Part shown: positions 1 through 64,000 of the stretch, in pieces
How the letters are laid out: every line of letters starts with the position of its first letter
How positions within the stretch are numbered: the stretch's first letter is position 1
Origin: Acidobacteriota bacterium
GTDB taxonomy: Bacteria; Acidobacteriota; UBA6911
NCBI GenBank assembly: GCA_963664705.1
Contig: OY761556.1
Span: 5,696,001 to 5,760,000 of the forward strand
Direction of reading: 5' to 3'
Length of the DNA stretch: 64,000 nt
Translations under genes and position numbers: made by a program
The notes under the pieces: generated by a model
Told to the model about the DNA's origin: nothing
What the model saw: only the letters and a program-made list of their open reading frames with translations
The model's database searches: none

Positions 1-131
1 ATTCAATACTCCACAGTTTGTTTTAGTGGTTAATGGATGGATGGGAGAGCTTCTGATGTCGCCGGTGCGTTTGCCGAGCTTTACTGTAGAATAACAACCT
101 AAACCCAATTAGCTTGGATTTGTTGTCATTT

Positions 132-749
132 TTACGTCGGGTCTACCGGCCTGGGGGCAACACCTATGATGTAGTAGATGTAAACGTCACAACCATAGAC
201 GAGAAGATCCCTCAACAACGGGTATTCAGCGCTATTATTTTCAAATCTATTCTCCTCCGCCCAGTCTATAGGTATATCCAGAATTGGATTAAGTAACGAC
301 ACAACGGCCGGCAGAATGCGCCACAATCCGGTCTCCTTGTCGCGCTCAAGAATTTTGGGCTTATCGGGCCCGGTAGCTAAGCGATACCGCCAAATTAGCG
401 CAAGCAGCCAATCCGGGTAAAAAATCATTTCTCCGTCCAGCCCAATGAAGGTTGAATATTCCGTTTTCGGTGCAGGAAATGTTCGGAGATACTCTTTTAG
501 GGCTGAGCGGTATTGGTCTTCTGATCGAAAATTATCTCTTTGGGGAATCCCGACGATATCAAGATTTTGGTGCAGAGCTTTTAATCCTGCCATTATCCGG
601 CGTGCCTGGCAAATCCCTTCAATGTCATTTCTGCGCGCCCTAAAAAATGATTTTGTATCAATCGAATTTTCCGTTCTTCTGCTTTTAGTATGATTGTCTT
701 TACGATCACTGCTACGGCTGTAAATATCGTTTGTCTGTTTATTTTTCAT
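132..749 (-). CDS. hypothetical protein
   Basis: 205-aa ORF, co-oriented with neighbouring small MGE-type ORFs; no motif recognised. Confidence 0.5.
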   Translation of the reverse strand: MKNKQTNDIYSRSSDRKDNHTKSRRTENSIDTKSFFRARRNDIEGICQARRIMAGLKALHQNLDIVGIPQRDNFRSEDQYRSALKEYLRTFPAPKTEYSTFIGLDGEMIFYPDWLLALIWRYRLATGPDKPKILERDKETGLWRILPAVVSLLNPILDIPIDWAEENRFENNSAEYPLLRDLLVYGCDVYIYYIIGVAPRPVDPT

Positions 750-919
750 ACGGAAAACCTCAGAATTGTGTTTGTGAAATTATCTCTCTGGACCATCCAG
801 AGCAATGTGTCATGCTTTTGAAGCCTGGAAGTCGGAACAAGAGAAGCAGCCTCTTTGCCGATGATAGGGAATTGGCTATGTGGACTCGTATAGACCCGGG
901 TATTCAGAATTCCTCTAGG

Positions 920-1171
920 TTAGCTTCTTTTTTGTCCCGGAGCATAGGTTGCCCTTGGGTCTCGACTGTTGCCATTCCACCAAAGCACGTTTCCACGATT
1001 CTTTCGAAATTCAAATTCCGCTTGTCTCTGAATTTGATTCTCTTCAGAAAAAAGTAGCTTTCCCTTTTCAATCCGGGCAATGCCACGGCGAACAAAATCA
1101 AGTGCTCGCTTGTTGGTTGTATATCTTTTCCCACCCTCAATCGGGTTCATAATTTCTATTATTCTGGACAT
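920..1171 (-). CDS. small hypothetical protein
   Basis: ATG at 1171 (MSRIIE) preceded by GGAGGTTAGAGGT; track ORF extends to 1261. Confidence 0.4.
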   Translation of the reverse strand: MSRIIEIMNPIEGGKRYTTNKRALDFVRRGIARIEKGKLLFSEENQIQRQAEFEFRKNRGNVLWWNGNSRDPRATYAPGQKRS

Positions 1172-1378
1172 ACCTCTAACCTCCTGCTGAGCAAACTCGG
1201 CTTTGATCCGGTGCCGGGTGACCGTGCTAGGTTCAAACAAGCGCAGTATCCTCAGGGACAAAATTCGTGTACAGTTTCTTTATTTCTAAATTAGTGAAGA
1301 AAATTGAAAGTGCTTTTTATTGTGTGATTTACGAGTAGGAATAAGTTAAAAAGGGGAACTGGACATAATTGGACAGAA

Positions 1379-1888
1379 TTATTTGGTTCTCCTACGAGTA
1401 AGCTGTTTTCGTAGAGATTCGCGCACAGATTTCAGCTCTTCTGATTTTTCTGGATTGTCGAACAAGGCAAGCCAATCCTTACCGCCAACGCCGGGAATTT
1501 CTGCTTTATTTTCTCTTTCCAGTTGAGCAAAGACATTCCGCAATTTAGCTGAATCGCGAAGTTCGATGGGCTCCTTTATTCCCGCTGAGTGAAGGGTTTG
1601 AACAATCAAAGTGACATTCCCCTCTTTGGGTCGTCCGGCTTTGAGCATTTTCCTTGTCTTTTGTCGTGGTTTTCTGGTTTTTTCGTCGACCGTGCGCATA
1701 GGCAGAATCAGTGCTTTGAGGTTCCAAGCCGTTTCTACTATGGAATCCAGCTTATCTTTAAGTCTCGCACGTAGGTCTTGAGCACCGGGAACTTTTTTTA
1801 ACTCGTGTAGCCTTTTCCTAATATCTTCCTCTTCATCAGCGAGCTTGTTCAGTTCGTCCATGTAATTTGATGACAATGCCGTCTCCAT
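1379..1888 (-). CDS. hypothetical protein, charged/coiled-coil
   Basis: 169-aa ORF with ATG start and protein-like composition. Confidence 0.6.
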   Translation of the reverse strand: METALSSNYMDELNKLADEEEDIRKRLHELKKVPGAQDLRARLKDKLDSIVETAWNLKALILPMRTVDEKTRKPRQKTRKMLKAGRPKEGNVTLIVQTLHSAGIKEPIELRDSAKLRNVFAQLERENKAEIPGVGGKDWLALFDNPEKSEELKSVRESLRKQLTRRRTK

Positions 1889-2300
1889 AATTTAGTTTCT
1901 ACGAATATAACGGCGATCATAAACCTTCGTTGTATCTGTCTCAACGAGATTCAAGTTTACATGGAATTGAGTGTTCTCCCAGAGGTCTGAAAATATCGGC
2001 AATGCTCCTAGTCAAATTCTGCTAAATACGTGCTTTTATAATTGTAAAAAGTTTGAGTTTGACTGCTGGTCAAGGAAATTGGATAATAAAAGTGCATCAG
2101 GAGTGGTCCCGAGGGACCCGGCAACCGGCAAGGAGACGCACGGTGCCTTGAACCCCATACGGGTTCGATGCGCGGATATAAGGCCGAAACGAGTCTCCGA
2201 AATACGCCGCCGCAATCTGATGGGCGGCATTTTTGTTTTACCTCACCGGCGGCTGTTCCTCCTGATGCCGAATTGTTCATTTTCATGCGGGAGAATAGAT

Positions 2301-2705
2301 ATGTGTGCCGATGGTCAACCCAAACGGAAACGCAAGACCAGGGAAAATCAGGAACCCAGCGAAACCAGCATTGAATATATCCAGCAGGTCCTGCTGCGCC
2401 GGAAAGAGCTGATGGACATATACGGATTTGGGAGTTTAAAGAGGGCCGAAAGGAAACTATTGGAGCAATTACTCCGTGCTCCAAAAATGGATGAGTTAGA
2501 AAAATATCTCCAGGTTGAGGCGGAAATAAAGAAGTTATCTGATCAAATTGCTTTTTGTGACGATCAGTGTGCAGTTTTACCAAAGAGCATTGATTTTTTG
2601 GTAGTGAACATATCGATGCAGGATGGGCATCACCCGTCGTCACGGTGTCCTTGCGGCCCCGATATCCTACTGTATGTGAACGGAGAAGTTGTGGTTCACA
2701 AATAG
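2301..2705 (+). CDS. hypothetical protein
   Basis: 3' part of the 1971..2705 ORF; ATG 2301 with GGGAGA upstream. Confidence 0.4.
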   Translation: MCADGQPKRKRKTRENQEPSETSIEYIQQVLLRRKELMDIYGFGSLKRAERKLLEQLLRAPKMDELEKYLQVEAEIKKLSDQIAFCDDQCAVLPKSIDFLVVNISMQDGHHPSSRCPCGPDILLYVNGEVVVHK

Positions 2706-2734
2706 CACTGTATGTCCTCATTGGAGTGTTGGTG

Positions 2735-2980
2735 ATGGTCGTAATCGTTAAGAACGGTAAGATCGAAACAATCGATGTCGAGCTTGAAAATTACGATAGC
2801 ATCGATTTGTTCTGGTTGTTGTCAGACAAAGCCAGAAGTTGGATAAAGGGCAATGTGCATGTCGAGGACTGGCAAAGGTTCGGGAATGCGCTGGCAGTGG
2901 AGCACAGAATGGCCGGTGATCTTACTCAGGGGATGCTGAATAGCGGACTGATTGTGAAAACCTCAGAACCGGGGACGTGA
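2735..2980 (+). CDS. small phage/MGE-type hypothetical protein
   Basis: ATG 2735 after GGAG; ARSWIKGNV...EDWQRFGNALAVEHR resembles small MGE proteins. Confidence 0.5.
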   Translation: MVVIVKNGKIETIDVELENYDSIDLFWLLSDKARSWIKGNVHVEDWQRFGNALAVEHRMAGDLTQGMLNSGLIVKTSEPGT

Positions 2981-3024
2981 TCGTGATGTAACACCCCATA
3001 AAGTCGCCACGCACTGCTCCCTGC

Positions 3025-3240
3025 TCACACACGCGACATCAGTTGTGAAATGGTCATATCGAATGCAATAGCGAGGACTTCCAGATTGCGGAGGCAGATT
3101 TCTTTTTTCCCGTTTTCCAGATCAGAGATGAAGCTGCGGTCAATGCCAACGTGCTCGGCCATGTAGACCTGGGTCCAGCCACGGCTTTTCCGTAGTTGGC
3201 GTAGCCGTTTTCCAAATCTGATACAAATATCGTTCGACAC
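3025..3240 (-). CDS. XRE-family HTH regulator, similar to R-M controller (C) proteins
   Basis: FGKRLRQLRKSRGWTQ...AEHVGIDRSFISDLENGKK is a classic HTH_3 pattern; 71 aa. Confidence 0.9.
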   Translation of the reverse strand: MSNDICIRFGKRLRQLRKSRGWTQVYMAEHVGIDRSFISDLENGKKEICLRNLEVLAIAFDMTISQLMSRV

Positions 3241-3292
3241 GCTACATATAATGCTTTGTAGGCTTTAGTCGATAAATCGGCTATAGACGACA

Positions 3293-3826
3293 ATGATGAA
3301 ACAGGATACTTGTTTGCCGGGAGGTTCTATGTCGGCCAATTGGATTTGTGGATTTCGCAGAATCGGACTTGTCATTTCATTTCCAATAACGGCACTGATT
3401 GTTTTAACTTGGTACGATCAAATCACGGAATACTCTCCATCCAATTACCAACCTGAGCTAATGGATGACCGCGAAATAAAAGAGACGTCGATCAATACAC
3501 AAATTATTGGAATGGGAAATGATCGTGCATATTTCAATCAAGACGTGCCCAAGAATGTAGCCCAGAAAGTTGCAGGAGATTTTTTGGCAAAACATACCAG
3601 CAAGGACAAGAATGATCTTCTTATGCAAAAGTTTGACAAGGCGGGTCTTCATCCGCCGCCCCTGCCCGGAGAACCAATCAACCTTAACTGGGTATTTACT
3701 ATTGGCAAGAGGGTCAATTATCTTAAATTCGCAGTGCTGATTCTCGGGTCTTTAGGTTGCGTAACATTGACAATCCAAGGCTGCATTTCAGTGGCTGCAT
3801 GGGCCATTGAGGGTTTTAGAAGATAG
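3293..3826 (+). CDS. membrane protein with two TM segments
   Basis: hydrophobic segments IGLVISFPITALIVLTW and FAVLILGSLGCVTLTIQGCISVAAW. Confidence 0.6.
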   Translation: MMKQDTCLPGGSMSANWICGFRRIGLVISFPITALIVLTWYDQITEYSPSNYQPELMDDREIKETSINTQIIGMGNDRAYFNQDVPKNVAQKVAGDFLAKHTSKDKNDLLMQKFDKAGLHPPPLPGEPINLNWVFTIGKRVNYLKFAVLILGSLGCVTLTIQGCISVAAWAIEGFRR

Positions 3827-3887
3827 ACCAACGTGCACCTGGACCATACACCGTTTTACCGAATACTTTTGATATTTCAAGCTGAGA

Positions 3888-6482
3888 TCATGTTCCTCCA
3901 GACGTTGCGGTGGAAACGGTAACCACTTCCGAAATGCTTTCGGTCTGACCGGTCATCAGATTTAAACGGATCTGGCGACTCACGCCGTTTATGGGTTCTA
4001 TGCACTTTGCCGCTACCATCCAAGACATGCCGTTTGCTCGATCTCTTTGTGGTTCCAGCTCAATCATTAACCCGCGTGGCGTAAATCGTGTTCCTATCAC
4101 TGTCACCTCGTTATAGCCGTCTTCGCTCCGGTACATTGCCTTTTCTCCCGGCGCGATTGTCACGACCCAATCTCCTTCCCCGGAAATTACAGCGCTTCCC
4201 GACGGCTCAGCTACAGCCAAACTTAAAATGTTTCTCTTTAAAAGCATGAGATTACGATCAAATGCAGTATTTTGGTATTCCAGCTGTAAGTCGCATGCTT
4301 TATCAATGACCTCCACAAATCTGGATGCAAGCTGTTGAGTTAATCTCAGACTGCCATTAGTTGAATCATAGACGCAGATTCCTTTGCATTGCTGTAGTCC
4401 GATTGGATTCTGTCGAGAATGAAATACTCCAACGCCTAGTTCACGTTCCTGAACACCGCACAGAATGCAAAATGCTTCACGCAGTGCAGAAGCCATCGGT
4501 TCTGAGACTAATGTGGGTTCGGGGAAATACCAACACACTCCAGTGGTGAGAAAAAACCTCGTAATAGGCGCACGACAAAAGTCGGAATTAGGCCCATATT
4601 CGTATCTCGTCTTGTTTCTACCTCTCATTTCATCGAATCCAAGTACTCGCTCACTCACTTGCAGTTCAGCTTCCGCCAGAAAGCCTTTGTCCGACTTTGC
4701 CAGACATAGTATTCCTCCAGGGAATTTGGGAAATACCATCGATTGGGCCAGCGGTTTGGTAGTCCAGTATTTTGAGCGGACCACTTTTATCTCACCGGTT
4801 CGGTAATTGAATCGTTTAACCCTCAGCGGACGAGCCATGTAGTAATAGATCGCGCCCGGGTACGCTTCTCGAAGCGCCTGCGGAAATGAAAGATTACCAA
4901 AAGGCCTACCTGGATAGTCAGTGACCTTAAACTCCTGTTCCATTTGACTGCGGATTGGAAACTCGTGATGCGGACTTCCCGCTGCAGCTCTTTGCTTCAA
5001 TGGGTATAAATCAGATGGCACATCTTCAGTTGGGTCAAGTTCATTCAGAAGTAGACGGACAAAATCTGCGGGCAAGTTATCGAAAACTCCAGGCAAAGGG
5101 GAACTTCTCCCAATCGAACCGTGTTCTCGTGCTGCGCATAGCGCGTTCGCGTACTGAATGTAACGATTATCAAGGTACAACCAGCTGGGCTCCATTTTAC
5201 GCCTGCAGTATTCATTCAGAGAGGTTATTGCCCCCTGATCATCCAGGATCAAGCAGACGGCGGGATGCGTTCGACCAGCTCTTCCTAATCGTTGATAAAA
5301 TGACTTAACGGATGGAGGTGTGCTCATTAGGACAACGATCCGGATTTCACCAATATCCAAACCAAGCTCCAGAGCACTTGTGGAAACAACGCCCGAGAGG
5401 CCACCGTGCGATAAGGAATTCTGAATTTCTTTCCTGTCTTCAACCTCGTACCCTGCCCTGTACGGAAGAATTCGGGACATGATTTCTGGTGGACCCAAAT
5501 CGGTAATTTCCTCTTCCTTATCATCACCGTCTTCTTCTTCACCTATTTCCGGATCGATTCCGGAGTCATCCCGCTTTCGAAGAGCGGCAGCAACCATTCG
5601 CTCCACCATCCTGCGAGAGTCTCCAAAAGCCAAAAATCTGCCTTCGCCCAGTTCCGCCAGCTGAACCAGAAGCTGGACGGTCTTATCGAAGGTGTCGCCG
5701 CCAACACTCCTGCACAACAAAAGCGTTTTCTCCGGACGAGCACTCGTATCATCAGATTCATCGAAAACGCGCATTGTACGTCCAGTCAGTATGTTCATCA
5801 GGTTTTTCGGCTCACCTATTGTTGCTGTGCTACAGATGAACTGAGTCCTGTTTGTCATAGACTGAAAACGACGGATGAAATAGGCCATATTGGTTCCAAA
5901 TACTCCGTCATAAACATGGGCTTCGTCCAGGATCACCAATCGGATTGAATCCAGAAACCGCTTAACTGGCCCTTCGGATACACTGCTCATCATCCATGCA
6001 TGGGCGACATCTGGTGTCATTAGGAGCACACGAGCCTTGGATATAATCTGGTTTCGACTAAGGACCGGTACTCCTCCATCGATGAATCTATGCTGAATTC
6101 CAAAGGGCTTTAGAATCTCTTCCCATTTTTCGAGTTGGTCCTGAATCAATGCCTTTACAGGGTAGAGGGCAATTACGGTGGAACCAGGATCTGCCAGCAA
6201 TTTATTTAGAGCCGCCACCATGAAAACAAGGCTTTTGCCAGATGCCGTAGAAGTCGCCAGGCAAACATCCTCGCCTGCGAGAGCACTAGATATGGCTTGA
6301 CTCTGATGTGCATACAAGCCCTTTGGATATCTTGCCTGAACCAAGTTTTTCAAACGTGAGTCCAGACCTGAAGGAATCGGCTCATAACTTGCCTCTCGGT
6401 GCGGTATTGAACTTCGTTCAGCAATGGAAAATCCGCTTTCCTCCGCCAAGCCAGCTAACAGTTCCGACGTAATCTCTGGCAT
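3888..6482 (-). CDS. SF2 DEAH-box helicase, YprA/MrfA (DUF1998-type) family
   Basis: TSTASGKS, LDEAHVY, STSALELGLDIG, QRLGRAGR, REAYPGAIYY, VYDSTNGSL. Confidence 0.85.
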   Translation of the reverse strand: MPEITSELLAGLAEESGFSIAERSSIPHREASYEPIPSGLDSRLKNLVQARYPKGLYAHQSQAISSALAGEDVCLATSTASGKSLVFMVAALNKLLADPGSTVIALYPVKALIQDQLEKWEEILKPFGIQHRFIDGGVPVLSRNQIISKARVLLMTPDVAHAWMMSSVSEGPVKRFLDSIRLVILDEAHVYDGVFGTNMAYFIRRFQSMTNRTQFICSTATIGEPKNLMNILTGRTMRVFDESDDTSARPEKTLLLCRSVGGDTFDKTVQLLVQLAELGEGRFLAFGDSRRMVERMVAAALRKRDDSGIDPEIGEEEDGDDKEEEITDLGPPEIMSRILPYRAGYEVEDRKEIQNSLSHGGLSGVVSTSALELGLDIGEIRIVVLMSTPPSVKSFYQRLGRAGRTHPAVCLILDDQGAITSLNEYCRRKMEPSWLYLDNRYIQYANALCAAREHGSIGRSSPLPGVFDNLPADFVRLLLNELDPTEDVPSDLYPLKQRAAAGSPHHEFPIRSQMEQEFKVTDYPGRPFGNLSFPQALREAYPGAIYYYMARPLRVKRFNYRTGEIKVVRSKYWTTKPLAQSMVFPKFPGGILCLAKSDKGFLAEAELQVSERVLGFDEMRGRNKTRYEYGPNSDFCRAPITRFFLTTGVCWYFPEPTLVSEPMASALREAFCILCGVQERELGVGVFHSRQNPIGLQQCKGICVYDSTNGSLRLTQQLASRFVEVIDKACDLQLEYQNTAFDRNLMLLKRNILSLAVAEPSGSAVISGEGDWVVTIAPGEKAMYRSEDGYNEVTVIGTRFTPRGLMIELEPQRDRANGMSWMVAAKCIEPINGVSRQIRLNLMTGQTESISEVVTVSTATSGGT

Positions 6483-6724
6483 ACGCCAAATCCTCGTTAA
6501 ATGGAAGCCATACCCGACATATCTCGGAGCAGTAGAAATAAATAAGAGAATTCTAACCTATAGCCTAATAGGATCAACAACTTTGTCTTTCGGAAATTGA
6601 TTTGCGCGTCGGGTGCAATTTAAGGCGCTTGATTATTTCCGGGGTGTCCAGCTATGAATTCCAAAGCGGTACAACCGTTTCACGTTTCCCGATCATCGAG
6701 GTACTCTTTATAGAGGTCGATTGT

Positions 6725-6928
6725 TTGAATGCCAGCATAAAATTGTATCGTTCACGAAAGCATCGAATCATAGCGGGTGTGTGTGGCGGCATTGCAGAGA
6801 AGTACAATATGTCACCCACAACGGTACGGCTATTAGCACTCCTCTCGTGCCTACTGCCGGGGCCGCAGTTTGTGATCTACATTGTGTTATGGATTGTGAT
6901 TCCTAATGCCCCTGAATACTCCGCCTGA
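6725..6928 (+). CDS. PspC-domain membrane protein
   Basis: KLYRSRKHRIIAGVCGGIAEKY...VIYIVLWIVIP; probable TTG start after GAGGT. Confidence 0.85.
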   Translation: MNASIKLYRSRKHRIIAGVCGGIAEKYNMSPTTVRLLALLSCLLPGPQFVIYIVLWIVIPNAPEYSA

Positions 6929-6945
6929 TACGGATTTAAACTTCC

Positions 6946-7656
6946 ATGCCGGACCACCCTGATTTTGCCCAAGAGTTGCTGCATATCAGCAGGCAAGAAT
7001 TGATAGAAATTCAAGAGCAGCTGGGCAATGCCCATCCTACTCCCTGGCAATTAGAAGATGGAATGAACTCTGTTGCCGGGTGCTTTATTTGTTTTCCAAA
7101 AGGACATGAAGGAAAGGGATCAACCGGTGATCTCTGCTGGGCTGCCGTGGCGATGATAAAGAATGGCCTGCTTACAGCAGTTGAAGTTATCAGGGGAGCT
7201 GTTTCTGCCCCATATGAGCCCGGCTTACTCGCATTACGTGAAGGCCCTTTCCTTAAGAGAGTCGTGCAACTCCTTCCAGAAATGCCCGATGTTCTTCTGG
7301 TAAATGCAACGGGGCGCGACCATCCACGCAGAGCTGGGTTAACGGTGCACCTTGGCGCGGCGTTATCGATACCAACAGTCGGCATCACCCGAAATCCGTT
7401 AATTGCTGAGGGAGCCTTGCCTTCAGATGAGCGTGGGGCAAACTCCCCTCTGCGAATCGGTGATCAGACCGTTGGCTGCTGGTTGCGAACGAAACGCGGC
7501 GTGCCGCCACTCGCAATTCATGCCGGGTGGCGTACAACGCCTGAAACCGCCACGATGGTTGTAATGGCGGTTACTGGTCGCTGGCGAACCCCTGAACCGC
7601 TGAGGCAAGCACGAAGTGCTGCCCGCCTCGCACGCACAATGGAACCAGATTCTTAG
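6946..7656 (+). CDS. endonuclease V family protein (divergent active site)
   Basis: PYEPGLLALRE, GRDHPRRAGL..HLG, PTVG, RTPEPLRQA. Confidence 0.8.
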   Translation: MPDHPDFAQELLHISRQELIEIQEQLGNAHPTPWQLEDGMNSVAGCFICFPKGHEGKGSTGDLCWAAVAMIKNGLLTAVEVIRGAVSAPYEPGLLALREGPFLKRVVQLLPEMPDVLLVNATGRDHPRRAGLTVHLGAALSIPTVGITRNPLIAEGALPSDERGANSPLRIGDQTVGCWLRTKRGVPPLAIHAGWRTTPETATMVVMAVTGRWRTPEPLRQARSAARLARTMEPDS

Positions 7657-7683
7657 AATAGGTAATGCTCCCTGTTTACGCCT

Positions 7684-8586
7684 ATGAAAAAGAAAACACA
7701 AGAAGCCGGAAGTGATGAGGAGGTTGATGCTTTGTATCAGCTCCCTTTGAATGAATTCACCAATGCCAGAAATGCACTTGCAGTCCGTTTGAAGAAAGCC
7801 GGGCAAGGCAGCAAATGGGCCAAGGTGAAGAGTCTCATAAAGCCATCTTTGGCAGCCTGGGCCGCAAACCAGCTCTATTGGAAGCACAAGGAGGCTTTCG
7901 AGAATCTAATTACAACCGGCCAGAATTTGCTCCAAGCGCAACTATCCCAGCTCACTGGAAAGCCTGCGGAAATGGATAAGGCACATTCTGAGCAAATTGC
8001 AGCTATTTCTGTTTTGTTGAACTTGTCTGCTGAGCTGGTTCGGGAGAGCGGTCATAACGAGACTCCCCAAATGACTCGCCGCATGAGCAGGACTCTTGAT
8101 GCCCTGTCCATATATCCTGAAGGTGCTGACGCTCCAACCCCGGGAAGGCTAACGGCAGATGTGGAACCGCTGGGCTTTGAGACAATCTCGGCCATGATCC
8201 CGATCAAAGGGTTGGATAAGCCACAGGTCAAAACGAAGAAAGTTATCCCCCTTAAGCCACCGATTGAGAAAGAAACAAAACAGGAGAGAGCGGGTCAATC
8301 ATCCGCAATAGCAAAGACAGCATTGCTCGATGCAGAAAAAAAGGTGCAGGCAATTCGAAAGAAGGTGCAGTCGTTAAACGCTGCCCGAGAAAAGGCAGCG
8401 GCTGAGGTCAATGCGGCAGAAAAGGCGAAGGCTGACGCGGAAGAACGTTACCAAAAGGCAAAGCTATCCGAAGAAGAAGCCCGGAGCCGGTTTGAAATTG
8501 CAGCAACCGAGGCCGATATAGCGGCAACGGAGTTAACTGAAGCTCTACGAAAGATCGAAGATGTACGTCGGAGATTTGAATCATGA
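7684..8586 (+). CDS. hypothetical protein with C-terminal coiled coil
   Basis: LYQLPLNEFTNARNAL..KPSLAAWAANQL N-terminus; Ala/Glu/Lys-rich tail. Confidence 0.75.
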   Translation: MKKKTQEAGSDEEVDALYQLPLNEFTNARNALAVRLKKAGQGSKWAKVKSLIKPSLAAWAANQLYWKHKEAFENLITTGQNLLQAQLSQLTGKPAEMDKAHSEQIAAISVLLNLSAELVRESGHNETPQMTRRMSRTLDALSIYPEGADAPTPGRLTADVEPLGFETISAMIPIKGLDKPQVKTKKVIPLKPPIEKETKQERAGQSSAIAKTALLDAEKKVQAIRKKVQSLNAAREKAAAEVNAAEKAKADAEERYQKAKLSEEEARSRFEIAATEADIAATELTEALRKIEDVRRRFES

Positions 8587-8667
8587 GGAACTCGCCCTCC
8601 GTACGATGCCGCTATTCTCATTTGTGACTATTACCTGATTCAGTTTCATGCATGAAACAACTTTCCA

Positions 8668-9720
8668 TTATTTATGATTTCGGGGACTTTTCTGCCCTTT
8701 GGGTTCGAGTGTGAATTGTAGATTTGGTTCTAGGGGATAGGGGTATCCCTCGGCATACACATACTGGAAATCCTCGTATGGTTGGCCACCGTCAGCGAAT
8801 CTGCAATAGATGTGCGGCTGTGGATAGCATTCGTCGCCTGTTGAATCAACTTCCACGATATTGCGGAATGGAATCCTTCCAAGTCTATATAGTTTAATTT
8901 TACGATATTTTTTATTATCAAATTCCTGTCCGTAATCAATTATCGACCACTGACCTTCACAATTTTGTATGCCTTCCTCGACCCGAAGGATAAAAGCAAT
9001 TCCATTGAAGTAAAAATCCCATACCTCCAGTTTAAACCACCCGCCTATTCCTGGTTTTTGGGAGTCGACATCGGGATACGAGTTGTCATCAATAGAGTGG
9101 ATTATGGCCTCAGAATGAGCAAACTTCTCATAAGGGTGACCCGTTACCTTTTTCCAATCAACTTCTTTGGGAATTTTCAGCAACTCAGTCTTCAACCGTC
9201 TCTTTATGGCTAAGTTTCTGGTGATGGATGCCTCGCGTTGCCTGGCTTCTCTAACGGCAGATATATCGAAATACGAGAATAGAAGATCTTTACGCTCGGC
9301 GTAAAGCCGTGCCTCCAATACCGAGGCAGTCCACAAAAATGGAGTGGCAATGCCTTTTCCTTTCGCATATTTATCGAAAGCCTCATGTGCGGCTCTCGTT
9401 ACATCGCAGGCAACAACAACCAAAAGTACTTCTGGTATGACTTCTGCCTTTTCCAGCGAATCATCAACCGCTTGTTTCAAAGTGCTCTGGTGCGCTGCTA
9501 AATAACGACGACACTGGATATACCAAGCACGATTTGTGTTTTCCTCAACACGTTCGATTGCAAAGATATCTACACCACCATCGCTTCCAAGGCGACCATA
9601 ATGTCTAATATCTATCCACGGACGCATGGAGAAAATTAGCCCCAGACATAAGTCCTCAAATCTTGAAGGGTCCAAATCGGAGAAATGAAGCCTATTTGTA
9701 CTTCGTGTCGGTTTTACCAA
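8668..9720 (-). CDS. Mrr_cat-like PD-(D/E)xK restriction endonuclease domain protein
   Basis: LDPSRFEDLC...GSDGGVDIFA...WYIQCRRY. Confidence 0.8.
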   Translation of the reverse strand: MVKPTRSTNRLHFSDLDPSRFEDLCLGLIFSMRPWIDIRHYGRLGSDGGVDIFAIERVEENTNRAWYIQCRRYLAAHQSTLKQAVDDSLEKAEVIPEVLLVVVACDVTRAAHEAFDKYAKGKGIATPFLWTASVLEARLYAERKDLLFSYFDISAVREARQREASITRNLAIKRRLKTELLKIPKEVDWKKVTGHPYEKFAHSEAIIHSIDDNSYPDVDSQKPGIGGWFKLEVWDFYFNGIAFILRVEEGIQNCEGQWSIIDYGQEFDNKKYRKIKLYRLGRIPFRNIVEVDSTGDECYPQPHIYCRFADGGQPYEDFQYVYAEGYPYPLEPNLQFTLEPKGQKSPRNHK

Positions 9721-9961
9721 GTCTCTTCCTCGCAGAGCTCTATTTTTTTAATCAGCTTCAGTAAATACTCTGATTCGAAACGACAGTGTTTTCGTAAATG
9801 AATTATCACCTCTACGGCTGCAAAGCTGTCGCAATCAGGACCGTGCTGTATTATATTCGTCATTTCATTGTAAAACTCTCATTCTTTGGACTTTCTCTGT
9901 ATCGAAGTTTAGTGCTGCCTGATCAGGCCTCTGCCTTTCGACATGGCGCACCAATTCGGAG

Positions 9962-12367
9962 TTGATCGTGGCTATCAAAAAATCGGAAATATATACGTCT
10001 TTGTGGCAGAGCTGCGACGAGCTACGCGGCGGTATGGATGCCAGCCAATACAAAGACTACGTTCTCGTTCTACTGTTTATCAAATACATCAGTGACAAAT
10101 ATGCAGGGGTACCGTATGCGCCGATCACCATCCCACCCGGCGCCAGCTTCAAAGATATGGTTGCCCTCAAAGGGAAATCGGACATAGGCGACCAGATCAA
10201 TAAAAAGATCCTCGCCCCGCTGGCAAAGGCTAATCAGCTGTCTGACATGCCGGATTTCAATGACGCAACCAAGCTCGGCAGCGGCAAGGACTTGGTGGAA
10301 CGGCTCACCAATCTAATCGCCATTTTCGAGAACAAGGCGCTAGATTTCTCAAAAAACCGCGCTGATGGTGATGACATCCTTGGCGATGCCTACGAGTATT
10401 TGATGCGGCACTTCGCATCCGAAAGCGGCAAAAGCAAAGGTCAGTTTTACACCCCAGCTGAGGTCAGCCGCATTATGGCGCAGATCCTCGGTATCCGAGA
10501 TGCGAAGATCACCAGTGCTACCACCGTTTATGATCCTACCTGCGGTTCAGGTTCGCTCTTATTGAAGGTTAGCGATGAGGCCGGGGTGAGGGTCACCCTG
10601 TATGGGCAGGAAAAGGATGCGGCTACCAGCGGTCTTGCCCGTATGAACATGATCCTGCACAACAATCCTACGGCACTCATAAAGCAGGAAAACACGCTGA
10701 CCAATCCTCAGTTCAAAAACGGCGAGATGCTCAAAACCTTCGACTATGTCGTTGCAAATCCGCCGTTTTCCGATAAGCGGTGGAGTACCGGTCTCGATCC
10801 GCTGAACGACCCCTATCAGCGCTTCCAGCTCTTTGGCACGCCGCCCAATAAACAGGGCGATTATGCCTATCTTCTGCACATTGTCGCCTCTCTCAAGAGC
10901 ACCGGCACAGGTGCTTGCATATTGCCGCACGGTGTCCTGTTCAGAGGTAATGCTGAGGCGGATATCCGCCGGAATCTCCTCCGAAAGGGCTATATCAAAG
11001 GGATCATTGGCCTGCCGACGAATCTCTTTTACGGCACGGGAATTCCTGCCTGCATCGTTGTGGTCGACAAGAAGAATTCCCACGCAAGAAAGGGCATTTT
11101 TCTAATCGATGCCAGTGCGGGTTTTATGAAAGACGGCCCCAAGAACAGGCTGCGGGTTCAAGATATTCACAAGATTGTCGATATATTCAACCGGCAGCTC
11201 GAAGTCCCCGGGTATGCCCGCATGATCTCCTTAGAGGAGATCGAGAAAAATGAGTTTAACCTCAACATTCCGCGCTATATCGACAGCCAGGAACCTGAGG
11301 ACATCCAGGATATCGAGGGACATCTCAAGGGCGGCATTCCCATTGCTGACGTTGAAGCCCTTCATCGTTATTGGGAAGTCTGTCCAAAACTGCGGCAGAC
11401 TCTGTTCAAGAAAAATCGCGCTGGTTATGTGGATCTCGCTGTGGACAAGGCGGCTATTAAGTCCACGATCTACGAGCACCCAGAATTTGCCGCCTTCATC
11501 ACGGGCATGAACTCTCATTTTGCCGCTTGGTCTCAGGAAAATGGCAAGTCCCTGCGGCAATTGAAGTCCGGATGTCATCCAAAGGAAATCATCGTCAAGC
11601 TCTCCGAGGATCTACTGGCCTATTACTCCGGCAAGCCGTTGATCGACAACTACGACGTTTATCAGCATCTCATGGACTACTGGGCCGAGACTATGCAGGA
11701 CGATTGCTACATCATCGCCGCTGACGGCTGGAGAGCAGAGACGACCCGCATCGTTGAGAAGGACAAGAAAGGCAATGAAAAGGACAAGGGCTGGACGTGC
11801 GATCTCGTGCCCAAGTCCCTCATCGTTGCCCGCTACTTCGCCAAGGAACAGGCGGCACTAACCCAACTGGAAGCCGAGTTGGAAGCCGTTACGGCCCGGC
11901 TGACGGAGATGGAGGAAGAACACGGTGGGGAGGAGGGAGCTTTCTCCGAGCTCGAAAAGGTGAACAAGGCCAACGTTACTGCCCGGCTAAAGGAGATTAA
12001 AGGGGATAAGGAGGCCAAAGACGAATCCGCCGTTCTCAACGAATGGATGAAGCTCAGCAACGAGGAAGCTGACCTCAAGAAACGCGTCAGGGACGCCGAG
12101 GTGGCATTGGATGCCAAAGCCTATGCCCATTACCCCAAGCTCACAGAAAATGACACCAAGGCGCTCGTAGTGGATGATAAATGGCTTGCAGCTCTGGATG
12201 CCGCAATCCACGGCGAGATGGACAGCATCAGCCAAGGGCTAACCCAGCGAGTGAAGGAACTTGACGAACGCTACGAAACACCGATACCGGGAATGGTTAG
12301 CCGGGTGGCCGAGCTGGAGTCGAAAGTGAACCGGCACCTGGAAGAGATGGGTTTTACATGGAAGTGA
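9962..12367 (+). CDS. hsdM: Type I R-M methyltransferase subunit
   Basis: LWQSCDELRG, GQFYTPAEV, YDPTCGSGSLL, VANPPF, LPHGVLFRG; start may be GTG 9968. Confidence 0.97.
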   Translation: MIVAIKKSEIYTSLWQSCDELRGGMDASQYKDYVLVLLFIKYISDKYAGVPYAPITIPPGASFKDMVALKGKSDIGDQINKKILAPLAKANQLSDMPDFNDATKLGSGKDLVERLTNLIAIFENKALDFSKNRADGDDILGDAYEYLMRHFASESGKSKGQFYTPAEVSRIMAQILGIRDAKITSATTVYDPTCGSGSLLLKVSDEAGVRVTLYGQEKDAATSGLARMNMILHNNPTALIKQENTLTNPQFKNGEMLKTFDYVVANPPFSDKRWSTGLDPLNDPYQRFQLFGTPPNKQGDYAYLLHIVASLKSTGTGACILPHGVLFRGNAEADIRRNLLRKGYIKGIIGLPTNLFYGTGIPACIVVVDKKNSHARKGIFLIDASAGFMKDGPKNRLRVQDIHKIVDIFNRQLEVPGYARMISLEEIEKNEFNLNIPRYIDSQEPEDIQDIEGHLKGGIPIADVEALHRYWEVCPKLRQTLFKKNRAGYVDLAVDKAAIKSTIYEHPEFAAFITGMNSHFAAWSQENGKSLRQLKSGCHPKEIIVKLSEDLLAYYSGKPLIDNYDVYQHLMDYWAETMQDDCYIIAADGWRAETTRIVEKDKKGNEKDKGWTCDLVPKSLIVARYFAKEQAALTQLEAELEAVTARLTEMEEEHGGEEGAFSELEKVNKANVTARLKEIKGDKEAKDESAVLNEWMKLSNEEADLKKRVRDAEVALDAKAYAHYPKLTENDTKALVVDDKWLAALDAAIHGEMDSISQGLTQRVKELDERYETPIPGMVSRVAELESKVNRHLEEMGFTWK

Positions 12368-13650
12368 AGCGCGGATACAAACAGACAGAGGTAGGAGTAA
12401 TTCCGGAGGATTGGCATCTTCGGCCACTGTTGACCGTAGTTCGTGTGGCAAGTGGTCAGGTTGACCCAAGGATTGAGCCCTACCATTCGATGACTCTCGT
12501 CGCACCCGACCATATAGAGAGCAGCAGCGGACGCTTGCTATTAAAGCAGACAGCAGGTGAACAACGAGCAATTAGCGGTAAATACCTCTTCGCACCTGGT
12601 GACGTTGTTTACAGCAAAATTCGTCCGTATCTGAGGAAAGCAATTCTGGCTGATTTTGAAGGGCTCTGCAGCGCGGATATGTATCCACTGAAGCCCGCAG
12701 CCGAGGTCTCAGCCGGGTTTGTATTTTCTGCACTGCTTGGACATCATTTTTCCAAATATGCTGAGTCGGTGTCGGTTCGAAGCGGGATGCCGAAGATCAA
12801 CAGAGCTGAATTAGCTGAATATACGATGGCACTCCCGCCCACTAGAGCCGAACAAGAAGCCATTGCCGACGCATTGAGCGATGCAGATGCCCTCATCGAA
12901 TCCCTGGAGCAACTCATTGCCAAGAAAAGCCAGATCAAACAAGGGGCCATGCAGGAATTGCTAACGGGCAATAGGCGTTTGCCGGGTTTTACATCCAAAT
13001 CGGGTTATAAACAGACCGAAGTGGGGATGATTCCGGAGGATTGGAATACAGTAACATTGGAATACGCTGCCGTTCCTGGGGGCCTCGTTAGGGGTCCGTT
13101 TGGCGGAACCTTAAAAAAACAATTTTTCGTAAGAGACGGCTACAAGGTCTATGAACAAAGAAACGCTATTTACGGGACAGTTGATAAGGGCGATTACTTT
13201 ATCTCTAGAACCAAGTTTAAAGAGTTGGAACGCTTTCGCGTCCGTCCTGGGGATTTAATAGTAAGTTGCTCGGGAACAATTGGGTGCATTTACAGGATTC
13301 CCCAGGAAGCACCAGAAGGAATAATAAATCAGGCTCTCCTCAAAATCTCCTTGAACGAGGAGAAAGTAAATCATGGATTCTTTCTTGCTGTTTTCGGATC
13401 CAAACAGTTTCAGGCGCGTATCAAAGAGAATACTCATGGTGGGGCAATGCAAAACCTCGTTGGAATGGATGTTTTTATGAAAACATTATTCCAAATCCCT
13501 CCCCAAAAAGCCGAACAAGAAGCTATTGCAGCCATTATTGGCGATATGGATGATGAGATTACTACATTGGGATCAAAGTTAAATAAAGCCCGCCAAATCA
13601 AACAAGGCATGATGCAGGAACTCCTAACCGGAAGGATACGTCTCGTATGA
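12358..13650 (+). CDS. hsdS: Type I R-M specificity subunit
   Basis: two TRD halves, each with GYKQTEVGxIPEDW, AEQEAIA and QIKQGxMQELLTG. Confidence 0.95.
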   Translation: MEVKRGYKQTEVGVIPEDWHLRPLLTVVRVASGQVDPRIEPYHSMTLVAPDHIESSSGRLLLKQTAGEQRAISGKYLFAPGDVVYSKIRPYLRKAILADFEGLCSADMYPLKPAAEVSAGFVFSALLGHHFSKYAESVSVRSGMPKINRAELAEYTMALPPTRAEQEAIADALSDADALIESLEQLIAKKSQIKQGAMQELLTGNRRLPGFTSKSGYKQTEVGMIPEDWNTVTLEYAAVPGGLVRGPFGGTLKKQFFVRDGYKVYEQRNAIYGTVDKGDYFISRTKFKELERFRVRPGDLIVSCSGTIGCIYRIPQEAPEGIINQALLKISLNEEKVNHGFFLAVFGSKQFQARIKENTHGGAMQNLVGMDVFMKTLFQIPPQKAEQEAIAAIIGDMDDEITTLGSKLNKARQIKQGMMQELLTGRIRLV

Positions 13651-14564
13651 AAAACTACTACCGAGTCATGCTTGGAAAAAAAAGCGCTCATGCGGCGGAA
13701 TGTTTTGCAGGCAACTTCATTGGTGCTAATTTCGGTATCAAGCAGGACCTGTCACATAAGCTGCCGGAGGAATGGCGTGCCTTTAATGAGGAATTCATTC
13801 CTGTATATCTCAATCTCTTTCCCGGTAAGACAAAGATCAGCGCTGGATTGGCATGCGGCGCACTGTGGACTGTCTGCAAAGGAATCAGGAAAGGTGACAT
13901 AGTGCTTTGTCCCGACGGAGAGGGTGGCTACCGTGTTGGTGAGGTAAGCGGAGAATACAGCTACGAACAAGGAGAAATCCTTTGTCATAGACGGCCAGTT
14001 TCCTGGTCAAACGTCACGATCGATAAATCTACGATGAGTGAGCCTTTGAGACACTCCGCAGGTTCAATTGGAACCGTAAGCACGATTACTCGGCATAGCG
14101 ATGAAATCGAAAAGCTGATCAGCGGAAATTCAAAACAAAAGGCCGATGACGAAATAGTAGAGGACCCTTCTGCATTCGCATTAGAGGAGCATCTGGAGGA
14201 TTTTCTCGTAAAAAACTGGGCTCACACTGAGCTTGGCAAAGACTATGACATTTACGAGGAGGATGGAGAAAAAGCACAACAGTACCAAACCGATACTGGT
14301 CCACTCGATATTCTTGCCGTCAGTAAAGATAGAAAGAAGCTGCTGGTTATTGAGTTGAAAAAGGGTCGTGCCAGTGACGCGGTAGTGGGCCAGATCCTTC
14401 GCTACATGGGGTTTGTTCAGGAAATGCTTGCGGAAAAAGATCAGAGTGTACATGGATTAGTAATCGCCCTGGAAGATGATCAGAGGATCCGTCGAGCATT
14501 GGCGATGGTAAAGAATATCCAATTCTATCGATATCAAATCAGCTTCAAATTAGTGAAAGCATAA
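13647..14564 (+). CDS. NucS/EndoMS-like PD-(D/E)xK nuclease with N-terminal PUA/Mrr-N-like domain
   Basis: LEEHLEDFL, GPLDILA, VIELKKGRASDAVVGQILRYMG; N-terminal GDIVLCP...HRRPVSW; ATGA overlap with hsdS. Confidence 0.8.
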   Translation: MKNYYRVMLGKKSAHAAECFAGNFIGANFGIKQDLSHKLPEEWRAFNEEFIPVYLNLFPGKTKISAGLACGALWTVCKGIRKGDIVLCPDGEGGYRVGEVSGEYSYEQGEILCHRRPVSWSNVTIDKSTMSEPLRHSAGSIGTVSTITRHSDEIEKLISGNSKQKADDEIVEDPSAFALEEHLEDFLVKNWAHTELGKDYDIYEEDGEKAQQYQTDTGPLDILAVSKDRKKLLVIELKKGRASDAVVGQILRYMGFVQEMLAEKDQSVHGLVIALEDDQRIRRALAMVKNIQFYRYQISFKLVKA

Positions 14565-14565
14565 G

Positions 14566-17500
14566 ATGACTCCAATAGGCCAGGCAGAACGCGCTACACA
14601 GGACCGCGTCATTGCTCTATTTCGGAACGAACTGAAATACAAATATCTCGGCGATTGGACAGACCGAGACGGCAATAGCAATATCGAGGAGGGGCTCCTT
14701 ACCGATTACCTGACTAAATGCGGTTACGGTCAAGCACAGATCAGTAGGGCCATTTACCTCCTTCATACCGAAGCCGATAACCACAATCGTGGTCTTTATG
14801 GCAACAATAAGGCTGTATATAACCTGCTGCGGTATGGCGTGCCGGTTAAGATAGAAGCAGGCAAAGTCACAGAAACCGTTCACCTCATCGACTGGAAAGA
14901 ACCAAAGAAGAATGATTTCGCTATTGCTGAAGAGGTTACTCTTCACGGGAATAACGAACGGCGACCGGACATAGTCCTTTCCGTGAACGGCATTGCTATC
15001 GGAGTGCTCGAACTGAAGAACAGCCGAATCTCCATCGGCGATGGCATCCGTCAAAACCTTTCCAATCAGCAGCCAGAATTCAATGAATGGTTCTTCAGTA
15101 CGGTTCAGTTCATCTTTGCTGGCAATGATTCAGAAGGGCTGCAGTACGGGACAATTGGTACACCGGAGAAGTATTTCCTGAAATGGAAAGAAGAGGAGGA
15201 AGATAACAGCCGTTTTAAGCTCGACAAATACCTGCTGAAGATCTGCGTCAAAGAGCGCCTGATCGAGCTGATGTACGACTTCGTGCTATTCGATGGAGGC
15301 GTGAAGAAGCTGCCACGGGCACACCAGTATTTTGGGATCAAGGCTGCGCAGCGACATGTAAATGAAAGCAAGGGCGGCATCATTTGGCATACACAGGGCA
15401 GCGGTAAGAGCATTGTCATGGTGCTTCTGGCGAAGTGGATTCTGGAGAATAATCCCAACGCCCGAGTTGCCATCATCACAGACCGGGATGAATTGGACAA
15501 GCAGATTGAGCGGGTCTTCACAGAAGCGGGAGAAGCCATAAAGCGCACCGGCAGCGGTCGTGACCTGATGAACCAGCTCAGCCAGGCTGCCCCACGCCTC
15601 TTATGCTCTCTGATCCACAAGTTCGGCAGGAGAGACGTAGATGACCTCGACGCGTTCATCAAGGAACTGGAAGCTCAACCGAGCCAGACTGTGGGAGAGG
15701 TTTTTGTTTTCGTGGACGAATGTCACCGGACCCAGAGTGGACGACTGCACCGGGTGATGAAGGCGATGATGCCCAACGCGATCTTCATCGGCTTTACTGG
15801 CACACCTCTATTGAAAAAGGATAAGCAGACGAGCCTGGAGGTTTTTGGCGGCTACATCCACACCTATAAGTTCAGCGAAGGCGTTGAAGACAATGTCATA
15901 CTCGATTTGATTTATGAGGCGAGGGATATTGACCAGCATCTCGGGTCGGTAGACAAAATCGATGCCTGGTTCGAGGCCAAGACCAAAGGCCTGAACGATT
16001 GGCAGAAGGATGAGCTGAAAAAGCAGTGGGGCACGATGCAGCATGTGCTCAGCTCAAAATCCCGCATGGATCGGGTGGTGAGCGACATCATCTTCGATTT
16101 CGGTACTAAGCCACGCCTTTCGAGCCAACGCGGAAACGCCATCCTGGTTGCCTCCAGCATTTATGAGGCTTGTAAGTATTTCTCACTATTCCAGAAAACA
16201 CCGTTTAAGGGCAGGTGCGCGGTGGTTACCTCCTACAACCCGCAAGCACAGGACGTGACCAAGGAGGAGATCGGAGCCCATACTGAGACCGACAAACAGT
16301 TCATCTTCAACACCTACACTGAACTGTTGACGGATGTTGCGCCCAAACCGGGCATGACAAAGACTGAGACTTACGAGGAGACTGCCAAAACGCTGTTCAC
16401 GAAGGAGCCTGCGAATATGAAGCTCCTCGTCGTTGTGGACAAGTTGCTGACTGGTTTTGACGCACCGCCCTGCACCTACCTCTATATCGATAAATCAATG
16501 CAGGATCACGGGCTGTTCCAGGCCATATGCCGTGTTAACCGGCTGGATGGGGACGACAAAGATTTCGGCTATATCGTCGATTACAAGGATCTGTTCAAGA
16601 AAGTCGAAAACGCCATTGCTGTTTACTCGTCAGAATTAGATCACAGCTCTGGAGGCGCTGCTCCGGAGGTGCTGCTGCAAGATCGTCTGAAGAAAGGGAG
16701 GGAACGGCTGGATGATGCGCTTGAAGCTCTTTTCCTCCTTTGTGAGCCCGTCGAAAAGCCGAAAGGCGAGTTGGAGCACATTCATTCCTTCTGCGGAAAT
16801 ACTGAAATTCCGGCAGACCTGAAGGAACGAGAGCCACGACGCTCTGCACTATATAAAGCTGTGGTAACCCTCGTAAGAGCATATGCCAACATCTCGGATG
16901 AGCTGGATGCAGCCGGATACAGCGGCGCTGAAATAAATCGAATCAAGAAGCAGGTTGAAGAGTATTTGAATCTTCGGGAAATCATTCGCAAAGCCAGCGG
17001 CGAGAGCTTAGATCTGAAGGCGTACGAAGCTGATATGCGGCACCTCATCGATACGTATATTGAGGCTGACGAGCCGAGAAAGATCTCGCCTTTCGAGAAT
17101 ATCGGGTTATTAGACCTTATCGTAAAAACCGGAATTGCCAATGCCATTGCGAATCAGCTCAGCAGCCTTAAAGGTAATAAGGACGCAATTGCGGAAGTGA
17201 TTGCAAATAATGTCCGCAGCAAAATTATTAGAGAGCATCTGAACGATCCGGCTTTCTATAACAAAATGTCCGCATTATTGGACGAAATCATTGCAGCCAG
17301 GAAGGCCAAGGCAATTGAATACGAAGAATACCTGAGACGCATTGCGGAATTGGCTAAGAAAGTGCAGGCCGGACACTCAGATGAGCTGCCGGAACAGCTC
17401 GATACGCCAGGCAAACGTGCTCTGTACAACAACCTCAAAAAGGAAGCCGGGGCTGCTGTTGCGGAGGCTGGTGCAAGCTATTCCCCTGAGAATGACAACG

Positions 17501-17676
17501 ATCTGCTCGAATTAGTCCTCAGAATTGATGATGCCGTGAAAAGCACCAGGCCAGACGAATGGCGTGGAGTGCAATCCAGGGAGCAGGTGATCAAGGCTGC
17601 TCTTTATGGCATCTTACAGGATCCTGCCGAAGTGGAGCGTATTTTCCTAATCATCAAAGCACAGAGTGAATACTGA
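14566..17676 (+). CDS. hsdR: Type I R-M restriction subunit
   Basis: RPDIVL..NGI...ELKN, HTQGSGKS, VDECHRTQ, LLTGFDAP, QAICRVNR. Confidence 0.97.
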   Translation: MTPIGQAERATQDRVIALFRNELKYKYLGDWTDRDGNSNIEEGLLTDYLTKCGYGQAQISRAIYLLHTEADNHNRGLYGNNKAVYNLLRYGVPVKIEAGKVTETVHLIDWKEPKKNDFAIAEEVTLHGNNERRPDIVLSVNGIAIGVLELKNSRISIGDGIRQNLSNQQPEFNEWFFSTVQFIFAGNDSEGLQYGTIGTPEKYFLKWKEEEEDNSRFKLDKYLLKICVKERLIELMYDFVLFDGGVKKLPRAHQYFGIKAAQRHVNESKGGIIWHTQGSGKSIVMVLLAKWILENNPNARVAIITDRDELDKQIERVFTEAGEAIKRTGSGRDLMNQLSQAAPRLLCSLIHKFGRRDVDDLDAFIKELEAQPSQTVGEVFVFVDECHRTQSGRLHRVMKAMMPNAIFIGFTGTPLLKKDKQTSLEVFGGYIHTYKFSEGVEDNVILDLIYEARDIDQHLGSVDKIDAWFEAKTKGLNDWQKDELKKQWGTMQHVLSSKSRMDRVVSDIIFDFGTKPRLSSQRGNAILVASSIYEACKYFSLFQKTPFKGRCAVVTSYNPQAQDVTKEEIGAHTETDKQFIFNTYTELLTDVAPKPGMTKTETYEETAKTLFTKEPANMKLLVVVDKLLTGFDAPPCTYLYIDKSMQDHGLFQAICRVNRLDGDDKDFGYIVDYKDLFKKVENAIAVYSSELDHSSGGAAPEVLLQDRLKKGRERLDDALEALFLLCEPVEKPKGELEHIHSFCGNTEIPADLKEREPRRSALYKAVVTLVRAYANISDELDAAGYSGAEINRIKKQVEEYLNLREIIRKASGESLDLKAYEADMRHLIDTYIEADEPRKISPFENIGLLDLIVKTGIANAIANQLSSLKGNKDAIAEVIANNVRSKIIREHLNDPAFYNKMSALLDEIIAARKAKAIEYEEYLRRIAELAKKVQAGHSDELPEQLDTPGKRALYNNLKKEAGAAVAEAGASYSPENDNDLLELVLRIDDAVKSTRPDEWRGVQSREQVIKAALYGILQDPAEVERIFLIIKAQSEY

Positions 17677-18392
17677 TGCCAAGGCAGATCAAGTTAGGTG
17701 ACATCACAATAGAAGTGTTTTTGAAGGACATCAAAAATGTCCATCTCAGTGTCTATCCCCCAACCGGCAAAGTGAAGATTTCAGCTCCGAAACGCATGAG
17801 CCTCGACACAATACGCCTGTTTGCAATTTCGAAACTTGCCTGGATTAAGCAGCAGCAGAGGAAACTGCGAGAACAGGAACGTGAAACTCCTCGGGAGTAC
17901 ACTGATCGGGAGAGCCATTATCTTTGGGGAAAGCGTTACCTTCTGAATGTAGTAGAGGAAAATGTGCCGCCAAGACTTGAAATTAAGCATGGCACGATGA
18001 TCCTTAATGTTCGTCCCGGGTCAACGACAGATGAGAAACAGGAAATTGTAGCCCACTGGTATAGAGAACAAATAAGGGCTGCCATTCCTCAGCTAATCGC
18101 CAAATGGGCTCCGAGAATGAAGGTAAAGGTGGAACGGGTTTTCATACAAAAAATGAAGACCAAATGGGGCAGCTGTAATCCAAATACCAAGAGCATTCGG
18201 CTCAATACTGACCTGGCAAAAAAGCCGCAGGATTGCCTGGAATATATTGTCGTGCATGAGTTGGCTCACCTGCTTGCATCGACTCATAACGACCGTTTTG
18301 TTGCGATAATGGACCGGCTGATGCCGGACTGGCATTTACGCCGGGAGCAACTTAACCGGCTGCCGGTTCGACATGAAGAATGGGCATATTGA
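17676..18392 (+). CDS. YgjP/DUF45 (M48-like) zinc metalloprotein, commonly linked to Type I R-M
   Basis: MKTKWGSC, YIVVHELAHL (HExxH), HNDRF. Confidence 0.9.
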   Translation: MPRQIKLGDITIEVFLKDIKNVHLSVYPPTGKVKISAPKRMSLDTIRLFAISKLAWIKQQQRKLREQERETPREYTDRESHYLWGKRYLLNVVEENVPPRLEIKHGTMILNVRPGSTTDEKQEIVAHWYREQIRAAIPQLIAKWAPRMKVKVERVFIQKMKTKWGSCNPNTKSIRLNTDLAKKPQDCLEYIVVHELAHLLASTHNDRFVAIMDRLMPDWHLRREQLNRLPVRHEEWAY

Positions 18393-18665
18393 TCACAATT
18401 GATGAATGAGAGAGACGCTTCTTTAGAAAAATGGAGATTGAATGCAGGTGCTTGACCTGATCACCTCTTACATCCAATATTCATCAACAAAGCCTTACCT
18501 AAATCAAACTTAGCTCGGCCCGACTGCCTCCGCTCCATGCCGTGGAGTAGAAGCCAGCTCACTATTTTTATGGAAGTGGCCTGGAAGCCCACATTCCTTT
18601 TCTATAGGATCAGGGCCACCCCACCCTTGTAGGCCAAGCAACAAACGCGTAGTGCTAAAGCCTTG

Positions 18666-20462
18666 CTATGTTTTTGCAGAAAATGAATTGGGAAACGACC
18701 AAAGCGCCAAAATCTCCTTTGTCAATGCAATCGTTCGATTCTGTATTTTGATTTCGTCCCAAATCCGATCACCACCATCAAACACATCAACGATATCGTC
18801 TTTTGTAACGGACAGATCCGCATAAGACTTTATTCCCTTTTTTTTGCCTTCTCCCAAGACCTTTTTTTCAAATGGGTAATTCCTAAGTGCAGAATTGAGA
18901 GAACTAGTAAGCAATGTCATATTTCCGATAGAATATATTTTTGATACGCGTATCCTTTTGGCCTGTTCTGTATCTATGATTGTCGTTCCATCGTCATTCC
19001 TAACAGGAACAATGCTCCAATGCTCTTCCCATTTCTGAGGCATGACATGCTCCAATGAGTAGCAGAATTTTAGGTCTTTAATAGGGAATTTTTTGTCGTT
19101 ATCCCTCCGATATAACTCAATCCAGAATAAAATAAGCGCAGCATATTTATTCGCAATATTCTGGAGACCGCCTATCACTGCATTGTCATCGACTTCAGAT
19201 AGTTTTGTGTCAAGCAATGTTTCGTCTACGATTAACTCTTTACAGAACTTGTTATAACTTTTAGTTTCGCTTTTAGCGATCATTCTTCTCATAATAAACT
19301 TTTCTAACTTTTTCAATGTCTCATTCAAGAGGGGTCCATCCGCCTTGTGCTTTTTTAGCGCACAAAGAATGAAGGGGTGAAAAGTAGTAATCTCTAGAAC
19401 ATATAAAATGTGAAGCAGCCTCTGTAGGTCATCGCTAAAGGAGAAGAGAGTAGTTCGGTTAAATGACGAGATTTTATTCCTGTATAATTGTGCATATTCT
19501 TTTATGTCAGAGATAAATGACTGCAACTCGTATTTTGTTTTCTTTGCAATCTCAGCTTTATATAAGGAGGAGAGGCCAGATAACGTGTCCTTATCAGGAT
19601 CAAAAAAACCCTTTATTACGGCAATGCTATGCAGAAGAATTTCGATGTTATCGCGCATCAGACGGCCAGTCGATCTTTGAGAATCCCAGAATGCGGTTGC
19701 ATCGTCATCTGACGCAAACACTGCTTCCCAATCGTTTTGGTACATCATATGGACATCATCTTGGCTTTCGAATACATCGAGGGCTCGTTGAAATAGCGAA
19801 TTTTTGATAATATCTGCCGCACTTAACCGTACCCCGGCGCTGTTGATGGTATCAAAAATGGCTTGTTCATCCTCCTTTTCTCCGAGGTCGATAATTACAA
19901 GTATTTTGTTTTCTGTGTCGAAAATCCGATTGAAAAGACTTTCCAACTCAGCTTGAGGGTGTTTCTGCAACTCTTCATAAAAGTATTTATAGCATTGGAG
20001 AATTTTGCTGCTGCTATCGGTTATAACGGACAATTCCTGTGGATCGATGCCGGGATCAATAACCTGATGATAGTATTGCGAATCTAACTTGGAATGTTGA
20101 ATTTTGACATGAAACTTTTTATCAGTTTGCTGCTGTTTATAGAATAAATAGGTTTTGATGGAATTTTCACAGTTGTTTTTGGTGTCTTCTGGGAATAGGT
20201 CATAAAGTGCTTTAATCAGCACGCTTAGCGTTGTCAGTCGTTGTTGCCCGTCAATGACAACAACCTCTTTTGGCTTACCAGTCTGCTTTTCTTGTTGTTT
20301 TAGGATGAGAGAGCCGAGGAAATGGTTTTTTCTGTCATCGAGAAGGTCGATAAGCAGATCTTCCCAATTGTTTTTTTTCCATACGTAGCCCCTTTGGAAG
20401 AATGGAATTTTGACAACTCCCTCATTTCCTAGAAATGTGAATGACATCGCTTCTGCTTTCAT
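18666..20462 (-). CDS. DUF262-DUF1524 protein (GmrSD-type Type IV restriction enzyme)
   Basis: IPFFQRGYVW, IDGQQRLTT, FDTINSAG, LEHVMPQ, IGNMTLL...N. Confidence 0.9.
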   Translation of the reverse strand: MKAEAMSFTFLGNEGVVKIPFFQRGYVWKKNNWEDLLIDLLDDRKNHFLGSLILKQQEKQTGKPKEVVVIDGQQRLTTLSVLIKALYDLFPEDTKNNCENSIKTYLFYKQQQTDKKFHVKIQHSKLDSQYYHQVIDPGIDPQELSVITDSSSKILQCYKYFYEELQKHPQAELESLFNRIFDTENKILVIIDLGEKEDEQAIFDTINSAGVRLSAADIIKNSLFQRALDVFESQDDVHMMYQNDWEAVFASDDDATAFWDSQRSTGRLMRDNIEILLHSIAVIKGFFDPDKDTLSGLSSLYKAEIAKKTKYELQSFISDIKEYAQLYRNKISSFNRTTLFSFSDDLQRLLHILYVLEITTFHPFILCALKKHKADGPLLNETLKKLEKFIMRRMIAKSETKSYNKFCKELIVDETLLDTKLSEVDDNAVIGGLQNIANKYAALILFWIELYRRDNDKKFPIKDLKFCYSLEHVMPQKWEEHWSIVPVRNDDGTTIIDTEQAKRIRVSKIYSIGNMTLLTSSLNSALRNYPFEKKVLGEGKKKGIKSYADLSVTKDDIVDVFDGGDRIWDEIKIQNRTIALTKEILALWSFPNSFSAKT

Positions 20463-20923
20463 GATTAGGCCCTCTGCTGTTTGCTATTTTACTTATATGA
20501 AGTAACTGCGCTTATCGTCCAAAAGGAGGTCTGGAGTATAACAATTTTTGCCGAATCCAACTACAGGTTGAATGGATTCAAGTACTTTGCATTATACTTC
20601 CGCAAAGTGGTTAACCGACCACTTGTCAGTGCAGGTCGTGATAGGTTGACATAAAATTGCTTCCTTCGCCGAGCCATGTCTTGCCTTTCACTTATAACCG
20701 ACAATTACGCGGTCGCTCAATGTGGTTAGCGGCAAGAACATACCTCCGGGCAAAACGATCTCCCTTGTAAGATCCTGTACGCAATCCCAGAAGGTCTGCT
20801 CAATTGTGATCGGATGAAGGGCAAAGAATAATGATTGTCTCCTTGGAGGTATTTTTGTACTTCAGTGAGTGCCATCGACTTTGCCTCCGTATGCCCAGTA
20901 CAATGAAATCTTCCGACATATGC

Positions 20924-21580
20924 CTACACAAAAGCAGCGATGAAATCCTTAAAACTTGATATGTGTTCGCTTGATTGAACCCGTTTCTGGATCTCGTTAA
21001 AGAATTTATGGTGTGTCACAAACCGAGGAGATCCTTTTGAATAACCGATGTTGCAATTGCGTTCATTGATTGCAGCTTTAAGATATTTATATGCGAACTG
21101 TGCACGGTTCCAATCATATTGGGGCAATTCTGGTAGAAGTGCAGGATCAAGAGTTATAACATCGTGAATATTAATGTACTCCCTTAAGCGGATATCGTGA
21201 GCATGTCTGCGAACTAATTTTCTATTGCCCAATGCCCATGTTTCGAAACAAAAATGCTGAATAATTGTGTGAATTGGAACCTTGCACGGATGAGAATCGA
21301 GAAACGCTTTTATCTCACTTGCCTTTTCAGCGTAGCTCATATCCTCAGAATCAACGGCCACCACAAGCCGATCAAAAATCTGCAAGTCATTTATGTCACT
21401 AATAGCATCCCTAATAACATCAAAGTAGTAGGGATATCCCATCCCCGATATCAGATAATAATTATTACTGACAACATCAGAAATAATTTGCACTTGTGAC
21501 AAGCTGCTATTTACGATTGAAATCCACGCAGGATAAACGATACGTTCGGCTTTGCCTTCAACTACTAAGTATATATTCAT
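20924..21580 (-). CDS. TOPRIM-like protein (DUF4276/DUF4435-like), partner of ABC ATPase
   Basis: IYLVVEGKAE, VAVDSED, CFETWALG; 4-bp overlap with upstream ATPase. Confidence 0.7.
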   Translation of the reverse strand: MNIYLVVEGKAERIVYPAWISIVNSSLSQVQIISDVVSNNYYLISGMGYPYYFDVIRDAISDINDLQIFDRLVVAVDSEDMSYAEKASEIKAFLDSHPCKVPIHTIIQHFCFETWALGNRKLVRRHAHDIRLREYINIHDVITLDPALLPELPQYDWNRAQFAYKYLKAAINERNCNIGYSKGSPRFVTHHKFFNEIQKRVQSSEHISSFKDFIAAFV

Positions 21581-22704
21581 TCAACGCCTTCACGATAAAT
21601 CGGATCATTGATCAGTTTCGTAAAGGCTTGTTGCTTGGATTTGCCATAGCGGTCGATAAGCTGTTCTCCATAATCGATCTGCACTTCGGAGCCTCGTCGG
21701 TGAAATACATACCAATTCTGAAGGGGGAATTTATTTATGATGTATGGATGATGGCTTGTGATGAAAAACTGCATATCTTTTTCGGTTTCAAGTAAATACT
21801 CTGGCAGAAACTCTATCGCATTGATTCCAAGAGAATTTTCATACTCATCAATTAGGTAAATAGTTCCATTCGTCAGTAGCTCAATATCCGTGAGAATCAA
21901 TAAGACCTTTATCATCCCAGAGGACAAACTTTGAACCTTAATCCACTCGGCAACATGTTTTTCCCGAATACAAAAGACTGGTATTAATCCAGGAAGTCCC
22001 ACTCTCGGTTCAAGATCGGAAAACTGCTTCAAGGCTATATTTGTAATGAAGGGAAATATCTTCTGAAAAGTATCGCAGATTTTCTCGAATTTATCGGGAA
22101 AATGTTTTGAAAGCAGATATAGGGCTGCACTCAGAGATATATCACTGTTAAGTATAATTTGAGTGTCCTTTGTATTTGTAAGGTCCTCTTCAAGAGCATT
22201 TGGAAAGCCGCTAAGCTCAACAGCGTGTTCTAATGCATTTTTATCGAATAGACGTCTTAGGATTTTACAAAATCCATCAAAGATCGGGCGTACACGCTCT
22301 TCATTCCTAAGCAGAGAAATACTTGTTTGAGAAATCGGCAGTTTTGGAGTTTGCTTCTCATTGAATATGAACGCTTCTGGGGTGCGATCAACAATTATTT
22401 GTTCGACTCCATCTTTAATTATCGACACCTGTTCCCGCTGAATATGAGGGGTTGCATTCTTTGAGTCTGCCTCTAATATCCAACGATACTCTGATTCTTC
22501 ATGACTAAAGCTGACATCCCATGATCCGCTTACAACGTTTTCCGCTCGTGCTACGATCCTGCCGAGATTGAATATTGTGTAAAGCAGACTGCTTTTGCCT
22601 GAACTCGAACCGCCAACCAAAAGATTGATGTTCTTGAACTCTACCGGACTATAGTTCCATCCGGTTTTTTCAAGATCTCGGAACTGATACTTTGATATTT
22701 TCAT
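21577..22704 (-). CDS. AAA_15/AAA_21 ABC-type ATPase
   Basis: Walker A GGSSSGKS, signature LSSGM, Walker B YLIDEYENSL, H-loop ITSHHP. Confidence 0.9.
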   Translation of the reverse strand: MKISKYQFRDLEKTGWNYSPVEFKNINLLVGGSSSGKSSLLYTIFNLGRIVARAENVVSGSWDVSFSHEESEYRWILEADSKNATPHIQREQVSIIKDGVEQIIVDRTPEAFIFNEKQTPKLPISQTSISLLRNEERVRPIFDGFCKILRRLFDKNALEHAVELSGFPNALEEDLTNTKDTQIILNSDISLSAALYLLSKHFPDKFEKICDTFQKIFPFITNIALKQFSDLEPRVGLPGLIPVFCIREKHVAEWIKVQSLSSGMIKVLLILTDIELLTNGTIYLIDEYENSLGINAIEFLPEYLLETEKDMQFFITSHHPYIINKFPLQNWYVFHRRGSEVQIDYGEQLIDRYGKSKQQAFTKLINDPIYREGVE

Positions 22705-22827
22705 AGCGGAATGCCTCTTGGTCGGCTGTTTTGATTGAAAGGTTCTATTTTAACACCTTCTAATTAGTCAAAATAAAAATCCTTGGTTTTTTTTGGGTTT
22801 TTCCCATTCGACCAATCTTATGAGTTT

Positions 22828-23541
22828 TCATTGGCTTGGTAATTGTAATGGTAAGGGGCGCGGACAGCGTTCACACGGCCCAATGAAGCGCTTGCTAACC
22901 CGATTAATCAAGACAAGAAAATATGGAGCAATGGGCCATCCGGTGTGCATAGCGGCTGAACTGGGTTGCGCCCGAATCCCGTCGGGCTGAGATTTGTGGA
23001 TTCGGTTTGCATTGAGTAGGACCGCAATCGCCTGTGGAAAGACTTCCAGGCATTCCCAGTATTGCCGCAAAACGCGGAAGAGGGCGAAACCCACAAGCAT
23101 CCACAGCTGGTTGGCTCCAGGAAGGCGTGACTCTGGTCCGCCTTGTTCCAAGTGTTTGCGGGCGCGGTTGCGTATAATGTCAAATCGGGTTGAGTCGGGC
23201 GTAGTGATACATCCTATGTGACGCCTGTCCAGTTCGAATTCTGCTTTCCGTCTTGGTGTTCCGGGCGCGCAGGGGGAACTTGGAGCATCGATTGCTATAC
23301 GGCGGATCAGTACGGCATATTCGGATTCAACGTCCCGAATGTAAGCTACCGAGGCGGCAGCAAACGCTTCAACGAGGCTGGTATTGAGAATCCCCGCATT
23401 GCCGGAACCTTGAGGTGGCTTTGCTTTTGCTGTTCGAAGTGGCGGCGGCACAAGCCGCGAGCCCTCTCGGCAAGAAACCACCACGGGAAGCCGTTTTTTC
23501 TTATCGAAAGCGAGATCGATTCCAGCGTATGCTTCGGTCAT
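22828..23541 (-). pseudogene. DUF429 (RNase H-like fold) protein, probably C-terminally truncated
   Basis: AGIDLA, IAIDAP, LEVFPQ; sequence after HTGWP lacks the usual D-x-x-DA helix. Confidence 0.6.
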
Positions 23542-23888
23542 ATGTACTCCTCGATCCAATCTGGGAGTCCCCAACGTACCATATGCGCAAAATCCAAGTT
23601 AAAAGCTCAGTTCAAATAACCACTTACAGCTCGGAGGACGAGCAGCATTTCTTTAGAACACGCGCAATCGAATCAGATTTAGGGCTCTTGACGAAAGCAC
23701 CAGGAGACCATGACTTGGTATCAAAACACCCCCGCTGAGTCGGCCGAACTATGTCGAATCAGAATAGTAGACCGGCCGCCAAACTGCCTTATTAAACGTC
23801 TGTCAGCCTGGGCCGAAAATATTGCGGAATAGCTCGGCCATGAGTAACCACCGATCTTGCCTGATTGTAAGGATCGATGCAACTCGGT

Positions 23889-26800
23889 TCAACCGCGCCC
23901 TTGCAAATGTAGCCCTTTCAGGAATGACAATAATTGGCTGGTTTGAAGTTTCGGATTGCGGAACCAGTCAGTAGACCAGATCCTATAGAGCTTCCATCCA
24001 TATTTCTCAAGAATCTCCTGTCGTAATCTATCTCTTTCCCGGACAGAGCGAGCGCTGTGATAAGTCGCACCATCGCACTCAACTCCGCAGAGAAAAACAC
24101 CGGGTTTCGATGGATGTCTTACTCCGATATCTATTCGATAGCCACAAACACCGACCTGTGGAACGCCTTGGTATCCATGAGTGCGCAAAACTTCCAGAAC
24201 CCACTGTTCAAACTCGCTCTCACACTCCTCCCCATCCCCATTCTGGCCAGTAGGAAGAGATACTAGGCCATCACGGGCGAATTTAAGATATCCCTTCAAC
24301 GCTTTTACTCCCCAGTGCTTGCCCTCTTCCTGAATGTCCTCTGGGCACATAGATGTGAACACCGCGACTCGCTTCTTTGCACGAGTAAATAATACATTTA
24401 GACGACGATGGCCATAGATGCCGTTAATCGGCCCAAAGCGCTGGTAGAAGCTCCCGTTCTTATCCTTGCCATACACAGTGGAGATAAAAATCACGTCTCG
24501 CTCATCTCCCTGAACGTTCTCAAGATTCTTGACGAAAAGCGATTCCAATGTGGGATCCCAACTCTGCACGTATGCGGCAGCCTGCGTGTCCGTTGCCACT
24601 GCTCGATCCAATTGTTCACGTATAAACTCAGTCTGTTTGGCGTTTATAGCTACGATGCCGAGCGATTGCTTGGGACACTTTTTCATGAAATCGATGGCTG
24701 CCTCGACCACAGCATTGCCTTCGTTTTCATTAAGTCCGGCCTCATAAACACCGCCAGTCTGTACCAGCGAGACGCCGAACTCTGGGTGGTCGTAATATGG
24801 TGACGGAAATACAGTCAACTGGTTATCGTAAAACTCTGCATTTGAGAAACTGATTAAGGAGCCGTGCTCTGAACGGTAGTGCCACTTTAAGCGCCTGGAT
24901 GGGTGGAAGCGGCCCGCAGCTGCCTCAAGAACAGAGTCCTGCTTCGTTTCTTCGTCGAATTCATCGTCATCGGTTGCACTACCCGCCGACAGTTTCTGGA
25001 AAAATGGAGTGGGCGGTAGCTGCATCTGGTCTCCCACAACCACGGCCTTCTTTCCCCGAGCAATCCCTCCAAGTGCTTCTTCCGGCCGAATCTGAGATGC
25101 TTCGTCCATGATGACCAGGTCAAATTGAAGATTACCCGGATCCAAGTATTGAGCCACGGACATCGGACTCATCATCCAGCAGGGCTTAAGCGCCTGCATC
25201 GCTTTGCCGGCTCGGGAGATAAGGTCCCGGACCGTAATTCGGGGTCTAGTTTGACCGGCAACGCGGGCTACCAGGGCATATTCGGTCAATTCGGCTACCG
25301 GTCCGAATGAATTGCCCGAAGGACAGGGACGATGGGTCAAACTAGTGGCCAACTGTTTACGGCGAAGTTCGATATATTCGCGATCGAGCGACTGGAATTG
25401 TTTACGCAATTGTTGGTGAGTTGCACCGGAATGGGTTCGCAGCCGAGGATCAGCTTTTAGCAGCATTTCCGCGGCCGAACGGTAAAATACGAACTCTACT
25501 GCTCGAGACAATTGATAATAGTCAAGATTGTTACCTGAATACGCAGACAGGACAGGGCCAAGACCCTGATTCGAAGCTGCATTCTCTGCAAGAAGAAAAT
25601 TCAGGTAATCCCGCAACGCAGAAAAGTTATCCAATGCTCTCTGGTTTCGCTTACTTATTTCTTGTACTGGCACCCGTTCCAGATCAGCAGCCCCGCACCA
25701 TAGCACTGGATCGAAGTGTGCCAATGCCTTTGCCTTTTCTTGACAGCCATTCAGAGCCGAGCAGGCGCCCTTCAAATTGATTACCATCGACTGGAGTTCA
25801 GCAATGTGCGACGGATCAGCAAAGAAGTATTCGATAACGTAGGTAGGTAGGTTCCATGATGATACCGCGTCTGCAAAGCTCAAGGTCGCATCCAAGGGCT
25901 CATAGTCTGCCCGCAAACTATTCGGAGTGCCCCCAACGAGTTCAAGACCATCCTTATTTAACGCTATCTCGGCACTTATTTGTTCTATGGATTCGAGTTC
26001 ATTTGCAATTGACTTTATGCCGCTCTGGCTGCAGCTGTTCTCCAGCCCCGCTTTTTCCAAAACGTCGGCTACCGCACTCAGTTTATCGGCACGGATACGT
26101 TGTTTTTGAACCAGATCGCTCCAGGAGGCGTAGTCATCATCGATTATCGCCTCAAGGAGGCCCGTTAGCGAACTGAATGAGGATTGTCTACCTATAGCTG
26201 CCAATTTTTCGAGTTGATCTGGTTCCGCATTGAAGAGGAAATCCCGAAGCCGAATGCCGGGCGTACTGAAGATTGCCATTGCCTTCCGAACCTCATCGGC
26301 CCACTCTGCTACATTCAGCAGTTCATCAAATTGAGTTTCCAGACCAGCAAACTGGACGCCGCAAGTCATCTTCAACTCTGAGTTTTGGATGAAAGCCTCA
26401 GAATCGGTTAGATATTGGGCACACCGAAGGAGTCCAGCGGCCATCTCGGGTCGCCCCATTTTCCCTTTATTTTGAGCGATGCTGCGATACATGCGTTTTG
26501 CATCCCGGCATGCCGAACTGAAGAGCATACTGAAGCTATTGCTGGTCTTCAGCGAAATGGCACTTCGGCGGAGCTCGCCAACTGGTGGTAGCAGCTGTAA
26601 ATCAAATACAGATTGAACTTCCGTGCGCCGTCGCCGAAGTGCATCACACTGCTCCACCGCTTTCTCCAGAATCCTTCGGTTCCCTTGGTCGAGAACTGAA
26701 TTGGACCGGTTTGCCCACCGCAGTCGGGGCAATTTGCCGAGCAGTTCAATTGCGCTAATAGCAGCCCTCATTGAGCCGATGGTTGAGTCGGGGAGAGCGG

Positions 26801-29060
26801 CTGCTCTCTGTAATTCAGAACAAAACGAATCAAGGCCGGCCATCTGAGTGGCTAGTTGCAGTTGCTGCCCCTTTAGCTCCATTATGGACGAAACAGTAAA
26901 CTGGTCGACACCGAGGTCGGCCAATACCCTTAGGGCATCCCGGCACGCATGACTTCCGACGGCACGCGCTTTAGCCAGTTTTTGGGCGGACATGCCGACC
27001 TTCGCCTCGTGCTCGAGGAGTGCTTCATGCTCTTTTAGCATTTGACGCAGGAGGTTTCGTTTCTTTGTATGAGCGCATTCTTTATAAGTCTCGAGATTCA
27101 AATTCAGTGGTGGGAGCTTGCTTGCACCCATTCTAGAACAGAATTCCTCGAGCCCGACTCTTGTGTCGGGCATAATAGTTTCGGTAACTTCCGATATTTT
27201 TGTCGCAGTATCCAGCAGGTACCTTATTGAATCATTCCATTCTGAAAGCACTGCCATTAGCCGCGACTCATCCAATTCTGTGATCTCAATATTCTGGATG
27301 CCTCGCCATGGATGATTTGCCAGTTTTCCGAAAACAGCCAACGGCTCCATTTGATTTTCGAGCGTTGCGGCGGCATCAATCATCTGACGGTATGTATGAG
27401 GTGAAATCTTAAGAGAGTCGGTAAGCCGGGCATCAGCAATTGTAGGCGGCAAGTCAGCTCGGAGGCTTTCTCGAATAGCGCTGCCCAATAAAACATCATA
27501 GATTTTCAGTCCTGTCTCCCCGGCCGCATCATTTACCCGCTGGACGTAATAGAGAAGCTCTTCTTTGGCAGCATTCAATGCTTTGGCATTGCTTTGAATC
27601 AGACTTAGCCCTAATGCTGGAGGCTGGTAGGTGAGACGGTGGGCCAGTGATTGAGTAACCGCTGTTTTTGATATTTTGCTCGAATGCAGTTCAAGGCAGA
27701 AGGCTTCAAGCCCTGCGGAGTCAAGCCGCTTCTTCACGACTTCCAGTGCGGCCATCTTCTCCGCGACAAATAGGACTGATAACCCTTCATTCAGAGCCGC
27801 GGAGACGATGTTAGTAATGGTCTGTGATTTGCCTGTTCCTGGCGGTCCTTGGATCACCTGTGAAGACTTACCCCGGAGCACATCCACGACCGCACTGTGC
27901 TGGGAGGAATCTGCATCTGTAATTAGCAGGGGCTCAGGGCCATCAAGAGAATCGATTTCATAATCTTCCGCGTATTGGATATTGCTGCTCTCGGCCCCGG
28001 CAATCAGGGTTCGTAACACGGGCTGTTGCTCAAGAGCTGCTTCTGCAGGCCAGCGCTGCGGATCGAGATCCTTATACATTGCCAGGGTTGAAAAAGTGAA
28101 CAAGCCGATCGTGACATAACGCCTCAATTTCCAGTCGCGCTTGCCCGAAATAGCTCTTTCGATCAGGCCAAGGTAAGTTCCAAGTGGATTCTCATTGTCT
28201 TCATTCTCTATCCACGCCGGAATATCAACGGACATTGCCTTCAACAGCTCTGCCACGGCGACATTAACCGTAACATCCTCATTGCGTGTTTTGATGAAAT
28301 ACTGGTATTGCTGTTCAACAAGCACTCGGTCCAACGACACGGGGATAAATACGAGTGGGGCAAGGCGCTTTCCTTCCGCCTGCTCAGATTCGTAATACTC
28401 CAAGAAACCGAATGCGCAGTAGAGGGCGTTAAACCCGGCATCCTTTTCCAACACACGGGCGGCATCGCGCAAACCGCTGAGCTTGCGTTCGAGATCATCT
28501 GAAAAAAACATAGTCTGGATCTTCGAATCCGTATGTCGCCGGGCGGTCTGACCGTTCATTTTGGGGAGTTCATAATCGGGATTGAGTCCAAGTTCCCGCG
28601 CCCGTTTGGTAGGATCCCAAGTTGGCTGGAATGTGTCCCAGCCAAACTTTGCGCGCACTCGGTTGCGGAGTTCCCGTTCAATTTTTTGTTTTTGCCTTGC
28701 CGAAGCATTGGGCCCCAGTTCTGACAAGGATTCCTTGTATTTTGAATCCTCTCCTTTTGCTCGCCGGAGGTCGTTCACAAAAAAGGGGGCACTTTCGTCT
28801 TGGGGTGTCAGCTCGGGATCTGGAAGCGGCTCGAAGGACAATTGCTTCCCTATAACAAGTTTATTGAACAGAAATTCGGGAATCTCATCAATCACCCGGA
28901 TATGGTTGCGGGACCTCTCCGAATGTTTAAAGCTTATCAAGGGATTACGGCTAGTAAGATCCAGCAGTTTGGTCCGGTATTGCTGGATTACCTGCCGTAC
29001 AAAAGCGTCCGTTGCCGTTTGTTTTGTGACTGTCGCCTGTGCCATTTCACGTCGAGCCAA
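23889..29060 (-). CDS. DUF4011-SF1 helicase-Vsr-like nuclease (Hhe-type antiphage protein)
   Basis: KLLDLTSRNPLI, DADSSQ, QGPPGTGKSQTI, MDEASQ, HYRS, ENVQGDERD, RRLNVLFTRA, GVECDGATYH..RDRLRQ..RIWSTDW. Confidence 0.9.
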   Translation of the reverse strand: MARREMAQATVTKQTATDAFVRQVIQQYRTKLLDLTSRNPLISFKHSERSRNHIRVIDEIPEFLFNKLVIGKQLSFEPLPDPELTPQDESAPFFVNDLRRAKGEDSKYKESLSELGPNASARQKQKIERELRNRVRAKFGWDTFQPTWDPTKRARELGLNPDYELPKMNGQTARRHTDSKIQTMFFSDDLERKLSGLRDAARVLEKDAGFNALYCAFGFLEYYESEQAEGKRLAPLVFIPVSLDRVLVEQQYQYFIKTRNEDVTVNVAVAELLKAMSVDIPAWIENEDNENPLGTYLGLIERAISGKRDWKLRRYVTIGLFTFSTLAMYKDLDPQRWPAEAALEQQPVLRTLIAGAESSNIQYAEDYEIDSLDGPEPLLITDADSSQHSAVVDVLRGKSSQVIQGPPGTGKSQTITNIVSAALNEGLSVLFVAEKMAALEVVKKRLDSAGLEAFCLELHSSKISKTAVTQSLAHRLTYQPPALGLSLIQSNAKALNAAKEELLYYVQRVNDAAGETGLKIYDVLLGSAIRESLRADLPPTIADARLTDSLKISPHTYRQMIDAAATLENQMEPLAVFGKLANHPWRGIQNIEITELDESRLMAVLSEWNDSIRYLLDTATKISEVTETIMPDTRVGLEEFCSRMGASKLPPLNLNLETYKECAHTKKRNLLRQMLKEHEALLEHEAKVGMSAQKLAKARAVGSHACRDALRVLADLGVDQFTVSSIMELKGQQLQLATQMAGLDSFCSELQRAAALPDSTIGSMRAAISAIELLGKLPRLRWANRSNSVLDQGNRRILEKAVEQCDALRRRRTEVQSVFDLQLLPPVGELRRSAISLKTSNSFSMLFSSACRDAKRMYRSIAQNKGKMGRPEMAAGLLRCAQYLTDSEAFIQNSELKMTCGVQFAGLETQFDELLNVAEWADEVRKAMAIFSTPGIRLRDFLFNAEPDQLEKLAAIGRQSSFSSLTGLLEAIIDDDYASWSDLVQKQRIRADKLSAVADVLEKAGLENSCSQSGIKSIANELESIEQISAEIALNKDGLELVGGTPNSLRADYEPLDATLSFADAVSSWNLPTYVIEYFFADPSHIAELQSMVINLKGACSALNGCQEKAKALAHFDPVLWCGAADLERVPVQEISKRNQRALDNFSALRDYLNFLLAENAASNQGLGPVLSAYSGNNLDYYQLSRAVEFVFYRSAAEMLLKADPRLRTHSGATHQQLRKQFQSLDREYIELRRKQLATSLTHRPCPSGNSFGPVAELTEYALVARVAGQTRPRITVRDLISRAGKAMQALKPCWMMSPMSVAQYLDPGNLQFDLVIMDEASQIRPEEALGGIARGKKAVVVGDQMQLPPTPFFQKLSAGSATDDDEFDEETKQDSVLEAAAGRFHPSRRLKWHYRSEHGSLISFSNAEFYDNQLTVFPSPYYDHPEFGVSLVQTGGVYEAGLNENEGNAVVEAAIDFMKKCPKQSLGIVAINAKQTEFIREQLDRAVATDTQAAAYVQSWDPTLESLFVKNLENVQGDERDVIFISTVYGKDKNGSFYQRFGPINGIYGHRRLNVLFTRAKKRVAVFTSMCPEDIQEEGKHWGVKALKGYLKFARDGLVSLPTGQNGDGEECESEFEQWVLEVLRTHGYQGVPQVGVCGYRIDIGVRHPSKPGVFLCGVECDGATYHSARSVRERDRLRQEILEKYGWKLYRIWSTDWFRNPKLQTSQLLSFLKGLHLQGRG

Positions 29061-29331
29061 TAGGAGATTGATAATACCAATTCATAAATGCAACGTAGTT
29101 ACTGGGATTACGTTATTCTAATCGGTTATAAGATAATAAACCTGAAACTTTTGGTTGAATTTCACAGGGTTTCCCAATGCTAAAGCCCTCTTATCCCCCA
29201 GAGCGCCTAGAATAGCCCTGCCGCGAAGTAGCAATAATTTCAATCCGTAGAGGCTCCACTACCCTTGGGGCGGAGGTTTGGTCGTACCCCCCAGGCGCCA
29301 GAATTGAAAACCTGGAGAGCTTATAACTGTT

Positions 29332-29565
29332 ATATGGCAGCCGCGGAGAACCTGTTTGGATGACTTAGTGCTGCTCGCTTCAATTCATCAGCCAATTCCA
29401 AACACCGTTGTTGGGCGTCAGGGAAAGCCTGATCTGGTACCTAGGCCTATATTGTTGCGGATGATCCACAAATTGGAATGCCATCATTACAATGCCTTCG
29501 GCAACCGATTCTGTATTCCATTCGGTTACGGGCTGCAAAAACGAAAGATCATTCGTATCTGTCAT
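29332..29565 (-). pseudogene. small frameshifted gene, weakly BssS-like
   Basis: strong RBS AAGGAG before ATG 29565; a frameshift near 29410 continues as CLELADELKRAA. Confidence 0.3.
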
Positions 29566-29938
29566 TGCTACTCTCCTTAAACTTGGGGGGGCGCAGATTG
29601 CGGAATCGTATTCAAAATATTGCATAATTCTAATTCAAACCAGCTATGAGATCTACATTTTTGGTGTTTAAATAATTCAGAGAAACTTGACCGCGAGTCA
29701 CAGAGCTCGCTTTGTCCGGGGACGAGACAGATTTCGACAGAAATCCCCAAAATTATATCGGAAACTTGATCGCAGCTTGCCTACGAATTGGTTTAGGACT
29801 TTGGATTTATAAAATAGACAGTTATTTGATATATCGGCAAACCTATTTCGAAGACATATATTCGAGTCGCGGTCTTGGTCGAACTAGAATGATACCGTAT
29901 GAGCGGCTGACGATTTGAATACCATTTCAATGAATGGC

Positions 29939-30245
29939 TTATTTCGCCTGATCCCATTGCTCCAGCTTTAACTTAATAAGATCTGAGCCTCCTTAGAGAA
30001 AGGAATCCAAGGCTCGACTCAACTTATCCAAACGTACGTCTATTTCAAGTTGCCTACCGGCTTCTGTAATTCGTTTCGTATCTTCGTGAATTTCTAGATC
30101 GTAGTCGTCATGCCCAACTTTATAGGGCTGTCGCATATTCGACATATTTAACCTTTTTCCCCTATCCCATGGTTGGATAACATCGCATAATGCCGAAAAG
30201 TTTGCGAAAGGTTCGCGTTGCACGCTTTGTCGGGCATGAATACCT
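29939..30245 (-). pseudogene. C-terminal remnant of an HD-family phosphohydrolase
   Basis: REPFANFSALCDVIQPWDR parallels ENPLGALLILCDEMQEWGR of the 35328..37514 protein; boundaries approximate. Confidence 0.45.
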
Positions 30246-30590
30246 GTTGGTGCCTCTCTGATTCAACGTTAGATGATCAAATGTCCGATAATGCAGAATT
30301 CGCCAAGAAGAATGTTAAGCAGGTTAGCGGGTTAAGGCCAAAATTCCACTAAATGATGGATTGTTAAATTGACTTAAAGGTCAGCCGGGTCTTTCTAAAC
30401 TCGGTTTCTGTGCCAAAATAATCTTGCTTTCTATTGCGGATTGGCTGATCATCATACCAATCCAAGTTATAGATTCAGTCTCCCGATAGCACAACTTTTC
30501 TAGCAGTGAAGTTCTTCACATTTTACCTCGACTAGACTAGCTAGTGCTAGTTGACATTATAAGGCCGCGGGACGAAGGAGTGACCTCATC

Positions 30591-31382
30591 GTGACTGAAT
30601 TGCAGCAGCCATCGGCAATGGATCTCGTATCGATGGAATCGTTGCCGCCCACTTTGGAAGCAGCGGCAGCGGCACGGCTCGCCAGCGTCGCGGGCGGGAT
30701 TGGCGCGTATGAACTGAATATCAAGCCGCGGCGCGTAATCAACCAGGGCGACTTACCGTGCTGCGTTTCGTGTGCGCTGACGGCGGCTCTGGAAGCGCTC
30801 AATTTCGATTGCCCAGTATTGGCGCCGATGTTCCACTACTTCGTCACACGTTACGAACAGGCAGGCGGGGCTAATGCCGACGGATTCCTGTTTCTCGATA
30901 GCGGCATTTCAACCATCCAGGGTGTTGGTGTCTGTAAGCAGTCCCTGTATCTGGAGACAAACCGTTTGCCATCGACTACCGACCGACCGCCGCAAGCTGC
31001 GTTCGACGATGCGGAAGCGCGAAAGCTGTCGTCGTTCGGCTTTTCGCGCGTGCAGGAGATCAACGCGATATCGCGCAGCGTTGTAATCAAGGAGCGGTTG
31101 CGCGCGGATTATCCAGTGGTGGTCGGATTTACGTTGCCGATGGAATATCCCGCAAAGATTGACACCGAGAAGCGATGGATGGATCCGGAGGGATTTACGG
31201 CTTCCTCCATCGGGCACTGTGTGTTGCTCGTTGGGTACGATGACCTACAGGGCGGCGGATCCGGCGCCGTCCGAGTGCAGGACAGCCGCGGCATGCAGTT
31301 CGCAGACGGCGGGTGCTGGTGGATGGGATATCGGGTTCTGGACAGCGCATTTGTGCAGGCTGCTGTGTATCTCACGCGTTGA
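30591..31382 (+). CDS. papain-like cysteine peptidase (C1 family)
   Basis: NQGDLPCCVSCA (Q...C), GHCVLLVGYDD (H), VQDSRG (usual N replaced by D), GCWWMGY; RBS AAGGAG. Confidence 0.85.
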   Translation: MTELQQPSAMDLVSMESLPPTLEAAAAARLASVAGGIGAYELNIKPRRVINQGDLPCCVSCALTAALEALNFDCPVLAPMFHYFVTRYEQAGGANADGFLFLDSGISTIQGVGVCKQSLYLETNRLPSTTDRPPQAAFDDAEARKLSSFGFSRVQEINAISRSVVIKERLRADYPVVVGFTLPMEYPAKIDTEKRWMDPEGFTASSIGHCVLLVGYDDLQGGGSGAVRVQDSRGMQFADGGCWWMGYRVLDSAFVQAAVYLTR

Positions 31383-31393
31383 AAGGAGCGGTG

Positions 31394-33031
31394 ATGAGGA
31401 AGAAAGGATTGCTGCTATTGCTGGCAGTGGTGGCGCTTGGGGGCTGCGCCAAGATCAAGGTTGTGAAGCTGACACCAGGATTGCCGAAGCCGCCGAGCGC
31501 GAATGGTCTGTTTTATGCGTTGCCGAAGACGATCATGCGCGTGGCTCTGACGGTCGAACAGACGAAGCGCACAGGTGCGCCATTCATTGATTTTGCGCCG
31601 ATCTTCGTTCCCGGCGCCGATGTCGCATGTGAGACGCCAAACTGCGCGAGCGAGAAGATGAAGATATTTGCGTTGAAAAAGGGCGTGACGCTAACGACGT
31701 TTGGCACACCAGACCCGGAGCAGGTCTACATGGTGAATTTCGTGGGGGGCGGCGTGCAAGACCAATCGCTGAGCCTGGCGTGGACCGACACAGGAATTCT
31801 ATCATCGGTGAGTACTTCGGTGACAAACAGGACGACGGACATTGCGGTCTCTCTGGCGAAGCTGAGTGCGGGAGTAGCTTCGAGAGCTGCATTTGGTGCG
31901 GCGAAAGCAGTTGCCATACCCGGTACAGCGACCGCATGTGGAGAGTCCTCTTCCAGGGATCCAGTCTATCTGCCGATCTTGTACGTTCCGTCGATGCTCT
32001 CAAAGCCGGATCAGCCGCCGGCTCCGAATGCTGTGCCCGAATTGGCAGCGAGTTACTGTGCGATCCCGAAAGATGACCGCGAGAAGCTTCCAAATACCGA
32101 AGATGACCTCAATCGGTTGAGAGGCGCCGTCCGTGAATATCTTCAGCAAGTCAAGGATCTGGTAGATGCGCGGAATAACATCCTGTCAGGAACAAGGCAG
32201 GTATTCGAGCCGGTAGAACTCGTGGGTAAGCTGGACGCGATGATCCTAACGCGGTTGAAGGGTCTGTTCCTGGGCTCGGAAAAAACCACGCCGTGGAATA
32301 TCACGATTGACGTGGAACCGCCTGCCGGAGCGCCAGGAATGGTGGAGTTGCTCAAGATCGATCCCGAGAAGGGCGTTTGCGTTGACAACACGAGCCTAGC
32401 ACCTATGTCTGATACTGCGCCGGAAAAGTTCCCGACACTGACGAATGCGCAATGCGTCAATGGGAAACCGGTCACGCTTAAGCTGGCATACTATCCCGCC
32501 GCCGCCCAGCAACTCTTTAACGTGATGAAAACCCGCACAACCGTCCCCACTGATGAGCGGAGCTTCTATTACCGCATCCCGGCGCAAGTGACGGGAGAAG
32601 TCTTCTACATGCAGGCGCTCGAAAAGAAAGGTGCCACAGAGAACGCCTTGCCCGTGGAAGTCTCTTATGGCAAGGCTGTATTAACGGTAGCGCAGTACGG
32701 CGAGATCGCTTCCCTGCCGGCGAAACGCAACAGCAAAACCTTAAGCTATGACTTGGGGATGGTGGAAGCGACGGGCGCGCTGAAGAGCTTCAAGCTCGGT
32801 GTGACCGGCGGAATCGACAGCGCCACCATAGACGCGTTCGCAGGAGCATCCAATGATCTGCTAGATGCACGTAATAAGGCCGAGAAAGCCTCCAAGGAAC
32901 AGCGCCAAAAAGACGAAGAAGCGCAGAGTGAGCTGAACCAACTGAAGAAGCAGGCTGACATCCTTGATCAGCAAGACAAGATCTGCACTCTGCAAACCAA
33001 GTACGGGCTCCCTTGCACCACCAAACCGTGA
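31394..33031 (+). CDS. lipoprotein, DUF4831-like
   Basis: MRKKGLLLLLAVVALGG-C lipobox after AAGGAG; GLFYALPKT, YYRIPA, AQYG motifs; C-terminal coiled coil. Confidence 0.7.
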   Translation: MRKKGLLLLLAVVALGGCAKIKVVKLTPGLPKPPSANGLFYALPKTIMRVALTVEQTKRTGAPFIDFAPIFVPGADVACETPNCASEKMKIFALKKGVTLTTFGTPDPEQVYMVNFVGGGVQDQSLSLAWTDTGILSSVSTSVTNRTTDIAVSLAKLSAGVASRAAFGAAKAVAIPGTATACGESSSRDPVYLPILYVPSMLSKPDQPPAPNAVPELAASYCAIPKDDREKLPNTEDDLNRLRGAVREYLQQVKDLVDARNNILSGTRQVFEPVELVGKLDAMILTRLKGLFLGSEKTTPWNITIDVEPPAGAPGMVELLKIDPEKGVCVDNTSLAPMSDTAPEKFPTLTNAQCVNGKPVTLKLAYYPAAAQQLFNVMKTRTTVPTDERSFYYRIPAQVTGEVFYMQALEKKGATENALPVEVSYGKAVLTVAQYGEIASLPAKRNSKTLSYDLGMVEATGALKSFKLGVTGGIDSATIDAFAGASNDLLDARNKAEKASKEQRQKDEEAQSELNQLKKQADILDQQDKICTLQTKYGLPCTTKP

Positions 33032-33040
33032 GGAAGTGAC

Positions 33041-34120
33041 ATGGCTGATACGAATGAATTGGCAGCCCGTCCGTTGGAGGGAAAAGCGACGGCGGATGTG
33101 CAACGGCGCTTCGAGCCGGACCTGCTGAGCTATCGTAGCGCTGCAGCTTTGGCTGCAGCGCTGGCGAACAAAGTGAAAGACAAGGTTGTCGGGCACGAGG
33201 TCGTCATCGCAGATATGGCGGTGCTCGTCGACTTTGCTAATTTGGAGGCTCTGTATGTTGAGCTGGACGAAATGGCAAATGACTTCACCGCACTTGCCGA
33301 TCTCGCCGATGCGGCAGTTCAGCGGCGTAGAGCGGCGACGCCGCCCACAAAAGGAGCGGTCGTTAGCCTGGAGACATTCGCGCCTTTAGTAGCGGTAACG
33401 GAGGCGACGCCCGCCTTAGCCGCGTTGTCGACCGGCGTTAGCACGGCGCTCGGACTAGTAAGCCTGTTCCGGCAAGATGTCGAATTCGGCGGACGCCAGA
33501 CGACCGTCGATCCCTTGACGTTTGAACTGGCGCTCGCGGGCGCCTTGATCGACAAGGGCGCGAAGCGTGTTGTTGCCGTGGATTTCGAAGTCGCGGCAGC
33601 GAGCAATTCTGCACAATCATTACGCGGCCGGCTGCATGCTGTACACACGGCGCGTGCCAAGGCGTGGACGGCCGTTGCACCGCTTGTCACCACCGTGGCG
33701 AAGTTCGAAGTGGAACTCGACCAAGCAAGCCGCGCAAAGAAGCAGGATGAGGTGAACCGGCTGACCGGAGATTTGGCGCAACTGCGACGCGAAGTGCAGC
33801 CGCTCGCCGATCCCATGTCGCGGCTGGATTCACGCTTGAGCGACCTGGAAAAGAAAGCTATGTCCGTAGACGAGAAAACGGGAATTTCATTGTTCGCACG
33901 CTGGATGAGAGCTGAAGCGATTCGGGAGCGAAACCCTATTTATTTGCATGCGACAGTGGCGTCTTCCGGCGGGGGATTTCAAGTAGCCCGCAGTCTCTGG
34001 CGCACCAAAGCAAAGGTGAAGTCCAGCGGAGGCGTCGTGGTGCGCTGGGCATTGCTTGCAACCAGCGGGGAGATTGCCAATGCCGGCATGCTGGATGCGA
34101 CTGAAGAGTTAGAGATGTAA
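33041..34120 (+). CDS. hypothetical protein (coiled coil plus Gly-rich C-terminal beta region)
   Basis: 359-aa ORF 9 bp after the lipoprotein stop, RBS GAGG. Confidence 0.8.
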   Translation: MADTNELAARPLEGKATADVQRRFEPDLLSYRSAAALAAALANKVKDKVVGHEVVIADMAVLVDFANLEALYVELDEMANDFTALADLADAAVQRRRAATPPTKGAVVSLETFAPLVAVTEATPALAALSTGVSTALGLVSLFRQDVEFGGRQTTVDPLTFELALAGALIDKGAKRVVAVDFEVAAASNSAQSLRGRLHAVHTARAKAWTAVAPLVTTVAKFEVELDQASRAKKQDEVNRLTGDLAQLRREVQPLADPMSRLDSRLSDLEKKAMSVDEKTGISLFARWMRAEAIRERNPIYLHATVASSGGGFQVARSLWRTKAKVKSSGGVVVRWALLATSGEIANAGMLDATEELEM

Positions 34121-34426
34121 GCGGAGTCTTGACGAGATCGGCTGGCCGGGTGCGATATCATGCACGTAAGCGCTTGTAAATCATTGAGAGAGAAGGACAG
34201 GTCATTATCAAGGTGAGTTCATAACCCCAGGTTCAAATTTGAAATTTGTCCACAAAAGCGGCGCTAAAATGATGTCCATTACACCGGGTATTCAAGCCTA
34301 GTTTTTGCCAAAAGTCGGCAGTTTTGAAATTCAACAAAAGGATAGATTGTAAAATATCGTCAGTAGTCAGCGTATATGAATTCGATCCTGATGACATACC
34401 TGATTGCGGATGATTGCAGGAAACGG

Positions 34427-35317
34427 TCAGGCGCGCATCATGGCGTCTTGGATCTGCTTCGCATGCCAGGTTTCTCCAATACCGAATAATAAGGATGCCT
34501 CCGGGAAAGCAGTTTTGGCAAATGCAATTAAATCCTTGATGGAATCATTGGGTCCAGCACCACGGAGTATGTTGAAGACGCCCAATATGCGTTGTGTACT
34601 CGCAACCTGCAACACTCGATCATGGCTGAAGAAGGCTGTGTATTTTCCAAAAGGGATAAAGTGACCAATAATAGGTAACACGCCTAATGCGGGTAGTACC
34701 TCCTCGGTGAAATGAGAAATGCAGATTACTGGTAAAATTGCTGATGCATATTCAAACATCTCATTTAGAATCTCAAAGCGGCCGAGTAGGACAAGCAAAT
34801 CGGCGTAATCTGCTCCAATCATGAATGCATCAGCTAACGGCGCCATTTCAAACAAGCGTTTTGTAAAGCGCTCTTTGTTCAAGCATATAGAAGAAATTTC
34901 TCGTTGGGTTAATGAACATTGTAATGAGTGGCTTCCTGTCCAGCAATGCCGTCTTTCCGGCGCAAGCGGACTCTGGCAAATACGATCAACCATGTGCATC
35001 TTGCGTTCCATAATTGCTGAATACAAACGGTCCCTACTGTGTATAGCTTCGCGCCCTTCGATTTCAACCCCACAACCCCAACTCGGATTTGCCAGCACAA
35101 CGAGGCTTTTGCCGTAAGATGCACGCAATGTGCGAATTGCAGTGACCAATGGAGGATGGAATGAGAAATCGACGGCCTCGAAGCCGGCTTGAATGCTCGC
35201 CTCCAGAATCTTTAGGATTTCCGAATCATCATACATTCTGGAAGGCTCCACAGTCGGCAAAAATGGAACAAATGCATCGGTTCCAATTATGTTACGCGGA
35301 AGGTTAAGGCAGCCCAT
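34427..35317 (-). CDS. hypothetical protein, possible aldo/keto-reductase-like TIM barrel
   Basis: LPRNIIGTDAF...ILKILEASIQAGFEAVD resembles the AKR N-terminus; RBS GGAGG, 10 bp after the upstream stop. Confidence 0.55.
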   Translation of the reverse strand: MGCLNLPRNIIGTDAFVPFLPTVEPSRMYDDSEILKILEASIQAGFEAVDFSFHPPLVTAIRTLRASYGKSLVVLANPSWGCGVEIEGREAIHSRDRLYSAIMERKMHMVDRICQSPLAPERRHCWTGSHSLQCSLTQREISSICLNKERFTKRLFEMAPLADAFMIGADYADLLVLLGRFEILNEMFEYASAILPVICISHFTEEVLPALGVLPIIGHFIPFGKYTAFFSHDRVLQVASTQRILGVFNILRGAGPNDSIKDLIAFAKTAFPEASLLFGIGETWHAKQIQDAMMRA

Positions 35318-35327
35318 ACGGCCTCCA

Positions 35328-37514
35328 CTACTCTAATGAAACACTCATGCCTTGGATGCCAACAGAAAATTCGAAACGCTTTGGAAATGGAATACCCGAA
35401 AACGATAGTCGCTTCAAATTCTGGGCTTTACCGTGGGAAAATACGTCAAAGTTCCAATCATAAAAACTTTTGTCCGCGCTGTGAATATATTCAAACTTGC
35501 ATCTGATAGATTCATCATCGAGGACATTCCCTTCTACGGGACCAAAAAGCATGTCGCTAATCATTGTCTCGTAACCCTTTGGGCCGAGACATGTTCTGCC
35601 CCATTCCTGCATCTCGTCGCATAATATCAGTAACGCACCAAGTGGATTCTCAGTGAATCGAAGAGGAATCGCTGAACGATTTCCAGATATTGTATCAGTG
35701 GCAGATTCTAGGTTGTGAAGCAAGATTGCGCGGGCGGCTTCAAAGAGAATCTTCTCTTGAGTTACTGCCTTTCCGGTAGGCGGATATAATATTGAGGCTG
35801 TATCGAGGAGGTTGAGAGCACTAAGTGCACCGTGATCGTATAACAACTCAAGCGATGTATGTCCAAATCCTTTGTTGGCCAACTCAGCAGGAAAATAGCG
35901 CTGTAAGAGAACCCATATTTCGTTATTGTTGACAGGATTGTCATTAGGCCCGAGAGGAGGAGTTACAATCTTGCGTAGCCTCAATCCCAAAATTTTTCCG
36001 ATGGCATTCTCAACGGCGTCAAAGATACTAGTGGCTGAAGTCCCGAAATGAGTCGAGATTGCATTTAGCCGTGGCGCATGGTTTAGCGCAAACGATACTG
36101 GATAGCAGTGATCATGTAATAACGCGGTATAGGTCCAAGCAGCGTGTACCGCACCGTTCATATCTGGCCAATGTAAGGTATTAGCTACATGTTTCGAAAG
36201 TGGTACGCCATCTCTCATATTAAGTTGGAGAAGGACTAGACCCGCATAGAGCACATTAACGACATGGATATGATGATCTCTGTAACGCTTCGATGTGAAA
36301 TAGCTAAGTACATCGATATCTCGAGACTCATGGGTTAAATCGGCTGCCTTCGTAAAAACGTCATTTTTTGAAGTGGGGATGTGCTTTTTGGTTTCATTGA
36401 GCGCTGCGTCCTGCAATTCAAAATAGAGATCTCGATATTTGAGAGGTTCAGAGCCCACATCGTCGGGAATAGCCCTCTGCGGCATCTGGTAATGACTCCG
36501 CAGAAACTCCATGCATCTGGCAGAACTGAACTCGATGTACGATCCACGGGATTTATTATTCGCATGGGTTCGAGCAAGGCGAAAGGGTTCAAGGGCTCCA
36601 TGAACTGCCTCTGCAATAGCATATGTAAAAGACGGGTGATCAATGTCATCAGGAGTAAGTTGATGTGATTCTCTTATATCATGGGCACCAATTTTGAGTA
36701 TAGGATAGGAACTCAGTATGATGTCTATGAGTGCTTTACACAATGTGGGACCGCTGTGACGCTGAGACTTTGCCAAAGCCTCTTGAATGTCTTTTGCCGT
36801 TGCCGTAATAAGGATTGCTCCTGCACTGTCGTTAGTCATGTACTCTTGGCCATAAGTGTTGGGCACATTTGAAACAAATTTGTATTTCGGCGGGTGACGA
36901 TTGATAAAAGCCACAAGGGCATTGGATAGCTTGTATCTGTAATCGTGGCGCTCCCCAGATATAATGATATGGTCCTTTCCCTGTGACGTTCCTAGCATCG
37001 CAATTATTGCAGTGTTATGCATGGCCATCTCTTCAAAAATTTTGGCTCTCTTCCCCTCTTTGGCGAGAAAGGGTAATAGGGCTTCAACTATTAAAGCGAC
37101 GCGCTCAGGACCGCAGTCTAGGGCTGCGGATAATTCACTGACTAATGCCTTTGTACCTGATGGTGTTATTTGACCTGATGGAACAACGCGAGCAAGGCGA
37201 TCATAAAGTAATTCAAGTTCTGTGAGAAATGGAAGACAGGCTGTGTCTGTAGCGAGTTCTGCTCCGTCTTTTACCTCAAGCGTTATTCCGAGTTGCGATG
37301 CAAAGAATTGTTCAAAGAATAGTTTATACACCCGTGTATTCTTGGGAGACAATCCGCTTCTAGTCCCGTATTGCTGTCGCTCATTAAAAACAATCGTTAA
37401 AGATCCAGGTTTCCCCAAAAGAAGCTTTTTGATCTGCAGAAGTAGCGCAACATGCCCCAAATGAAGCTCATCGAGATCATTGCCGTTAACTGCCCAGAAA
37501 GAATAAACGTTCAT
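35328..37514 (-). CDS. fusion of a divergent TyrRS-like (class Ic aaRS) domain and an HD phosphohydrolase
   Basis: LHLGH..LQIKK, ISGERH, GQEYMTND (KMSKS position), HP...AIAEAVHGALEPFR; then YRDHHIH, LLHD, DHG, LHN, LCDEMQEWGR. Confidence 0.75.
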   Translation of the reverse strand: MNVYSFWAVNGNDLDELHLGHVALLLQIKKLLLGKPGSLTIVFNERQQYGTRSGLSPKNTRVYKLFFEQFFASQLGITLEVKDGAELATDTACLPFLTELELLYDRLARVVPSGQITPSGTKALVSELSAALDCGPERVALIVEALLPFLAKEGKRAKIFEEMAMHNTAIIAMLGTSQGKDHIIISGERHDYRYKLSNALVAFINRHPPKYKFVSNVPNTYGQEYMTNDSAGAILITATAKDIQEALAKSQRHSGPTLCKALIDIILSSYPILKIGAHDIRESHQLTPDDIDHPSFTYAIAEAVHGALEPFRLARTHANNKSRGSYIEFSSARCMEFLRSHYQMPQRAIPDDVGSEPLKYRDLYFELQDAALNETKKHIPTSKNDVFTKAADLTHESRDIDVLSYFTSKRYRDHHIHVVNVLYAGLVLLQLNMRDGVPLSKHVANTLHWPDMNGAVHAAWTYTALLHDHCYPVSFALNHAPRLNAISTHFGTSATSIFDAVENAIGKILGLRLRKIVTPPLGPNDNPVNNNEIWVLLQRYFPAELANKGFGHTSLELLYDHGALSALNLLDTASILYPPTGKAVTQEKILFEAARAILLHNLESATDTISGNRSAIPLRFTENPLGALLILCDEMQEWGRTCLGPKGYETMISDMLFGPVEGNVLDDESIRCKFEYIHSADKSFYDWNFDVFSHGKAQNLKRLSFSGIPFPKRFEFSVGIQGMSVSLE

Positions 37515-38042
37515 ATAGATTCGCTCCGTGTTCGTTCTAGCGCCAAACCTTCCCAAAGTCCGTTAAGTGTTTCTGTGTGATTTGGCGCAGGAGAGACTGC
37601 GTTGAGGGTTAGATGTCGGCACACCCCCTGCGCACTCAATCACGATGGTAATACGTGTAGAAAATACGATTTTCGGATGCCCGAGTATGCTCTGTTGTCA
37701 TTCCGGTAGCAAGTCCTAAATGGATAAAAAATAGATACCAATGGTTGCATTGAGAATGCATTAGGTCGCGCTGCGGCTTGCTGTTACGGGCGATAAGAAA
37801 TATCTAACCAGAATCGATTGGCACACGGTCTGGGTACGTTCGGCAAGACGAGACTCTCAGATATCCAGTAGTAAATTGAGATATAGGATGCAAATTTGAG
37901 AATTTTGAGCTCTAATGGATGATACAAAGTTCGCATTGTTTGCACGAACTAATTGCGATGAAATTTTGCTCAGTACAATATAAACCGAACCGCTCGACTA
38001 ACAAGATGCAGCTTTTGTTTACCCACTTCAAGGAGCTATAAA

Positions 38043-40469
38043 GTGTATAAAAGCACTTGGTTGGCGTGCCAACTTATGGACATTGTCTGCGGCTTGTCTA
38101 GGACTCAGGATCCGCACCCAGGTTACCACACAATCGCTCGGGAAATGGGGCGGTATTGGAAGTTACATCAGGTTTTCCTATTGGTCCGTCGTTTTTACTC
38201 GGGGTGGCGAAGGAATGAACTGAGTTTCTGGGTATACGCAGGCGGTGAAATACTTGAACGCTATCACGGGAATAGGCCCAGTGCGATTGTGGAAATCGCA
38301 TTGACCCAAAGTCATCTTCTAAGTCGACTTGATAGTGTGCAATTAGTGGGAATGAGGCTCGACGAGGACCCCTTTCTCAAGCAGCAATTGTATATGGCAT
38401 GTGCGCCAGCGGCCGATCTCACAGACGAAGTGCAGGGAATACGAATCGACGAACAAGGATATACCATTGGATTCCTGCTTGTCCCGAAAGGTGCTTCCAA
38501 CGTTCTGTTGACAGAGGATACAGAGATCCTTAAACGTTCAGTTAGGCTGGCTTTTGAAAGGACATCCAGCGCTTATGCGGAAAATGAACAGCTTTGCAAT
38601 TCCCTTTCGGCAATTGCTGGGCAACTCTTCAGAAACTGCAGCGATACATCTTCACTCGAATTTGGCAGCAGCCGCGAGCCAAGAAGTGATGACGTCCTCC
38701 AGGAATTCCTTGATTACACGCGTACTACGATGAAAGCGCAAAGGTGTGCGCTGTTTCTGGTGGATGAGCGAGAGAATAGTCTTACTTTGGAACGCATTTC
38801 CGAGCAAACTGATAGCGAAAACAAGCTCCATTACGAGGAGATACCGCATATACCTTCATATGATCTTGTGAATTACAGTTCAGAAAAGCGAGGACAAGGA
38901 GTGACTCCTTGGGTTCTCTACCGTAAGGAGCCATTCAATGCGCGTAGCTATGAAGAGTTGATAAGCAATTCCGAAGGCCATCATAAAGGAAATTGGGATG
39001 ATCTCATTTATGGCGGCAAAGACAAGGCGAGAAACGACTTCAAGTGTGTCTATATGACACCACTCCTTGCTGGCGCTAAGGCTATTGGCGTCCTTAAGTG
39101 CGAGAATCGCACGCTTGAGGCGCCCTATCCATTTTTCGATCAGACAGATGAGCGCCAAATCAATAGTTTGGCGGGCGTTCTTGTGAACCTTGTTGTATCT
39201 CAACGCATTGAACGCAGGCGCTACGACAGAGCCTTACCAGCCATATCTGAAATCCTTCTGAGGGATTTCGGTCAATCCCAATTGTTCAAAAGCCTTTTGA
39301 GTGAATGCCGCAGCCGGCTACACGCCGATCTCTGCTCGCTGTTCGTCACAAGCGGTGGCGATCTTGTTTTGCGCGCCATTGTGGGGTTGGACAAAGACAA
39401 AGAGGCACGCCTCCTTGACTTCCGGTATGAAAACTACCGGACTTCCGATGGACTTACGTGCTTGGTCCTCAGACAACACAAGTCATTTAATATGCGATCT
39501 TATAAAGATCTAGCTGATCGTGCAGAACGCAAAGGCCCGGGCAAGTGGGACGACATCGTCTATGATGGAAATGCAGCCGTGATGTTCAAATCGCTTTATT
39601 CTATTCCACTCCGGATTGGCGAGGAGGATGTTGGTGTATTGAAAGTTGAGAACAAGAACGTTGCGCCCTTTTACTTCACAGAGAGCGATGAGCGCCTATT
39701 TGATTTGATCGGACGGCTCATTGCGATCGGCGTCAAATATGATAACGAGGCTTATCTAGGACTTATGCTGCGGGCGGCCGAAATGGGATTCCTTGCCTCC
39801 GGAATTGCCCACGAATTCAACACATATTTGCAAAGTATTCAAGGTATCTCAGACGTGATTGGGTTGGATGCCGAGGGGAATATCCGTCGGCAAGTCAACA
39901 AATTATCGCGGCAGATCAAATTAGCGGCGAAGACGATTGATAATTTTCGTATGATTCGAGATCGCAAGCAAGAGGTGGAAACTTTTCCTATCGACCAACG
40001 TGTAGACGAGATTGTCAAGATCGTTGATGAACGTTTTCGAAACAACCAGATTGAGCTGGAATATCAGAAAAATCACTTCGAAGTCACGATGAATTCAAGC
40101 GAATTTCAGACCATACTCATCAACCTATTGCGCAATGCGCACGACGCTATTGTCGAAACGAAGCGTCCGGGCAAAGTATATTTGGCTGTCAGGGAGAGTG
40201 GAGAGGGCCGATTCATAATCGAAGTGGCTGATACCGGTACAGGATTTGACCGTGACAAGATGCAATATCTCGGTGCTCCTTATTATACAACCAAGAGTGC
40301 TGCCGGTGGGACGGGAATGGGGTTATTCTGGATCTACCGAATCGTGGAGCGAAATAGGGGTGAGATTGATCCTGTTGCGAATAATCAATTCGGAGGGGCG
40401 ACGATTCGAGTCACACTTCCCAAACACTGCGGGGCAAACGACCACGCAAATCCTGGAGGTAAGCGATGA
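38043..40469 (+). CDS. cytoplasmic sensor histidine kinase with two GAF domains
   Basis: H-box GIAHEFN, N-box NLLRNAHDA, G1 DTGTG, YYTTK, G2 GTGMGL; two homologous GAF repeats; RBS AGGAG. Confidence 0.9.
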   Translation: MYKSTWLACQLMDIVCGLSRTQDPHPGYHTIAREMGRYWKLHQVFLLVRRFYSGWRRNELSFWVYAGGEILERYHGNRPSAIVEIALTQSHLLSRLDSVQLVGMRLDEDPFLKQQLYMACAPAADLTDEVQGIRIDEQGYTIGFLLVPKGASNVLLTEDTEILKRSVRLAFERTSSAYAENEQLCNSLSAIAGQLFRNCSDTSSLEFGSSREPRSDDVLQEFLDYTRTTMKAQRCALFLVDERENSLTLERISEQTDSENKLHYEEIPHIPSYDLVNYSSEKRGQGVTPWVLYRKEPFNARSYEELISNSEGHHKGNWDDLIYGGKDKARNDFKCVYMTPLLAGAKAIGVLKCENRTLEAPYPFFDQTDERQINSLAGVLVNLVVSQRIERRRYDRALPAISEILLRDFGQSQLFKSLLSECRSRLHADLCSLFVTSGGDLVLRAIVGLDKDKEARLLDFRYENYRTSDGLTCLVLRQHKSFNMRSYKDLADRAERKGPGKWDDIVYDGNAAVMFKSLYSIPLRIGEEDVGVLKVENKNVAPFYFTESDERLFDLIGRLIAIGVKYDNEAYLGLMLRAAEMGFLASGIAHEFNTYLQSIQGISDVIGLDAEGNIRRQVNKLSRQIKLAAKTIDNFRMIRDRKQEVETFPIDQRVDEIVKIVDERFRNNQIELEYQKNHFEVTMNSSEFQTILINLLRNAHDAIVETKRPGKVYLAVRESGEGRFIIEVADTGTGFDRDKMQYLGAPYYTTKSAAGGTGMGLFWIYRIVERNRGEIDPVANNQFGGATIRVTLPKHCGANDHANPGGKR

Positions 40470-42070
40470 GTGAATCGGCTCCCACAATCCTAATTGTCGA
40501 TGATGATGAGGTTATTCGAGATAGCTTTTGCGAGTATTTTTCCAGGCTTGGTTGGAGTGCCAATGGAGCAGCGGACGGGGAAGCCGCTCTTCAGTTATTG
40601 CGTACAAGAAATTGGATATGCGATTGCATTGTGCTCGACAAAAGGATGCCCAAAATGGACGGGCTGACCTTTCTGGAAACACTGCGACGAGAAGAAGCTC
40701 GAAATCCTCGTATACCAGTTATCGTTCTGAGTGCATATGTTGAAAAGGACGCCGACAAAGCAAGCTTCGAGGAGGGTGGCGTTGCTTTTGTGTTTGGGAA
40801 GCCGCAGCCTTGGGATCTTATGGAGGCCGCCGCTAATGCTATTACTTCCTCAAGAACCAAGGCTCAACAAGCGCAAGAGGTCGAGCATGCCATGTCAGTG
40901 CATGCGATCGACAAGGTAGTGCGCCAACATGAGGATCTTATTGAGGAATACTTTGAGACGAAGAGCAGTGAATGCAGCATGGCTTTCCACCAGATAGAAG
41001 AGCCGCTTCTTGTTGTGGCCAGACGATGGAATTCTTGGTATCCGAGTTTCTTTAACGTGGCCGGTGGAGCATACGCTATTGTATTTCCAAAATATAATGC
41101 AATGGATCCCAGAAATCGTGTTGTCCTTATCGACCCAGGATTTCGGTCGCTGGAGATCCTTTCCGGGATCGGGCTGTCGGTTCAGGATATGGAAACATGC
41201 GTAGTCACTCACAACCATCCTGATCACCTGGGAGGGGTATTTGAATACATCGCCTGCCGCAACCAAGCCGGTCTCCCAACGGCGTTTTCATGTAATCCTT
41301 CAACGAGACGGATACTTGGCGAATTGGCGAACAGGAACCTTATAGCAAGGGAATTGCCTGACCAAGGGAAGAAGGACATATTGTTGGATTCTTACCTCGA
41401 TTTCATGGGGAGATATCGGTCCCTTGAAGTTGGAGCTTTTGCAACGGATCACCATGAGATCGGTTGGGATGATGATGCCCGAGGTTTGATTCTCACAGCA
41501 AATTCAGGGGATGGTGACGGTGCACTCGGGTGGGATCATTCTTGTCGGGCGGTAATCTTGGGTGACACTGCATTCGTCCCCGTCAGTCCATCGAGAAACA
41601 TCCCTGCATTTTTCTACGGAGACGATAATACCAAAATTGCTGTCCTTCACATTGGTAGTTCCCAGCTAAAGCGGCGAGTTGGAGGACACCTGTATCTCAC
41701 GGGATTATTGCGGCTACTCGTTGCTCTTGCACAGGGCCTTGACGATCGAGATCACGATAGGAAAAATAAGCTTGTTGTACTCATTTCAGAATGGGGCTTG
41801 GAACATGCCACGGCCCAGCAAATAAAAGCGATCTGCCCGGCTGTCAGCGGCTTCGATGATTCAAGCGCTATTGTTGCGACGATATCAGTGCTGCGGAACG
41901 CTCTAAAAGACATGGGCTACGATCGTTTAACGATATTACCCGCCGATATCGGGCTCATGGTCGGCATGGAAAGCGGACAAATATATTTGAAGGACGGAAA
42001 TCGCTTCCAGACAAAGTCGCCAGATAAGGTAAGTTTCGTGCCCGGTCTCGATGGTTTGGAATATTCCTGA
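40466..42070 (+). CDS. response regulator receiver fused to a metallo-beta-lactamase-fold hydrolase
   Basis: ILIVDDD, VLDKRMPKMDG, LSA, KP; RRWNSWYP, IDPG, THNHPDH, TDHHE, LGDT; ATGA overlap with the kinase. Confidence 0.85.
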   Translation: MSESAPTILIVDDDEVIRDSFCEYFSRLGWSANGAADGEAALQLLRTRNWICDCIVLDKRMPKMDGLTFLETLRREEARNPRIPVIVLSAYVEKDADKASFEEGGVAFVFGKPQPWDLMEAAANAITSSRTKAQQAQEVEHAMSVHAIDKVVRQHEDLIEEYFETKSSECSMAFHQIEEPLLVVARRWNSWYPSFFNVAGGAYAIVFPKYNAMDPRNRVVLIDPGFRSLEILSGIGLSVQDMETCVVTHNHPDHLGGVFEYIACRNQAGLPTAFSCNPSTRRILGELANRNLIARELPDQGKKDILLDSYLDFMGRYRSLEVGAFATDHHEIGWDDDARGLILTANSGDGDGALGWDHSCRAVILGDTAFVPVSPSRNIPAFFYGDDNTKIAVLHIGSSQLKRRVGGHLYLTGLLRLLVALAQGLDDRDHDRKNKLVVLISEWGLEHATAQQIKAICPAVSGFDDSSAIVATISVLRNALKDMGYDRLTILPADIGLMVGMESGQIYLKDGNRFQTKSPDKVSFVPGLDGLEYS

Positions 42071-42438
42071 CAGCATGCCTCTCAGTGCATGTAGTTCGAG
42101 ATTATCTGTTTTATTCAGGCTTGGAGAGGTATCCAACTGCAAGTTTTGCGTTATTTTATCACTCAAATTTTGCGATATTAAAGCGGAACGGAGCAAAACT
42201 CAGCAGTGCAGGGCTGTTCGGAAAATAGACTTTTTGAAACATTTCCCTTGTAGCGAAAAAAATTTGCAGTTGTCCCGATCGTGGTTGGGTCCCCCTAAAC
42301 GGGAAGGGGCCCCAAGGGTCAGACCCTACTGGGGGGGGTGCGCCTGGGGTGCGGAAGTTGCAGAATTTTGCCGCTCTGTGCCGGGTTGTGCCGGGTAGAA
42401 GTCCTTTAAATTCAATGATGCCAATACTTGATTGAAAA

Positions 42439-42483
42439 CTGGCAGTCAGGAGGTCACGAGTTCGATCCTCGTCAGCTCCACCA
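42439..42483 (+). repeat. att site 1: 3' half of tRNA-Ala(GGC)
   Basis: CTGGCAGTCAGGAGGTCACGAGTTCGATCCTCGTCAGCTCCACCA: anticodon loop GGC, T-arm GTTCGA, CCA end; no 5' half upstream. Confidence 0.9.
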
Positions 42484-42570
42484 TCAACTCCTTGATTCCA
42501 CTACAACTTAGAGCCTTCGAGAAAATCCCGTTCATTAGCCAGTCCGTGCTTGGGGGTTATTTGGGGGTAA

Positions 42571-42815
42571 TCAGGCTGTTTTGTCAGCCTTTTCCGGTTC
42601 TGCCGCCAGCGCTTTCCCAAGCGCCTCGACAGCCGTTTGTTTGTGATCCGGTGATAGGTGCGTGTATCTGAGAGTCATTGAGATGCTCTTGTGTCGGAGG
42701 ATCTCTTTGACAGTGGCAAGATTCACTCCTGCCATTACGAGATAAGACGCGGCCGTGTGCCTCAGCGTGTGGAAGGTAACCCTCTCCAGTTTGGCGTTCG
42801 CGTGAACGTGGTGAA
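42571..42815 (-). pseudogene. tyrosine integrase, C-terminal fragment
   Basis: FHTLRHTAAS..LRHKSISMTLRYTHL; N-terminal domains absent. Confidence 0.85.
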
Positions 42816-42930
42816 CGCCCCGATTTTTACCGAAATATTTATCATTCAGGTAGACGATTCCGCTGCGTTTGCGTACTTGGAGTATGGAAGGACAATAAGA
42901 ATTGGTGCGGCAATTCGCGGGAGTTGACGA

Positions 42931-45900
42931 ATGCATCACACAGTCAGGAGATTCGGTGCGTTATTTTTTATTTTGATTGCGTCGCGCTTTGGCCATTCAT
43001 GGACCGGTAATTGGATCAGTGTGGGACTTACCAGTGACTCAGTGCGGGTTGTTGCCGTAGATCCGATGGATGCGCAGACTGTCTATGTGGGCACCACCCG
43101 CGGTCTTTTCAAGACCACCGACGGCGGAACCAACTGGAGCTCCAAAAGCGTCGGTTCAGGAGATGCGATCACGGGTTCACTGGCAATTGATCCGGTTGTC
43201 CCGCTGACGATCTATGCTGGCACCGACAAAGGACTGTTCAAGAGTATGGATGGCGGCGACAGCTGGCGTGCCCTTGCCGTCGGATCGCTGCCCAACTCCA
43301 CAGCGGAATGCTTGGCGATTGATCCGACCGACCATCGCACTGTATATGCCTATGCGTGGGGGGTGTACAAGAGTTCGGATGCTGGCGAAACCTGGATTTC
43401 ACTCAACCTTTATCCCTCGGTGAGAGTACTGGCAATCAACCCGGCGGATCCGAAGATTTTGTATGCAGGCACCTACTCAGGCGTTTACAAGAGCATTGAT
43501 GGAGGAGGGCATTGGAGTTTCCTATCTTCGACCGCGGGATACGATGCGATGGCCTTGTCCATCGACCCGGCCTCGCCCCAAACCATCTATGCCGCCTTTG
43601 GATCACGGGGAGTGTACAAGAGCACAGACGCGGGCAGTACATGGAATGGCGTTCCCATAATTTCTTACCCCGGCAGCAATTTGACGGCCTATTCGCTGGC
43701 GAGAGACCTGACATCTCCTTCAACCGTTTATGCCGGCACGGACTGGGGAGTAGTAAACGCGGATACGAAGAGTTTTCTAGGGAATCCCAACATGCTTCCG
43801 CGATACGTGGCTTCTCTGGCAATCGGTCCGGTAGGGACTGAAAGCATGTTTGTCGGTACCTCCGACACAGGATTATTTAGATTTACCACTGCATCGCTCC
43901 CATCATCGGAGGTCACGATCGCGACGAAACCGGAGGGTATCCGTTTTACCTTGGACGGGGTCGGGTTTATGAGCAGCCAGGTTCTTTCCTCTGTTATTGG
44001 AACAGGGCATTTTATTGGAACCGACTCGCCGCAAACCCTGAACGGGAGGCGATATCAGTTCTCGGGATGGAGTGACGGGGGCGCTATAACGCACACATTG
44101 ATCACGGGAGCGAGCGCAAAAACCTACACCGCAAACTTTACAGCCGAATATTGGCTGACGCTTCTCGCCGGGTCTTTCGGTTTCATAACCAAGAGCCCGA
44201 CGCCCGCAGATGGGTCCTCCTATTATGCTCCCGGAACTCAGGTGCTGTTGACTGCGGTTCCTATGGCCGGCTATGTCTTTGATGGATGGAGCGGTGATCT
44301 TACGGGATCGACCAATCCACAGTGGGTTACGATGTCGGCGCCGAAAACGATCAGCGCAAAATTTTCCCCGCTTAAAGCTGAAATTAAGATAAATACAAAT
44401 CCTCCAGGGCTGAGTTTTACGGTTGACGGTATAACGTATACCACCGCCCAGACTTTCTCCTGGGAGGTGGGCAGCACTCATTTACTGCGGACAACATCTC
44501 TGCAGGGAACGGGCGGGACGCGCTACGTATTTGGCGATTGGAGTGATGGGAAAAGTCTTGATCACGCGTTAATCGTTCCCTCGGTTTCGACGGCCTACAC
44601 AGCAAATTTTGGGACACAGTATCTACTTATGATGGAAGTCTTGCCAGCCGCAGCCGGGATCGTGAGCATAAGCCCTGCCTCTGCCGATGGGTATTACGAT
44701 GCACTGGCGCTGGTGCGTATGACTGCGACAGCGAACAGCGGCTACCTTTTTGCGGGGTGGAGGGGCGACCTTATCCAGAGTGCGAATCCGCTGGCGCTGA
44801 CGGTGTCTTCGCCTTTGAGTGTGAAGGCGAATTTTGCAGTGCTGAATCCGTCCGGGAGGCTGACAGTTGCCGCTGGGGGATCAGGTATTTCAGCCACTCC
44901 CGGGACGAGTTCGACGACGAGTAGCGGATATGCGCTTGTTTCGGTGGATTCAGGGAGTGTACCGTATGGGACGGCTGTCTTCCGGATGCAGCAAAATGGA
45001 ATCACCGTCAGCGAAGCGGGTGTTCCTGCATCACCTCCTACTACCGCAGCCCGTATTTTCGTGGATTACCGATCCGGTGTGAATGCCGTTCCATCGAATC
45101 CCAGTGTGGGTTCGGTGAATATCAACACTGGCATAGCCGTTATCAACTATGGTCCTGCGTCCGCAAGCATCCTGTACACACTACGGGATTCAAATGGGAT
45201 CGTTGTCGCGGAAGGGCATGGCCCGCTAGGATCCAGGCATAGATTCACGTGTTTCATTGATCAGCTGAGGGATGTGGCGGCTCCGGACTTTAGTCTTCCA
45301 TCCAATTTTGAGGTAGGTTCTCTGGAAATACGATCGGATCAACAGATATCGGTGCTTGCCGTACGGGAGACAGTGAACCAGAGAAACGAATCCTTGATCA
45401 CCACTACGCCTATCGCTGACCTGAACCGCATCGTGCCGGCCGGCCCGATATATTTTCCGCAATTTGCGGATGGTGAGGGATACACAACTTCAATAATTCT
45501 GTTGAATACTTCGAATCAGGTTGAGGCAGGAATACTGCAGATCAGGGACAGAGATGGGAATCCGGTAATAGTGAAACAGGCGGGAGGTGCCGCCGGCTCT
45601 GCATTCAGCTATACGATACCGTCTGGAGGGCTGTACCGATTTCAAAGCGATGGATCCTCGGAGACCATGAAAACCGGATGGATAAGTCTCGCCCCAACCG
45701 AAGGGACACAGTCTCCAATCGGATCGGGAGTGTTCAGCTATAATCCACAGGAGGTAATGGAATCGGAATCAGGGATTCCATCGGCCAACGCAACGACGCA
45801 CGCAAGGGTGTATGTGGATCTTTCAGGACATCACAATACCGGGATCGCGATTGCCAACATTTCAAGTGTTGGTTCCACTGTCGCCATAAAGGCTTATTTG

Positions 45901-46275
45901 GATGACGGGGTCACGGAGGCTGGGACGAGCCGGGAGCCTTTGTCATTATCAGCCCATGGATACAGAGCGGCTTTTGCAGACCAACTAGTCGACGGTTTGC
46001 CGGAAGGGTTCAGGGGAGTATTGGATATCAGTTCCATGCAGCCATTTGCGGCATTGACTGTGCGGTCGCTTACAAATGAGAGGGATGCATTATTGATGAC
46101 GACCTTTCCAGTCGCAGATCTGAGTCAGGCAGCCCCCTCACCTGTGGTGTTTCCGCAGATTGCCGATGGAGGCGGGTATTCGACACAGTTCATTTTTATA
46201 GGAACGATCAGTGCGGCGACAGCCACGCTGACTTACTATGACGGAACCGGATCACAAATCCAATTCGGCAACTGA
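42931..46275 (+). CDS. large secreted protein: BNR/YCF48-like beta-propeller repeats, InlB-B-like repeats, C-terminal beta domains
   Basis: signal peptide; repeated IDPxxxxTxYAGT..G(V/L)(Y/F)KSxDGG..W; GY(V/L)FxGWxGDL..SxNP; YFPQFADG/FPQIADG. Confidence 0.85.
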   Translation: MHHTVRRFGALFFILIASRFGHSWTGNWISVGLTSDSVRVVAVDPMDAQTVYVGTTRGLFKTTDGGTNWSSKSVGSGDAITGSLAIDPVVPLTIYAGTDKGLFKSMDGGDSWRALAVGSLPNSTAECLAIDPTDHRTVYAYAWGVYKSSDAGETWISLNLYPSVRVLAINPADPKILYAGTYSGVYKSIDGGGHWSFLSSTAGYDAMALSIDPASPQTIYAAFGSRGVYKSTDAGSTWNGVPIISYPGSNLTAYSLARDLTSPSTVYAGTDWGVVNADTKSFLGNPNMLPRYVASLAIGPVGTESMFVGTSDTGLFRFTTASLPSSEVTIATKPEGIRFTLDGVGFMSSQVLSSVIGTGHFIGTDSPQTLNGRRYQFSGWSDGGAITHTLITGASAKTYTANFTAEYWLTLLAGSFGFITKSPTPADGSSYYAPGTQVLLTAVPMAGYVFDGWSGDLTGSTNPQWVTMSAPKTISAKFSPLKAEIKINTNPPGLSFTVDGITYTTAQTFSWEVGSTHLLRTTSLQGTGGTRYVFGDWSDGKSLDHALIVPSVSTAYTANFGTQYLLMMEVLPAAAGIVSISPASADGYYDALALVRMTATANSGYLFAGWRGDLIQSANPLALTVSSPLSVKANFAVLNPSGRLTVAAGGSGISATPGTSSTTSSGYALVSVDSGSVPYGTAVFRMQQNGITVSEAGVPASPPTTAARIFVDYRSGVNAVPSNPSVGSVNINTGIAVINYGPASASILYTLRDSNGIVVAEGHGPLGSRHRFTCFIDQLRDVAAPDFSLPSNFEVGSLEIRSDQQISVLAVRETVNQRNESLITTTPIADLNRIVPAGPIYFPQFADGEGYTTSIILLNTSNQVEAGILQIRDRDGNPVIVKQAGGAAGSAFSYTIPSGGLYRFQSDGSSETMKTGWISLAPTEGTQSPIGSGVFSYNPQEVMESESGIPSANATTHARVYVDLSGHHNTGIAIANISSVGSTVAIKAYLDDGVTEAGTSREPLSLSAHGYRAAFADQLVDGLPEGFRGVLDISSMQPFAALTVRSLTNERDALLMTTFPVADLSQAAPSPVVFPQIADGGGYSTQFIFIGTISAATATLTYYDGTGSQIQFGN

Positions 46276-46475
46276 TGTGAATCAGGCATGCCCTCAAATA
46301 GAAGTAATCCTTTCCGGCAGTTCCTTTCCCGGTACCTTTGTTCTTCCCTTTTTCTCGCAAATGGGTCTTCACTCAGCGCCAAGCAGCATCCATTGCTAGA
46401 ATAGCAATACCTGTCTGAGAATTTTATTCTGGAGTAATAGGACAATACCCTCTTTAATACCCTCTTTATAAGGTA

Positions 46476-47519
46476 TTACCTCTTTTTGCGCCACTCGGCT
46501 CCGGGCCCACGTCCAAGACATTCAACAACCCCCTTTTCCTTGAGGTTGCGAAGAGTTGTGCGAACCATGTCCCGGCTCACTCCGGGACAGGCGTCTTCAA
46601 GTTGGCTTAGCGAGAATGATCCGCGGAACTTGCCAATGGCCGCTTCGATCATCTGTGTTTTGGCTCCTCGCGGACTCCTGATTTGTTCGAGACGATTCTC
46701 AAATTCCTTGTATGCCGATTTGATGATGAAGAGAAGGTAATTGATGTATGGCCAGGGATCATGCTTCCCCTCATGCCAGCCATTAGAGCTTTGTTCGAGG
46801 GTTTCGTAGTATCGTTCCTTGTTTTCTTCTATCAGCCGCTCCATGCTGATGTAACGAGCCACATCGTATCCAAGGTGGTAGCACTGAAGGAGAAGTAAAA
46901 GACGAGAAACGCGGCCGTTTCCGTCACGGAATGGATGGATACAGAGAAAATCCAAATTGAATGCGGCTAGGGAGATCAGAGGATGGATGGATTTCTCCTC
47001 CAGGAACCGGGCGTAAAGTGAGATCAACTCCTTCATAAAGGGCATTGTCTGTTGTGGAGAAACGGTCTTGAAGCGGACTCTAACCCGGCCATCCGGGTAT
47101 TTCTCGATAATATCCCCTTCTTTTTGTTTTAGTTTCCCTGCATCACCGGTTCCACTCCTACATAATCGATGCAGATCAAGGATGCTTTTCATTGAAACGG
47201 GCAAATCGGCGGCACTTTCGTGAATCAGCCTGAGAGCGTCCCGATAGCCACGGACTTCCTCCTCATTGCGATCTTGAAGAGGTGGCTTCCCGAAAATGAT
47301 TGTGCCGACTCGCCGACGGTCAATTTCTATTCCCTCGATACGGTTTGAGGAGACTGCACTTTCAATCAACGCATGTTCCCGCAATGCTTGCAGTTTTTGT
47401 GGAGACTGCCGTACATACAAATCCTGTTTGCCGCGTGACTCTCCAAGATCGGCCAGGTACCATGCCGTCGCCGCTGGGATTGAAGCCAGTCCTGCATCGA
47501 AAATTTTCAGGGTGTTCAT
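46476..47519 (-). CDS. Fic family protein with C-terminal HTH
   Basis: HPFRDGNGRVSR; autoinhibitory SNRIEG motif. Confidence 0.93.
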   Translation of the reverse strand: MNTLKIFDAGLASIPAATAWYLADLGESRGKQDLYVRQSPQKLQALREHALIESAVSSNRIEGIEIDRRRVGTIIFGKPPLQDRNEEEVRGYRDALRLIHESAADLPVSMKSILDLHRLCRSGTGDAGKLKQKEGDIIEKYPDGRVRVRFKTVSPQQTMPFMKELISLYARFLEEKSIHPLISLAAFNLDFLCIHPFRDGNGRVSRLLLLLQCYHLGYDVARYISMERLIEENKERYYETLEQSSNGWHEGKHDPWPYINYLLFIIKSAYKEFENRLEQIRSPRGAKTQMIEAAIGKFRGSFSLSQLEDACPGVSRDMVRTTLRNLKEKGVVECLGRGPGAEWRKKR

Positions 47520-47871
47520 ATTTCGATTGTCTATATTTGTTATTTGTTGATATCAATGGCTCTATGGATAACAAATGGAATTTTACCTCATGCGGGGGAT
47601 CCGCGGCCTAGAATTATGTCCCACCTTGTTGGTTGATCTCATTGCCGGCTACTTATCTCGCTTTTCTCGCAGGGTGGGATGTCCATAAATTGCGTTGCGA
47701 ACAGAAAATAGCCGAAAAAACCTTGGGGGTTATTTGGGGGCAAATGGGAGGTAAAAACGGATTTTCATGGACTATGGGACATATCCAATATCCCAACGAC
47801 CGCCAATATCCACAAGGGTTTTCTCAAAATCATTGTGTTTTCATGATTTACGAAAAACCCCCTCACACGGA

Positions 47872-47916
47872 CTGGCAGTCAGGAGGTCACGAGTTCGATC
47901 CTCGTCAGCTCCACCA
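47872..47916 (+). repeat. att site 2: 3' half of tRNA-Ala(GGC)
   Basis: identical to 42439..42483. Confidence 0.9.
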
Positions 47917-48008
47917 TTCATTTTATTAGACTTACGAATCCTACCCATAAGCCTAGAATCCCTTGGTGGCAACGTTTGGTGGCAAAAAGATGCGGTAAGT
48001 GTCATTGC

Positions 48009-49160
48009 CTAGCCCAAAACCGCTTCAGCGGTATCCGATTTGGTATCGAGTACGTCAACGTAATGAAGCCCTTCTTTGGGTATCCACTTGGCATAATAGC
48101 GTAGGGTTGTTGTGGGTTTTGTATGCCCTAGCTGTGCTGCTACGTAGGTAATGGGAGTACCTGAGGCAAGCAGGAGAGATGCAAACGAATGCCTTAGGTC
48201 ATACATACGGAAATGGCCTATCTTTGCTTTCTTGCAGATGCGGTGGAAGGCTCGTTTGGCGTTGTTCTTGTCGATGTAGGTTCCTGAGAGGGTAGGGAAT
48301 AGCATCTCAGGTTGAGGCTTGCCCTCCTTGAGGTACGTTGCCCGTATCTGTGCGATATGTGATCTAAGCAGGGCAATCATTTCAGGGGATAGATCAACGT
48401 CGCGTTTGAATCCGGTCTTGGTGTATGGCCTGATCTTACCGGAGATGAAGACCTTTTCGATTTGGACAGTTTTTATATCGAAGTGAATATCTTGAGGCGT
48501 CAGGGCAATAGCTTCGCTGGGACGCAATCCAGCTTTGCCCAGCATGGTCAGGAAAGCCCCATAGGGCTTCTCGTCCTTTGCCACAATTAGGAACTTGGTA
48601 AACTCCGCTTCGTTCATGGGGGTTATGTCACGTTCCCGCTGCTTGGTTTTGTGTCGCTTTTTCCTGAATAACATCAAGGCAGGGTTATTCTCGATAATCT
48701 CATCATCCTGAGCGTCGGTTAGCAGGGATGAGAGGACGGAGCGGATTAGACGTACTGTGTCCTTGGCGTAGATGTCACCCTTCTTGGAAATAAGGAACTT
48801 GATATGCCTTCGCTTCAGTTCCCGCACCTTGAAAGCACTGAGCTTCTTCCGCTGTATCTCGAATGGGAGGATGTGGGTTTCGAGTAGGTGCTTGTAGCTG
48901 GAGTGTGTTTGAGGTTCTAGCTGCTTCTCCATTGCTTTGATCCAAGCATCCGCGTACTCACCAAGTGCAACGTTGATGTTCCAGACGCCCGTGGTTTCAG
49001 GCTCTTTCTTGGCTTCCTCAACGCACTCAGCGAGCTTCTCAGATACTAGCTCCTTGCTTTCCGCTGATACCCTCCTTCGTTTGCCGTTGACATAATAGAC
49101 CGCCTCATAGGTTCTTCTGTCCTTTCTGGCTCTGGTCTTCCCGATTGTCACGGTTGCCAT
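48009..49160 (-). CDS. phage-type tyrosine integrase
   Basis: GLRPSEAIAL, TKT, YDLRHSFAS, QLGH, TTLRYYA; RBS GGAGG. Confidence 0.95.
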   Translation of the reverse strand: MATVTIGKTRARKDRRTYEAVYYVNGKRRRVSAESKELVSEKLAECVEEAKKEPETTGVWNINVALGEYADAWIKAMEKQLEPQTHSSYKHLLETHILPFEIQRKKLSAFKVRELKRRHIKFLISKKGDIYAKDTVRLIRSVLSSLLTDAQDDEIIENNPALMLFRKKRHKTKQRERDITPMNEAEFTKFLIVAKDEKPYGAFLTMLGKAGLRPSEAIALTPQDIHFDIKTVQIEKVFISGKIRPYTKTGFKRDVDLSPEMIALLRSHIAQIRATYLKEGKPQPEMLFPTLSGTYIDKNNAKRAFHRICKKAKIGHFRMYDLRHSFASLLLASGTPITYVAAQLGHTKPTTTLRYYAKWIPKEGLHYVDVLDTKSDTAEAVLG

Positions 49161-49187
49161 CTGTGTTCCCCTCCTTCTATCATTAGC

Positions 49188-49628
49188 TCAGCTCCTTTTC
49201 TGATTGTGCATCCTGACCACCAACCTAGCCAAAATCGCTATCGTCAGCGTAATTGGTCTCATCTGTCCTTCTCTTGGATCACCCCTTTCAATCCGTGCGT
49301 AGTGGTTTATGGTGATACCCAGACGTTGAGCAAACTCAGCCTGTGTCCATCCTGCAAGGTCACGGAGTTTACGAAGCTCAGCGTGATCCATAGGGGTGGA
49401 GTCGATGTAGGCTTCTGCCATGGCGGGAAGAGACAGGGCTAGATCCGCTACCCCCCGTTCCTTCTCCGCTATCAGGTGCTTGATGAAGTTCACTGCCATT
49501 TGGGACGGTTTACGGGTTCCGTTCTCCCACATAACCACTGCTAAACGGGTTATGCCCAGAGTGGATGCCAGTTCCCGCTGATTAAGCCCAAGTCTCATAC
49601 GCATGGATTTCATTTGTTCTGGGGTCAT
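49188..49628 (-). CDS. tandem double XRE-HTH regulator
   Basis: MTPEQMKSMRMRLGLNQRELA..WENG and ELRKLRDLAGWTQAEFA..IERG. Confidence 0.85.
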   Translation of the reverse strand: MTPEQMKSMRMRLGLNQRELASTLGITRLAVVMWENGTRKPSQMAVNFIKHLIAEKERGVADLALSLPAMAEAYIDSTPMDHAELRKLRDLAGWTQAEFAQRLGITINHYARIERGDPREGQMRPITLTIAILARLVVRMHNQKRS

Positions 49629-49635
49629 GCGGGAT

Positions 49636-49664
49636 AGATTACTATGTATACATTGTATACTCAA
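49636..49664 (-). promoter_or_regulatory. sigma70-type promoter with palindromic operator
   Basis: minus strand TTGAGT-17-TAATCT, 7 nt before the ATG; GTATACA-T-TGTATAC at 49646..49660. Confidence 0.65.
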
Positions 49665-49951
49665 GTAAAATCGTACGAAGGGAGTAGAATCTAGCCTAGG
49701 CTAACGGTAGATGGAATGGGGGAATGGTTCCTATATGCCTGATAATGGCACTAAGGAAGAGATAAGCAGGTAGGGATAATCGCCCCTAAAGGGGCGGAGA
49801 GGGGATTTTGTGACACAAGGCCGATATGCCTATAGGCTAGTAGATGATCGTGCCTCTAGGGGCTTCTGGGAGGGATAGAAGGTGCAATAAACATCAACCC
49901 CATCGGGATTCTTGACGTAAGAACATAGAACCTTATCTCTGGGGGTGTTCA

Positions 49952-50302
49952 ATGAAGGGTATAGCAACCATTGCGGTGTTCGTCCTGATGATCGTTGCCT
50001 GTGCAGTCTATGTATCCGCTCAACAACCTGACACAACGACCAAGGAATATCAAAAAGCTCGGGAAGCCTATGAAAGGCTGTTAGCCAAATATCAGAGCGG
50101 TGACAACCCCTATGTGGTGGGGAATGGCGTAAGAGCCCCCGTGACCACCGTGACCCTTTGCACAGGTCCAATCAAAGCAGAGGGTGGAATCCCAAAGTGC
50201 CAAGCGGTCCCAACGGTTTCTGGAACACTCCGTATAGTCATGCAGGACGGGACTGTGCAGGAGATTGATCTGGCAAAGGTCAAGGGGATGACGGTGCAAT
50301 GA
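49952..50302 (+). CDS. small secreted protein
   Basis: signal peptide MKGIATIAVFVLMIVACAVYVSA-Q. Confidence 0.7.
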   Translation: MKGIATIAVFVLMIVACAVYVSAQQPDTTTKEYQKAREAYERLLAKYQSGDNPYVVGNGVRAPVTTVTLCTGPIKAEGGIPKCQAVPTVSGTLRIVMQDGTVQEIDLAKVKGMTVQ

Positions 50303-50386
50303 ACGGGGTGGGTTCCTTTGCATTATCACGGTGGTTCCCTTTTATCCCGGCAAGCGTTGTCGGCAAGTGTCCAGAAAAGTACGTTT

Positions 50387-50701
50387 TTAGATGATCGTTT
50401 CCGGGGATGCTTGCAGGGTCCCATAAAGATCCTCAAAGTCCCCCCTCCGCATGATGACCAGATCCTCAGTACGTCTGTCTCCGGTGAGGTGAATGGATAA
50501 TATCGGGATCTTCCCCGGTGCAGCGTTCCGTTGAGCTTGGGCAAACCAGTTCTTTAGGGTCTTGGGGTAGTTGGCTTCAGACCTTTGCTTGCACTCGATA
50601 GAAAATATCGGATGCCTGCAATCCTCTGCTTCAAAGTGATTCCGCTTAGCCCCGATGGATGCCCATGAGAGTTCGTTCTTTTTCCATGTGGAGGTTGGCA
50701 C
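50387..50701 (-). CDS. small PD-(D/E)xK nuclease (Holliday junction resolvase-like)
   Basis: WKKNE...ED...SIECKQR...WFAQA...KIPIL. Confidence 0.65.
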   Translation of the reverse strand: MPTSTWKKNELSWASIGAKRNHFEAEDCRHPIFSIECKQRSEANYPKTLKNWFAQAQRNAAPGKIPILSIHLTGDRRTEDLVIMRRGDFEDLYGTLQASPETII

Positions 50702-51216
50702 TAGGCATTCTCCCCCGTGGCTTCCTCGGGTAGCTGCGTACCCATCCCAGCCCTACCCTCCTCCTCCGCGTCAGGGATCATCTCAAAGCACCCTGCTTTC
50801 ATAGCTTCCCGATAGAGGCTGGAGGGCATGTTGGCTATCAGGATATTCAAGGAATCCCCCTTGGGGCTATCCCCGCTAAACTCCCCGATTCCCTTTAGCA
50901 CCTGCACCCCCAGATTTCCCCGCTTGTAATTGTCGGTAGGGTCATCTAACCCCGCAGTAACCGCTACCACGGCTTTTCCCTTCAGTCTGTCCTTATACCC
51001 TGCTGTTCCCTGTGTTATCTCAGCCTGAGGGCATTCCTCCTTAAAGTCCCGTACAACACGGGCAATAGTTGCCCTGTGGACGTTATATTTTGCTGCAATT
51101 GCCTCTTGCGTCATCCCCCCACAGTAATCGGCTATAACGGCTTTCTTATCTGCTATTTGGAGTCTTTTGTACCCCTTCCGTCCATCCTTGGTTAGTTGCG
51201 TAGGGTAATCGGTCAT
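50701..51216 (-). CDS. HTH protein, possibly terminase-small-subunit-like
   Basis: GMTQEAIAAKYNVHRATIARV HTH; ATG 51216 preferred because the upstream extension crosses the iteron region. Confidence 0.55.
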   Translation of the reverse strand: MTDYPTQLTKDGRKGYKRLQIADKKAVIADYCGGMTQEAIAAKYNVHRATIARVVRDFKEECPQAEITQGTAGYKDRLKGKAVVAVTAGLDDPTDNYKRGNLGVQVLKGIGEFSGDSPKGDSLNILIANMPSSLYREAMKAGCFEMIPDAEEEGRAGMGTQLPEEATGENA

Positions 51217-51274
51217 ATTTGCTACTGTTCCTGTCTCCCCGCTGTAGGGGGTTGTATTGGTTTTAGGTGTATTT

Positions 51275-51445
51275 AGTAGACTAAGTAGTATCTTCTTTAT
51301 TATCAATAACTTAATAATAGACTTAAAGAAGAGAAAGAATAGACTACCAATAGACCGAATAGACCGGATTAGTGGTCTACTCAAGGTCTATTCAGCGGTC
51401 TATTGCTAAATCATTGAAAATAAATGGTATACTATTTAGTCTATT
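51275..51445. repeat. putative replication origin with converging AATAGAC iterons
   Basis: AATAGAC at 51316, 51338, 51349, 51358; inverted GTCTA(T/C)T near 51375, 51386, 51398, 51439; AT-rich; IHF-like TATCAATAACTTA at 51301. Confidence 0.65.
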
Positions 51446-51452
51446 GAAAAGA

Positions 51453-52607
51453 CTACTTAGGCCAGTCGTAGAATTTATCAGGGTGTTGGATTAGGAGTTT
51501 TGCTCCCTTAGCCTTCTGTAGGGCAGCAGTTATTGTAGCCTTTTGAAACATTTTTTTGCCGTTGCTTTTCTTTAATTCATCAACCTGACCGAAGCGGAAT
51601 CCAGCAGGGAAATACATTTTTACATAATCATAAACAGCCCTTTGCTGACTGCACCCTCCGTACAGATTATCGGCAATAAGATCTCCATCATCATGAACCT
51701 CAAAATTAAGACTCTCATCATCGTGCCTTAAAATTAATGGGGACACACCATTGCGACAAATCCCATTAACAACATAGAAGTGTTTGTCTATATCCTCTTG
51801 ACCCACCTTGGAGCGTTCCTCAGCAATCGCCATACGCTGTGGGATGAAATCCAATAATCTTCCATTTCCACGGATATGGTTTATGTAACTCTGAGGTTCG
51901 TGCAGCAAACTAGGCATATCATCCCAATTCATCTTTGTAACATGATGAAGCAGCAGGATAGATTTTATGCTAGTGTTTTTTTTGCAACACTTCTCTAATT
52001 CATTGACAAAGAATTTTATCTGCTCCTCATCTGTTTCCTTTTTTGTAAACACCCGTCCAAGGCAGTCCAAAATAACAACCTCTGGCTTGTATTTATCAAT
52101 GTAGTTGTTCAGGGTGGTAAATCCTTTATCATCACTTAGACTGAGGAACTTTAAGTCTCCATTGTCGGTGGCAGTGTATATGAAATTATCGTTCACTAAT
52201 TGTTGTTCTGAATTAGACAATTGGCTTCCAGTAAGCTGTTTTCCTAGCCTTGATTTGATTACAGCTATACCATTTTCACAATCAACAAATAGCACCTTGT
52301 ATGGCCTCTTGACTTTACGTCCTAAGATGTCCTTACCCGCTGCAATGTGAATTGCAAGCTGTATTGCCAAGAGGGTTTTTCCTATCCCTGGCCTTCCAGC
52401 TAGAATAGCGTTCTGACCTTCTGACAGGAGCCTATCCACAATAAATTCTGGATCGGGGATCTCCAAAGCCATTAGCTCAGAGAGGGTATAGGTTCCATTT
52501 TCAGGGTGTTGGGTTTTTTCTTTAGGTGTTGTTGCTACTGACTCAACCAACCTGAGACTTGATGCAGGGTAGGTACTAGCGGATTCGGTTGTAGCGGATG
52601 TTTCCAT
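51453..52607 (-). CDS. AAA_25/RepA-family (RecA-like) replicative helicase
   Basis: AGRPGIGKT, VLFVDCENG, VVILDCL, LLHHVTK, IRGNG. Confidence 0.85.
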   Translation of the reverse strand: METSATTESASTYPASSLRLVESVATTPKEKTQHPENGTYTLSELMALEIPDPEFIVDRLLSEGQNAILAGRPGIGKTLLAIQLAIHIAAGKDILGRKVKRPYKVLFVDCENGIAVIKSRLGKQLTGSQLSNSEQQLVNDNFIYTATDNGDLKFLSLSDDKGFTTLNNYIDKYKPEVVILDCLGRVFTKKETDEEQIKFFVNELEKCCKKNTSIKSILLLHHVTKMNWDDMPSLLHEPQSYINHIRGNGRLLDFIPQRMAIAEERSKVGQEDIDKHFYVVNGICRNGVSPLILRHDDESLNFEVHDDGDLIADNLYGGCSQQRAVYDYVKMYFPAGFRFGQVDELKKSNGKKMFQKATITAALQKAKGAKLLIQHPDKFYDWPK

Positions 52608-52860
52608 TCAGTGTATTCTCCATATTCTCGTTAAGGGTTAAGCTGACAACTCTCCGCAAATGACGAAGGCTGTCAAACAGTGAAGAGGCGGAGCAACTCG
52701 CCCCGGATTCAAACTCAGTTAAAAGCTGTGGCCCTTGCCCCATTGGATCGGCAAAGACAAACACAACCCGGTTTCCTGTCCTCTCGCCACGGATGAAGTT
52801 CAACCTCCCCGTAGCCCGGAGGAAGCAGGAAAAATGTAGGTTTTCAGTCCTGTATTCCAC
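52576..52860 (-). CDS. DUF5659-like small phage/MGE protein
   Basis: YRTENLHFSCFL..G...RVVFVF; GTG start after AGGAG. Confidence 0.6.
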   Translation of the reverse strand: MEYRTENLHFSCFLRATGRLNFIRGERTGNRVVFVFADPMGQGPQLLTEFESGASCSASSLFDSLRHLRRVVSLTLNENMENTLNGNIRYNRIR

Positions 52861-53560
52861 GTTCTACTCCTGTTAGTGGTTATGTTTGGATGGCTTAGCC
52901 AGACCATAGACCTTGCTAGGTTGACTAAGCGGATGTTTCCTTAGGGGATGGCTATGCGTCTAACCATTGGCCCCAAAAGGTTTACGGCAATTGTAAAGTT
53001 GTAGCTCTAACCAGGCTTTAACTATTGTTGTCTAATATGCGGTTTTTCTAAGAGGCTTGTCTTCAGAGGTTTATCTGTCATTCTCTTCTAAGTAGTCTGC
53101 AATTCTAACTATACTATCTTGATTGATTCGATTATCTATACGGGGTGGGGAGTGTTTGTCCTTGTCCACTCCACAAGGGGCAATCATACACTATATGTGG
53201 CATTAATGCAATGCAAATTACTACATGTTGTGGTGTACATATGGTGAATATATTGCATTGTTGTCTCCAATCCGCAGCATAAGTCGTTTAACCATATTGT
53301 TTAACACAAATAGGGCTAAAACAAATCCCTGGATTTGCCTCGGAACGGAGAGGCTCCCAACGGGCCAGCATTATTTGTGATGATCCACCCCAGCAGGCAC
53401 GGCAGAGGGCCAAGAAGCACCCAAGGAGGGAGGCAGAGCATAAGCCCTGCCAGTCTCCATAATATTCTCGCATCCGGTAGACGTTCCCCCGCATTTTACG
53501 TTCTTGATGGTAGGGTGTGATGATTGCCATAGCATGGGGGTGGTGGTAGGCTCGGGGAAA

Positions 53561-53980
53561 ATGAAAATCGATGCTTTCTGTAAACCTAAAATCGTTGCCA
53601 GTCTCTTATCAGGCATGATCTATTTTGCGCTGATATGGATTCTAGCCATGACTACGATCTATCCCACGGGTTGGCATTTTAGAGCCATGTACGGGACAGG
53701 GATACTTTTCACTCTTTGTGCTAGTTCAGTTTCTAGGCTCTGGATTCGTAATCTCATAGTTTTATGCTTTGCTGGGGCTAGCGGCATTTTCATCGGAAAG
53801 GCATGGATTACCTACCGATGGTCAGATGTAGACCTCACATTTAAAGGAACAATTTGGATTGCATTAACCGATCTGGACGAATTAGATGCCGGGTTGTTTC
53901 TGGCTATGGTGATTGCTTGGCTTGTTACAAATCAGATCATCAAGTGGAAAAAAAGTCGTAAAATCCGTCACGGAGACTAG
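53561..53980 (+). CDS. small multi-pass membrane protein
   Basis: four hydrophobic segments; ATG 8 nt after TTGCCA-17-TAGGCT. Confidence 0.6.
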   Translation: MKIDAFCKPKIVASLLSGMIYFALIWILAMTTIYPTGWHFRAMYGTGILFTLCASSVSRLWIRNLIVLCFAGASGIFIGKAWITYRWSDVDLTFKGTIWIALTDLDELDAGLFLAMVIAWLVTNQIIKWKKSRKIRHGD

Positions 53981-54055
53981 AACCATGCTCCCCCTACTCC
54001 TTCTCGCCTTGCTCATGCCCGTTGGGGAGGGGTAGGCACAAACCCGTATGCTCTT

Positions 54056-54724
54056 GTGCAGGACAATATCCGGTTATTGATACTCTGTTCACGATTTTCG
54101 GATGTTTGTTTAACTGGAACGGGAATCTGCAAGTTTATGGATAGAAGAATAGTAACCACAGCATGTACTTGCTATTCATCCTCAGGGCAGGAAACAGAAA
54201 AATACGCGCCAGGTTGGTGCTACAACCCAGTCAGCATAGGGCGTAATAAGATACGCGAGCTATTGTTCCTGCTTTTCTTATGTTTCCCCCTTGGGGCAGT
54301 TGCACAATCAACAAATGGGTCGCCTGATTTGAGTGGTACTTGGAAACTGAATATTGGCAAAAGCAAACACATACGATTACGATCAGCCACCAAAGAGGAA
54401 ATAATTGCTCATCCTCCAGTCTATGAGATTCAGCAGTCAGGCGATTTTTTAGAACTCACTTTACGATGGGGTGGCCAAATATCAACGGCCAAGTACAATG
54501 TGGATGGCAAAGCCTATTTAACTTCAACTCCGGAATCCCGTGCATGGATGCGGGCCTATTGGAGCAAAAGGGGTTTCACTATTGAGGAAGAGCATTTTGC
54601 AATCCCCAAAAATCCCAAATGGATTCGTAGGATTACCCTATCCGATGATAGCCAGATGCTAATTGCAAGAACATCGATTGACCTATATGGAATTGAGGAG
54701 ATGCTTGTGTTTGATAAGCAGTGA
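54056..54724 (+). CDS. exported beta-barrel-like protein (true start probably near 54250)
   Basis: LLFLLFLCFPLGAVAQ signal, then PDLSGTWKLNIGKS..YNVDGK..LSDD. Confidence 0.6.
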   Translation: MQDNIRLLILCSRFSDVCLTGTGICKFMDRRIVTTACTCYSSSGQETEKYAPGWCYNPVSIGRNKIRELLFLLFLCFPLGAVAQSTNGSPDLSGTWKLNIGKSKHIRLRSATKEEIIAHPPVYEIQQSGDFLELTLRWGGQISTAKYNVDGKAYLTSTPESRAWMRAYWSKRGFTIEEEHFAIPKNPKWIRRITLSDDSQMLIARTSIDLYGIEEMLVFDKQ

Positions 54725-54845
54725 AGTTCGCTATGATGGACAGATGGGATACAAGGTCTTGCCCTTACATTGCCAATCTTTCTCTGGTGGTAGTAGGCTC
54801 ACTCCTAATGGTTTAACGATCATCGTCATCAAGAGGTTAAGCCAG

Positions 54846-55337
54846 ATGCCCTCCAAAACACTGGCCATTGTCTTGGGCTTAGCGTTGGTGCTGGGTTGGG
54901 GTGCAGTGTATGTGAACGCTCAGGGACAGGAACAAGCACTAACTGTAGGTGATTTAATCAACAATCCATCGAAATATGCTTCTAAGATAGTCGTTGTCCG
55001 GGGCGAGCTAATTCCTGATTATCATGGAAAGGCTTTATGTGATAAGAAAGTGAGACCTTGTGTCTATATTACAAATACCCCAGATAGTATCTACCCCAAG
55101 CCTAATTTTGAAGTGGAGAAGGACAGTTTGTATTGGGACTATGAGCGTTTGGTGATGGAACAACTTGGGGGAAGAAACACGGAACTTATATTGACTCTCC
55201 GAGGACGATTCGATATTCCCCCTAAAGGATCTAATAGCCTAAAAGAACTTGTGCTTCAAAAGGTCATTGCTCTTGAGGTTCGTAAGAAACCCCCAGAAAT
55301 ACTTGCAGACCCTCCGGTATTCCGATTTGATAAGTGA
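54846..55337 (+). CDS. exported protein, OB-fold-like
   Basis: signal MPSKTLAIVLGLALVLGWGAVYVNA-Q; TVGDLINNPSKYASKIVVVRG. Confidence 0.65.
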   Translation: MPSKTLAIVLGLALVLGWGAVYVNAQGQEQALTVGDLINNPSKYASKIVVVRGELIPDYHGKALCDKKVRPCVYITNTPDSIYPKPNFEVEKDSLYWDYERLVMEQLGGRNTELILTLRGRFDIPPKGSNSLKELVLQKVIALEVRKKPPEILADPPVFRFDK

Positions 55338-55369
55338 AACTGCGAGGGGTTGTTCAGGTTTGAGTGGGG

Positions 55370-55840
55370 CTATTGCTCGGGTTTAGATTCGCTATTGGTT
55401 TGACAACCGCAAGTCTTGTGGTTGAACTGAAGAAGAAGGGTACGGTTTCTAGGTGCTTCTGTCTCGCTCAGTAGAACAAGCAACTTGCCTTCCGGTCCAT
55501 ATTTCAAATCGTAGTCATAATAGGCTATGATGCTACTATTTGCTCCGATAAATATAACGTACCTATCGTATCTCAACAAAACCTCTATGAAGACCTTCTT
55601 GTAGGCATATAGTTTTTCAGTACAAATCACCTTACAAAGGGCATTCTTGAGTTTTTCCACAGCAACCCCTTCTGGTAAGCTAATTGCACAGAAGACTTTG
55701 TCCCCCTCTTCACTACGGTCGATTTTGAGTAAACGGTACGAAACGTCCTGCGCTGAAGTAGGCTGATCCTGTCCAATCGCGTACGGGATAATGGCAAGCA
55801 CCACCCCAAGCACAAGCAGATGCGGGAAGCATATTCGCAT
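55370..55840 (-). CDS. exported hypothetical protein
   Basis: signal MRICFPHLLVLGVVLAIIPYAIG-Q. Confidence 0.6.
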   Translation of the reverse strand: MRICFPHLLVLGVVLAIIPYAIGQDQPTSAQDVSYRLLKIDRSEEGDKVFCAISLPEGVAVEKLKNALCKVICTEKLYAYKKVFIEVLLRYDRYVIFIGANSSIIAYYDYDLKYGPEGKLLVLLSETEAPRNRTLLLQFNHKTCGCQTNSESKPEQ

Positions 55841-55853
55841 AGTTATCCGTGCT

Positions 55854-56384
55854 TCATCGGAAGAGCCACTTTTCAGGGCCATTATCGGATATGAGGACGT
55901 TACCTTCAGCTTTCTTCCGCAGAGGTTTAGCAGGAGGAACCAGGGGGTCGGTTGGATAGGTTTTGCCATTGAACCTTAGTTCCGTTTCGTATCGCGTTCC
56001 AACCCCTCCGCTACGTACCCAAACCGTCAGGTTACGCCAACCATTCGATGACGTGTTGAGGACGCGAATGGGAAGATTCACGTATGGTAGTTCTGTGATG
56101 ATTCTATAAGACGAACCCTCAGGTTGAAGAATCAGCGTTGAACAACCTCCACTCCCACACCAACCCCCTCCAGTCAGATAAACGATAGCTTCTTCGTTGC
56201 CATCTCCATTTAGGTTAATCCATGCCTCTAGGTAAGTTGTATAATCAACGACTCTTCCAGCCCGCATTTTCACATAACCCTGAAGAAACCTTTTGAGGGA
56301 ACCTGAATCCTGTGCCACTGCCACGCTAGGCAGGATAAAAAGCATCAGGGTTATAAGAAGCAGATGCGGGAAGGGTTTGGGCAT
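55854..56384 (-). CDS. exported hypothetical protein (LNGDG..WCGSGGC type)
   Basis: signal MPKPFPHLLLITLMLFILPSVAVA-Q; NLNGDGNEEAIVYL..WCGSGGCSTLIL, SSNGWRNL. Confidence 0.75.
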   Translation of the reverse strand: MPKPFPHLLLITLMLFILPSVAVAQDSGSLKRFLQGYVKMRAGRVVDYTTYLEAWINLNGDGNEEAIVYLTGGGWCGSGGCSTLILQPEGSSYRIITELPYVNLPIRVLNTSSNGWRNLTVWVRSGGVGTRYETELRFNGKTYPTDPLVPPAKPLRKKAEGNVLISDNGPEKWLFR

Positions 56385-56398
56385 GATGCATTTCAAAC

Positions 56399-56839
56399 TC
56401 ATAGGCATCCCGATAGTTCCTTGTTCAGGGTTATCTCTTTCAGCAAGTCTTGGCCGCCTTCTTTGCTCATGGGTTGGCGTGGATAGGGTGCTGAAAAATG
56501 AAAAACCAAATACACAGTGTACTCGCTACAGTACCAAGGAGATTTTTCCTTCCCAAGTTCGATCAAAATGGCTGTTGATTGCTCGTCCATGCAACAATAG
56601 TTCTTTGTAAATCTGATACCCTTTGAATCAAGGTAATCTTCAACTTTATTGCGGGTCATCGGTGGTTTGAGGATCTTGGAGTAGTACTGAAGCTGTGATT
56701 CATAGGCTGCTTGATGTCCCTTGGGTATCGGTTCCACACCTTTTCTGGACGGTGAATAAAGCCAATAAAGGCTACTCAAGCCAATAACCACTAGCATTAA
56801 AAGCATGGATGCTATTGTGATTCTCTTCCGGTTGGTCAT
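56399..56839 (-). CDS. membrane-anchored hypothetical protein
   Basis: N-terminal TM helix; MTRNKVEDYL, WYCSE; TAAGAT 7 nt before the ATG. Confidence 0.65.
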   Translation of the reverse strand: MTNRKRITIASMLLMLVVIGLSSLYWLYSPSRKGVEPIPKGHQAAYESQLQYYSKILKPPMTRNKVEDYLDSKGIRFTKNYCCMDEQSTAILIELGKEKSPWYCSEYTVYLVFHFSAPYPRQPMSKEGGQDLLKEITLNKELSGCL

Positions 56840-56919
56840 TAGGGCTATCTTACCCCACTCCCATGCAGGGGCGTTTTGAAATCTTAGGTTGATTTAACTT
56901 ACTGCCTTATACTCAGATT

Positions 56920-57189
56920 ATGAAACCCTCCGACCTGATTCCACTAATCCTGTTTAGTGCCTTCTTCTATGTCTCAGGAGCGTTGCTCCTTTTTAGAACA
57001 AAATATTTTGTCGAAAAGGCAAGGCGTAGATACGAAAAAAGTGGGGTATTACTCAAGATAGCCCCGCAATCAAGAATTGTGCTGAAACCTTGGTATCCTC
57101 TCTTTCTTCGCTGTGCTGGTGTTTTCATTTGGCTATGGGCATTGATGGTTGATTGCTTTGTACTCTTCTACCATGCCTCCGGCACATAA
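56920..57189 (+). CDS. small two-TM membrane protein
   Basis: two hydrophobic helices; TATACT 6 nt before the ATG. Confidence 0.6.
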   Translation: MKPSDLIPLILFSAFFYVSGALLLFRTKYFVEKARRRYEKSGVLLKIAPQSRIVLKPWYPLFLRCAGVFIWLWALMVDCFVLFYHASGT

Positions 57190-57487
57190 GGTGAGCCATG
57201 GCAGGAGTTTTAAAAAATTATTTCCTATCCACCCTACAGCCTTGCACTGACTTCAGCATGGGGGGGGGTGGTTCCACCGGGGGCTAGGAAAAGGATGCTT
57301 ACGGCAAAGCAAACAGAAAAGGCAATTAACCTTAGACCTGAGCCTTGCAGGATGGCTCACGGTACTGCCCGATTATGGTGGCAGTTTTGGTGGCAGTAAG
57401 CGTGAGGATTGAGTGATCCTCTGGGAAGGGGCTTCATTACAGGCTGATTTAATGCGAATACAAACCTGAAGCAGTCCAAAACGCACT

Positions 57488-57532
57488 CTGGCAGTCAGGA
57501 GGTCACGAGTTCGATCTTCGTCAGCTCCACCA
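57488..57532 (+). repeat. att site 3: 3' half of tRNA-Ala(GGC)
   Basis: same 45-mer with one C>T change (TCGATCTTCG); followed by IHF-like AATCAATAACTTA. Confidence 0.9.
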
Positions 57533-58261
57533 ATAAAATCAATAACTTACGACGAATCCACAAATCCCCAAAGGTAACAAAAAGGTAGCAGCGTATGTCC
57601 AGCTAAGGCTGGGGTATTCAGTGGGAGTCTACCCCACCAGAGCAAAAGTCAGAGCTCTGTAGCTTGGATAGCCGGGCGGGAAGGAAACTGAACCCTGGAA
57701 GTCTATCGACAAAGCCATCCTTGGGATGGTGAGCGAGTCATTGGGCCGTAACGAAAGTGAACGCACAGGTGCCCCCGATACTTTATACCTCAGAGGCCGA
57801 GCTCCCGTTGTTAGGGCGAAGGCAGCATGGAACGCCGCCAACTGACCGATGCGGCGGGACACTCTGGCGGGGCGGTAGCGGCAGCACGATGACAAGGATG
57901 CACCGAGCAACTGGAGAAGCCCTCCTCATCCCGTCGCGAAATCGACGGAGCGAGAACCCGTATAACCGGCTAAACCGGGAAGTCGGGGGAAGGATGAGAG
58001 GGTGACGGAAGGGTCCGCAGTAGCGAAGAAGCGGAGTAATGTCCGTGGAGCGAAGGGGCCCTGCTGTTTGTACTGGCACCAACAATATGGGAGGCAAGGG
58101 TGAGATGACAAAGGCACCCAGCAGTTTGCAGGACCTGAGGCGGAGCCTATACGTGAAGGCGAAGGCGGAACCAACCTGGCGTTTCTGGGGACTTAACCAT
58201 GACCCGATTCCGTTGACACACTGAAAAGGGTGGAACATTCTAGTCCACCAGAGGGTGTGTC

Positions 58262-58555
58262 ATGGAAAAACAGCGAAGGAAGTACACGAAGGAATTCAAA
58301 ATCGAAGCAGTTCGTATGCTCACCGAGTCAAATATCACCATTGCACAGGCCAGCAGAGATTTGGGAATAAACGCAAACATGCTGACACGTTGGAAAAAGG
58401 AATTCGCAAACACCTCTCAAGCATTTCCGGGATCTGGGCATTTGAAACCAGAGGAGGAAGAACTCCGTCGCCTACGGCGCGAGAATGCCTTACTGCGTCA
58501 GGAGCGCGATATATTAAAAAAAGCGACGGCGTTCTTTGCCAAAGAATCCAAATGA
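58262..58555 (+). CDS. IS3 transposase OrfA
   Basis: [28 protein letters not shown]; A7G slippery site at 58516. Confidence 0.93.
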
Positions 58556-59415
58556 GGTATGGCTTCATTCAAGCGCATCGGCATGAATTTACGATATCGC
58601 TGATGTGTCGAGTGCTTGAAGTATCCAGAGCCGGATTCTACCTTTGGCTCAAGCGGCCCGAGAGCCCGAGGAATGCAGAGAACAGCCGATTATTACTAGC
58701 AATTCGGGCAATTCATCGGGCAAGCCGGGGCGCGTACGGAAGTCCCAGAATTCATGCGCAATTGCGGGCAGTGTCCAAATTACACAGCAGGAATCGTATT
58801 GCCAGGCTAATGCGCGAGAATAGGATCCAAGGCAAACAGAAACGGAAATTTAGAGTTACGACAGATTCAAAACATAATTTCCCGATATCTCCAAATGTGT
58901 TGAACCGGGAATTTGCGGTGAAAATGCCAAACAAAGCTTGGGTGGCGGATATCACATACATCCCAACAAAAGAAGGCTGGTTGTATCTGGCCGCGGTGAT
59001 GGATCTGTACTCAAGAAGGATCGTTGGCTGGGCCATGGGTAGCCGGATTTGTCGACATCTGGTTGAAAGAGCTCTGTGCATGGCTTTTTTCAAACGTAAC
59101 CCATCACCAGGTCTGCTCCATCATTCAGATCGAGGCAGCCAATACGCCAGCGGGGATTACCAGAAGTTATTGAAATCTAGCGGAGTTCTTTGCAGCATGA
59201 GCCGCAAAGGCAATTGCTGGGATAATGCTGTTATGGAAAGTTTCTTTGCCACGCTGAAAACAGAACTTATTTATCATCGAAATTACGAAACGAGAAAGGA
59301 GGCGCAATCAGATATTTTTGAGTATATCGAAGTGTTTTATAATCGACAGCGGCTTCACTCGGCTCTGGGCTATCGGAGCCCTGAAGCCTATGAGGAATCT
59401 GCCAAAGCCGCTTAA
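58552..59415 (+). CDS. IS3 transposase OrfB (DDE)
   Basis: [42 protein letters not shown]. Confidence 0.95.
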
Positions 59416-61087
59416 CTTCGTGTCAACAGTTTCGGGTCAACCCCAACTCTACGTCCATGTTTGCAAGAGGGATACGCTTAACGAAGCCTACCGGATGGCG
59501 AAAGAAAACGACGGGGCACCGGGGATAGACGGGGTTACGTTCGAAGCCATCGAGGAAAGCGGAGTGGCGAGGTACCTGGAGCAGATACGGGATGAACTGG
59601 TCTCAAACACATATCAGCCCCTGCGGGCACGGAAGAAGGAAATTCCTAAGGACGGGGGCAAGAAAGTCCGCGTTCTGTCAATTCCGGCTATTCGTGATCG
59701 TGTGGTTCAGGGAGCGCTAAAGCTCATCCTGGAGCCAATCTTCGAAGCTGATTTTCAATCGGGGTCGTATGGATATCGTCCGAAACGGACAGCGCATCAA
59801 GCGGTGAACCGAGTGGCACAAGCGATTGTGGAGGGCAAGACGCAAATCATTGACATTGACCTGCGGGCCTACTTCGATAACGTTCAGCACTATCTGCTGT
59901 TAGAGAAGGTGGCTCGGCGGGTACAGGATGATGAGGTCATGCATTTGCTCAAGATGATGCTGCAGGCGACTGGGGGAAAGGGCGTTCCGCAAGGCGGGGT
60001 GATATCGCCGTTGCTCAGTAACCTCTACCTCACAGAGGTAGATCGGATGCTGGGAAAGGCGATCGCCACCACGCGGCGTGGACAATACACCAACGTCCAA
60101 TATGCACGATTCGCGGACGATCTGGTGATCTTGATTGACGCTCATCCGCGGCATGACTGGCTGGTCAAGGCGGTAGAAAAGCGATTGCGGGAGGAGTTGG
60201 CGAAACTACAAGTGGAGATCAATGAGGACAAAAGCAGGATGGTCGATCTGGCGAAGGGGGAGAGTTTTTCATTCCTGGGTTTTGAATTTCGTCGCATTCG
60301 GAGCCGTAATGGGGTGTGGCGACCGTACTATGCGCCGAAGCTGAAGAAGCGGACCGCGCTGTTTGAGAAACTTCGGGAGATCTTCCGACGCAAGGTCAGC
60401 CAGCCCGTAGGAAAAGTGATTGAGATGATCAATCCGATTCTGCGAGGCTGGGTGAATTACTTTCGGATTGGCGATTCAAGTCGGTGTTTCTCAATGGTCA
60501 AGCAATGGGTAAATAAGAAGGTTCGGCGGCATCTGATGCGTGCCCGGGGACGAAAGGGAATGGGCTGGAAACGGTGGAGTAGGGAATGGCTATATACCAC
60601 CTTGGGACTGTTTGATGGTTACCGAGTGAGGCGGCCGTGGTACCCGAAAGCTGCTCCAACCCAACCCGTCACATAAACCTTGCGGCGAAGCAAACAGGAA
60701 AGCCTACTGCGGGAAATCCGCACGGTGGGTTTGATGCGGCGGGGATTGGAACCGGATCTACGGTTCGGTTAGTGAGGCACTCCCAGAGGAAACGGGGAGC
60801 AACGGATAGACTGAACCTACGGGGTACCGCGCCAGTCCTCGACCCTACCGCAAAGAAATCACGCTAAAGTGGTCTCAGCAATTTAGTTGGTTTGCGCATG
60901 AAAAGTTGACCAGTTTCTCGGCCTTTCCTCATTCAGTTCTCTACTTGCTTGTGAATTCAGACGAGATACCATAGTCCCCATTCTTCAGTGAGCATCTAGA
61001 TTACGCTCCCGGGGAAATTGGTGGAAATAAACTGGCACATTAGGTTAATGTCATAGGAATAGTGATGTCCTTGAAAGCAAACAATCG

Positions 61088-61693
61088 GTGCTAGCTAAGA
61101 GGGGATCAATTTCGAAGCCTTCGTCGCAGGAATTGACTTGTCTTTTATTGGCTTGGCGCGACGGAGAACAGGCAGCGCTTGAAAAACTGGCTCCAGTGGT
61201 ACACCAGGAACTCCGGCGACTCGCGCATGCCTACATGCGAGGAGAGCGCAAAGATCATACGCTGCAAATCACGGCCTTGATCAACGAGGCATATCTGTGG
61301 CTACTGGACCATAGAAGAATGGGATGGCAGAACCGGGCGCATTTTTTGCAATCTAAGCCCAGATGATGCGGCACATCCTCGTTGACTATGCTCGCTCGCG
61401 GCGATTCCTGAAGCGCGGCGGGCGGAGCCGAAAAGATCTCGCTGGATGAAAATTGCATCGCCACAGGCGAGCGTAATCCCGATCTGCTTGAACTGGACGA
61501 TGCGCTCAAAGCTCTTGCTGCCGTGGATGAACGGAAAGAGCAGGTTATGGAACTGGGCTACTTTGGCGGGCTGAGCGTGGAAGAGACGGCCGAGGTGCTC
61601 GGAGTATCGCCGGAAACTGTGATGCGCGGCTGGAAGCTGGCCAAAACCTGGCTAGCGCGACAAATGAGAAGCACTCCCAGGACAAACCCATAA
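61088..61693 (+). pseudogene. ECF-type RNA polymerase sigma factor (TIGR02999-like), frameshifted
   Basis: ELRRLAHAYMRGE..HTLQ.TALINEAY, NRAHF; continues in other frames as MRHILVDYAR and YFGGLSVEETAEVLGVS..WKLAKTWL. Confidence 0.85.
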
Positions 61694-64000
61694 TGACAGA
61701 TCGTTGGAAGGATATATCGGAACTGTATCATGCTGCGCTGGGACGGCCGGAGTGTGAGCGTGCGGCCTTTCTTGATGGGTGTGGGGAAGATGAAGAGGTG
61801 CGGCGGGAAGTTGCCTCTCTTCTGGCACATGAAAGCAAGGGCGAAGGCCTGCTGGAACGCCCGCCACTGCAGGTGGCGGCTAGGATTATGGCAAACGAGG
61901 GCCATGATCTTACTCAGCCTTCGGAGTTCACCGGGAATGCAAGGATGCTTCCGGGGCAAGTAGCGCCTGGGGAGATGCTGGGGCCGTACAAGATAGAAGA
62001 GCGGATTGGTCAGGGGGGCATGGGGGAGGTATGGAGAGCCAGCGATACGCGTTTGCGGCGCGATGTGGCGATCAAGACATCGCACGCACACTTCTCGGAT
62101 CGCTTCGAACGGGAAGCACACGCTATCGCGGCACTGAATCATCCGCACATTTGCGCTCTCTATGATGTTGGACCCAATTACCTGGTGATGGAGTTGCTGG
62201 AAGGGGACACGCTGAGAGAGCGGCTGAAGAAGGGTAAACTATCGATTGAGGAAACGCTCAAATGCGGGGCGCAGATTGCGGAGGCGCTGGCGGAGGCGCA
62301 TGAGAAGGGAGTGATCCACAGGGATCTGAAGCCTGGGAATGTGATGCTGACGAAGAATGGTGCAAAGGTTTTGGATTTTGGTCTTGCGAAGTCGACATCG
62401 GATGAATCTCTGACCACGTCCAACATTGTGATGGGGACGCCGGCCTATATGTCGCCGGAGCAGCGCGACGGTAGGGAATGCAGCGCGCGCACGGATCTGT
62501 TCGCGCTGGGGTTACTGCTTTACGAGATGGCTACGGGCAGGCAAATGGCGCCGGGAGTGATGTTGAAGAAGGAACAACTGCCGGACAGACTCATGCGGGT
62601 AATCGAGCGGTGCCTGGCAACCGAACCGGATGAGCGATGGCAATCGGCAAAGGAGGTGTCTGCCGAACTTGCGCGGGCCAGAGAAGAATCCATCGACCCT
62701 AAACAGCAGTTTCGCATTCAAGCCAGGCATGCGGTGGGAATCGCGGCTGTATTACTGCTGCTGATTGCAGGGGGTGTGTTCGTGTGGAAACGGGCGCAGC
62801 CCAAGCCGCTCACCGATCAGGATGTGCTGGTGCTGGCCGATTTCACCAACACTACCAGTGACCCGGTGTTCGATGGAGCGCTCCGCCAGGCGCTGGCATT
62901 CGAGCTGGAACAATCGCCATTTCTGAAGATCATGGACGACCAGCAGGTGAACCAGACGCTCCAACTGATGGGCCGTCCCGTCGGTCAGCGGATCACCAAC
63001 GATATCGCGCACGAGGTGTGTGTGCGGGAGGGGGAGAAAGCAACCATCGGAGGGTCAATCACTCTTTTTACCAAGACCTATCAGATTGCGCTGCAAGCCG
63101 TCAACTGCCAGACCGGCGCGACGCTGGCCCGGGAGCAAGTCGAAGCGGAAGACAAGGATCACGTAATCAAAGCAGTGGCGCAGGCAGCCAGGGGGATGCG
63201 AGCGAAGCTCGGTGAGTCTCTAAGCTCCATCCAGAAGACCGACCGGTTCAGGGGTAATGATGAAGTCTCTACCCAGTCCCTGGAAGCGCTCAAGGCATAC
63301 CAACTCGGAATGGATCTCGTTGGCCAGAATTCGCCCCGTGAGGCAATTCCGCATCTGCAGCGCGCAACCGAGTTGGATCCCAACTTCGCCTCTGCACACC
63401 TTTTCTTGGGTATCGTGTACAGTGACATCAACCAAGCAGCCCGGAGTAAAGAATCCTTCACCAAGGCATTCGCCTTGATCGACCGCGTCAGCGAGCGCGA
63501 ACGCTTCGTGATCTCGGGGGAGTACTACCAATTTGTGACCGGTGAATTGAATAAGGCTCTTGACTCCGCCCAGGTGCTCGTGCGCGCCTACCCACGCTTT
63601 TCAGCTGGGCACCACTTGTTGGCTACTATTTATTCGAAGCGTGGCGAGTCTGATAAGGCGCTGGAGCAACGCCTGGAGGAAGTCCGCCTGGAACCTCATG
63701 TTTTGTTGTTCCGGCTCCTTCTGATAAACGATTATTTGGCCCTCGGCCGCTTCGACGAAGCGAAGGCTGTGTCGGAGCGAGTGGTTGCACAAAAGCAGGA
63801 CAATCCTGCTGTTCACCTAGCTCTGCTGCGCATCGCGTACATGCAGGACGACCCTAGAGCGCAGGAAAAAGAGATTCAATGGTTTGTGGGCCGTCCGGAG
63901 GAATCTCAGGCTCTCACTGCGCGACTCCTCAACGCAATAGTGCACGGGCAGCGGCGCCAGGCGAAGGAAATCTCCCAGCATGGAGTAGAGCTGTTACGGC
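61693..64000 (+). CDS. Hanks-type Ser/Thr protein kinase with TM and TPR-like region (runs off the window)
   Basis: MTDRWKDISELYHAAL; IGQGGMGEVW, VAIK, HRDLKPGN, DFGLAK, GTPAYMSPEQ; ATG overlaps the sigma stop codon. Confidence 0.92.
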   Translation, partial: MTDRWKDISELYHAALGRPECERAAFLDGCGEDEEVRREVASLLAHESKGEGLLERPPLQVAARIMANEGHDLTQPSEFTGNARMLPGQVAPGEMLGPYKIEERIGQGGMGEVWRASDTRLRRDVAIKTSHAHFSDRFEREAHAIAALNHPHICALYDVGPNYLVMELLEGDTLRERLKKGKLSIEETLKCGAQIAEALAEAHEKGVIHRDLKPGNVMLTKNGAKVLDFGLAKSTSDESLTTSNIVMGTPAYMSPEQRDGRECSARTDLFALGLLLYEMATGRQMAPGVMLKKEQLPDRLMRVIERCLATEPDERWQSAKEVSAELARAREESIDPKQQFRIQARHAVGIAAVLLLLIAGGVFVWKRAQPKPLTDQDVLVLADFTNTTSDPVFDGALRQALAFELEQSPFLKIMDDQQVNQTLQLMGRPVGQRITNDIAHEVCVREGEKATIGGSITLFTKTYQIALQAVNCQTGATLAREQVEAEDKDHVIKAVAQAARGMRAKLGESLSSIQKTDRFRGNDEVSTQSLEALKAYQLGMDLVGQNSPREAIPHLQRATELDPNFASAHLFLGIVYSDINQAARSKESFTKAFALIDRVSERERFVISGEYYQFVTGELNKALDSAQVLVRAYPRFSAGHHLLATIYSKRGESDKALEQRLEEVRLEPHVLLFRLLLINDYLALGRFDEAKAVSERVVAQKQDNPAVHLALLRIAYMQDDPRAQEKEIQWFVGRPEESQALTARLLNAIVHGQRRQAKEISQHGVELLR

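Follow-up and report, generated by a model that had tools for sequence, protein, structure and literature searches.

Genes A to D, at the right end of a defence island in an Acidobacteriota genome, are likely two independent mobile gene pairs, A/B and C/D, placed back to back. They very probably represent two modules and not one system. The window analysed is 64,000 nt long, and all positions refer to it unless another sequence is named. In the first-pass annotation the four genes were joined in a single circuit, and this claim is not supported. In the gene-neighbourhood search, which had been preset there as the refuting test, the pairs co-occurred in no readable locus (0/9 for D, 0/3 for B/A). 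A and B were also without a match in eight D-bearing genomes, all of them MAGs of unstated completeness, where the A profile was used without a positive control. Gene B followed by A was recognized as a pair of its own in 3/3 close loci, all on short contigs, of which only L003 has upstream DNA (808 bp). A kinase gene is directly upstream of D in all six full-length GTDB loci outside the window, and C/D recurs across several phyla, patchily and without A or B. No relative of A or B with more than 47% identity was found, though the nearest ten of 95 D relatives have 55–63% identity. The D locus counts cover readable loci, and the ten other members of the 11-member subclade of the window's D (support 1.0) fall outside them.

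Gene arrangement and the island end

Gene A (34427–35317, minus strand) is a 296-aa ORF coding for a predicted AKR-type (beta/alpha)8 barrel. The longest ORF of B (35328–37556, minus strand) has 742 aa and a TTG start, but the likely extent is 35328–37514 (728 aa, minus strand), because relatives P0002 and P0003 begin at the ATG at 37514. Gene C (38043–40469, plus strand) encodes a soluble histidine kinase of 808 aa, and D (40466–42070, plus strand) a 534-aa protein with REC fused to an MBL-fold hydrolase. All four ORFs are intact. The gap between A and B is 10 bp, C and D overlap in ATGA, and the divergent spacer at 37515–38042 is 528 bp long when counted from the ATG of B, so the two tight divergent pairs described earlier, with a spacer given as about 530 bp, were borne out. 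Shine-Dalgarno-like sites were found ahead of C and D. The spacer has no ORF longer than 53 aa and no informative repeat. Promoter and terminator counts were about the shuffled level (15 against 13.6 and 10 against 8.7, respectively). Peak 19-residue hydropathy is only 1.27–1.47 across the four proteins, and thus no TM helix is expected in any of them, in agreement with the earlier annotation.

The att site at 42438–42483 (plus strand), 46 bp long, repeats the 3' half of tRNA-Ala(GGC). It is one of five such copies located 3' of the tRNA gene and marks the right end of the island. No ORF of at least 120 aa was found from D to this copy, and the placement of the four genes as the last cargo before the att site stood. 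The island is about 51.6 kb long, from the preceding att copy (5686789 in the window's genome, G000) to the one at 42438–42483. Its cargo includes type I RM, PDC-S02, GmrSD, an AbiLi/HEC-like ATPase, and a DUF4011 helicase; the nearest of these defence genes ends 5.4 kb from A. GC content of A–D is 0.45–0.49 versus 0.56–0.59 in the two genes left of them. One short-read contig from run X1, which may be the source sample, covers 29000–42467 with 0 differences, and the junction is therefore not an assembly artefact.

Kinase C and the REC-MBL protein D

Two GAF domains, HisKA (H590), and HATPase were identified on C by Pfam, as in the earlier GAF-GAF kinase call, and the N-terminal region of about 180 aa has no domain match and does not align to the GAFs of C itself. 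The GAFs are duplicated, with an hhalign probability of 99.86 for GAF1 against GAF2. The NKFDE motif is complete in GAF2, with N537, K538, F545, D549, and E550 invariant in 4/4 kinases, while GAF1 of C-type kinases keeps N, F, D, and E and has K replaced by R or C. The inserts GVTPWVL and GxWD are specific to the family. The best solved matches of the GAF profile are PDE2A (E 6.4e-5) and PDE10A; the former is a weak match that lies mostly over the GAF linker. In the alignment, H590 is invariant in 4/4 kinases.

The REC-MBL assignment of D was reproduced in Pfam, where REC (D58) and MBL domains were recognized, the latter with 33.4 bits for Lactamase_B (cut-off 22.7). The phospho-Asp D58 is present in 86/86 REC-bearing rows and HxHxDH (H249, H251, D253, H254) in 96/96 rows of the D family. 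The MBL represents a distinct family with motifs RRWNSWYP, THNHPDH, H329, D367, H395, H408, and SEWGLEHA. Its profile has Apyc1 as the best solved match (E 6.4e-7), with Apyc1 as three of the top four and ranked above RNase Z. Against PF23023 (Apyc1), D scored 17.9 bits versus a cut-off of 50, and the match spans the first MBL motifs only. According to sequence alignment, the position of the catalytic E74 of Apyc1, which follows the final HxHxDH histidine by five residues, is Phe in 86/96 rows, and a Glu aligns one residue past that position in 94/96. The two most distant members of the family, P0101 and P0102, have an MBL without REC and RNase Z models as best NCBIfam matches, and P0101 weakly matches the anti-phage GapS6b model.

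An exact-motif search of 185,579 species genomes gave nine D loci, and the MBL was found in none of 50 further genomes from the order. When the phylum was searched with the whole REC-MBL profile, 400 of 401 genomes matched, with about three candidates scored in each and a best non-self E of 8e-27; this search is a weak negative, since ordinary receivers swamped it and the listed non-self matches were all in the receiver part. The single pattern match for D in viral contigs (1/42, L039) lies on the strand opposite an unrelated ORF and was taken as chance. In four of the five loci measured, the D gene has a lower GC content than its own locus. Kinases 41–45% identical to C were found in L011, L012, and L014, all without A/B, and two of the five complete partner kinases elsewhere consist of PocR with four GAFs (L010 and L015). 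The kinase to REC-MBL step proposed earlier is supported by the conserved pairing and the invariant phospho-Asp.

Defence or toxin-antitoxin genes are located within 5 kb of D in 3/6 full-length loci, a raw count with no background rate: a short pAgo system in L011, PycC and PycTM in L012, and SoFic with a Panacea antitoxin in L010. L014 and L015 (2/6) are ordinary loci among metabolic genes. If integrases are included, such neighbours occur in 4/6 D loci and in the window. An obligate link to Pycsar was rejected, as PycTM is in 2/9 D genomes, 1/14 controls, and not in G000. In PADLOC, only the common HATPase and REC domains of C and D are fitted by a model. Judged from sequence, a defence role of the locus is plausible, and either pair could be a new anti-phage device. 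No description of the A/B or C/D pair was found in the literature searched, and no MBL-receiver system in the available parts of PMC13092281 and PMC5847659.

Detocs shares with C/D a sensor kinase and a response regulator with enzyme output, as well as the conserved His and Asp, and its effector domains are swappable (10.1101/2023.01.24.525353). It is defined by three genes including the stand-alone receiver DtcB, which C/D lacks, and the tandem-GAF sensor of C also differs from it (10.1101/2023.01.24.525353). A REC profile run on ORFs of at least 50 aa in the window at 29–48 kb and in L010–L015 picked up D and nothing else but a 261-aa regulator encoded on the opposite strand in L015. Effectors named in the Detocs text are PNP, REase, TOPRIM, TM, and alpha/beta hydrolase; the main text does not contain the word "lactamase", and the supplementary effector list (Table S5) could include an MBL (10.1101/2023.01.24.525353). 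C/D had no Dtc-named PADLOC match, in a library where the presence of Detocs models is not established. By analogy, C/D likely works like Detocs, from kinase to receiver-enzyme, with new parts. Apyc1 has the HxHxDH MBL fold in common with D, but D is fused to REC, paired with a kinase, has an MBL of about 360 aa versus about 250, and has the E74 position shifted or missing (PMC9117128). Host Apyc1-like enzymes were raised in that report as possible regulators of cNMP signalling (PMC9117128). PDE2A and PDE10A share with C tandem GAFs with NKFDE, a motif which does not contact the ligand (PMC11977230). C is different from them in its histidine kinase output, in R or C for K in GAF1, and in the two inserts.

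Proteins A and B

Neither protein has a Pfam or PADLOC family at E ≤ 0.01 or an NCBIfam match below E 0.12, and sequence searches against solved structures gave nothing useful (best E 0.26). Their domains were assigned according to predicted structures and motifs, which agree with the calls made earlier by eye. In the same database as used for D, three relatives of A (38–43% identity) and three of B (46–47%) were found.

The AF2 model of A (pLDDT 86.7) is predicted to have the AKR barrel fold. The top Foldseek rows are AKRs (E 1.3e-6), and the VIA comparison with 4exa gave Z 16.7 and rmsd 3.3 over 223 aligned residues. The AKR catalytic tetrad is Asp-Tyr-Lys-His. In the A family, with tetrad columns placed by strand order, Asp/Glu is kept, the Tyr site is His or Tyr, the Lys site is Asn (4/4), and the His site is Gly (5/5). 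As the Lys and His sites read Asn and Gly, A is likely a non-canonical or non-catalytic nucleotide-binding protein on the basis of the model. SmbA of Caulobacter, a TIM barrel that binds ppGpp and c-di-GMP and is distantly related to AKRs, has been reported from prosthecate Caulobacterales only (PMC9944927). With SmbA-ppGpp (6gtm) the VIA Z of A is 15.8 (rmsd 3.6, 215 aligned, 11% identity), less than 1 Z unit below the best AKR; SmbA gives a precedent for an AKR-like barrel as nucleotide receptor, the likeness being one of fold score. In the ESM Atlas, A falls near unnamed clusters at 0.91 and an AKR cluster at 0.84, which is no more than a lead. A 49-residue tblastn match of A in L015 (E 0.003) is inside the D gene and was taken as chance.

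The first part of B, residues about 15–337 of the 742-aa ORF, is a class Ic aaRS-like domain, and the second (residues about 345–742) an HD/PDEase domain. Its AF2 model was built from four sequences and is of modest confidence (pLDDT 59.7, pTM 0.57). With this low-confidence model, TyrRS 1n3l gave VIA Z 10.4, rmsd 5.0, and 250 aligned residues, with many more TyrRS/TrpRS rows, and the HD of YhaM gave Z 11.1, rmsd 3.8, and 171 aligned residues, with PDEs at Z 8–9; Z of 10–11 is middling for helical proteins. Foldseek gave no row at E ≤ 1e-3, and its rows are mainly TyrRS/TrpRS. The HIGH motif is present in 3/3 full-length sequences (HLGH, HIGH, and HLGH), at residues 32–35 in B. KMSKS is the loop motif expected in class Ic synthetases. 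It is absent, and the loop at its expected place, as judged by motif spacing, reads EYMTNDS, KHMQARG, and GYMRARG. The HD domain carries RDH..H431, H481-D482, D574-H575-G576, H614, and D647-E648, of which metal ligands H431, H481, D482, and D647 are invariant in 4/4 B sequences; it has no Pfam HD score. The HD half is 51–57% identical among relatives, more than the synthetase-like half (38–40%). PF00579 does not score on B, while three other genes of G000, which encode canonical class Ic synthetases, match it. No usable match for B was found in the ESM Atlas, and its pattern had 0/45 matches in viral contigs. Plasmids gave no match for B or for the MBL of D.

B shares with TyrRS/TrpRS, from which folds such as that of cyclodipeptide synthases derive (PMC2922099), the Rossmann and helical domain (residues 10–337, Z 8–10) and HIGH. 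Unlike TyrRS/TrpRS, it is without KMSKS and a PF00579 score and is fused to HD. No description of a class Ic synthetase-like/HD fusion was found in the literature searched. A nucleotide-transfer domain is paired with HD in NadD-YqeK and RelA/SpoT.

Proposed functions and rival readings

The best explanation, a phosphorelay-switched phosphodiesterase C/D and a separate ligand-gated hydrolase A/B, is as a whole evenly balanced between right and wrong. The tandem GAFs of C would bind a cytoplasmic nucleotide, for which a cyclic mononucleotide is the most likely candidate, tentatively. C would very likely autophosphorylate H590 and pass the phosphate to D58, and the phosphorylated D would probably have its MBL switched on to cleave a phosphodiester. 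A cNMP is a possible substrate, somewhat short of probable, and RNA or tRNA an unlikely one. In this way, C/D would rebuild the GAF-activated phosphodiesterase logic of PDE2/PDE10 as a phosphorelay, and the input is exchangeable, given the PocR-type partner kinases. That C/D acts in or on phage defence has slightly less than an even chance. From the models, B is likely an HD hydrolase that acts on nucleotides under the control of a ligand, and A its partner, which would bind a nucleotide without catalysis. HD would be the catalytic core of B, and the N-terminal domain may bind ATP or a tRNA end and gate HD without charging tRNA, a proposal held with some reserve. Like SmbA, A might sense a bound nucleotide or serve as an accessory subunit, an analogy that is likewise tentative. 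The pair may serve a nucleotide-turnover or nucleotide-modifying pathway, at which the MoaA/viperin-like radical-SAM domain fused to the A homologue in L003 hints.

A single four-gene circuit confined to the nearest subclade of D, in which a nucleotide or tRNA-linked signal is made or removed by B, bound by A, and read by C, with phosphorylated D as the effector against phage, is improbable. The divergent layout about the spacer, the similar GC content of A–D, their predicted nucleotide handling, and the ten nearest D relatives left out of the context counts speak for it, but the pairs never co-occur in nine D loci, eight D genomes, and three B/A loci, close kinases occur without A/B, and no relatives of A or B as near as those of D were found. 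Its fuller form, a new immune circuit where B would gate HD on tRNA or ATP status at infection and set a new messenger, a dead AKR A would buffer it, C would read it, and the MBL would be unleashed, is more improbable still. For C/D on its own, a two-component system of ordinary metabolism or stress response, with enzymatic output but no phage link and passive on mobile DNA, is rather unlikely: the metabolic surroundings of L014 and L015, the small-molecule sensors of PocR type in L010 and L015, and the PADLOC fit to common domains only are consistent with it, while the very patchy spread, the low GC content of D, and the neighbours that include integrases argue against it. Less probable than this is a Detocs-like abortive system with the MBL as a toxic tRNA/RNA nuclease of RNase Z type that phage infection triggers, and not as a signal-quenching phosphodiesterase. 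The shared kinase to REC-enzyme architecture, the RNase Z and GapS6b matches of P0101 and P0102, and the defence neighbours in half of the loci favour such a nuclease, against which stand the absence of a DtcB-like receiver adjoining any locus, the higher rank of Apyc1, and the two ordinary loci.

A/B could also be what remains of a cassette for small-molecule biosynthesis. In this case an amino acid would be activated or transferred by the synthetase-like domain and a phosphate removed by HD, with A as a genuine reductase whose active site has changed and a radical-SAM enzyme that tailors the product. Radical-SAM genes near the HD clade of B in three settings (as a fusion with A in L003, upstream in L009, and 3' to a paralogue in G000 and G024) and cyclodipeptide synthases among the structural matches of B (Z 7.5) point to this origin. 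It is nevertheless unlikely, as A has no radical-SAM neighbour in the window or in L004, B lacks KMSKS and A the AKR Lys and His, and no precursor, transporter, or further tailoring genes are present in the window.

As the preferred phosphorelay, C/D would add a tandem NKFDE GAF sensor and an MBL effector nearest to Apyc1 to the two-component systems with enzyme output, of which Detocs is one, and it makes testable whether bacteria tune their own cyclic-nucleotide immune signals via host phosphodiesterases. B, with a class Ic fold lacking KMSKS and joined to HD, would be a new route from translation enzyme to sensor. Both modules are rare, A/B very rare, and both are small, soluble, and readily assayed.

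Gene order and the surrounding island

The window corresponds to G000:C1:5696001-5760000, where G000 is the genome containing it and C1 the contig. Genes A (AKR-like, 34427-35317) and B (synthetase-like/HD, 35328-37556) are coded on the minus strand, genes C (GAF-GAF histidine kinase, 38043-40469) and D (REC-MBL, 40466-42070) on the plus strand. The four ORFs, tight pairs and divergent spacer of about 530 bp proposed in the first-pass annotation were all recovered, with a gap of 10 bp between A and B, an ATGA overlap of C and D, and a spacer of 528 bp, as the relatives of B begin at the position of the ATG at 37514. In agreement with that annotation, no hydrophobic stretch of TM strength was found in any of the four proteins. 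A single short-read contig, from a run that may be the source sample, spans 29000-42467 with no differences.

The island with genes A-D is about 51.6 kb long and starts left of the window with an integrase and primase-like block (by eye). Its cargo also includes type I RM, PDC-S02, GmrSD, an AbiLi/HEC-like ATPase, and a DUF4011 helicase, with 5.4 kb between the end of the last of the defence genes and A. Three co-oriented genes (30591-34120) for a C39-like peptidase, a DUF4831 protein with lipoprotein-like N-terminus, and a coiled-coil protein stand between these defence genes and A-D; the GC of the latter two is 0.56-0.59. The tRNA-Ala(GGC) gene is followed downstream by five 46-bp copies of its 3' half, one of which occupies 42438-42483; the gene and these copies mark a tandem array of five islands over 169 kb (G000:C1:5584226-5753532), and copies inside the window are at 42438, 47871, and 57488. 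Two near-identical 404-aa integrases are left of two copies, and a different integrase (48009-49160) and an integrase fragment (42571-42939) are right of two others. At 45825-45829, in a 1114-aa ORF (42931-46275), short-read contigs of two runs leave out one base and put in one within 5 bp, possibly a small assembly error. A mutually overlapping IS3-like transposase and group II intron reverse transcriptase were identified at 58255-60676.

The synthetase-like/HD protein and its AKR-like partner

No family was assigned to A or B in the libraries searched. Three relatives of B (46-47% identity, among 7999 candidates scored) and three of A (38-43%, among 8000) were found. A metagenome scan for B gave 317 pattern matches and from these seven loci, three close and four distant with HD only; an A-like gene directly follows B in all three close loci. 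In one of them, L003 (3003-5066), the A-like gene encodes a fusion of the barrel with a radical-SAM domain that is MoaA/viperin-like. Archaeal MoaA is its best match (E 8e-27), with viperin at E 1.5e-15 and pVip at 9e-18, all below the NCBIfam cut-offs.

B was modelled with modest confidence (pLDDT 59.7); Foldseek gave no match at E <= 1e-3, and the rows it listed were mostly TyrRS/TrpRS. In VIA-align, residues 10-337 resembled TyrRS/TrpRS (1n3l, Z 10.4, rmsd 5.0, 250 aligned) and residues 345-742 HD/PDEase proteins (YhaM, Z 11.1, rmsd 3.8, 171 aligned; PDEs, Z 8-9). HIGH is retained in 3/3 B-family sequences, and none of the HD ligands varies in 4/4; the TyrRS-like/HD prediction held. The HD half is more conserved in the family (51-57%) than the synthetase-like half (38-40%), and no KMSKS motif was found at the expected loop of B. 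Since G000 has three ordinary class Ic synthetase genes elsewhere, the housekeeping role does not fall to B; by the tests applied, B is not a TyrRS or TrpRS.

The model of A is confident (pLDDT 86.7) and predicts the AKR barrel expected from the first reading (Foldseek E 1.3e-6; VIA Z 16.7; other TIM barrels Z <= 13.9). When placed by strand order, the sites that correspond to the catalytic Lys and His of AKRs are occupied by Asn and Gly, and by the tests applied A is not a canonical AKR. Similarity to ppGpp-bound SmbA (Z 15.8) is level with the best AKRs; SmbA is described as a nucleotide-binding TIM barrel and very distant AKR relative (PMC9944927). The mechanism proposed beyond these predicted folds is that B would hydrolyse a nucleotide with its HD domain under the control of the synthetase-derived domain, which would bind ATP or tRNA; A would be its nucleotide-binding accessory.

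A stand-alone protein of B's HD clade is coded on two metagenome contigs (L007:4236-6036 and L008:1942-4053), after a DeoR-type sensor gene and a glucose-6-phosphate isomerase gene (the latter by eye). A distant paralogue of the HD domain occurs at G000:C1:6317373-6325509 (L049) and on contigs C106 and C166 of G024, another genome of the genus. The L049 protein has 761 aa, no Pfam family, and an N-terminal domain different from that of B. In its cassette, common to the two genomes, genes for a periplasmic binding protein, the HD protein, and a B12 radical SAM protein are joined by ABC-transporter-like genes; BrxB-like genes adjoin it.

The histidine kinase and REC-MBL pair

Pfam assigned two GAFs, HisKA, and HATPase to C and a receiver and an MBL domain to D, as previously annotated. 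The search with the MBL part of D gave 96 proteins including itself (among 6982 candidates). HxHxDH is present in 96/96 and the receiver in 86/96, with the phospho-Asp kept in 86/86; most of the ten others are fragment-like, and two are REC-less architectures. The MBL family members P0101 (repeat-like C-terminal tail) and P0102 (long helical insert) are without REC.

When 185,579 species genomes were scanned with two exact family motifs, 28 matches yielded nine confirmed D loci, six full-length and three remnants. Two of the full-length genes come from Acidobacteria MAGs and the others from Bacteroidales, Syntrophobacteraceae, Chlorobiaceae, and Desulfocapsaceae. In 6/6, the gene immediately upstream of D is a histidine kinase gene: three code for GAF-GAF kinases with 41-45% identity to C, two for kinases with PocR and four GAFs, and one runs off its contig. 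No match to the MBL profile was found in 50 other genomes of the order, and the GC of D is lower than that of its own locus in 4/5 loci measured. Kinase partners, GC, order-wide absence, and scattered taxa together make C/D a rare pair that has spread horizontally and whose input is exchangeable. The C-terminal MBL-gene remnants (L016:2098-2496, L017:182-580, L018:2092-2499) are near-identical (98-99%) 119-aa ORFs at three places in two Terriglobia MAGs, with no adjoining kinase or receiver.

The neighbours of C/D are mixed, and a role in defence is plausible. A short pAgo system ends 1.6 kb before the kinase in L011, PycC and PycTM follow D by 4.4 kb in L012 (integrase and IS-like genes in between), and Panacea antitoxin and SoFic are on either side in L010, whereas L014 and L015 have ordinary surroundings. 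In L013, an integrase fragment is right after D (by eye). Pycsar was ruled out as an obligate partner, since PycTM is present in 2/9 D-bearing genomes and absent from G000.

Among 177,635 solved sequences, the tandem-GAF profile had six matches at E <= 0.01, namely PDE2A four times and PDE10A and a PtsP GAF once each (best E 6.4e-5), covering mainly the GAF1 end, linker, and GAF2 start. NKFDE is described as marking cNMP-binding GAFs yet making no ligand contact (PMC11977230). The motif is complete in GAF2 of 4/4 kinases, lacks its Lys in GAF1, and is missing from the last GAF of two PocR-type kinases. Against solved structures, Apyc1 takes ranks 1, 2, and 4 with the MBL profile (E 6.4e-7, 1.6e-6, 1.4e-4) in matches spanning the first motifs only; rank 4 is 7t28, labelled putative hydrolase only and presumably an Apyc1. 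D scores 17.9 bits against a cut-off of 50 and has Phe in place of the catalytic E74 of Apyc1, followed immediately by a Glu that is nearly invariant; by these sequence tests, D is not Apyc1. The two most distant MBL family members score best with RNase Z models. Considering the GAF and MBL matches and this counter-evidence, the reading of C/D that seems most coherent, tentatively, links a putative cNMP sensor to a putative cNMP phosphodiesterase.

In the proposed mechanism, C would sense a cytoplasmic nucleotide with its GAFs and, by established two-component biology, autophosphorylate at H590 and phosphorylate D58, which would switch on the MBL phosphodiesterase of D; ligand, substrate, and defence role are putative. 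C/D likely works like Detocs (bioRxiv 10.1101/2023.01.24.525353), but by two features it is not a member: it has no stand-alone receiver, and the effectors that the main text of that preprint names do not include MBL.

One system or two

The first-pass annotation took the four genes for one circuit, and its observations stood; its interpretation stood in part, with probably two modules in place of the circuit. The pairs were not found together elsewhere. A or B matched in 0/9 D loci, and their profiles gave nothing at E <= 0.01 in eight D-locus genomes (MAGs of unstated completeness; positive control for the B profile only, in G000). C or D matched in 0/3 B/A loci, two of which have no upstream sequence and the third, L003, 808 bp. 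In a tree of 87/96 D-family proteins (nine short or without the N-terminal motif were left out), the window's D falls in an 11-member clade with FastTree support 1.0; the co-occurrence counts exclude its ten clade-mates, which have no readable context. Ten D relatives at 55-63% identity are without counterpart among the A or B relatives, which reach at most 47%. Three negative tallies of the genome searches took in genomes flagged as unpublished (G034 and, in one of them, also G063 and G186), on which none of the positive findings depends.

No description of either pair was found in the literature searched, which includes few subscription papers, and A/B and C/D are two rare modules, each of an architecture not found described there. 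That all four genes form one circuit seems improbable; A/B and C/D quite likely represent two modules rather than one system, adjacent probably through island accretion.
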